NCBI GenBank assembly: GCA_045837725.1
Contig: JBEWZL010000306.1
Coordinates: 310,001-362,065 of the forward strand
Source: Vermamoeba vermiformis
Taxonomy: Eukaryota
DNA length: 52,065 nt
Reading direction: 5' to 3'
Of the stretch, positions 1-52,065 are shown piece after piece; within the stretch, counting starts at the first letter, position 1; every line of letters starts with the position of its first letter. The notes below the pieces were generated by a model that saw nothing but the letters and a program-made list of their open reading frames with translations, was not told the origin of the DNA and did not search any database. The position numbers were made by a program, and so were the translations under genes.

Positions 1-3000
1 ACCTCAACTTCCAATCGCCAAAGCTTGACCCAGAGTTGTTCGGTCCATTGCCAGATGGTTCTCTCTTTGCACTGGACCCGTCCAAATTGCCTCTTGACAT
101 TAACGAGATTCGCCAATCCTACAGTCGAATCACCGTTGAAGGCAAGTTCGGTGTCCGCTTCCCATTGGTCCAGAACATCCCGCAGAAGGTCATCAGCCTC
201 TTGCTTGGCCAAGATATTCGTCTGGTAGAATTTGTCATTCCTCCCATGACTATTGCTGCTGGAGTTAATTGGCCTATTCCCGTGTGGCCCGTACCACTTG
301 TCACGCTCAACATTGGAATCAGCGCTTCAATTCGTCTAGACATTAATCGCGTCATATTCACATCGAAGGGAATAAGACACTTGATCGAGACTGGCTCGCC
401 TGGCTCACTCATTAGCTCACTAGCAATTCCAACAGTTCGAGATGATGGCTCACCCCTCTGGCAACTTCAAGGCTCTGTCAGACTCACAGGTGGCGTGACA
501 GTTAGCATCTTTGTAGTCAAAGGCTCTGCTTATGTCTTCCTTCAATTCGACGCAATGGCGCGCATTCCAGACCTTCACAGAGGATTTGTTGCATTTGACG
601 AACTCGCATCTGCCTTCAAACTCGGTGGTTTAGGCGTGCTCCAGCGACGCCTGCAGTTGGCTGCCGGCTTTGGCTTGAGACTTCAAGCATGCATCCCACT
701 CGTCTTCAAGACCGTTTGCCGTAACATCGTTAGAATCGAGCGTAGTGCAATTATTTGGGCAGCGGAATCTTCCGAATCACGTATCAACCCGCGCTTCACG
801 GACAACGCTGGATCTCTCAATTTGGACGCAATTGAACCGAACTCTAAGGTTGTGGTGTATGACAATCTCCTTGAAAGCACGCGCAGAACGACTCTCATTC
901 CTGCTGATAACACGTCAAGATCTGTTGACACCAGCGCAGCCAATCCTGTCATGTACAGTGGCAGTCCAAGAGCGCTCGAAATGGAAGTTCGATACGTTAG
1001 GCAACTCGTGCACTTGCCTCAAAACGCCTTTTTGAGATTTGTTCAATCAGCCAACAACGATGCCCGACGATTTATCGTTCGTCCAAACGGCATTTCTTCT
1101 GACAGTAGCAGCATGGGTGTTGCCATCAACGAAGGCTGTTCTAAGCTACTTATGGAATCCCCCAAGGCCTTTTCGACCGTGTCGTTCTCTGGTCTCCCGT
1201 GCAGCACACAAGTCAAGTCGTTGTCAACAGTCAATGTTGCACTTGATGGAGACGTCAGTCAATACCAATCAAGATCGCTCGTTATTGAAGACGGAGCCAG
1301 AGATATTACGTCTAGAATTCAAGACACTGTGTATGAATTCTCAGCTTCAAGCATCAAGACAGTTAATGGCTTGGATTTGACATTTGCAACCGACGGATCG
1401 GTGCCTTCTATCACAGCGTTCGGTCACTTCACAATGAACTCTACTTTCTTCATCAAAGATTCGCCTCCAAATAGATCCCTGACGGTTGTCGGTGGCTCAG
1501 GCAACAATATTTTTGACATTCCAGACGTATCAACCCTGCGCGGATTAGTCACGCTTCGTGGCGGAACTTCACACGTCAATTACTTGGACCTCGATATCTT
1601 AGCCTCGACTGCTGGCCTCAACGTTGTTACTGGCCCTTCGTCGTTAGTCTATCAACAAGAAAACACCATCTTATGGGAGAATATCAAGAGTCGCAAGTTC
1701 AACATCGATGCCAAGGCTGGAACTTCAACGAGTTTCACGTTGTTGCGAACGGAGGACCATTCAACTGTAGAGGTCGTTGCCAAGGCTGAAGCAGGCAGTG
1801 ACGTTTCTCAATACATTACTGGCTGCAGTGGCTCATCTGAGCTCCGCGTTCAACTCGAAAATGATGGCAATCACGTTGTTTACATTGGCAATAGCGACGA
1901 GATTAGCGACTTCGCTTGCACTTTGCGAATCACAGGAGGCAACGGACCGACTCAAGTTGACACTGTTGTCATTCAAGCCTCTGATGACAAGCGCCACTTG
2001 CAATGGACGGTCAATAGAGAGCGACTCGTAGTGTTCGACGCCACCTCTTCAACGCGAAACTACTTCATCATGTTCTTCTCATCAATTGAACGCGTTGTGA
2101 TTAACGCGAACAATAGAACTTCAGCGATCAACTTTGTTGAAGGCACGTCAGGCACGGAGTTTGTTCTTAATTTCCCCGAATCAGTTGAAGAGACTGCCAA
2201 GACCTGGATCTGCACCACAACAGACGCTATCTTCATCAAGGGCTCTACAAATCTTTGGATCGGTCCGAACACCGAGACCTGTGGCATTGTTTACACGCCA
2301 GATACTCGTTGGGACACTGCTCTGTCTCACATTGACGGATTACTGGCCATCGACGCTACGACTGGCCCTGTGAATGTCTTTTTATCGCACCAAGGTTCCA
2401 GCACTGTACCACAGCGCTATTCAATGACTGACAGTTGCTTGACGGAGTTGAATGGCAACTTTAACGCGACTGAAATCGCCAAGCCATCTTCTTGGATCTG
2501 CGATCAACTAACCAGTTTTGGCTCCACATGTCCAACTTGTCAAGTTTCGTACGTGGGTGATGTTACATTTTCGATCACGACTGGCCCTGCAGACGATTAC
2601 TTCATCGGAACAAATCTGCGACACCCGTTAACACTTGACACTTCGCAAGGCAACGATACTGTCCAGATTCTGTCAACATCACGTGGTTTGAATATCAGTG
2701 CTGGTCCCGGCAGCGACTTGCTCTCATTGACGTATCCGTTATCCATCGCTGGTGTAGACCTTGGCGCTGACACCGACGAAGACTACGTCAACATTCTCAC
2801 GCAAGGCATGAACCCAATGCCGCAAGTCTTAGGCAGCACTGTGGGTCCAACTAACGCAATGAACAATGATTCAATCACGTTCTCGAATTGGAAAGTCAAA
2901 GACACCGTTCATGCTCGCTTTGGCACTCTTGTCAATCCCTTCATGAAACGAGCATCCGTAAGTTCTTAATCATAACCCTTTTAGCCATAATAACGTGCTT

Positions 3001-5681
3001 TGTAGACTGGTCCTACGTCAATCATCGATCTGCAAAACAGCGGTGGCGAGTTCAAGCTCGACATGGTCAGCAATGCTGTGTACCTGCTTGTTGGCTGCAG
3101 TTCACCGAGTACAGTGACATTGATCGCCAACAACACCGCTGTGAGTGCTACATCTTGGACCATTAATGTCACCTTGCCAGCGATTGATGAGACACGATAC
3201 CTCAACGTACTTTCCGAGAAAGGCAATGATGGTGTTGTGAATGTGCTGCTGCCGACGTACATTGACTCGTCATCCAACAACCTCTTCACCGGCTACTCTG
3301 TGTCCATGCACTCGAATGGCTCGTTCAATGCCTATGGACTGAAGTCGTTCCTGCTCAATGTCGACCACATCGCGTTGACCTCACGAGAGCTCATCTTCGC
3401 AACGATCACGGGAGCTCCATCCAACGCTGAAATGGTTGCCAATGCTTTGATTGGTTCATCACTGGACGTGCAACAATTGACCTCACCGTTGCTAGCTGTC
3501 AATCTTCAAGCTAAGTTGTCACCGTCAGTATTACTGGGCCCCATGACCTACGTAGCCTACGGACCTGGCTCATTCACGCACTTGAACTGCACATTTGTTG
3601 AGCAAGTTTCATTTGACGGATGTCTACTGCTCAAAACTACGACAAGCAGGACAACCTCGGGGTGGTTTAAGGCTCAACTTGACATTTTTAACATTCCTCA
3701 CTCGAATGCTGAACACGTCTTTTGCGCATTCGATACAGAACAAGTGACAATCAGCAGTCAAACTGTCAACGCAATTATTCCATCGTTCGAGCCGCCAGCA
3801 CGAGTCCTGACAATTGACAGCGGAAACCTCAATCTCCACGATTCTATTCAATGGACTAATGCGTCAATTGTAGCGACCCACCTTCGCGTCGAACCTCGCT
3901 ACAGAGTTGAATTAGATGATCAATTCAAAGCTGCTGCTGACATTCATTTTGCCCAAGGCGCTGTGATGTCAGTCACATGCAACAAAACGCACGAAGAATA
4001 TGCTCAATGGACTGTTGGCACAAATCAGCCTTCATTCGATTGGCTCGGTCCTTCGTGCTTCGGATCTATTGGGACGTTCGAAATACCCAACTTGAACTTC
4101 ACTGGCACTGGTATGACAATCGCCAACATGAACTTATCTGCATTGCGGGAAGTCGCGAACAACAGCCTGGTGACCATCACGGACAGAATATTCACGCTTG
4201 ACAACGAGACACGTGTCAAATTCAATGAAGATGCGCTGAACATGTCGTGGAGTGTTCACATGTCAACTTTGAACCATTCCATTATGTTAGTTGACTCAGC
4301 GCCGTGGTGTCAATTGGTGGTCTCGGGAACTGCTTCAACTCTCGTCACGTCTGTCGCACAACATCACGTGGTCTTCCCTGGTCGAGATCTCGTCTATCAT
4401 TGGGAGACTAAGCTCTTGGAACCATTTGACCTATCAAATGACAGCACGTGTCTCAGACCTAACGAGATGTGTTCACCGAACTTTTGGATCGACATTCAAG
4501 CTCACGGAACGTACTTGTGCGAGCCCAAGTGTTCGTCATTTGATCTCACAATCAACACAACTCTCGCTGTTGAGTGCTATGTGCCGTTGTTTTCAGAAGG
4601 CTGGTCAGTTCTCATTGCTGCCCGTGAGTACGTGCCTGCTGGTCCCAACATCCCGATCATCTTATTTGCCATCTTGTACTTCTCCCTCATTGCACTGACA
4701 GCTCTGTCTAACGCATTCGACGGCCTCATGTTGTTCGGAGGCTGGGCCGAGTGCGTGATCACAGGCGCATTGTTCACGGTGAACAGCATCGAGAACTATT
4801 GGAACTTGGACATCCGTTCTTTGATCGTATCTGCAAACGAGATTATTGATGGAATGTTCGAGAGCTGGTTATGCGACGATAATATGGCTTTTGAAGTACC
4901 TGCATGGGCTCTCCTCGCATGTGCTGCAGTTGTGCTCCTCGTCTCATTGCTGCAACTGCTCCACGACGCAGGCAACAACATTTACGTCAGAATTGCCAAG
5001 TCCTTGTCCACGGCATCGCTGTTAGTGTTCTTGCCGTACTTCATTACACGTGTTGGCATGCCTTCATGGCCTGAGATGTTCCCGATTGGAGTGATCGCTG
5101 GTCGTTTCATCTTCGACGCGTTCTATCCTGCCGTGCCTTGGAGTCGTACAATGATCTTGAAGAACTTTGAGAACAGTCCTGCAGGTGACGAGTTCACGCT
5201 CCGAGAACGCCTTATGAACGGCGCTGTCAACCTCGCTTTGCCTGTCATTTGTGTCGTGGCCTCAACCTTGACACGTGAAGACGTTACAATCGAGCCTATG
5301 ACAGCCACGTGGATATTATTTGCAATGGTTTTAGTGGCCTGTGGCGCGTCAGTGTTGCGTGTCATTCTCTTTACATCATCAGCACCGCGATTGATGCACC
5401 AACAGCTCGCATTACCCGCGCAAATCATCGCCTTTGTGATGATTGGTCTCAGCACTGGTGCAGGCCTCACGCTCGTGGCACTATTGCACTACTTGCCAAC
5501 ACTGCCCGCAACTGCTTTTGTCACTTTATGGTGCGGCTGGGTAGTACTATTGGCGCTTGTGCCTGTTTTATTCGTCTGGCGAAAGATTGAAAAACCACAA
5601 CCGAAAAGTCAGCGGAACTCGGAGTACGTTCTATTGGACGAATTTGACAATAGCGTGGTAACGTTCCATAACAAATTGTAA
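1..5681 (+). CDS. Giant (>1,850 aa, 5'-truncated) extracellular beta-rich protein with C-terminal multi-pass membrane domain; exons <1-2957 and 3006-5681
   Basis: The frame is open from the window edge. ORFs 36..2969 and 3063..5681 are joined in frame by a 48-nt phase-0 intron (GTAAGT at 2958 ... TGTAG at 3005). About 9 hydrophobic segments lie in the last ~350 aa. GxGxD/GNDT-like turns occur in the ectodomain. Confidence 0.85.
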
Positions 5682-5769
5682 CTGTAATTAAAGTACATGA
5701 ATAATGGATTTTTTTGGGTTGCCCAAGGGGGGTGACACCCCCCCCCCCCTAAATGATATGGTTACCAAA

Positions 5770-7898
5770 TTATTTATCTCGTTTCAACTGCTCCCACACG
5801 TCCAAGTTTCGAACGAGAGGTGTCAAAACATCTGAAAACGACGTCGACAAATTGTCGTCACAAATCACCACTGTTCGTGGGCCAATCACATTCGCAAGAT
5901 CGCTGAATGCTCGTCCATTTGATATCACCACCGTGAACTGATCGTTCGACGGCAGCGCTGGGTGCGTTGTTTGCTGGATATCGTGCGCATCGAGGGTCAT
6001 GTTGTCTTGAGGCTTTCTCACCACACGAAGCCACAACCAGCACGCACGATGGTCATCAGATCGATGACACTTTATTACTGATGTGTTCTCGTGGCCGTCA
6101 GGGAGCATGATTTGCTCAGCCCAGTCCTCTAATTTATTCAGCCACTCGTCCATTTGTTCGTTCGAGTTCAGTGGTTTCCTGCCACCAAAGCATTTAGTAG
6201 GTCTGATCATGAACGTGCTCTTCATCTCTTCGCTTGCAAATGCATCGCCGAATAAATCGATGAAACTGATGTGAGTCTTCAGTTTGACAGCCATGCAATT
6301 CGCTACGTTGAACCTGAGATGTTGATGTTCGCTGCACAATTTCTCGAACCATTGAGGACCTCGTTCATGGAAGTGATGGAATATGTCCGACGCATGATTC
6401 GGTAAATCTTCCAACAAAAGAATCAGTAGCTCTTCTTATTGTACAAACAAAGTAACTTACCAGTGGGGTATGTTTGATAAAGTGATTTTTCAAGTGCTAT
6501 GAGAGGCGTGCTGAGTATTTGGCACTTTCCAAATGGTTCATGAAGTCGATGACGGAATATTTGCAGGTTGATTACGCTCTTGACTGTTCGGCCAAAAAAA
6601 CGAACTTTCATGTCGACAGGATAACCAGACAGTGCGGCTAACATAAATATATCGGGACATCCCCCAACAGGCCATTTATACGTTATCGGTGCCATAAGAA
6701 GTCCTTTAGATGTCTCTGGCGTTGTGAATGCAACACTCTTCATCTCAGCAAGGCCAGGATTGCCATCTAACAAGAACATGAATTGCGTTGAGTCCCTAGC
6801 AAGTGGTCGTAATTGTCGGAACAGTCGGTACTCGTCTTGCTTGATGATGTCGATTAGTGTCTGTGTGCTCATTGGCTTCATCTCCACGTGATTCACTTTG
6901 TAAGCTGATGCTTTCAGATAGGTCTGAAGTAGTGACGGTCCTTTTGCTGTGATGACCATAGGAATTAGTGTCACTGTTGAGTATCTCTGTTGCATTGGCG
7001 CCAACAGCTTCATATACTCTTTCAGAAGATGCTTATTGGTTGAAATAGGCGAGGTATAGCATGCCAATTCATCAGCGTCATCCAACACTATATGAATGAC
7101 TTTTGGTGGATTTGGCTCGGCACAAATTTGGTCAAATATCATTTCTAATGAAGGAATGTCTGACTGTTGCTCCTTGAACAATTCGGCCACTCCAATTAGG
7201 TTAAAGGATGGAAACCAATAAGTGCAGATCAGGTGCAAAGATAATCTTGCTTCAACGGACCAATTCTCATACCCTGATCTGCTGGGAGCTGCATGTCCAT
7301 AAGTCAGATTGACGTATATAATTCGAGCTGAATTGAAACACTCTGCCTTTCCGTCTTTTAATTTGGCCGCAAATTTTTGCAAGATCGGGATCAACTCGAA
7401 CGCAAATCGTGTTCTTCCGGAGCCTAGCGGACCGTACAAATGCCACCATGTAAATTCCTTATTTTCTTTCTCCATATTATGAAGGCAGTAGCTAAAAAAT
7501 AACTTTAGCGTGTCTTTCACATCTTGCTCCACATAATCCAGATTTAGAAACCGAGGGCGTGAACATTCGGGTATTAACAGAGTTTTCAGTAAACTCTCTC
7601 GAATTTCACAATAGTCAGATTCTTCTAAATGGTAATTAGTTGCAAAAAGAGATTGCAAACCAGAAGGTGGTTTCGGTTTAGGCCTTGTTTCTGAGTCTAT
7701 AAACCGCAGTTGGTTATTATGTATACGATATCCTATTATATTACCTGAAATTATTCTTTCTAAACTTTGGGAAGGCTTTGTGAAGATCTGAATGCGAGAT
7801 GAGCAATTCCGACCGAGCCTTTGTACCCAATTCTGTGGTCTTCCAATCTCGAATATTTTGCTCTTTCGAAAGAAGTTCGTATGGATAGCTCTCAACAT
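5770..7898 (-). CDS. P-loop NTPase with C-terminal domain, Crinkler/RHS-type NTPase-REase-like architecture (degenerate)
   Basis: Walker A-like GPLGSGRT and Walker B-like IHIVLDDADE. A 53-nt intron at 6408-6460 (GTAAGT...AAG) joins ORF 6423..8009 to ORF 5770..6417 in frame (T-G|AT = D). First ATG is at 7898. Confidence 0.7.
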
Positions 7899-8199
7899 GA
7901 AAAATTGTGATTGTGCTTGTGCCACTGGTGCGCGGAGAAAAATAGTAAATTTGACGATTTCTTTTCCGGCCAACCCTTTTGCAGCCAAACAGCGCAAACC
8001 CTTTGGCACAGCGTATTCCTATCGCCAGAAAGGAATTAAACTAACTTTTTCGATATTGAATTCGCTTACTTCGAAAATCATGCTCGCAGTTCAGCCAACT
8101 CCCGTTAGCACGATCGCTTGATAGGCTGATGACAAGAACACTCCAAAGAAATCAATGAAAAGACGCCAGCTAATTGTAAATTATGTATTTTACAATAAT

Positions 8200-11100
8200 T
8201 CACTGATGTAATAATTTCGGCCTGGGTACGATTAGAGCAAACAGAGCCATATCATCAATGTTAAATTCTATAGCCTCCTCTCGCGTCATAGGCAATACGT
8301 AAATTCGATATATGTCTTCTTCTCCCAAACATATTCCTGCCTTAAAATGGAAGGTTAGTCAGATCTACGCAATACTCGATCGAACTTACTTTTTCAATAT
8401 TTTTTAAGTAACGGTGAATAGAGGCATATTTAAAAGTCTCCCCCTTGGACGCAGGTTGCAAATATAATAGAGATGGCTTAATTGTATTATCAGTCGGGAA
8501 GAAGTTGGTAAGGTTTGTCAGATTTGTTCGTTCTTTCAGATCAAGCATTGGCGACCTAAAATTAGCATTACCGATATGCACTTACCATTGATATATAAGG
8601 ATTATAATTAACGGAAATTAAAGGTCAATTAATCTAGATTCGCAGATCGACGTACAGTTTCCTCCATAGATCTGAGCCACCCAAGAAATAGGCAACCATG
8701 TCGCAAACAATAGTACCACGTTTAGCCAAGTATCCGTGCCACACTTGAGGTTTGTCAATTCTCTTAGGTGAGCGAGGTGGTGAGATCGGTGACGATGGTG
8801 GTTGAGGAATGACTGGATTATCCTCCAACATATTCTTAATAAAACCCAATGCGACTGACTTAGGAACGCTTGAGACTGGAGGCGGCAAGCCAGGAGGAGC
8901 CAAGGGATTAGACGTTGGCGGGAGTTGATTTGTGTTCGACACCAACGCTGTTTGCGGTGCCGGGACACTTGTTACGGGACTTGGCTTCTCGTTAGCAGGA
9001 ACACCCAACAAACTCGCAGCTGTTGACTGCGCTGTAGCTTGCACAGGCTGCACATTCGTAGGCTGTTGAACAGATTGACTTGTTGACGGGGTCTGCACCA
9101 CGGCTGATGTTGTACTCGGTTGCGTTGATGCAGTGCTGCTCGTTTGAGGAACCGAAGCAGTTGACGCAGTAACTGTGGGTGCCACTGCTTGTTGTTGAGC
9201 CACTACATTTGTATTGTTGCGAACTGGCTCAGGCTTAACAGGCACAAACACCACTGGTTTAGGGGCAGTAGGTGTAGCTGTTGCTTTGCCCGCCATTGGA
9301 GCCTTTGGAGCCCCACTAGGCGTCGTATTAGCCGACGTTGTTGCCTTGCTAGCTGGCGCCGCTCCATTTGTTTGACCACTCAAGACGTTGCCACCCGAAC
9401 TCGTTACCGAACCACCACCCTGCACACTTGGAGAACTGGACGAACCTGTTGCGCTAACCACTGGGCCACTCACCGCTGTAGTCGTGCCAATTGCCGTAGA
9501 CCCATTCTTAGCACCACCAGAGCCACTGGGAGGGCTAGTCACAGGACCGGAGTTAGCTGCCGCGGAACCATTTGTCGAACTAGTCACACTCGGCGCAGAG
9601 CCACCGCGCGAGTCTACTTCCATGCGAACACCTGTATCACTTGAACTCACTGCTGTACCGTTCGTAGGCTGAGAACCGCTTGACGTCGAAGCTTTTGTTG
9701 AATTGTTGGATTGCGAGGTAGTTGTTTTAGTTGTGTTAGACGAAGTTGTTTTTGTAGTCGTTGGACTATTGGCACCCGGTGCAGTTGACTTTGTTGCGCT
9801 TGCGGAATTTGTTTTTGGAACTTCGCTAGGCTTCGAAGAACTAGCTGTATTTGTGCTGGAACTCGTCGTGCTTGGTGTGCTCGTCGTTGTTGAATCAACA
9901 GGACCATTGGCAGTCACAGTGATTGTAACATTTGTATTTGAGGACTTGCCAGCAGACTTGCGCAAACTGTCGCTTTTGGAGGACTCTGAGGAGTTGGTCG
10001 ACTTATTCTTATCGCTCGTAGTTGAAGTTTTTGTCGGTGTTGAATCGGCGCTCGTCTTTTGCCTCTTCTCGGGACGGTCTGAAATATTGTCGGGCGACGA
10101 CCTCTTTTGACCGCGAGATTCTTCGGCACGATCTTTTCTGCCTGCTTCAACTGCCCTGCGCGCTTGAACCAAAAGATCTTCTTCGGACAACTGACTAGGA
10201 TCACGAGGCGGTGTTCTGCTGCGCCTCGAAGGTGACCTGCTACGAGGCTCACTTCGATGAGAGTCACGTGGCGGAGTACTGCCTCGAGGCTCAGATCGCT
10301 GCGGTGGAGAACTGCCTCGCGGCTCATTCCTGTGACTATCACGCGAATAATTTCGATCTCTCTCATTATTGTAAAATCTCGATAAATTTCGATCAATAAG
10401 ACGTTCTCTATCATAATAATAATCTTCATCTCGGCCGTGACGATGTTCTTCATGACGCTCATTCGCTTCATCGGTAGGATAAAAGCGTCCTCGATTGTTG
10501 TTATCTTCTACAGGGAAAAATCTACTCACATCGGGCAACGCTGTATTACTTACTAATGCATTCAAATTGTTGGCTGTATTGAATAATCCTGCTTGCGAAA
10601 TTGTATCTTGTAGCTGCGCTAGGAAAGTAGGATCAAGTGTTGGCAATGCTCCGTTGACTCCATCGGGCATAACTCCGGCAAGTTGAGACTGATCCAACGG
10701 CACACCAGATGAGCCCAACAAGCTTTGAACTACTTGTTGAAGCAACTGTGGATCAACTTGGTCTTGTTGTTGTAAGTTCATATTCATATCCACCTCTTGT
10801 GGTGGCGGGTCGTACGGAGGATCGTTGTTAGGAATAGTTATTGTGAAACGCAAGTTGGGATCCAATCCTTCTTCCGTACGGTAATTATATTCGTCGTCGG
10901 ATTCGCCTTCTTCTCTTTTTTCTCGTCTACTCTTTGGTTTGCCACGGTCAGGCTCCTAAAATAATCCGGATTAGTTCCGGATTTCAAAAAAATAATCGAA
11001 AATATTTTAAAATTTGCAGAAAGGCCGTCTGACACAGATATAACTTAAACAATTATATAATAAAGTCGAGAAAAATATTTGTAATTGTGTGTTGTTATTC

Positions 11101-12237
11101 CGAGAACAAATATCCACAGATGCAGTTGCTTCGTACATTAATTTGAGGCTTCCCTCGGCCACGAGGAGCACCGCCAGGTGGACTTCCTCGTTTGCCTCGG
11201 GAATTACCCCGCCCAACTGGTTTTGTTCGTTTCATCAGAAGTAAATTAGGAATCAAATATCCCAGATCAATTTAGATATGTCGGTCCACGTCACCAATGT
11301 GACACTCTATTATAATTCTTATATTAACTTACCACTCCGTAGTCTATTTTAACATGCTGGCCCCGCAGCTCCATATTCTTAGATTGCTTGTAGGCCAGCC
11401 TCGCATCCTCGATTTTGCCGTAAAAGATAGTCGCTGAATTTGTTTTGCGAAATATTCTCGCGCTAACAAATGAACTACCAAACCGTTGAAATCTTTCCTT
11501 GAGTTCTTGCTCTGTAACTCCGGGCGGAAGCGATCCGATCCACAACATCCGCGTGGGAACACCCTTCAAAGTTGACATTATTCAAAATTGATAAACATTA
11601 TCGTGACTAAGCATGAGCTTACCTCAGTATATTTAACGGACACTTTGCTGCCCAGCATCTCGGCTCCGTTTAGTGCTTCCAAAGCCTTGACAGCTGAGCT
11701 TATCTTTCGATAATTTACGAACGCTTTTCGATAAATTAGTATATGTTGAAGTATCATAATAACTTCATAACAAGAGACCTTCGAAAACAAATTTTTGAAG
11801 ATCACGATCTACTGTCATACCGTAGTTTTCTTTAACATTGATGCTCTCTAAAGGACCAAATCGTTCAAAATATTGAGCGATGTCTTTTGCAGCGACCTTG
11901 CTTTGGAACGCACCTAGCATTTGACATGTCAGATGTGGCATTTCAATATGAAGAACGACACTCCGCAATATTAAGACCAAAATATGTATTTATTATTGTG
12001 TTGAATATTCATTATTATTATTATTATTATAAATTCTGAGCACATTGTTAATTGTTTTGTACTCTGCAGATCTCGATAGCATCAAACTTACCAACCCAAA
12101 GATGCCTTGAATGCGCTCCGCGATCCTATATTTTACATAATTCATCGATATTTTTTCTCGTCGACCAAACATAAAATGAAGGATCCTCAGATCCGGATTA
12201 ATTAATAGAAACTTACCTTCGGTACCTTGTTTGACAT
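8200..12237 (-). CDS. RRM + SPOC domain RNA-binding protein (Spen/FPA/RBM15-like), multi-exon
   Basis: ATG at 12237. RRM1 SRHLWVG...AFVNY and RRM2 PTRMLWIG...VKIDY. Long RS/ST/P low-complexity linker (8634-10955). SPOC-like WHGYLAKRG...RIYVLP...LFALIVP, stop at 8200. The checked splice junctions are in frame. Confidence 0.8.
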
Positions 12238-12452
12238 AGCTAATAAAAAATAATAGAATAGAATATATATTACAGTGAGCGCATTAGCCCTGCTAACCAG
12301 TTCAGCAATAAATAAAACAAATTTTGATCAAATGTTGTGCGCTTTATTTTCGTTTCGACGCTCACCCCAAATGCCACAATAAGCACTTCTATAAATCTTG
12401 TACATATTTGTATATTCCATTATTTACGGAACCTCCATAAGCCAAACTGACA

Positions 12453-13717
12453 ATGTCAAGGTAAACTTCGACGTGCTTACGTATTACAACCGAAAATTGG
12501 TTTTTTTGTTATCACTATTAATAATTATTTTTATTCACGCAAGTAGTTGGCAGATATGCCATTTTATAAGCGCCGATGATGTAAATGAATTATTCCTTAT
12601 TTATTTTGATTTTTGTAATTTTATTAAAACTAACAATCTCGTATTCAGTTCAAAGCTATCCGACGAAGTGCAGTTATTACAAATTCAATTGAAAAATTTG
12701 GACGAGCTCAATAAACAAACACGTCAGCTTCTAAACCAAAGAACGCAAGAACTAGAAGAGCTAAAAACCAAGTATGACAACGACGTCACTAGTCTACAGA
12801 ATGAGGTTGCGGCTGAAAAAGAAAGCCACGAATTCACCAAGTTGCAACTCGAAGACGAAATTCAAAATGTCAAACTGGGCATAGAAACCCTTCGAGACAT
12901 TCAAAATGAAGGTAAATATCATTACTAAGATGGTTATATGCATTAGCAGCGCCCTATAATTATGAACTAAAGCACGGCTCGGTGTACAAGCGAGATCTGC
13001 TACGTGTACCGTGAACTTCTATCGAGTACCTAAGACTCACCTTGGTTCTATTTAGGCAAACAACAAATTGAAGCTGCCAAGCTCGAGATCTCAAGCAAAT
13101 TTAAAGATGATTTGCAAATGAAAGACAATAAGATAGCGTTACTCGAAGAGGAAAAGAAGCAGATCGACTTCGAAAAGAAAACGATGGAAGGAATGATTCA
13201 ACTCCTAAAGGCGCAAATTAAGCAGATGACGGAAGAAAGGAATCAATTCGAGAACATGTTCAAACAGTCGCAAGAGAACCAAACGAAGAGGCCGAAACTG
13301 ACCGAGGCAGATTTCGATGTGCTCGATCAACAAACTGAAACGAACCAGAATCTACTTGCAACCGAAAATAGGCTAGCCATCGAGGCAGATATATTCAACT
13401 TCATCGAAAACAATCGAGATAAGTTAACTGGCGTTGGAGATTCGCTACAAGAGAAGCTGAAACGCTGGAAGCTCTCGATCGATAACGAAGTGAACCACTA
13501 CCAACAAGAACTACATACCGAAAAAAATCTGAGCAATTTTGTCGTCAATCAGCTCGAGAAAGAGCGCCAGAATACGGATTTGATGCTTTCAACAGTCACC
13601 GAGCTTCAGCAGCAAGTAGATAAATTAACAGAGCGCCACGACTCGCTCTACACGCTGTCTTTTGTAGATATTTTGCCCGAGAGTCGCGTGGAACTTGGGG
13701 CGACCACTGTACAGTAA
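12453..13717 (+). CDS. Coiled-coil protein of unknown function (exons 12453-12460, 12649-12911, 13056-13717; 3' end uncertain)
   Basis: In-frame GT-AG junctions. E/Q/K/L-rich heptad sequence with a KRPK NLS-like motif. Confidence 0.65.
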
Positions 13718-13809
13718 ATCCAGCCTTCATCTCAACAAGAACGAAGATTTTGGCGTCAGCAGGCACCGAAAAAATTGTGTTACCCAGTTGTGGCCAATAG
13801 TTGAGCTTG

Positions 13810-13895
13810 GCGCCGCATTTTCCCCCAGCTAGCCGTTACACGATGTTGCGCGCCCTTTTTTCCCGCAGAAAGTAGCCGTTAAAAATTCAAATTTT
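13810..13895 (+). promoter_or_regulatory. Candidate cell-cycle promoter elements (two Myb/MSA-like TAGCCGTTA, E2F-like TTTTCCCGC, CHR-like TTCAAA)
   Basis: TAGCCGTTA at 13830 and 13873, TTTTCCCGC at ~13858-13866 and TTCAAA at 13886, all 130-200 bp upstream of the HMMR-like ATG. Confidence 0.45.
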
Positions 13896-14024
13896 ATGGT
13901 TTCGCACCAAATTTTGTTATTTTAACTGACCGCTTGTCGATAGAAGCCCACAAGGCAACCAGTTGGTAGTACTACTTGTATATTATTTATTTTCACTACC
14001 GCTTTTTATTTATTTTTTACTGGT

Positions 14025-17000
14025 ATGTCATTCCCTCGTGCCCCTCGTTTTCCTGCCGAGAAAGGTAACAACTAATTTAATAATAATTGAAATATTTATT
14101 AATGATAAATAGATAACGGTATTCCGGGACCTGGTGCCTACAAAGGCGATCTTCCCGAGACCAATAAGGCTCCCAGATTTGGCAAAGCTGATAGATTCCA
14201 AGGTTCGTACTTACATTCGCTCATTTATCGAACAATATTTTAATATCGTTGGCACGATAGATAAGGAACAAGCAGGTCCTAACAACACTTTGCTTCGTTC
14301 GTCTTCCAAATCCATCACATCCGAATCTAAAACAAAGGTACGTCAGCTTGACTTCAGATCGAGATTAGCATAGTTACTCATATAGTAAATATATAGTCCA
14401 AACCCCTCGCATTAAAGAAGGGAACTAGCTTGCTTCAGCTCGAGCACATCATCGAATCTCTTGCCGAGCAAGTTGTCGCGGTCAAGGATGAGCTTCAGAC
14501 CAAGGACGAGAGCGTCACTCTCTTCAAGGATGAGCTCAACAAACTTAACTCCGAGATCAACTCCACTATGGATGCTCTCGAGTTGAGCAAGAAGGAGAAC
14601 GCTGCTTTGACTTCCGAGCGTCAAGATCTTTTGCTTCAAATCCAAGCCAACAACGAGCGTATTACTGCTTTGGAAGGCTTGAAGGTCGACATCGCTCGTG
14701 TCGAGGGCGAGCTCAAGAACACTACAGAGGCCAAGATCCAAGTAGAACAACAGTTAGCTGCTATGACTTCTCGTGCCGAAGATCTCACCTCGCAACTCAA
14801 CAACACTACTACTCGTCTTACCGAAACGCAAGCCACCCTCGAGGCCACCCAATCACAGCTCGCTGCTTTGCGTGAAGAGCACAGCGCTACTCAAGTTACG
14901 CTCAAGAACACCGCCGAAGAGAAGGAACAAGCCTTGGCCCGCATTGCTTCGCTCGAAGGCGAAGTGTCTTCCTTGACCTCCACTATTCAACAAATCGAAG
15001 CTACAGTTGCCTCCACTCAATCCGAGCTCGAGCGAACTCAATCCTCTTTGGAGCAGACCATCGTTGAGAAGCAGACCCTCGAGAACAGAGTTGAGGACTT
15101 GACCGCTCAACTCACTGCCACTCGTGAAGAATTGGCTTCAACTATCAAGTCATTCACTGAAGAGCTTGCCAACGAGCGCGAGACTTTGCGCATTACCCGC
15201 GAAGAGCTCACTGGCACTCAGACTACTTTGGCAGAGACTCGTCAATCCTTGGAGTCTACCACCGCTTCATTGGACTCTACTCGCGCAGAGCTCTCCAACA
15301 CCACCGAGCAACTCACTGAACGCACTTCTGAACTTGAATCGACCAAGACTCGCGTCGAAGAACTCTCTGGTGAACTCTCAGCAACTCAAGCAACTTTGCA
15401 ATCGACCACTGAACAAAAAGAACAAGCTCTTGAACGCATTGCTACTCTTGAGGGTGAAGTGAACTCGTTGACTACTCTTCAAAGCGAGTTGTCCGCCCAA
15501 TTGAACGAGACTAGCACTCGCCTCAGCGAGACACAAGCCACTCTCGAGTCTACTCAAGCCGAACTTGCCGCTACTCGCGAGCAACTTGCCTCTTCCGAGT
15601 CATCCCTTCAGATCACCACCGAAGAGAAGCAACAGGCTCTTGAGCGCATAGCTGCTCTTGAAGGCGAGGTCTCATCGTTGACCTCTACTGTTCAACAACT
15701 CGAGTCTTCTTTGGCTTCAACTAAGTCCGAGCTCGAGCAGACCCAAGCTACCCTCGAACAGACCATCAGCGAGAAGCAGTCATTGGAGCGCCGAGTTGAA
15801 GAGCTTACTCAAGAGCTCGCCACTACTCGCGAAGAGCTCACCGGTCAATTGAACGACACTAACGCTCGTCTTGCTGAGACCCAAGCTACTCTCGAGTCCA
15901 CTCAATCCACACTTGCTTCTACTAGCGACGAGCTTGCCACTACTCGTGCTACTCTCCAAACCACTAGCGAGGAGAAGCAACAAGCGCTCGAACGCATCGC
16001 CACTCTTGAAGGCGAAGCTGTCGCTCTTAACACACAGATCCAAGAGCTCGAGGCCAACCTTTCTTCTACCAAGTCAGATCTCGAACGCACTCAATCCAGC
16101 CTGGACCAAACCATCTCCGAGAAACAAGCTCTCGAAGGCAGAGTTGAAGACCTCAACGGTCAGCTCGCTGCTACTCGCGAGGAGTTAGCTGCCACCATCG
16201 AAAAGTACACCGTTGAGTTGACTACTCTTCAAGGTCAATTCACTCAACTCTCTGAAGAGCTCAAGTCTACTTTGGAGGCTAAGCTCAAGGTTGAGAGTGA
16301 GTTGTTGGAGGCTCAACAGTCAATCGAGCGCCTTGAATCCGACTTGCGCGACACTCGTTCTACTTTGGACTCTACTCGCACTGAATTGGGCGAGACCAAG
16401 ACTGACCTTGAGGCCACTCGCTTCACGTTGCAAGCTACCGTCCGTGAGCGCGATGGTGCCAAGACCACTATTGGTGAATTGGAGAAGAAGCTCGATCAGA
16501 CCATCAGCAACTTGAACTTCACTGAACAGATCCGTGCCGAGCTTGAAACCGAGAAGCGCACCTTGTTGAAGGAGAACAACGAACTCACTTCTTCTCTTCA
16601 ATTGACTTCTGTCCAGCTCAGCGACGTTCAAGGCACTCTCCGCACCGTTCGCGAGCAACTCTCTACTGTTACTGCTCGCCGCGACAAGTTGCAAGAAGAG
16701 CTTGAAGGCACCATCAAGTCTCACAACGACACCACCGCCAAGATGCAAGGCGAGATCGAGTCTTTGATTGGCGACTTGAAGACTGCCAAGCAAGCCAAGC
16801 ACGCTATGGAACAAGAGGTCGACGAGCTCAGCTATCAAGTCGAGACTCTCAACAAGAACCTCCGTGGTCTTCAAAACGACTTGAAGATGACCAACGACTT
16901 GAAACAGAACCTCGAAGTTGAGAACGTTCACTTCAAGATTCAATTCAACCGTGTCCAAGCCGAACTCGATTCGCTCAAAGTCACCACCAAGGACATCTCC

Positions 17001-19777
17001 GAACAGTTGGAAGAGGCCCAGAAGGAGCTCGCCGAGACTCGCAGCGAATTATCTCGCACTCAATCGTCCAAGCAAGCCCTCAATAAGGATTACGAAGCCT
17101 CCGTTCAACGCGGCATCGAATTGGATACTGAATTGGCTGCCCTCAAGGCCAAGCTCACCGAAACTGAGCACGAGCTCGCCTCTACTATCGAGTCCTTCAA
17201 GGCCAAGTTGGAGCAAGCCAGCTCCGAGAAGAAAGCTCTTGAGGGTCGTGTTGAGGACTTGACTGCCCAACTCACCGCCACTCGCGAAGAATTGGCTTCA
17301 ACTATCAAGTCATTCACTGAAGAGCTTGCCAACGAGCGTGAAACTTTGCGCGTTACTTCTGAAGAGCTTGCGGACACCAAGACTTCTTGGCAAGAAACTC
17401 GCCGTCAATTGGAGTCTACCACCGCTTCATTGGACTCTACTCGCGCAGAGCTCTCCAACACCACTGAACAACTCACTGAACGCACTTCTGAACTTGAATC
17501 GACCAAGATTCGTGTCGAAGAGCTCTCTGGTGAACTCTCAGCGACTCAAGCAACTCTGCAATCAACCACTGAACAAAAAGAACAAGCTCTTGAACGCATT
17601 GCCACTCTTGAGAGCGAGGCTGCTACTTTGACCTCCACCGTTCAACAACTCGAGTCAGATCTCTCCTCTACTAGATCCGAACTTGAGCGCATCCAAAACG
17701 ACTTGGAGCGAACCATCGTCGAGAAGCAGACCCTTGAGAACAGAGTTGAGGACTTGAGTGCCCAACTCACCGCCACTCGCGAAGAATTGGCCTCTACTGT
17801 TCAAGCTCGCGACGAACTCTCTGCTCAATTGGCTTCCAAGTCTGAAGAGTGCGCTACTTTGCAACAAACTCAAGAGCAAACCAGCGCCGATCTCTCTGCT
17901 GCTCGTGAGGAGTTGTCTCGTCTCCAGTCCTCTTTGAGCGACGTTACCGCCAGAGCCGACAAGTTGTCCGAAGAGTTGAGTGCTACTACCTCCGAAGTCT
18001 CTGCTGCCAACGAGCGCATCGCTCACTTCGAACAAGAACTCAGCGAGGCCAAGTCACGCAGCGACAAGCTCGACCAAGAGTTGTCTGAGGCTCAAGCTCG
18101 CGGTGCTCAACTCGACCAAGAGCTTGCTGAAGTCAAGGCTGAGTCTGCTCGTCTTGCTGAAGAATTGGCTTCTTCCCGATCACGTGGTGACAAGCTCGAC
18201 GAAGAGCTCTCCAGCGCCAAGGCTGAGTCTGCTCGCATTGGTGAAGAGCTCACTGAATCTCGCCAAGCTGTTGAAGGTCTTCGCAGCGAATTGGACTCGC
18301 GCGAACAACGATTCAACGAAGAACGTGAAGCCCTCGAGAGACAAGTCGCTGAATGGAAGGCCAAGTTTGAACACCAAGAGACCAAGATGAAGGAGTTCAC
18401 TGAAAACTACACCGAGCTGTTCAACACTAGCCAATCACAACTCGAGCTCATCGAGAACTTGCGTCAAGTCAACAACGAGTCTCAGACCCAGATTGAGACC
18501 CTGGTTCAATCTCGCGACGAAGCCACTCGCAATCTTGAGAGCTACAAGCAAGTGGTGGCTGAGAGCAGCGCTACTTACGAGGCCAGCATCAAGACCCTCA
18601 ACGAGTTGACCGAGAAGCTCCAAGCCGAGAACAACGCCATTGATTCCGATCGATCTCAATTGCGCGATGAAATTGCTCGTTTGAACTCTGCCAAGGCTGA
18701 AGTCGAGTCAGATCTGTCTTCCAAGAACAACGAGATTGAACGCCTCAACAAGCGTGTTGCTACCTTGGAACAACAAATTGAAGCTGATGCTAAGCGCAGT
18801 CCTGCAGTCTTCCAACAGCGTCTCGTTGAGAAGGAGGAAGTTATTACTAAGCTCCTCAACGAACTTGAGAGATCTGAACAACAACTCAAGAAGGAGAAGG
18901 AATTGACTGCCAAGCTTCAATACGACATTCAAGAAGCTGCTCGTAACAACGTAAGCACTATGATATGTTATACAATCGGTTTAATATTAACTCTATTGTT
19001 TTAGTTGACTTCTAAGGACAAGTCCAGCGAGAGCCACGTCGAGATGCAACGTACCATTACTCGCTTGAACCTCGAGTTGCGCAGCACTAAGGATGCTTTG
19101 GAACGCGAGAGAGAGAAGGTCCGCACTCGCGAGAACAAGATTGAGGGCATCAAGGTTGGCGAAGAAAAGGCCGTTAAGGATCTGACCTCGCAAGCCGAGA
19201 AGAACAAGCAACTCAAGGAGAAGTTGGTCCAAAAGGAGAAGGACTTGGTTGCCTTGAACGAGAAGTACAAGAAGTTGGAAACTCGTGCTGTTGAATTGCG
19301 TGACGAGTTGGATGCGATGAAGAAGGAGAACTCGCAAGTCTTGGCGATGCGCGATGACCTTATTCGTTTGAAGAACGACAATGAGTTGCTCAAGAAGCTC
19401 AAGGAAGAGGATGATGCTGTAAGTAACTTCAACATTTTTTTTCGTTACGAATCTGAAACTGATCCGAATCTGTTTAGCAAATCAAGGAGCTTATGGAGAG
19501 CAACAGCCAACTTGCTGGTCATGGCAACGAGAAGCAAAAGATCCAAATGCAGCACAAGCTCTTGAAGGAGAACCAACAACTCAAGAAAGAGAAGGTCGTG
19601 TTGCAAGAACAGATCGAGAAGGCCAAGCTTAACATTTTCAAGCTCGAAACTAGCTTGTCCAAGTACGTCGCTAAGGACAACGCTTTGTTGCCTGCCTCCG
19701 TTAAGAAGCCTATTTCTGTCTCAACGCGCACTTTATCGGCGAGCACTGGCATCATCCAAGCCAACCCTTCGATCTAA
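14025..19777 (+). CDS. HMMR: HMMR/RHAMM-like spindle-associated coiled-coil protein, ~1,824 aa (exons 14025-14064, 14113-14202, 14261-14337, 14397-18950, 19005-19418, 19478-19777)
   Basis: N-terminus MSFPRAPRF...PGPGAY...FGKADRF resembles the HMMR N-terminal motif. C-terminus LAGHGNEKQKIQMQHKLLKENQQLK resembles the HMMR/KIF15 basic-zipper tail. All introns are GT-AG and phase-consistent. Confidence 0.8.
15090..17612 (+). repeat. Intragenic duplication: 15090-15452 and 17250-17612 (offset 2,160 nt), plus additional diverged coiled-coil repeat units
   Basis: Near-identical DNA and peptide (RVEDLTAQLTATREELASTIKSFTEELANERETLR...KEQALERIATLE) in both copies. Confidence 0.9.
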
Positions 19778-19857
19778 AACAATTTTGTCTTCACCCATGT
19801 ATTATAGTATGTAATTAATAAAACCCGTTTAATATTAAAACTGTTGCTACAATTGCC

Positions 19858-22800
19858 TTAATCATCGTCTTCATCCGTAATGATGTCGTCTTCGTTGTTA
19901 TTGTTTTTCTTTGATGTCTTTTTCTTTGCAGGAGGAGCTTTCTTCTTTGGCTTCTCTTTTTTCTCATTAGTATTGTTGTTATTCTTAATTTCGAGCGATC
20001 TATTCAACTCTCCGACCGTGAGTGCTGAAAAACTTCCAGATTTGGCCAACATTGCTGGACGACTTTGTGGAAGTGCGACGCTCGGTTGATAGGTCTCAGG
20101 GTCATATTCGACGCAACTATCAGTCGGCAAGTTGTTGTTTCTCAAATAGACCTTGTGATCGATCGAATTTCTCACGACGAATCGCACGATGCAGATCTGC
20201 TTTGTTTGGCCTTGTCGGTGAGCTCGACCAATCGCTTGCAACTCAATCGCTTGTGCTTCTTTTTTCGTGCCGCGGACCGGATCTACAACCAACGGTGAGT
20301 TACGTACTAAACGTTACTATTAATATGAAGCTACTGACCTAACAATATGATGTGGGTGGCAGCGATCAAGTTGGTGCCAGCAGCAGTTTTGTCGAGTGAC
20401 AACATGATCACTTTGACATCTTCTTCGGCGTTCTTGAAATCTTCAATAGCTTTCGTCTTCATGTACACATTGCTAATACCGAATCGTCAGTGTCTAATGG
20501 GCACTTGATAATACTGTTGCTGACTTACCCCGTGACAAACGTTGACTTGATGCCGTGGTCCTTTAGAATTGCGGCTGTTTCAGTCAATGTGGCATCGAAC
20601 TGCGAAAATATTCAGTATTAGAAACCAATCATTGACGAGCATCGAGACGTACCTGCGAGAACATGATGACGCGACTCTCGGGCTTCTCTCGCAACAAGTT
20701 CTTCATGTACAAAATCATCTCGGTCAACTTCGTGCCGTGCTTTTCTTGCAACTTCAAGTACTCTTGTTTTTCTTCCGACAGACTCTACAAGGCACAACGG
20801 TCATACTTGTAATTAGAGATATTTATCATTGAGCGAATATTACCTTGTCGTTCGTACGTGCGTCGTAAGTGTCACGCTGAAAAATGAATATTTTGTTATA
20901 GATTTGTAGAGCGTAATTGTTAAATGTACGCACCTCCAACTCCAATATCTTCAATACATTTCGCGCGACATTCAAAGCCTTTTGACTGGTGTCCAACATG
21001 CTCTCATGCCAGCGGAGATTTCGCTTCAATTGCAACTTCTCGTCTTCTGTGAGCTGTCTGTTGTTGTTATACTCGTATCTCAATCGCTCGACTTCAGTGG
21101 TCAAGTTGGTGACTGAGGCTTCTTTTCTTGGAATGAGGCCCTAGGACTGAGATCAGATCGAACTTAAAACAATAATAAGATACGTTTTACCGTCAAATTA
21201 GTGATATTATTAATCATTAACTGCCGCAGGTTATTTCGCGAATGATTGAAAGAGCAGCTTTCGAGCTGGCTGTATTCTATCGCAATAAAAGTTAATAATG
21301 CCAACCCAAATAATTATTTTGAAAATTCGTACCATGTTGATCGTGCAAGCTCATGTAAATAGCGCGCTCAATGTTAGATAGTTCAACGAATTTGACTTCA
21401 TCGACCGTATCGGGGATGGTCAGTTCTTCTTTGACACTTTCTTTCGTGTTGCGCCAAAAATAATCTTTGAGCACCAACTCTGTTTGGAACTCACTGGAAA
21501 TAAGGTTAACGCAAGTAATTATACAGCTGTAATAATTTAAGTTCACGTACAGTTGTCCTTTATCTTCCGCGAGTTTGCATCCAATGAATTCTTTTATGCT
21601 GTCCAAACAGCGACTACTCAAAGGTTAGTAGTTATTTAGCATCATATTGGTACGTACTAATAGGCAAATGGCGTGGCAGTGACGTACCACTTGAAGCGGG
21701 CTTGCATTTGGGCAATAAAATCTGAAAAAAAAATCACGTGTTAAGCGTCATATTGAGTGCACTAGAGCGTACCTCCATGAGGGGTGGCATATATTATATC
21801 ATGCCCTTCATCGAGTACTATGCGGTGCCAATAAAAGTGATCGAGAATAGGGCACGAAGCGCTATAATCTTTCGACTTCTTGATTGGTTTTAGAGCACTC
21901 TGGACTTGCTTGTTTCGTTGCGTCCAATCAATGTTCGTCGCATCAAACTTCTTGTCCACTTTTGTGCCCGGCAAACAGCAGTAGTTTGGTGTCTCAAACA
22001 GCTGATAGACGCAGATAATAATGTCGTACTCGCTTCTCACTTTCTCGTAGGTCAATGCGCGCAGTTGAGTGATGGTGTTGATCACGTAGACTTTCAAGCT
22101 GGTGGCTCGTTCAATCTCATCTTGCCACTGTTTGGACAAGTGATTGGGGCACATGACCAGTGTCGCACGTGTTTCAATGAGTGTCGGATGCGGATCCAGC
22201 TGTTCTTTTGGAGGTGAAGCCAAAACCAGACCAAGAACTAACGAAAGGTTTGTTGTTAATAATATGTAGCGATTGTATGATACTTGCCTTCAAAGGTCTT
22301 TCCCAAGCCGACCTCATCGCCCAAAATTCCACCTCTGATCTTCTCTGTAAAGATGAAGTTCTTCAAGAAGGCAGGGGACACGAGTTGTCTGTTGGAAAAA
22401 TCGAAGTACAATTTTGAGCCACGCCAGCGAAGGGCAGTGCAGAACGATACATCTGTTACATGGCGGTGTTAACAGAAGTACTTAGGTGTCTGCTCGATCC
22501 AACTCGTAACTTACCTTGATCCGCTTGATCTTCGATCGATTTCATCCACGTAACGGCATCTAATTGATATTTGAACAATTTGATTTCTTCTTTGAATCCA
22601 TCGGGCTGTCGTTGTGCGGTAACAGATTTCTATTGAAAAACATGTCAGAACTATTTCTGGATCCGCTGCAACAGTTCAAACTACACAAACTTACCATGGG
22701 TCTGCTAACGTAATCTAACTGTTGCGCTGCCACGCCAATTTTAGAAGTGCGCCACTCGGAGCCAACCCGGTCAATAACCAAAGGCATATTGACCACTTTT

Positions 22801-23612
22801 TGACCTTCCAGGACGTAATCGTCGAAGCTAAATAATGAGTATTAGTAAAATATTAATATGCCTTTCGATATCGGATAGTATATGCGTACTTTTTGATATT
22901 GAGGTACACGACCAATTTCCAAATGCGTTGCCCAAAATCTCGCTGCAGTTCTCTCATGTACATTTTCCTTTTATCTGCGATTGCGAGTTCGTCGTACGAA
23001 ATTTCAGTCAATTCGGATTTCCACAGCGGCGAAGGGGCATTGAATGCTGAGGCTGGCAAGTCAACAAAAGTCATGGCAACTAGTTCTCCGTCACTATCCA
23101 GTAGTTCCTGATATAATTAGCTCTTAATCAAAGTGGTATGGTGGTATTAATTTAAAAGCTATTACCACATTTTTCGTTCGCATGACTCTTTTCAATTTCA
23201 CCGCTTGCCCCAGATGCACCGGATCTTCGTGCCATATTTTAATTTCTTCTTTGTTTTCCTCTATCTCAACATCCTCATTAGCATAGTACATGAAGCCATT
23301 GTAATGATGCCGCTGGTCGTCAGGATGAAGACGGAGGTTTCGATATAATCTTGGACATTCAGCCAAATAATACGTATCGAATTCTATCCAGGCGAATATA
23401 TCCTCTTGACCAACACGGAACCATTGACGACAAACGGATGCTGCTTGAAGAACATTTTCGCGATCCAGTTGTCGAAATATCTTCAGAACAATTTCGTCTG
23501 GCAATATATTCTCTTCGTTATTTAAACTCGAAAATATTTCTAATTTAAATTTTTTAGCCGGTTTTTCTTCTTCTGGCTGTTTTTCGGCCTTTCTCTTCTT
23601 GCCTCGTGGCAT
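19858..23612 (-). CDS. F-box + SNF2-family (Rad5/Rad16/SHPRH-like) helicase/ATPase, multi-exon
   Basis: F-box LPDEIVLKIFRQLD...ASVCRQW. SNF2 motifs GGILGDEVGLGKT, ATLVMCP, WHRIVLDEGH, VTATPF, AAGTNL and QAIGRAHRQGQ. ATG at 23612. Confidence 0.88.
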
Positions 23613-24089
23613 CTGTGAACAATTAGCTTGACTACCCCGCAATTTACAATCAATAAATTAGCAGGAAAAAAACTATCAATAATTGATCGATAAAGATAGG
23701 CCAGGGATACTGTTGGGTGCATTGATCGGACATGTCCGCCCCTTACATTTAATTATAAAATAAGTTCATACCTCGAGTTGTAGTAATAATTCCCCTCGGG
23801 TGTTGGTGTGATGTTTGTTGTGCTAAAAAAACCAATGCATTTTTGAACCAAAGTGTCAACGCCGCATTTCCAAGAATAAATGTGATGTTCGCAACAAAAC
23901 ACTAATGGCTTATCGGTCCGCTGGTTTGCACATACCGGATTAATTGAGTTTGAACGGTGATAGTTAAAAGAGTAATCCACTAGAATTAAACTTTGATAGG
24001 CGGTTAGGGTTTATAATTACCATTTATTATAGTCAACGTGGCCGTTGATCTCGTCTAACAAACCGACGTTAATATTAATTACAAAAAAT

Positions 24090-25583
24090 TTAGTGCTTGG
24101 CAAGCTTCTCGCGGATCAAACCCTCGAGCTTAATGGTGTCCTTAGCGAAGAGACGAATACCCTCCTATTATAATATCCCTCGTAGTTAGTACATGTAATA
24201 TTATTCCAAGAATAAGTAAGTACTTACGGGCAACTTGGCGGATGCGCAAGCGTCCTCACCGAGAGCATAACGGAAGCTCTTCTCGTCGTAAGAAACTTTT
24301 TGGAGGTCCAAACCCTTGGCACCTTCAGCATCCAAACGCTTAGTAACGTGTTCAGTGCTGGCAGCGAGCTCTTGCAACAATTTAGGAGAGATAGTCAAGA
24401 AGTCGCATCCGGCCAAAGCCAACACTTCTTCCTTGGATCTGAATGAGGCACCCATAACTAGGCAGATATTAGAATATACATTGAAGAGGTGGTTTAATCT
24501 ATTTTACGTACCAATGGTCTTGTAACCGAACTTCTTGTAGTAGTTGAAGATCTGAGTCACGGAGGCAACACCAGGGTCTTCGGAGACAGGGATGTCCTTG
24601 CCGTTCTCTTTCTTCCAGAAGTCCAAAATACGACCAACGAAGGGGCTGATCAAAGTAACGCCTAAGAACAACGGGTCAGTAAGTCGTGCCACGATCCACA
24701 AAAGTGTTGGCAATTAACAAACTGATTGATTGTCAAGTGCCAAGTAATTATAGTACTTTGTTATAACGTACCAGCTTCAGCAGCAGCAACGGCTTGAGCA
24801 AAAGAGAACAAGAGAGTCATGTTGGTGTGGATGCCTTCAGATTCCAACTTCTTGGCGGCTTGAATACCTTCCCAAGTGCTGGCAATCTTGAACAAGACGC
24901 GCTTGCCAGTATCAATACCAGCGTCTAAGTAAAAGAAAATTAGCGTAAGTTCCAGAATCAAATAGATCGGGTAAGGTCCGAAGTTTGTGTTGCAATAATC
25001 GAATATCGCGTGGCTTATCGATAATATAATAATAGGTGCATTAAAGGTAATTATTGAAAATTTAATATGAGCTCGATTTCGAAATAGAGGAGGCTCCAGA
25101 AGATTCGAAGCGTGCACAGCCTGACATCTTCGCAAAAATCTGAAATATCTAAATTAAACTTACCTTCGTAAAGCTTCTTAAGCTCGTAGCACTTCTTGAG
25201 GGTTCCTTCGGTATCATAGCTCAATCTGGCGTCAATCTCGGTGGAAACGCGGCCAGGAACGATTTTCAAAATCTCAATGCCAAAGTTGACGGCCAATTTA
25301 TCGAGAGCGTAAGAGACTTGTTCGTCGATGTTTTGAGACTTGGAGCGAGCATATTCCAAGGCGTTGTCGAACAAATGTTTGTAAGCCTCCATTGAAGCAG
25401 AAGCGAAGAGCAACTGTGCGTCCAATATTATTAATAATATTCTTGATATTATGGATAATTAGCAGGACTTACTGAAGGGTTGGTGGTCGCATCTTGGGGC
25501 TTGAGAGCGGTGAACGAGTTGAAGTCACCACTGTCAGCTACGACGGTGGTCATAGTCTTCAATTGATCGAGTTGAGTAGTCAT
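24090..25583 (-). CDS. TAL1: Transaldolase
   Basis: [59 protein letters not shown] and GCDFLTISP across exons. ATG at 25583, TAA at 24090. Confidence 0.97.
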
Positions 25584-25873
25584 TATTGTGTTGATATTGA
25601 TGCGTGTGCTTCAGATAGAACAAAAAACAGAAAAAATGAACTTTGTCAGACGGCGTTTTTTATCGCGTGGAATCTTCTAGATCGCAATTATCAAAAGGTC
25701 AAGTTTATTGAACCATACTATAATAAGTATATTGCAATATACCCACTTCAATTCCCTGCAATTGCACGATGAGGAAGATGCTGCCGTCACGCCGCTGAAA
25801 TTTTTTGAAGACCGCTAAAAAGCCAAGCACCACAACCACAGGTCAAGCCACAAATCGTTAAATTCAATCTATT

Positions 25874-27105
25874 ATGTCATCTGCGCAAGATGTAGAGACT
25901 GTGGACACATTGGCAGCGATGTTCTCCAATCTCGATCGCGACGTAATAATGAAAGTACTGCAGTCGTGCGGAGGCAATGCGGATCGCGCAATTGAAAAAT
26001 TATTAGCAGTGTCAGATAACCCTGCAGTGTTGGACTCTATACAGGTAAGTTGAATTGTTACCCAAATTGTCACGATAATTTTCGAAAATTAGAAAAATTA
26101 ATTCTCCTGCTTATTTGAATTAAATCCCCTCTTCCTTAACTTAATATAATGCAAAAGGGACGATATTATTATATTTAAAATTGCAAATCTTAATAACATT
26201 TTTTGGTTCCGTATCATGAGCTGTGGGCATTGACTGCTTCCTTTACAGACCTCAGAGGCCAATCAAATGGCACAAGACGAGGCCTTGGCACGTGAACTAC
26301 AGCGCGAAATAACTCGAGCACAAGTAGCTGCGAGACCAAGGCCAGCTCAGCCACCACAAAGAGCACGTGTCGCTCATGCTTATAACGAGAACGAGTACGG
26401 TACGCAATATGAATAACTTATAGTACTCGGTGGTTATTGTGTTATTATGTATTGATAGTAACACTGCGTAATTTAGAGGACTCGGATGATTTCGGCTTTA
26501 CAGAGGCATTGTCAGATCTGGGCAATTGTAAGTATTCGGTTGTAATAATAAGGCTTTGTGCCTTAGTGTTAGTACATAGAGGGCCATATCATTAATAACT
26601 CGTGTAGCGGTCACGAAAACATTCGAGAATTTGTTCTCTTCAATTGGAAAAAAGCTGAATCCGAACAAGCAGAAGGACGCAGGACAATACAAGTAAGTTA
26701 ATTTGATACCAAGTCATGCACACAAATCACAGCTCCTCGAGAGAGTGTACCACAATAGTTATCTCTGAGTTACTTTTGTGCGTTACATGGATGGGATGCG
26801 GCGTTAGTTTTGAATTATTGGTTCTCCCTGATTATAAAAATGGTTATTTGCACGTCAGTCTTAGTACCCCTTGCTGTTAACACCAAGACAAATGAGAGAA
26901 CATTTTTTTTTTTGGCAGTTTGGTTCTGCGATCTACAACCCGTTACTAATTCGACTATAGGGCCGTTGCTGCGCAAGAAGAAGACGAATCGCACGTTGTA
27001 GAATTTGATTCGTCGTTGACCCATCGCGAGAAACATGAACCGACTGAGGTCAGTTTAGAAGATAAACGACTAACGCGTCGCAACGAATCCAAAAAAGAGA
27101 AGTAA
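25874..27105 (+). CDS. CUE-domain ubiquitin-binding protein (Cue5-like), multi-exon; absent from the ORF track
   Basis: Exon 1 encodes TLAAMFSNLDRDVIMKVLQSCGGNADRAIEKLL (CUE). Exon 2 encodes QMAQDEALARELQ. The last exon, 26961-27105, ends KKEK*. Confidence 0.85.
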
Positions 27106-27265
27106 AAGCGGCGATGTCGTGGTACGCCGCAAAGAGAGCGCCACTATGTGAATATTGTAAATAAATGATGCCAATCATACTGGCTTTTGTATACCGAGCT
27201 AGATCCGTACAGTTAATCTTTATTTTTCTTATTTACAATACTATTTATATCAAACTATGTACTAA

Positions 27266-28674
27266 TTAAGGGCTAGGAGGTACGTCACTGTGCTCGTCGT
27301 AATCGCTCAGTTCAACGTCACCACCGACCAGTTGTCTGCCCCACACGAGCGGTTCAGCTGAGCCATCAGGTGACTTCATTCGCTTGGACTGTGGCTCGTC
27401 GTCTGAACCCATTTCGGACGCACGACGCTTGGCAGGTGTGAGTGGCGGAGGTGTGCGCAGACCAGGACTGCCAGCACTGCTGTTCATCGGCGATGATTGG
27501 CTGGGACCGCTGGGAGCACCGAGCGTGGATCTTTGTGCGCCAGTCGGGTGTGCTGAAGACGAGCCTTGCGTGCCCTTGCCGCGCTGTTGCGAGCTTGACA
27601 TCTGCGAGTACTGCTGTTGTGATTCACCCGAGGCTGAGACATCGTTCGCAGGCTCCAAAAGTGTTGCCAGCACAAAGTCTGCTTCGAAGGCGTTGTGCAA
27701 TTTAACGTTCAGAAGGATTGGTCTAGGCATCGTTAATACGTTATTATAATATTAACTCTTTACTTACTTTCCAGGCTCGTCCATAAACAGCGAAATAGGC
27801 TGTGTCGCGACTTCACAGAAGCCCAAAATAGCTTTCATTTCTTTCAAGCAGAAAGTCAATTCCACGGCCTCGGTGTTCAAATCAAAGCGTTCAAAGTCTT
27901 GCGGGTCAATATTCAGCTCTGTCAACAGTGATTTTTGTGCCAAGTCGTCGGCTTTTTGATCGTCGATGAAGCTCTTCACGCGGACCCACTGTCGAGTCAA
28001 CACCAAGGTAATTTCATCGATATTGGCGGCAAAGTTTTGAATGCAGTCGATGAGCAGTTTGGGTCGCGAGACAATTTTGTGTGGACAGTTCTCGTGCGAG
28101 TAGACCGCTTGTAACGGCTCGCAATCCTCTACGTTCAATTTATATGTCTTTTTAACACCTAAAGTAAGCGAAAATAAATAAACAATTTCTTGGTGATGCT
28201 GCCGGATGTCTTACCCATTTTGCAGTTCATTTCAAAAACAAGCTTTGGATCGTCGTTGGTAAATTTCATAATGCATTCTTCCACGTTGTTGATTCCTTTA
28301 AATACTGAAGTGCAAGCCTAAAAGTGAATTTGATTTATTAGAAATAATTCAAAAAAATTAAGAAAATAATTCTAAATGGTTATACTTACCTTTAATAAGA
28401 CTTTGTATCGACAATCAACATTATTTGTAAGATCGTAGACTCGGAAAAAATTCGGCAGCAGATTGAAACAGAAGTAGGCCGATCGGTTGGCGTTGAGCGC
28501 TCGTAAAATTAGCTGCCAAATATTTTTAGTACGGCAATTGTAATATTTATTTTTCTAGGCATAAATTACCTTGTTGCCAGTTCCTTCGATAAACAGATCT
28601 TCGCCGATCTTTTGAAGGCAGCTGATCATCTTCGCAAAGAGACGAACATTCTTGCCTGGAATAACTGCTTGCAT
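27266..28674 (-). CDS. RAD9: Checkpoint clamp (9-1-1) subunit Rad9
   Basis: MQAVIPGKNVRLFAKMISCLQKIGEDLFIE, LRALNANRSAYFCF, LTFCLKEMKAILGFCE, FMDEPG-RPI, ADFVLATL and an S/P-rich tail. E2F-like TTTGGCGGG at ~28769 upstream. Confidence 0.92.
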
Positions 28675-28923
28675 TGTGTTCGTATCGTTTAGTAGCTTTG
28701 TTTATCAAAATTACCGGTCGCGAACATTTTTGTCGAGCCAGTTCGCAGAATTTCGCACGCAGGCATATTTTGGCGGGCTTAAGAAAAACCACAACAAAAT
28801 AATTGCTGATATCGGCAGAATGAGCGAATATCATTTATTTCCACTGGAGTCTCCGGCTCATTACTGTACACGTATGTAACATTTGAAATTGAATCCGTTT
28901 GGATCCCAAGCGCAAATGGTGTG

Positions 28924-30178
28924 CTAATTCCACGATAAAAACGCTGCGACGTATGCCCAAATCAAAGTGCCGACAGCGAGCGGCAGAGTGATTCTCATAC
29001 TAGCCAGTCCTTTTCTATCTTGATATTCCGTAGTTCCCATTATGATTGAGTGCGCTATGACTAGTCCATAGCCCAGCATAAAGTGTATTGGTGCGTAGTA
29101 TATGGCAGGTATGGCAGGTATTACAAACAAGCCACCAATCACTACAATTTTGTCGTCGTAATATTTCCGCAGTACTTTGTAACAGAACAGACCAGCGACC
29201 AAGCACCAGCCAATAGTGACCAATATTCCTTTCGCTCCAATAGAAATCAAGTGAAATAGCAGCGCCAGTGCAATGCGTAAGCGAGGCATGCTGGAGTACC
29301 AAGGCGTAGAGACATAATCAAAAGCGAACATCGAAAACAAGCCCAAGATCATTCGAATTTGCGTAGGTATCGCCCATGGACTCGAATTCCACAATTGAGG
29401 TGAAATTGAAGGTGCCCAAAATATTAGCTGGTCCAAAAACGGCAAAATAGAAAGCAGAACCTGATTGCGTTAAATACAGCAATTAGAAAAGTCAATAATT
29501 TAATGTCGCGGTTACGTACAGAGAAGAACATTGCCGTCGCTTGTGCTTTCAAGCGATTATTGTCGATGTAGTACGGATGTGGTTGAGACACCATTTCGGA
29601 TAGGACTTTAAACAGTGCTTCAGGTCGATCATGAAAATAAGATCCAACATTCTCTTCGTCTTTTTTCTTGCGACCCAATTTGTTCCCACTGACGGTGCTG
29701 TATTGCTCGCGCCTTATAAAATACTGAATTTTGTTTGACTGCTCCGAGCTGAGTGGCACGGAATATTTCATATAGCTAGGTGCTATTTTGAACAGTGTTT
29801 CCGTGAGCTGCTCGTATTTTTTAATCCACACGTATTGCTCGCAAATAGTTTGCCATTTTTTGCAAGCGGTTGTGACGTTGAGCAATTGATGGGGCTCATC
29901 AATCCATTGTAATATTTGACAAATAATTTCCGAGGGCATCTTATTTATAAGATCGTTTTCATCGCTAAGCAAATAAATCAGTAAAACCAAAATTAATAAA
30001 TTTAAATTTTGTAAATTACACTAATTCTCAGGTCAGTGATTACTTACATCTCAGTAGATATGGGCTTCCGTTTTAAGCGCCTGCTAAATACGCGAACTGT
30101 TGTATAAATTGCGAATAAGCCGATCGCGCTTGTTGTTAGCGGCAACTTTCTGAATACGCTCACTACTGTGGGGAGCAT
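28924..30178 (-). CDS. F-box protein with N-terminal hydrophobic anchor and C-terminal multi-pass membrane domain
   Basis: Exon 1 starts at ATG 30178 and is spliced (AT|C) to the F-box exon (MPSEIICQILQWI...TTACKKW). A GTACGT...CAG intron then leads into the hydrophobic ORF 28924..29445. Confidence 0.75.
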
Positions 30179-30295
30179 CGTAAAATAGACTACTTTTAAG
30201 CTTTCACTGAATTCATTACACCCGCCGCTAGCTGTGGTCTGGCGCGTAAAAAGATGAAGTTTTACTGCATCCAACGCACAAACACAGACACCACA

Positions 30296-31728
30296 ATGAA
30301 CACAATTGCGAATGCTGTAACGGCTACTTTAGAAGATCTTCATAAGAGCACATCAAAGAGTGCGGTTGAACACCGTCAAAGAACTGGTGGTTGGTTCGGG
30401 AAAATTAACGAATGGTTGAGGTGGCTTGCAGTGAGCGTTTTAAAACATGGTAAGCTCCAAATTATGTCGATAATTTATTCAATTTTTTTGGAATATTTTC
30501 TGAATTTTTCGGGTGACGTGTCAGATCGGATCCTCTGCTAGTTCCTCGTTAATAAATAAATTGTTAATGATAATTCAGGGCCCATTCCAAAGCATGTAGC
30601 ATTTATTATGGACGGCAATAGACGATTCGCACGCAAAATTAATCAAGATGTTAGAATTGGCCACTGGCTCGGCCACATCAAACTACAAGAAGTATGAAAG
30701 TTAATAATATACCATTGTTATTAACTGGCTTTTTGAAGACCCTTGAGTGGTGCTTAGAACTCGGAGTTGAAACAATTACCGTATTCGCGTTCAGCATTGA
30801 GAATTTCAAGCGGTCCAAAGAAGAAGTCGATGCATTGATGGAGCTCGCTTATTCTAAATTCGAAGAAATGCTCAACGAGTCGTAAGTTTAAGATATATTG
30901 TGGTACTCTTGAAAGTCGTCCTGATCTTGTCTCGCAGTGATATATTGAGCAAACATCGACGCATTCAAGTGCTTGGCGACATTACTCGATTGCCTTCAAA
31001 GCTGCAACAAGTGATGGGTAAAGTGCAGTACGAGTCTCATCACAACAAGCGATCAACGCTGAACATGTGCGTGTCATACACTTCGACTGAAGAAATCACG
31101 CACGCGATCAACACGTTGGTCAAAGGTGTGCATGACGACAAGATTGATGTCAAGTAAGTCCTTCACAATCCCTGGCACGGAGAGGCACTCAATGTTATTA
31201 TTTTAGTGACATCACCGAAGAACTGTTCCAAGAGTGCTTGTACTCGCATAGCAGTGTCGAGCCAGACATGGTGGTGAGAACGTCGGGTGAAGTTCGACTG
31301 AGTGACTTCTTGCTGTGGCAGGTGAGTGCTATGAACTGACTTCGCGTGCTAATGTTGCTCACTCGTTTGTGCAGAGTGCCTTCTCTTCATTCGCGTTCTA
31401 TCAGGTGTACTGGCCTGAATTCTCAGCGTGGAACTTGTACCAAACAGTGCTTATGTACCAACGAAACTACAACGAGATGCAGGTACGAACAGTTGTGACT
31501 CTAACTCGCTCATTTCTAACCTTGTTGTAGAAACGCAAAGAGGAGTACAACAAGAAATTCCCATCACTTCCGATGAGCGACAAGGCCTCTGACTTTGTGC
31601 AGTCATTGAGAGGCCAAGAACTCAACACGTTACAGCACTACGCTGATGAATATGATCACCGCGAGAAAAGTCAGGAAGAGGAAGATAAAAAGTTCTACAG
31701 TAGATTGCGCGTTGGAGACCTGAAGTAA
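30296..31728 (+). CDS. DHDDS: cis-prenyltransferase / dehydrodolichyl diphosphate synthase
   Basis: [47 protein letters not shown] and WPEF across exons. Confidence 0.93.
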
Positions 31729-31779
31729 GGCTGTGTATATACTGACGCCATGTAGTATAATGTAAATACTGTTGATATT

Positions 31780-33002
31780 TTAGTTGCTGTACATCATTAC
31801 ACCGAGTACGGGCAATAAGACTGTCATCAACAGGTTGGCCACAAAATTAACCTGAGTACGGTTAGAACATGCTCTCAGATACGTAAAATAGATGTAGTAC
31901 CTGGTGGTTATCGAGTATATTCAAGCCCGTAATATGCTTCACATTGGGACCAGCAGCCTTGACGACTTTTTGCTGTTTTGGATCCCATCCGGAATATTGT
32001 ACTGTAGCGCCCAAAAACGAGTCGATCTAACGGCATTGTTAAAACCGCACTAAATTTGCTCACATATATATGCGATATTACCAAAGAGCCGCCTAATCCA
32101 CCAATTATTCCCATCAAAATCAACGGAGTTTGCGAGGCCGCGGAGCCCGTTGAGAAGAAAAAGTTGCACAAGAAAGCGGTGATACCAATTAATAGCCCTA
32201 TGTATATGAATCATATTAAGTATTGCTTTATCCGCAACCTGTGTAGGCGTACCTCCACCGAAACTGGCGCCGAGACCCAACATTGAAACACCTCCGTTTG
32301 TGCCTTTTGGAACCTTCGATAATCAGTTAAAATTACGTCCATTTAGCTTATATATTCGCTCCATACCTTTTTCAATGTCGTTACTAATCTTGGTTCGCCT
32401 TTGCTGAGGATACCGAGCTCTGAAGACCACGTGTCGCCGTTAGCACACGCGTATTGGCTATAAACTGTTAATAATTGTATTGTATATGCATTAAACTACT
32501 TACCCTATCCACGCTAAAAGCACCATTGAGCTCCAGAAGTTGTTTTTTAAATCGAAAGCGAGATCTTGACCAGCATTGCCCATGTAAATCCAAACGGCGC
32601 AAAGCACGACGCCAATGCCTATTTAGGGTCGTTGGCAATGACTTTATTATAGATGGTTTGGCTTACCAGCATTAGCAAGTACTTGAATCCAATTTCTTTG
32701 ACCACCTTACAAAAAATCTTAGTTAATTGTTGCTATTTTTTTGGTCATTTTCTAAAATTACCTTCTTGAAAATCCTCTTCGATTTTTTTCTTAATTTCAG
32801 CTTTGTATTTGGTTAAATAAGACGAGGTGAAATAAAATATTGCCATTAAAAATACTGCATTGTTGCAGGCAAGAATATGAATAGCGGCTACCACTCCACC
32901 CATTATAGCACCGCTAAAACTAAGCGACTTTTTCTTGTAACCACGACGCGCCAAAAAGAAGGCGAACAAAACAGCTGATGCGATCCTCTGAAGTGTCCAC
33001 AT
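31780..33002 (-). CDS. TMEM19: DUF92 membrane protein (TMEM19/PGR-like)
   Basis: [46 protein letters not shown] and [16 protein letters not shown]. Confidence 0.9.
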
Positions 33003-33243
33003 TGTTGTCTATCGTCCAAAAAAATCTTTAACACTCGTAGAGTACCATAGTTTGTTGCCAGCAGGGCACGAAAAAAGAAGCCCTGTATTTTTCAAGCTAA
33101 AAAGTCGACGTCGTCAAAAAAAAAACCGTTGGGGGTTATGATTTACGAATTGAACTTAGACAACAGGGTAGACTGTCTTAGTATTTTTTATTTTTATCAA
33201 TTATTACATCTGTAGTCAACAGTTCAGCAAGTAAACGAGAAAG

Positions 33244-34634
33244 ATGCAGAGTTTAATGGATCGAAGCACGGCACGCACGGCCGTTTTGATCATTTTTTGG
33301 TAAATACACCAAAATTAACCATAATAATAATTAACCTATTATCACGATGTAGGTTCATCTTCAATATTATGACAGTTATTTTGAACAAATACATCTTCCA
33401 AACCTTGTCATGGGTTTTCCCTATTTCGCTTACCGTTGTACATATGATCACCTGCACAATTGGTGCCGTTCTTATCTTGCGAGTCCTTGAATGGCGAACG
33501 ATTCCTTTCATCCAGTTGGATTGGCAAAAATACACCAGAGGAGCCGTTCCTTTGGCGTAAGTCTAATTGATAATTTATAATATCCAATCAAATAATATTC
33601 GTTTATTTAAAAAACAAAAACTTTCGATTTTTCCGATCGGATCAACGATCAAATTTCTGACTTCGATTAATAGGGTCTTATTTTGCACCAACATCGTATT
33701 GGGCAATGTAAGCTTGCGATGGGTCCCAGTTTCATTCATGCAAACTGTCAAGGTAAAGATTGAAAATGATTTAAACCTATTCGCTTGCTAATATTGTTAA
33801 TTAAGAGCTCTGTGCCTTTCTTCACCGTCGTTTTGGAGCGCCTCTTCTTCTGGGAAGGTGGTGACATCGATCGCCGTGTTGACCTCAGTCTTATCCCTAT
33901 CGTCGGTGGTGTTGCCATGGCCTCTTACTACGAGGTTAACTTCAACTGGACTGGCTTCATTGCCGCGCTCGTCGCCTCTGTTATCACTGGTAAGTTATTC
34001 AGCTTGCCGAGCACAGTAATACTAATATCTACACAGCTCTGATGGCCATTATGAGCTCGCGTTTGTTGCGCACCAAGATGGATGGTGTCAACTTGTTGTA
34101 CTACATGTCGCCGTTGAGCATTGTAATGCTCACACCCTTCGTCTTCACTGGCGAGTGGGAAGAAATGGCCGCTGATTGGGCTCTCAGAGATAATGGCTCT
34201 TTCTTGCTTACCATTTTGATCATCAGCGGTGCCGGTGCCTTCATGCTCAGTAAGCATATTAAACTTCACACCGCAGCATTTACTAACACTAGTTAAGACA
34301 TTTCTCAATTCTTGTTGATTAAGAACACTTCTGCATTAACTTTCACTGTCGCTGGCAATTGCAAAGTAGTTATCAACATCGCTCTTTCCGTGATGATCTT
34401 CCGCAATCAAGTAAGATTTTCCGCCAACGCTTACGCGCACCATGTACTAATAGACATTAGGTTACCTTCTTGAATGGATTTGGCTGCATTCTTACTGTCC
34501 TTGGTGCGAGCTATTACCAACAAGTGCGTTACGAGATCAACCAGAAAAATCAACAACGACAACAGGTGTCACCAAAGGAGCCCGACGTATTGCCTCTGGT
34601 TGAAAACGTTGACAAAGAAACCGAGCGACCTTAA
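33244..34634 (+). CDS. Nucleotide-sugar transporter (TPT/SLC35E-like, UDP-galactose transporter-like)
   Basis: ILNKYIFQ, FPISLTVVHM, NVSLRWVPVSFMQTVKSSVPFF, NLLYYMSP and TSALTFTVAGNCKVV. Multi-exon, TAA at 34632-34634. Confidence 0.9.
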
Positions 34635-34910
34635 GAACCTGATTCTTTGTTATTAGTCAACAATTTTCCTTTTTGTATCTCTGTCTCTTTAGTCTGGTCA
34701 CCGCTTTGTTGAAACCGTAAATTAGCGTTAATTGGAATAGGAAAAAACCATTCTTTATTTTCACGCGCAGTTTTCCTTTTGTTTACCCGAAGGTTGTGGA
34801 TCGTAAGAGGGGCTTGGCATAAATGATCCGCAAAATTAAGAAAATCGTGTTCTGCTTAAAACACAAAAGCCAAGGTTCGTTGCGATACAGACAGCGAAGA
34901 AAAAAAAAAT

Positions 34911-34983
34911 AGCGCCCACCAGGGATCGAACCCGGGACCCTTGCCTTAGGAGGGCAACGCTCCTACCACTGAGCTATGAGCGC
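34911..34983 (-). tRNA. tRNA-Arg (anticodon CCT)
   Basis: Cloverleaf with acceptor GCGCTCA/TGGGCGC, D stem GCTC/GAGC, anticodon stem TTGCC/GGCAA with loop CT-CCT-AA, and T arm CCGGG-TTCGATC-CCTGG. Followed by a T10 Pol III terminator on the minus strand (34900-34909). Confidence 0.95.
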
Positions 34984-35491
34984 TTGTTAATCGTGGAAAA
35001 CCGCTGTGGCACGGAGAGGTACGCGGGGTCAGATCGAGGCGTGCACGATCGTGGATGTCCTCGTTGCCAGTTTTGTGCGGCGCTTTTCTTTGACTAATTT
35101 TTTTAAATGATAGGGTAAGGATTTTGCAGATCGAACAAATATTCCAAATCGAGTAACATTTATATATAAATTATAAATAAATACAGAGCAAATAGGTGTA
35201 CTAAGATACAAGTATGTTGGACAGTTACCTTTATTTTGGTTGGGTTTTTTGAAAACGCATCCGAATCAACCAATCTCCGTTTGTAATTGAGCCATTTCAT
35301 GCATAGCTATGTAATCAACATAAGATAGTAACGTCGATCAATTAAAAATAATCCATTGTGTTGTTCAACGGGTAAAAGCTATCGCGATAAAAGCGTCAAC
35401 ATTTTTTTTGTCTTGGGACGGTCCTGTTCATGAAAACCCAACCTCTTTTTTTAATTCGAACAAAACATACAGTAGTAGACCACAACTAACC

Positions 35492-36548
35492 ATGTTGAAG
35501 CGAGCAAAAGGCATTAGACTAAACTGGTATCACTTATTTTTTGGATCCTTGTTGGTGATGACGTTTTTCGTCGCCTATAAATACGGGCAATACTCTCTAC
35601 AGTTGTCATATTCTCGCCAATTGCAAAGCGTGAAGGGAAATGGTGAAGCTCCGAAGGCCAAGATCGATGTATTAAGTTGGAATCCGCGCGTGTTTTATTA
35701 TCACAATATTCTCAGTGACGAAGAAGCAGACCATATTATTGCCATTGGCAAAGACCACTTACAAAGGTAATTATTTGAAATATTAATCAAATTTGAATTC
35801 GTTTTGGAATATTGGCGATTATTAATGAAAATACTTTCATGAACGCCATTTTTTAGCTTTCTGCCTTCCTTAAAATTTGCAATAATAGTCAATTATTATC
35901 TTTACAATTTAATATTAATATTGTACGCTTCTAGGTCGATGACTGTTGGTGAAAATGGTAAAGCTGTGGAAAATCCAGTACGCACGAGCTACGGTACTTT
36001 TATGACCGGTTCTCTCGCTGAAGACGATGTTGTCCAAGCATTGGAGCGACGAATTGCAGGTAATTTACTGATTTGCCAAAATTTCAAACCGAGATCTGGA
36101 TTTTAAAACTTAAAAACCAATTTCTTTCTAGAATGGTCTCACATCCCTCAAGAAAATGGCGAGGCCTTCTATTTGTTGCGATATGAGAACGGTCAAGAGT
36201 ACAAGCCTCATATGGATTGGTTTGCCTTAAACGCGGATGCTCCTTATTGGATCGGTCGCTCTGGTCAGCGCATGGCTACTGTATTGACCTACTTGGCTGA
36301 CGTAGAAGAGGTACGCAGCTGCTAACAGATTACTAGTCGTGCAGTACTAACGCTCCGATTACTAGGGAGGTGAGACTATTTTCCCTCGACTTGGTCTCGA
36401 GATCAAGCCTCGCAAAGGTGATGCTATTTTGTGGTACAATACTAACTTGGAAGGCAAGACCGAAGAGTTCACTTTACACGGCAGCAAGCCTGTCGTTCGT
36501 GGCACTAAGTGGGCTATGACTAAATGGATCCGTGAGAAGAAGGCTTAA
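35492..36548 (+). CDS. P4H: Prolyl 4-hydroxylase (type II membrane, 2OG-Fe(II) dioxygenase)
   Basis: N-terminal TM, then LSWNPRVFYYHNILSDEEADHII, VRTSYGTF, LRYENGQEYKPHMDWF (HxD), EEGGETIFP and TLHGSKPV..GTKWAMTKW. Confidence 0.93.
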
Positions 36549-36627
36549 AAACCTTTTAAGACCTCGTTTACTTTAGGATTAGTTTATTATGTACAGATGA
36601 GTAAATTATTTTTCTTTCAATTGCATA

Positions 36628-38847
36628 TTAGATCTTCTCTTGGCCATTAATGATTTTATCAGCTAATTTTACGGCCTCAATCAACGTGTTCGTGTGCCTT
36701 GCACGCAAGTTAGTATCGCTGCATTCTTCGAATTCTTTTGCAAGAGCTCCTCGAACGTTGGCGATTTTCTTGTAGAAGTTGTCCAAATATATCACTGGCT
36801 TGCCCATAAGCGTGGACATGATACTCGCGTGAAGGCGATCGGTAATGATAATCCTCCCTCGGCTAAAGAGGTTGTTGACCATTTGCTTTCTGATTCCCAT
36901 AAAAGCGTGGCGATTATTGGGTGACAACGTGATCCACTGTTTAGGATATATTTGCGTATAATTGTAGACCACAGTTTTGTTATCAGATAGCAATTTGACG
37001 GGAAATCCCATCACCGGAAAGTCCCACACCTCGAAGGTAATGTTCCTCTTGCTTTTAAGCCATTGCAGCGCTGTTTTTTTGTCGTGTGGGAGAATGATGT
37101 TCTCTTTATCGATGCGAAGTAGTAGGATGATATCAATAACCGGTTTACCGTTTGGTATTTGCGGTCCCATTGCAAACGCCATGTCAGGAATATATTTTGA
37201 TGGAACTCCGGAGAAATTCTTTCTAGCAAATTCAAGTGAGGGGTAGTCTCGGAACGTGAGCAAAAGACGGTGGTTTGCTTGAAATGTATTGTTATCCGCC
37301 TCAAGGTATTCTTTTTGGGTGTAGTGAACCGATTGTGGCAAAAAGACGATGTCGTTGTTTTTAACTTCTTTAGCAACCTTAAGCCTGAAATTTGCATTAT
37401 CTCGCCATAAATCGCCAAAGTTGCCTCCGCCATGAAGAAGAAATACCCCGTCTTTAATAAGCTAAACAATCGTTAAGTCTAGATAAATCGATTGAATTAC
37501 TTACAGATTTCGCTACGGAAATATTTCTGTCCAAGAATTTGTCGGTTACGATTGGGAATTGTCCGTAGTTTTCGAGCAAGTGTTGAGTGCCCTGCCAAAT
37601 TAGGACATCACCCAGATTCGAGTGCATTGGAAGGTCCATATACGCGATCGGTTCTCCGGCTTTTAGAAGCGATCCTACCTCCTTAATTACCCGCTCTCGT
37701 ACTTTGCGAATACACACGAGGCGGTTCAATTCTATTTCAGGATCCGGTGCGATCGGTGGCAATCCTCGGTGGTAGTCTGCAGGGGTAAGTGCAGTCTGCT
37801 CGATGAAATTGGCATTGCTAACCACGTCGACCACTCCTTGAGCCAATAACAGTATTGTGCATAACGTCACAAGTATCGAGAACTTAGTTTTGGACTCGTT
37901 ATGTTGGCTCGCTGCCGTAGCACCAGTTGACAGGTACGCCGCAACACTAACCAAGACAAACGAAATAACCATTAGTGCTGTAAGAGTTACGGAACTCATT
38001 AGAAGCGCAAAAAGTGCTGCCACAATAAAAAAATTTGCCCTGCTGGGCTGCGTTAGTGAGTTGAAAAATATTCCGCAGCGACGATAACCGTAGCCCAGCA
38101 CACACGTCAAAGCCAAAGTCACAGCTGTAAATGAGACATTGACGTCAGGCAAGTAGACCAAATTAAATTCGAGCCATGCAAAGGGTGCCAATACAGCCAC
38201 TAGTGTGCTACTCGCGAACATCTCCGCTTTGAGATAATGCGCTGATTCCACGTAGCACTGGGCATAGTGATGAAGATAATAATTTACGTACGTGTGTATT
38301 GCAGAAGCTCCAATTTGTATGATTGCCCAGTGTGGTTGATGCGTTCGAAAGACTTCAACAAGAAATACGACAAGCCCAACGCCAAATAAAATATTTGCGC
38401 GGTTGAAGCTCGGTGTTCTTTCTGCACTATTGAACAATTGCCAAAAATTAAGCACTGAGAGCTAATAATAAATTATTAGTCAACTATTATTTAGTGGTTG
38501 ATAGAATAAATAAATTTATTTATAAAATTCGTTGTTACCTGGAACAGTCCGATAATCCACAAAGATGCATAGTTTAAGGCAATAAAAAATGCTGTAATAT
38601 CAGCCATATGCAAAATTGTTACGTACAGAGCGGATCGCGTGGCTTTGGATCCGTCTCTTTCTCCTCCAGATCCTTCTCCAACTACCCATCGAAGCACATC
38701 AATTATTGCCAGAAAAGAGGAAAAAGCCCATGCTGCTAATAAAGGGGTTGAAAATAAGGAAACAAGTATTTTGCCTTGGATTTGACTGCCAAAGGTTACT
38801 ACGAAGCAAGCAGTAACGAATACCACATTCGCAATATCAAACTTCAT
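36628..38847 (-). CDS. Fusion: N-terminal multi-pass (DMT/nucleotide-sugar-transporter-like) domain + C-terminal polysaccharide pyruvyltransferase (Pvg1-like)
   Basis: About 9-10 hydrophobic segments, then in the same exon DLPMHSNLGDVLIWQG. A phase-0 intron leads to LHGGGNFGDLWR, LPQSVHY, FRDYPS, PDMAF and IITDRLHASIMS. Start at 38847 (38940 is an alternative). Confidence 0.85.
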
Positions 38848-38964
38848 TGCAGTGGCTTTGAATGTGGTGTTTGGTCCATTTAAGATTCGGTGAACCAATT
38901 TGTCTCGTCGCCAAACAAAAGCGGACAAAACGGTGTACATTTTTTGTTTTGGATCTGCTCAAAG

Positions 38965-41900
38965 ATGGCACAAAAGGCATTAATTTTTGCAGTTTTGTTG
39001 CTGGTTGTGGCTTTCGTTGCTTCACAGCCCGGTAAGAGTGGCAGACTTTGAGATGAAGGTCTTAATTTCATACTAATTTATTACTTAGCGAATAATCCTG
39101 TAGCAAATCCCAATGCAATAGTATTGGCTGGCAATGCGCGCTTTACCGTCCTTACAAGGTAAATATCTTTTTCGATCGGTTAACACTTAATCATTTCTCC
39201 TGCAATTAAATCATTCTTGTCGTATTTTCGCATGACAAAAATTGAATTAAATTATTGTCCGGCTAATTATTACTATGACAGTCGTCTGATTCGCATGGAA
39301 TACGATCCGACGAGACAATTTGAAGATAGAGCTAGCTACGTGTTTATTAATCGTAATTTGGATGTGCCTTCATTTACTTCCTCAACAAGCGGCAGTTGGG
39401 TCACTATTACGACCGGCCACGTCGTGTTGCGATACAACACAGATGCGGGACCCTTCGAGAACAATTCCATTTCTGCAGTTATCGATGGAGGACAATTCAA
39501 ATGGGCTCCATTTATGCCAAACAGCGGTAATTTGTTAGGAACTGTGCGTACATTGGACGGCATCGACGGATCGCTTCCTATTGATTGCAAAAATCAACCA
39601 AAATGGGATCTCTTCTGTGCCTATGGTTTAGTCTCACGTGACGGTTGGGTTATTGGTATGCAATATATTATAAATTCAGTTAATAGGTGAATAACCTCTT
39701 GTTCATTCAGTGAACGACACTCAGAGCACACTCTTCAACGGTGACACTGATTGGAATTGGGTTGAGCCCCGCAACCCTCGTGCCGGACAATCTGATTGGT
39801 ACTTGTTCGCGCACGGCCACGACTACCGCGGTGCCATGAAGGAGTACACCAAGGTCGCTGGAAGCATTCCTTTGCCTCCTCGTTCTACTTTTGGCATTTT
39901 CTTCTCACGTTACTGGGGTAGGATGAATGCCACTAATTGAGTACAGCGCGCTAATCTCTTCCGTAACAGCTTACAGCGATGTTGACTTTAAGGACTTGGT
40001 CACGGAGTATGAAACTAACGACGTGCCTCTCGACATGCTCGTGATGGACATGGACTGGCACATTACTTTCTACAAGGAAGCCAGACAAGGAAAGAAAGGT
40101 AGGAGCACTTAATGGGTGTTATTTCACATAGGGCTAAGCATTTTTGGCACAGATCAAGCTAACCAAACCATCGGTTGGACCGGTTACACTTTCGATCCTC
40201 ATCTCTTCCCTAACCCTGGCGCGTTCCTTTCGTGGTTGAACTCGAAGGGCATTCACGCTACGATGAACCTTCATCCTGCTTCTGGCGTTCAGCCCTGGGA
40301 AGAGTTCTATCCCGAAATGGTCAGTGAACATGACTCGTGCACGCTCATTACTAACCTGCTAGTACAGGCTACTGCTATGGGCATCGATCCCAGCACTCAA
40401 AAGTACGTGCCTTTCCACATCACTGACAAGCAGTTCACCGTAAACTTGATGGACATCATGCTGAAGCCTCTGGAAGAGATGGGCATTAGATTCTGGTGGC
40501 TCGGTGAGTAATTATCGCGACAGGATTGTTTGTCTGACCCGAGCAGATTGGCAACAATGGCAGTACACTGAGGTGGTAAACATGAACCCTACTGCTTGGC
40601 TTAACTACGTCTTTATCACCAACTACGCTCGCGTCAAGTCGCAAGAACGACCTGTTATTTTGCATCGATGGGGTGGTCTCGGTAATCACAAGGTACTCTT
40701 TGATACTTGCTCGTTGGACAATGACTTACCACCTCTACAGTTCCCTTGGGGGTTCAGTGGAGACGTCGTTCCTACCTGGGCCTCTCTTCAATTCCAGCCG
40801 TACTTCACGCACACCGCTGCCAACGTTGGCTACATGTGGTCACACGACATTGGCGGTCACACTCGTCCATCACCTCCCGAGCTTTGTACGTATCGATAGT
40901 AGTACTCAGTAGCCGTTCCTAACTCTGATTAATGTAGACACTCGTTGGGTTCAATGGGGTATTTTCAGTCCCGTTTTCAGACCTCATTGCACAAAGGACG
41001 CCGATAATGATCGCAGAATCTGGATCTATCCTTATGAAAACTTCAAGATCATGAAGGACGCTTTCCACTTGCGCGAGAGAATGGTATGAGTATTCTGATC
41101 ACGTGCTTAATTAACACTCTTAATAGATCCCCTACATCTACACCTATGCTAGAAAGACCGCTGATACTGGTGTTACTTTCCTCTACCCGATGTATTACGA
41201 TTATCCCGGTAAGATACATTTCCCTCCTCGTGGAGTTCTTAACTAATTCGCTCCAGAATTCAACGAGGCTTACTCCTTCCGCGATCAATACATGTTCGGC
41301 GAACAGTTGCTGGTTAGTCCTGTCTTAACTCCCATGGATAACATCACCATGTTGTCCCAAAAGACCGTTTGGCTCCCACCAGTAAGCTCTCGCGCATTGC
41401 ATTTGGAGTTGTGTCTAACGTACGACTGCAGGGCAACTGGGTTGAATGGTCGACTGGTCGCGAATACGTTGGCCCCATGAACCTCACTCGCTACTACACT
41501 TTGGATGAAATCCCTGTCTTTGCCAAGTCGGGCACTATTATTCCTATGCGAGGCAAGATCACTACTCTGCTCGGTCAAGCTCAAAAAGAATACACCCACT
41601 TGCACTTCAAAACCTTCTTGGGTAGTGTTCAAGGCGGTTATTTCAATTTGTACGAGGACGAAGGCAACAACATTGATTACATCAGCGGTGCTTCAGCGAG
41701 TAAGTGCTTGTTCGTACGCAATTATAAGTGAGTCTTAACACCTCCTAGACACCAAGATCTCGTACACTTTGCACTCTTCCTCTAGCATCTCTTTCTCCGT
41801 CGACCGTACTGTTGGTAGCTATCCCACACTTCCTACTAATAGGTAGGCAGTAACCATGATGGCACAGGATTTGATTGCTCACCTTCGTTTTAGATCCTAC

Positions 41901-42477
41901 ACGATCGAGTTGGTCGGTTCATACCCTGCTTCAAGCGTCACTGCTAATGGTGTTAATATACCTTATGATCCTAACCACGAATCAACTACTGCTGGCTGGA
42001 GCTACGACGGCAAAACATTGGCGCTAGTCATCCGCTTGCCTGGCCAATACTCAACTTCGAGCAAATTGACTGTACGTATTAACTCTTCTGTGGTCAGTGA
42101 TACTAATTCATCTTGTAGGTTAACGTCAGATTGGCCACTCCCATCGATTCTCAATTAACTTCAGGTGTCTCTGGCTGTTTGCGTCGTCTCGAGAACGTTA
42201 AAGTATTGTGCGACTACAACTTCCCTCAAGTGTTTCAAGAAGATTACACTGCCGTTACTGATGGTGCCGGTTATGGTACGCATTTAAATATCGCATTTCT
42301 GATCGGTTTCTAAACGAATTACCACCAGCAAATGTTATGACCTACTCACCGGAGAAGGTTCCGATGATTCTGTCCAACTTCCAATCCACACTTGCCACTG
42401 CGATCGCCGAGATTAATGCACTGAATTTGCCTTGGAATGTCAAACAAAGTGCTAGTGGCATCCTTTCGACGTGCTAA
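38965..42477 (+). CDS. Secreted glycoside hydrolase family 31 (alpha-glucosidase/xylosidase-like), many exons
   Basis: Signal peptide MAQKALIFAVLLLVVAFVASQP, then GNARFTVLT-SRLIRMEY, SRYW, VMDMDWH, WTGYTFD..LFP, NLHPASG, FWWL-DWQQ, GFSGD, WSHDIGG and YMFGEQLLV. Confidence 0.93.
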
Positions 42478-42524
42478 ATCGAAGTTTAGTTCATAAATAG
42501 TATTTTATTAGATCCAGATCGCGC

Positions 42525-43510
42525 TTATTTTTTCTTCTTCTCGTCGTCTGAAGGAGTGTACGTCTTTTGATAGAAGTTGGAGAACAGCAGAATGAACGAG
42601 ACCATCACTGTTTGGTTAAAAGCCCAAGTACGGAAAGCAGCGTTGTCAAGCGAGTAGGGCACGTTGCATACGTGCGGGAACGGCATAAAAGTCATCATAC
42701 CGTAGAAAAATTGAATGATTTGAGCAGTGGTCAAGTACTTCTTCCACCAGATGCTAGTTCCTTGCGCAGCTTTGTAGTAGTACCAGTACATGAATGAGTG
42801 GATCAGCGCGTTGGCCAGCACTCCGTTTTCAAAATACACAACGCGCTCGCGAAGGAAATACAAGCACAAGGCGATGATGATGATGTGGTGATAGACGTGC
42901 AAGAAGAGAAGTGGGCGTTTCTTCAATACAATGAAAACGGTATCAAACAATTCGTAATACTAGATCGCAATTAATTAGTGAAGATTTTTAAAGTCATAAA
43001 AAATAGCGATTTTATCTTGTTAATTATATGCGCAGTTCAATCATGAATGGTGCATGAAAATATCTTTGGGATAAAAGAGATATTTTTTTGTACCCGATCT
43101 AATTTTCGCAATTTTGCAAGTCTTAATTTCGTACTTACTTTCGAAGCATAGAATAAAAATGCCCAAAACCATAGTCTTCCTTTGTAAATATTGTCTTGGC
43201 CAGGAATCGTTCCTCCGCAGTATGTTTCATAAAATCCATTGTTGAAAAATGAGACGATCAGTTCCCCCACTGATCCCACGAACATAGCCACAGACAAAAC
43301 GAAGAGAATGAGGTTGTGGTATCCAAGTGCTTTGTTACAATTGACGGGAGAGCGTTTTCGCATGACTAGGGTCCCGATCAGAAGAAACACCAAGTAGATC
43401 GGGACAGCAACGATAAACGGAGTCCATGATAGTATGGTTTGTTCGTGCGCCAAGAAGTAATCATCGATTACTTTATTAGAGTAGTTTGAGACCGTTGCAA
43501 GTTGTTCCAT
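42525..43510 (-). CDS. ELOVL: Very-long-chain fatty acid elongase (ELO/GNS1/SUR4 family)
   Basis: HNLIL, FYASK-YYELFDTVFIVLKK, FLHVYHH, HSFMYWYY, KKYLTTAQIIQF, LFSNFY and a C-terminal KKKK ER-retrieval signal. One intron. Confidence 0.95.
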
Positions 43511-44341
43511 GGTGTTTCAGTTAGCAAGATAACGCACACAACAAGAAATAATTGCTTTGTCCCCTTGTCCCATCGCTCATAAGTTGAGGGGCGGAACTAT
43601 TGATGCGATACCCAGGTAATAGAATGTTCTATTAGGTTCGGAGTTCAAACGAAGCCTCAAATGCTTGGTAGAGCTCCAAAACGCTTGAGTGCAACTTAAG
43701 CATTTTCTCTGCTGAGTGAGACGGGCTACCACTTTTGTATATATTATTTTATAATTAGCTCCACGAGATTGCCAGCACTAATTGATATTCCGGCAACATC
43801 CGGCCGGTGAGTTGGATCCACGGGCTAAATATTATTAGAAAAACAAGTAATTTTGGTAAGTTAATATTAGTTGACTTTCGTAAACTGACTTCAATCCAGA
43901 TTAGATTCGAATCTACTCTCCTCAGCGCGTTAATGTCATGAACTGGTGCAATGGTTATGTTTATTGCAATTTACCAGTCCAGTTTTATCGGCGGCAAGGG
44001 ACTAAGCGTCCGATCTAAATTTAACAAAAGTGTCCGATGCAGAACTAAATTTAGACCTTTCAGAGAGCAAGCAATATGTCGGGTAAATCACTGCGTATAG
44101 ACCTCGAACCTTTTCTTAACGAAGCTGGCAGGCGACCTTCCGCTCGTTTTTTGATTACGCTTACGGAAGCGGATGTCAATCGCCAAGATTTAACGAAGAT
44201 TGCTATCCTTTTATGGAACGCATGACTTAAAAGTCATGGATTATATTCCTAATCTCGACCCGAGATATGAATGTCAAAGGAAATTAAGTCAAATGCCAAC
44301 AAGCGGCAATTCACAAAATAGTCCCAATAGCGTCACCACAG

Positions 44342-47300
44342 ATGCGTTCTTTAACTTTACTCGTTCCTTTCATTCTTGGCCTAGCTATACTAGCACAAGG
44401 TAAGTAGCGTCAGCAATGATTAATTACTTGTCGAACCATAATCCACTAACGTCATTGCAGCGGCTCAGCGCTACATTTCACCTACGGGCGACGACGTGCA
44501 AGGTGGCTCTTGCACCAACAGCGGTAGCCCTTGTGCAACTTTAAGTCACGTAATTGGACAGTCCACAAGCGGAGACACAATCAATTTGGGTGCCGGAACG
44601 TATGGTGCGACTGGAAACATGGAGATTACTTTATCGTCAATCAACTTAATTGTGCAAGGCGCTGGCTCTCAGCAATCGACTATCAACCTAAACAATCAAG
44701 GTAATTGCTATATTTGCGTTTGTTTCTTAATTAATGGGCGTGGATGCGGACTCCAAACTTGACAGACATCAATTAATTATATTCATTTTCATTGCTTAAA
44801 AAGGACTTATAAATATGTTATCTAGTCATGATTGCGTTATTCTTGTGCTCATACATACTTGAAATTCCGTCAAATGTCTCCCCAAGTCCCAAGCTAATAT
44901 TTTCTTGACAGGTCGAGCCTTCATCATCACGAACAATGCTCAAATCACTCTCACTGGCCTCACGATTACCAATGGCAACGGCGCAATCAATCCCTACACC
45001 CTCTCTGTTATCGGCGGTGGAATCATCGTCAACAACGCCAAGTTAACGATGACCGACGTGGTGTTGAGTCATTGTTCCGCTTTGCAAGGAGCGGCAACGA
45101 CCCCATCCGGAGGATGCTTATATACAACGGTAATCAAGTTTTCACATCCTCGAGAAGATTAACCGAAAGTTAAACTTCTATTTTAGGATGCTGATCTAAC
45201 GATGACTGATTGCTCGCTATCCAACTGTCATAGTGGTATCGCTGGTGGGTGGTATTCAGGAGGTTCAACAACGGCAGTCTTGGATAAAGTAACGTTTTCA
45301 AATTGCACGACAGCGCCGACCGGCTGGGGTGGTGGATGTACGTAAAGACCCGAAATACAAATAACTCTAATAACTTATCTAGGGGTCCCTAACGACAATA
45401 CGGTCACTGTGATAACCAACTCCGCCTTTGAATACAACACTGCTGGCTACGGTGGAGCTCTGGATGACGGTAATTTAAATTTTCTATTTTTGTAATTTAA
45501 CCAAAAAAGGAAAATTTCTGATTTTCTGTATTTAGGCAGCAGCGCGCACTACAACATAACAAATACTGTCTTTCGTGGCAACTCCGCACAATATGGTGGC
45601 GTGCTCTTCACTTACGGTGTGGCCGTGTCCTACTGGAAAAACTGTTCCTTCTACGAAAACTCCGCGAATAATGCCGGTGGTGTGGTGCGCACTACTTCGT
45701 CGACGAGCTCAACATTTGACAGCTGTTATTTCGAGCACAACACTGCTCTTGGTGGTGGCGGAGTCTTTTCGGCCCTTTCCGACGGAGCGACCGTTGCAAT
45801 TAACTGTGTGTTCCGACGAAATTTCGCTCAACTTAACGGCGGTGCTATCGAACAGAACGGTCCAATGACGGTGTATAACAGTCTCTTCGAAGAGAATTGG
45901 ACCAACTACAAGTCCTCTGTCTATGACATCATCGGTTCGGCGGCAGCAGTGTTCTACAACAACACCATGCGCCGCAACTCTTGCGTCAAAGGAACTATTG
46001 CAGTCGATGCCAACTCTGATTCTCCGTAAGTCAAAAACAAAGTGGATTTTGAATCAACAATTAACGCGTCGTACTTAGTCCAATCGTGTTCGACAACTTG
46101 ATCTTTGACAGCAACACAGCTAGCGAGTCCGCTGGTGCAATGTGGATTTCCAATAGCGCGCAAGTAACGCTTAGCAACTGCCAATTCATGAACGTAAGCA
46201 ATTGTGTCCCCTTGAAATTTCGACGGACTAATTCTGGATTAGAATTCAGCAACTGTCGGTGGTGCGGTTCAAACGCAATCGAGAGCCATGGTGACAATTG
46301 TGGATTCAACATTCACCAACAATCAAGCAACCAAGTATGTAGTTAGTTATATTTGGTGGCGTATTATAGTCATACTGACGATTTCTATCGCAGTGGTGGT
46401 GTTGCTGACTTTGGCGAGGCCAGCGTTGTGACAATTTCTAAGACAACGTTCGAAGACAACATTGCAGTCCTCTACGGCGGCGCTATCTACCATGAGGCAC
46501 TCTCGCAACCGACGTTGATTTCAGTTACTTTCAAGAACAACTCTGCTCAGTTTGGCGGTGCTTACAGCGTCGCTTCGAAGGCCGCTAAGTGCTTCAACAT
46601 GACTCAAGTGAGCTTCATCGGCAACACAGCAGCCGTTGGAGGTGGTGCGATGTACTTCCAAGGCTTTGCCACGGATTGCGACTTCAAGAATCTGTGCAGC
46701 GATTGTGTTATGACGAGCAACACTGCGTTGTATGGCAGCGAGATTGCAAGTTCCCCCTACATGTTGGAGTTCCAGAGCGCGCCTCCATCAGCACTTTCGG
46801 CCTCACAAATCTTTTCGATAACACTTATCCTGCTCGATCAATTCGACCAACAAGTCCAGCAACAAGACGACACGCTTATTGTGGCCTCGCTCGGATCATC
46901 TAATGCCACGCTTCAAGGCATTGTGAATCAACAAGCTTCGATCAACGGCACAGTCACGTTTCAGCTTCTTAAAGTCAATGCTTTCCCCGGCACGCCTATC
47001 AGTCTGATGTTCATGGCAAAGCCTTCGTCTCTAGTCCCTGCCGTTGCGAACATCATCATCTCTGAGTGCCAAGCTAACGCCGTAACGTACTCAGCTGATG
47101 GCCAGTACCATTGCCTCGACGTCAACGGCGTTCAATACGTCACAATAGTGAGCATTTCAGTTATTACTGCCGGTCTCATTCTTTTGTCCATTGGACTGTT
47201 GGTCTTGCTCATTGTCAAGCGCAGACATTCTGTCATTCACAAAGCCAGTCCACCACTCTGCTGGATGATCGTTATTGGTGCCATCATCTGCTACGTTAGT

Positions 47301-48196
47301 GCGTATATGTGGCTCAACACAGAAGACGCGTACTGTGTGCTGCGCATCATCTTGCTCGTCATGGGTTTCTCCCTCATGTACGGCTCGTTCTTCGTGAAGG
47401 AGTGGCGCTTGTACAGGCTGTTCAAGTTTGACAGCTTGAAAATCACCAAGATCTCCGATCTAACGCTCATCAAGATCGTCGCTATTGTCGTCAGTTTTGA
47501 ATTGGCTATTGTTTTGTTCTGGCTCGTCTTCTTCCCATACTTGCAACGAATTGACGTGGACCTCGAGTCATCGCAAGAGACCATCACTTATCGCTGCTAC
47601 TCTGGTGGTTCGCCATTCTTCTACACTCTGATCGCTGTCAATGGTGTGCTTCTACTTTCTGGATGTTTGCTCGCTATTTTAACTCGAAACATTCCTGCCA
47701 ACTACAACGAGAGCAAGTACTTGGCCTTCTCAGTAAGTGTCTTTATTCTATCGCGAATCATAATCTGACATCGCGTTAGGTTTATAATGCTACTCTTACG
47801 CTCTGCGTTATTGTTCCTGTCGCTCACGTACTGACAAAGCCAGACGACATCTCAGTAGCAGTTACGTCGGGTATTTTGTTCTCGACCACTGCCTCGTTAA
47901 TTGCACTGTTCGCACCGAAGTTGCATTTGACCCTTACAAAGGGTGCGATTGTGAGGGCTCTCGACTCGCGATTAGGTACGCACGAATACCATTGCTGTAC
48001 AAGGCGGGAATTAGTCTAATGATTTTACCCCGCAGAAAAATTAGAGAGAGATATTGCATGGATCAGAAAGCAGCGCAGCGAGTTCCGCGAGGATGGCACT
48101 TCAGTCAACTCAAGTCGTACCACTCCTCCCACGACGACAGTTGCAGGCACCATGGGCACGCTGAACACCATGAACACTCTGAATACACAAAATTAA
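44342..48196 (+). CDS. Class C (family 3) GPCR with pectin-lyase-like/POMP-repeat beta-helix ectodomain
   Basis: Signal peptide MRSLTLLVPFILGLAILAQ and repeated FxxN...GG[AV] units. 7TM with IHKASPPLC, YGSFFVKEWRLYRLF, TRNIPANYNESKYLAFS-VYN and LFAPK. Stop at 48194-48196. Confidence 0.88.
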
Positions 48197-50531
48197 ATAT
48201 ATTATTGCTTTACTTGTACTATAGTTATAAACCTCAACACCTTTAACCACTTAACACTCGAATTAGACCTCAATTGCGCAGCGATATTTAGAAAGTTAAG
48301 TCGTTACATATGCACTTACATATATCCCATGGGGAGGATTAAGGTCTGACCCCAGGCTGTCACCAGTAACCCGTTATCGTAAACTCGTACTGGATCATGT
48401 GACCTTAACCTATGATTGATTGGTTGTTCAGGTAATAATACCCCCTAAATGGGTCCCTGCGACGCAGAGATACAGCATGAAAGTTGATGCGGTGTTGAAA
48501 CTGTTCGACATTAGTCCGGTTCACAAAGGTCAAGTGTCAAGATCTTGGATCGGTTGCAAGCCACTTCGGTCCTCACTCACGACGATCTTGCAAAGCACTT
48601 GCACTTGCAAACTGAGGCTATGAGCTGCTCTTGTGCGCAGAAAGACAATGGTAACCACCCAAAGCCTTAAACGTAATAATCAGCGTTTATTTGAACATCA
48701 CCATGAGTGGCACTGCATTTTCGGCAAATATACTTGATACGATACTGAGAACACTTCCAACAGATGTGCGATGTAAGATGCTTTTTGTAAAAACCACAAA
48801 CAGCTGTCCGCCCACTGTTAGTAAACTCTTGAATGTGGACTCGGAGGTGGTGAAGCGTTAGCACTGGTGAATTTGAGTTAACAATGTTTCCATTATTGTC
48901 TCTTGGTCGCCTAAGTGGTGAATCACGTGTTTGAATGGCTGCTTGTGTATCTGTTTAAGTCCAAAAAATTACGAAACGAAAGCTGGCCACTATGAAAAAT
49001 TGCTAAGTCCGTAAATTCAGAAAAAATTGGACATAGTTCAGCCGGTAACCTTAAGAAATTCTTAAAATATAATGTCAAATGGTTGCGATTGGAGTGGTCA
49101 ACCGCAACCGGATCCAGATCCAGATCCATTTTTTTATTTTTGAATTTTGCCATCGCACTTTAACATTTTTGCATTGCTATTTGGTGGTACTATTAATAAT
49201 CAATTTAATTAAGCTTGCTCATTATACTGTAGTGCGACGACTAATTTGGTAGCCACTCACTACCTTAACAAAGTACAACAATCGAGTACCACCATGTTAC
49301 AATATCCTGCTGCTGTTTGGTTAGGTTGTATTTGTATAAATATTACCATGTAGCAATTAGAGCATTAGACTGTGCCTAAATTTTCAAATGTTATTCGTTA
49401 GACAACTCACAAATAAAGTATACTTACCTTACCTTACCTTTGACTTAGCTACTAGAATTGCCATCCTACAAATAAAAAGATTAGAAATGCCCCGCTTTGA
49501 TTTCAATGCTCAATCCCAAAAAGCGGTGAAAAACAGGATGAGGAAGCGTTACCCGCTCCAGGTCAGGTGGATTTAGTTAGGCACTTCCACCTGTCAGTGC
49601 GTTACCTATTAACACCATTGTATGAGACCAAATTCGTACAAGTTTACATAATGACACAACGACTTTCACCACTCTCCAACTCCACTTCTGCCACTACCCT
49701 TCCCCAGTTCTCCACCTCCATTGGTCTACAGTCAGAAAACTCTGAAGCTGTTGTGTCCATTGGTTGCACACCACTGATAGTACTAGTTAACGTAGAGCTA
49801 ATGTCACTAGTCATGTCACTTTGGGTAACTTGAACCTCCAATTCACAGTCCATTTGATCAATGTACTGTATTTGGGATGAATTAAGTGAAGATACATCTG
49901 TGACAGCCAAAAAAATGTAGGATCAGCGGTAAAAAAATTAAATAGCGTTATTGTATAAACATAAAAATTATCAAATAATAAACTATATTCTTTATTATTA
50001 CCCTATTAATATTTGGTGGTGCTTAAAAAGTGATTGGCACGTGAAAAAATAAAAATAAATTTTCATCCGATCCGCTAATAATCTCAGCGGAGGCAGAATA
50101 CAGAATTGAAAGCTAAAACACTATTTATTTATCATATAAATTTTAGGTAAAGCATTATTTTTTGATAGAAGAAGCCACAAATACCACACAGCACAAGTTG
50201 GACATCTGGGTACTATCCGGCACCGTTGCTGTAGGTTGAAGTTGCACACATAAAATAATATGGCTTCATGTGCTATCTCATAATTAATTAATAAACAATC
50301 ATTTCGATTACATTCAATTAAAAAATCGGCGCTAAACTTGATAAATTTTTGCATTTCCGAACACAAAAAGTCAATTTTTTACAACACGAGCACAACACCT
50401 GAAGGTGGCTCTTCGTTCAAAACAAAGCTACAGTATTATATTCATATATGTGAAAGGGCTTGGCCATATAGGGCCAGCCCTGCAGAACCTGACAATAAAT
50501 AGAGATTTGAGTAGGAATTATGCTTGGTGAT

Positions 50532-50594
50532 TTTTTACTTAGGAAAATTTTTACTTAGGAAAATTTTACTAAAGGAAATTTTTACTTAAGAAAA
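50532..50594. repeat. Four imperfect ~16-bp quasi-palindromic tandem repeats (TTTTTACTTAGGAAAA)
   Basis: Copies start at about 50532, 50548, 50564 and 50579. Confidence 0.85.
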
Positions 50595-50656
50595 ACGGAC
50601 CCACCCGCGTAAGTTGGAGAATTCAAAAAAACTAAGTCTCAGTGTACAGTCTTATG

Positions 50657-51000
50657 AAAAAATAAAGTCCTTAGGGGTCGTCTCCACGCGGAGACGATCT
50701 CAAGAAAAAACTAAGTCCTTAGGGGTCGTCTCCACGCGGAGACGATCTCGAGAAAAAACTAAGTCCATAGGGGTCGTCTCCACGCGGAGACGATCTCAAG
50801 AAAAAACTAAGTCCATAGGGGTCGTCTCCACGCGGAGACGATCTCAAGAAAAAACTAAGTCCTTAGGGGTCGTCTCCGCGTGGAGACGATGTTGCAAAAA
50901 AACTAAGTCCGTAGGGGTCGTCTCCACGTGGAGACGATCTCGAGAAAAAACAAAGTCCATAGGGGTCGTCTCCACGTGGAGACGATCTGGCAAAAAAACT
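50657..51000. repeat. Tandem array of 7 x 48-bp units, each with a hairpin TCGTCTCC-NNNN-GGAGACGA
   Basis: AAGTCC recurs at 50665, 50713, 50761, 50809, 50857, 50905 and 50953, an exact 48-bp period. Confidence 0.97.
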
Positions 51001-51380
51001 ATGGATCGGCCGTCTACATCTGACTGAAAAAACAAGTCGAACGAGTCGCTACGGCAATCTGCAGCGATAAAAGTTAATAAATTGGTATTGTATTTATTAA
51101 ATAATTAATATAACCAGTACTTACCAAATAAAGAGTGGGCGAGCACGTTTAAATCGCGGATCGGTTCTAAAATACTAGATTAGATTAATAAATAAAACAT
51201 AAATTTAAATTTAATCTCAATGCAAACCGCCGCTAATATGTAAATGATCGGAACCAATTTGAATCCGGATTCAAATAAATAAAATGTAAAATTAAACTTA
51301 CTAGTAGCGCCAAGTAGTAGTAGTGTTGCTTTCGTTATTCGTGAACAAGTAATACCAAGCTGGCACGAACAACTTGACCT

Positions 51381-51418
51381 GTCACGTCAAGTGATTCGTC
51401 ACGTGATAAGTCACGTGG
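51381..51418. promoter_or_regulatory. Cluster of three GTCACGT motifs (two complete E-boxes, CACGTG)
   Basis: GTCACGT at 51381, 51398 and 51410. Confidence 0.4.
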
Positions 51419-51811
51419 GTTGTTCACCGGTGAAAAAACAGAAACAAACTTTTTGTAATTTACCGTGCTAAAAACAATAGCGTGTCACCACAAGTGGCGC
51501 GTTTGTTTAATATAATTGCGATACGAATCCAACAGATTCTATTGCAATTTAAAGTTTAGATCGTCGATCAAAAATCGGCATCTAAATTATCTGCTAAGCC
51601 TCCAAAAGAGGCTTGACTTTATCTATATATATCGAATCATCGCCTATAAATTCCGTTGGTAAAACGGAATATTACAAGACAAATTTAGATTCGATCAGAA
51701 TGGTAAATATTATTTAAAATTTCAACCTTAGTTTATTGACACAAATAATTAAAAACAAGTTTTTATATATCGTATTTTATTTTATTAGTATTTTTACAGT
51801 GCTAATGCTTT

Positions 51812-52065
51812 TTATAGAACAAGTCCAAGACATCGGCCTTGGATTCCATTAGAACTTACGTGACGTTCTTCGTCCTTGCTCGCAACCGTTTGGCACCAGG
51901 CGGAAGTACAGAAGCCTACGTCACCAAGCTGCACGACAGCCTTCAGTACTTTGGCTCGTTTGGCCGCAGAGCAGATTTCATCTTTTTCTACGTCTTGTTT
52001 GATTTTCATGGAATGCTGCCCTCGCTCCCAGACCGCACACAAGTTTATCCAACGTGGTACAAGAC
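51812..52065 (-). CDS. Possible 3' end of a gene entering from the right edge, function unknown
   Basis: The frame is open from the window edge with coding-like GC content, followed by an AT-rich region. A GTAAGT near 51860 could alter the true end. Confidence 0.4.
   Translation of the reverse strand, partial: LVPRWINLCAVWERGQHSMKIKQDVEKDEICSAAKRAKVLKAVVQLGDVGFCTSAWCQTVASKDEERHVSSNGIQGRCLGLVL

Follow-up and report, generated by a model that had tools for sequence, protein, structure and literature searches.

The window analyzed here is a stretch of 52,065 nucleotides from Vermamoeba vermiformis (contig JBEWZL010000306.1, positions 310,001 to 362,065). Three open frames lie head to tail on its minus strand (38958..38491, 38461..37454, and 37461..36628), which we read as one three-exon gene (38847/38940..36628) coding for a protein of about 700 residues; all features given below are on this strand. 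Exon 1 (38539..38940, within the ORF 38491..38958) would encode membrane helices 1 to 3 and the first half of helix 4, and is followed by intron 1 (38462..38538; 77 nt, GT..AG, phase 0, GT donor at 38538). Exon 2 (37505..38461) would contribute half of helix 4, which straddles the exon 1/2 junction, then helices 5 to 11 and, after a linker, the transferase's N-terminal portion, including the HSNLGD motif (37607..37624), whose N, L, G, and D do not vary among the eight aligned sequences. Intron 2 (37462..37504; 43 nt, GTAAGT..TAG, phase 0) falls inside the transferase domain, and reading through it meets a stop. Exon 3 with the stop codon (36628..37461, coding 37461..36631) would provide the remaining pyruvyltransferase with its HGGGNFGD, PQS, TFRD, and ITDRLHA motifs. 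The predicted protein measures 730 aa from the first in-frame ATG (38940) and 699 aa from the ATG at 38847.

The stop-to-stop frame 37454..38461 (335 aa) runs through seven hydrophobic helices, a ~30-residue linker, and the first ~70 residues of the transferase, HSNLGD included. An uninterrupted exon holding both the hydrophobic domain and this motif had already been described in the earlier note, as 37454..38455, and is confirmed here with six more bases at its 5' end. Conservation of exon 2 starts with its very first residues, whereas no ATG occurs in it before residue 81; an exon must therefore precede it. We also considered a mis-joining of two adjacent genes. It was ruled out, as the helices and the transferase start lie in one frame in the window gene, as they do in seven ORF-fragment homologs and in contig L003, where the gene is intronless.

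A search with exon 1 returned as its sole match a 99%-identical near-duplicate (P0012), and a more distant relative came from tblastn. In the metagenome contigs L001/L002, tblastn located a counterpart of exon 1 that is 44% identical (E 8e-24) and lies 122 nt upstream of an exon-2 homolog, itself 50% identical; this counterpart stops at the residue where exon 1 stops, ahead of a GT that opens a 122-nt GT..AG intron. The exon 1 frame of L001/L002 opens only nine codons before its first ATG, which is equivalent to 38847, so this position is probably the conserved start codon; the ATG farther upstream, at 38940, is a possible start. Regarding intron 2, the seven ORF-fragment homologs stop just past the same point and each continues with a Val codon (GTN), which indicates that the position of this intron is common to them and to the window gene. 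In contig L003, a single 685-aa ORF free of introns covers the whole protein. Both predicted splice junctions align to it without a gap (local alignment) and, across the intron 2 junction, the spliced window product would have the same length as L003.

Altogether, four agreeing comparative lines argue for the predicted gene model. The model rests on comparison because RNA-seq reads fell almost wholly on the neighboring gene: three runs with the same species label gave 1, 0, and 8 reads at 95 to 99% identity over 2.8 kb, and eight of these nine reads lie on the neighboring gene at 36400-36493; none of the nine showed a splice joint. Run X11 yielded one 322-nt contig, continuous across intron 2 and probably derived from DNA.

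The C-terminal domain is well supported by its matches as a Pvg1-like member of the PF04230 ketal-pyruvyltransferase family, in line with the assignment made in the earlier note. Exon 3 scores 73 bits against PF04230 (E 5.1e-20, cut-off 25.3), and the homologs P0001 and L003 reach 91 and 76.9 bits, respectively. Among solved structures, the best match is Schizosaccharomyces pombe Pvg1p (5ax7), with E-values of 4.1e-21 (exon 3) and 1.4e-23 (P0001). The window protein shares with this galactose 4,6-ketal pyruvyltransferase the motifs NxGD, HGGGNFGD, PQS, xRD, and ITDRLHA. Passages of PMC4872226 give D106, R217, and R337 as the proposed catalytic residues of Pvg1p. In the HMMER alignments, the 5ax7 chain has D at position 53, R at 164, and R at 284, opposite the Asp of NLGD, the Arg of TFRD, and the Arg of ITDRLHA, respectively; one and the same offset of +53, itself inferred, brings these chain positions onto the published residues. 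On this alignment, all three proposed catalytic residues of Pvg1p are conserved in the window protein. The same source, in one passage, describes H168 of Pvg1p as limiting acceptor choice. The window protein has Asn at the aligned position, so its acceptor may differ from that of Pvg1p.

Ahead of the transferase, hydropathy and loop-charge analysis delimits a membrane domain of ~317 aa (37820..38847, intron 1 included). Eleven helices are marked by hydropathy between residues 8 and 317 (numbered from the 38847 start), and all the connecting loops are of 20 residues or fewer; in the divergent L003, the helix count is less clear (11 or 12). The topology depends solely on the positive-inside rule, applied to helix boundaries set by hand. 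With the N-terminus taken as cytosolic, K and R residues number 13 in the cytosolic and 2 in the luminal loops of the window protein, and the alternate-loop counts in four close relatives are 12/3, 8/1, 10/0, and 8/2. Because of the positive-inside rule and this 13-to-2 distribution, the N-terminus is predicted to be cytosolic and the enzyme to lie on the luminal or extracytosolic side. The earlier note had likewise expected a luminal enzyme and had taken a cytosolic one as the outcome that would speak against it; the charge distribution favors the lumen.

An N-x-S sequon is kept on predicted luminal loop 7 in all five close members, and six sequons occur in the catalytic domain of the window protein. 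Moreover, a Cys that is invariant in all eight sequences stands 35 residues before the catalytic Asp, and a second one lies in the window protein 38 residues after the Arg of ITDRLHA. The spacing of this pair resembles that of the C68-C373 disulfide of Pvg1p, for which a figure legend of PMC4872226 gives corresponding spacings of 38 and 36 residues. We infer a ketal-pyruvyltransferase activity exerted in a secretory compartment.

Polar residues conserved within the membrane include H and D of helix 3, an HH pair closing helix 6, and an E closing helix 7. Eleven tightly packed helices with such residues exceed what an anchor requires. Because both the helix number and several of the intramembrane polar residues are kept down to 21% identity, the domain is expected to do more than tether the enzyme and probably has a function beyond that of an anchor.

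The earlier note had proposed that this N-terminal domain is a carrier of the DMT/TPT type, a proposal that the family searches did not bear out. No transporter Pfam family came above cut-off in the 11 sequences scanned, and no DMT, TPT, EamA, or nucleotide-sugar-transporter family appeared in them at E<=10, with the proviso that the HMMER filters drop most matches above ~0.1. Exons 1 and 2 matched no Pfam family at E<=1, and the Pfam scan of L003, P0014, and P0001 gave no DMT match. Seven members (A2) scanned singly at E<=10 returned 14 weak families, none of them in the DMT clan and none found in more than two members. A custom EamA HMM reached at most 7.3 bits on all 10 members. Using hhalign profiles made from 17 EamA, 15 TauE, 21 MOP, and 14 Wzy proteins of five bacterial genomes, the 10-sequence membrane-domain alignment obtained probabilities of 3.4% (EamA), 0.2% (TauE), 1.4% (MOP), and 0.1% (Wzy), against a background of 0.1 to 0.8% for these four unrelated families compared with each other. 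An internal repeat, looked for at the sequence level at four split points, stayed at or below 0.5% probability and gave no sign of a 5+5 arrangement, whereas the N- and C-terminal halves of the controls matched each other at 98.6% (EamA) and 98.9% (TauE). Carriers of phosphorylated anions normally have conserved basic residues, as in the TPT structures. No alignment column dominated by K or R was found inside the helix cores of the window domain and its relatives, where the conserved polar positions are H, D, Q, and E.

A sub-threshold match to TauE/SafE (PF01925) appeared in L003 alone (E 4.7e-5, 23.6 bits versus a cut-off of 32.6). The custom TauE HMM gave 17.4 bits on L003 and at most 8.8 bits on every other member, and hhalign of L003 with P0004 against TauE gave 10.6%. 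A TSUP/TauE-SafE identity is not supported, this unconfirmed lead coming from L003 only and being absent family-wide, in the other scans as in hhalign. Nor is an identity as a MOP/Wzx flippase (PF01943/PF13440) supported, with no Pfam match and the low hhalign probability given above.

AlphaFold models of exon 2 (8 sequences, pLDDT 45.4) and of the L003 membrane domain (10 sequences, pLDDT 54.7, pTM 0.32) were both of low confidence, and the fold searches started from the low-confidence model returned generic helical bundles, with no DMT chain in the top 50 of either search. EamA clusters were among the nearest neighbors in the ESM Atlas (0.89 and 0.88, with 153 and 150 shared features) and again in a second look-up (0.82); these scores lie under the Atlas bars of 0.9 and 170 features and often arise with shuffled proteins. 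Structural neighbors of the Atlas model of L003 did not exceed TM 0.33, and the sole match of A1 in a profile search of the PDB was at chance level (E 0.95). Judged by these searches, the membrane domain appears to belong to no described family and to be no recognizable DMT/TPT carrier.

The fusion itself proved genuine, as the earlier note had held. The membrane domain and the transferase start share one exon in the window gene, and the same continuity is found in P0001, P0002, P0003, P0014, P0004, P0005, P0007, and P0009 and in the intronless L003. Since it recurs in these relatives, the arrangement is not due to chance; the search for this architecture, which the earlier note had suggested, thus shows the fusion to be conserved in about nine divergent relatives. 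Exon 2 is 46 to 49% identical to P0001, P0002, P0003, and P0014 over nearly its entire length. With phmmer run exhaustively against 1.84 billion representatives, no more than 10 proteins came up at E<=0.001, each with an alignment that takes in the beginning of the transferase; at least six of these proteins have upstream hydrophobic helices, and P0001 and P0014 add further cases. This exhaustive search returned no stand-alone homolog of the membrane domain. The domain is lineage-restricted and found only fused to this transferase subfamily, a distribution that would not be expected had a member of some large carrier family been fused recently. It also evolves faster than the enzyme, as identity to P0001 is 40% for the membrane domain versus 62% for the enzyme, and identity to L003 is 21% versus 42%. 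A scan of viral contigs gave no relative. In the scan of genome contigs, the L003 catalytic domain used alone as a query gave nothing, whereas the alignment query gave matches. Water and aquifer metagenome runs had word shares of 0.29 to 0.42 only.

We consider it probable that the gene encodes a luminal Pvg1-type pyruvyltransferase in which a lineage-restricted, polytopic orphan membrane domain replaces the single-pass anchor. The catalytic domain of Pvg1p is luminal, as predicted for the window protein, and its membrane part is a single N-terminal transmembrane helix (type II), compared with 11 helices here. In the model that we propose, the ~320-aa, 11-helix, short-loop domain would take the place of the type II anchor, the eleventh helix would carry the chain from this domain, with its cytosolic N-terminus, into the lumen, and, in the secretory pathway, the luminal catalytic domain would use PEP to pyruvylate glycans. 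As to the role of the membrane domain, we rank an anchoring, assembly, or acceptor-handling module first and a PEP conduit second. Pvg1p receives PEP from separate proteins, Pet1p and Pet2p, which we take to be members of the TPT family. These would be a functional analogue only, each being a polytopic membrane protein beside a luminal pyruvyltransferase, and the window domain showed no sequence or profile similarity to DMT-type models, through which the comparison was made. The supply of Pvg1p by a separate PEP transporter, stated in the earlier note for Pet1p, agrees with passages of PMC4872226, PMC6801904, and PMC10435577, which describe Pvg1p as a type II enzyme of the Golgi supplied by both Pet1p and Pet2p.

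A luminal PEP-dependent enzyme needs imported PEP, as illustrated by the Pet proteins of S. pombe, and the 11-helix domain might itself be a PEP carrier or channel, of whatever fold, feeding the transferase to which it is fused. Eleven helices could be counted as a 10-helix N-in/C-in carrier plus one type II anchor helix, although this arithmetic is not specific. The short loops and conserved intramembrane polar residues are transporter-like, and the weak EamA neighbors in the ESM Atlas and the L003 match to TauE, an anion exporter, point the same way. We nevertheless regard such a self-supplying protein as rather unlikely, given that no transporter family reached cut-off in any of the 11 sequences, that hhalign to EamA and TauE stayed at background, and that no sequence repeat emerged from a test able to recover those of EamA and TauE. 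The helix cores moreover offer no conserved K or R, which would be surprising if the cargo were a trianion; the domain has no free-standing homolog among the 1.84 billion representatives and diverges faster than the enzyme, and the Atlas scores are within the range given to shuffled proteins. That the domain is a highly diverged DMT/TPT-fold transporter related to Pet1p, a case already counted in the likelihood just given, seems highly improbable: the 10+1 helix count and the two Atlas leads to EamA would suit it, but every sequence test for DMT failed and neither fold search listed a DMT chain in its top 50, the model being poor. It is likewise unlikely that the orphan domain represents a new family of Golgi or ER carriers, unrelated to DMT, that bring in PEP or a different anionic donor and pass it straight to a transferase attached to the last helix, as a covalently coupled transporter-transferase; the channeling of PEP is a conjecture.

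The membrane domain could also act on the acceptor, much as in the bacterial fusions of a flippase with a transferase, by binding a nascent polysaccharide or a lipid-linked glycan or by translocating it. Among 80 bacterial pyruvyltransferase loci, one (L030) joins a MOP/Wzx flippase, PS_pyruv_trans, and GT2 in one ORF, and, according to a passage of PMC6801904, the bacterial enzymes CsaB and WcfO need lipid-PP-linked acceptors. This role is quite unlikely in our view, considering the hhalign probabilities for MOP and Wzy, a membrane domain ~150 aa shorter than MOP flippases, and the action of the closest solved relative, Pvg1p, on N-glycan galactose in the lumen. A different placement of the enzyme would remove the need for PEP import altogether, namely a cytosolic catalytic domain modifying an intermediate on the cytosolic face, where PEP is abundant; the hand helix count could be off by one. 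Bacterial members of the PF04230 family work on the cytoplasmic face. A review passage (PMC6801904) places them there as well. We hold a cytosolic enzyme to be very unlikely, since the positive-inside bias is consistent in five members, there are conserved sequons as well as a Cys pair at the Pvg1p disulfide positions, and Pvg1p, the nearest relative with a solved structure, is itself luminal and of type II.

Compared with the window gene, L030, which comes from an actinobacterial MAG, also has a polytopic membrane domain N-terminal to PF04230 in one ORF, but there it is a recognizable Polysacc_synt flippase (E 1e-12 to 4e-14), with a GT2 domain following; the window domain matches neither. 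A transferase ORF was found in 74 of the 80 bacterial loci: 70 have no upstream hydrophobic segment, three have one, and the last is the L030 fusion. The soluble bacterial PF04230 enzymes are 27 to 35% identical, with a catalytic domain that is co-linear over ~300 residues; they differ in having no introns and, mostly, no upstream hydrophobic segment. The genera of these relatives in the match list include Rhizobium, Sphingomonas, and Bacteroides.

Eukaryotic glycan pyruvylation is documented in few organisms. The review PMC6801904, in one passage, calls the information on it scarce. Full-text literature searches (main texts) found no description of a eukaryotic pyruvyltransferase fused to a polytopic domain. 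The gene places a known enzyme family in an architecture new to the literature searched, with an orphan polytopic domain in place of the type II anchor. On the strength of this gene family, a group of free-living microbial eukaryotes is predicted to make pyruvylated glycoconjugates. If the domain moves PEP or handles the acceptor, it would offer a compact model for the coupling of luminal transferases to the supply of their substrates; should it serve as an anchor only, what results is an annotation note.

Public models of these proteins appear incomplete. The first exon seems to be missing from P0001, in which an intron seems to be retained, and P0013, like other short matches, looks like a single-frame read of exon 2 running into intron 2.

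The public gene models of two relatives of the pyruvyltransferase gene, P0001 (an NCBI model of 614 aa) and P0013 (347 aa), look incomplete. The P0001 model begins at the point matching the start of exon 2 and has 17 additional residues precisely at the intron-2 position; this insert opens with Val and closes with Lys, which fits retention of a 51-nt GT..AG intron in frame. The P0013 model reads through intron 2 into a different frame. The intron-2 position is common to seven relatives, whereas the divergent family member on metagenome contig L003 (L003:31-2094, +) has no introns; L003 and L002, another contig carrying a relative, come from one and the same metagenome assembly. At the bacterial locus L030, in an actinobacterial MAG, one fused ORF of 1138 aa (L030:1630-5043, +) carries a MOP/Wzx flippase (Polysacc_synt) followed by a PF04230 pyruvyltransferase and then a glycosyltransferase of the GT2 family.

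The pyruvyltransferase gene is adjoined on one side by a multi-exon 2OG-Fe(II) oxygenase gene (35324..36548, +; PF13640, E 3e-7 on the last exon), whose product resembles prolyl 4-hydroxylase and bears an N-terminal hydrophobic anchor. The two genes are convergent, the oxygenase gene ending ~80 nt from the pyruvyltransferase stop, and eight of the nine RNA-seq reads map to the oxygenase 3' end, the sole place with multiple reads. On the other side, and divergent, lie exon fragments of a GH31 glycosidase (39184..40112, +; a 61-aa piece matches PF01055 at E 2.6e-4), thus placing three glycan- or secretory-pathway genes next to each other, an adjacency that may be coincidence.

Elsewhere in the window, four long open frames of 531 to 988 aa (3..2966 and 3006..5678, +; 6426..8018 and 8637..10955, -) matched no Pfam family at E<=0.001. 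A 1535-aa coiled-coil protein is encoded at 14397..19001 (+), and at 46347..47765 (+) a Chlamydia-PMP-type repeat precedes the seven-helix domain of a class C GPCR (7tm_3, E 9e-41).
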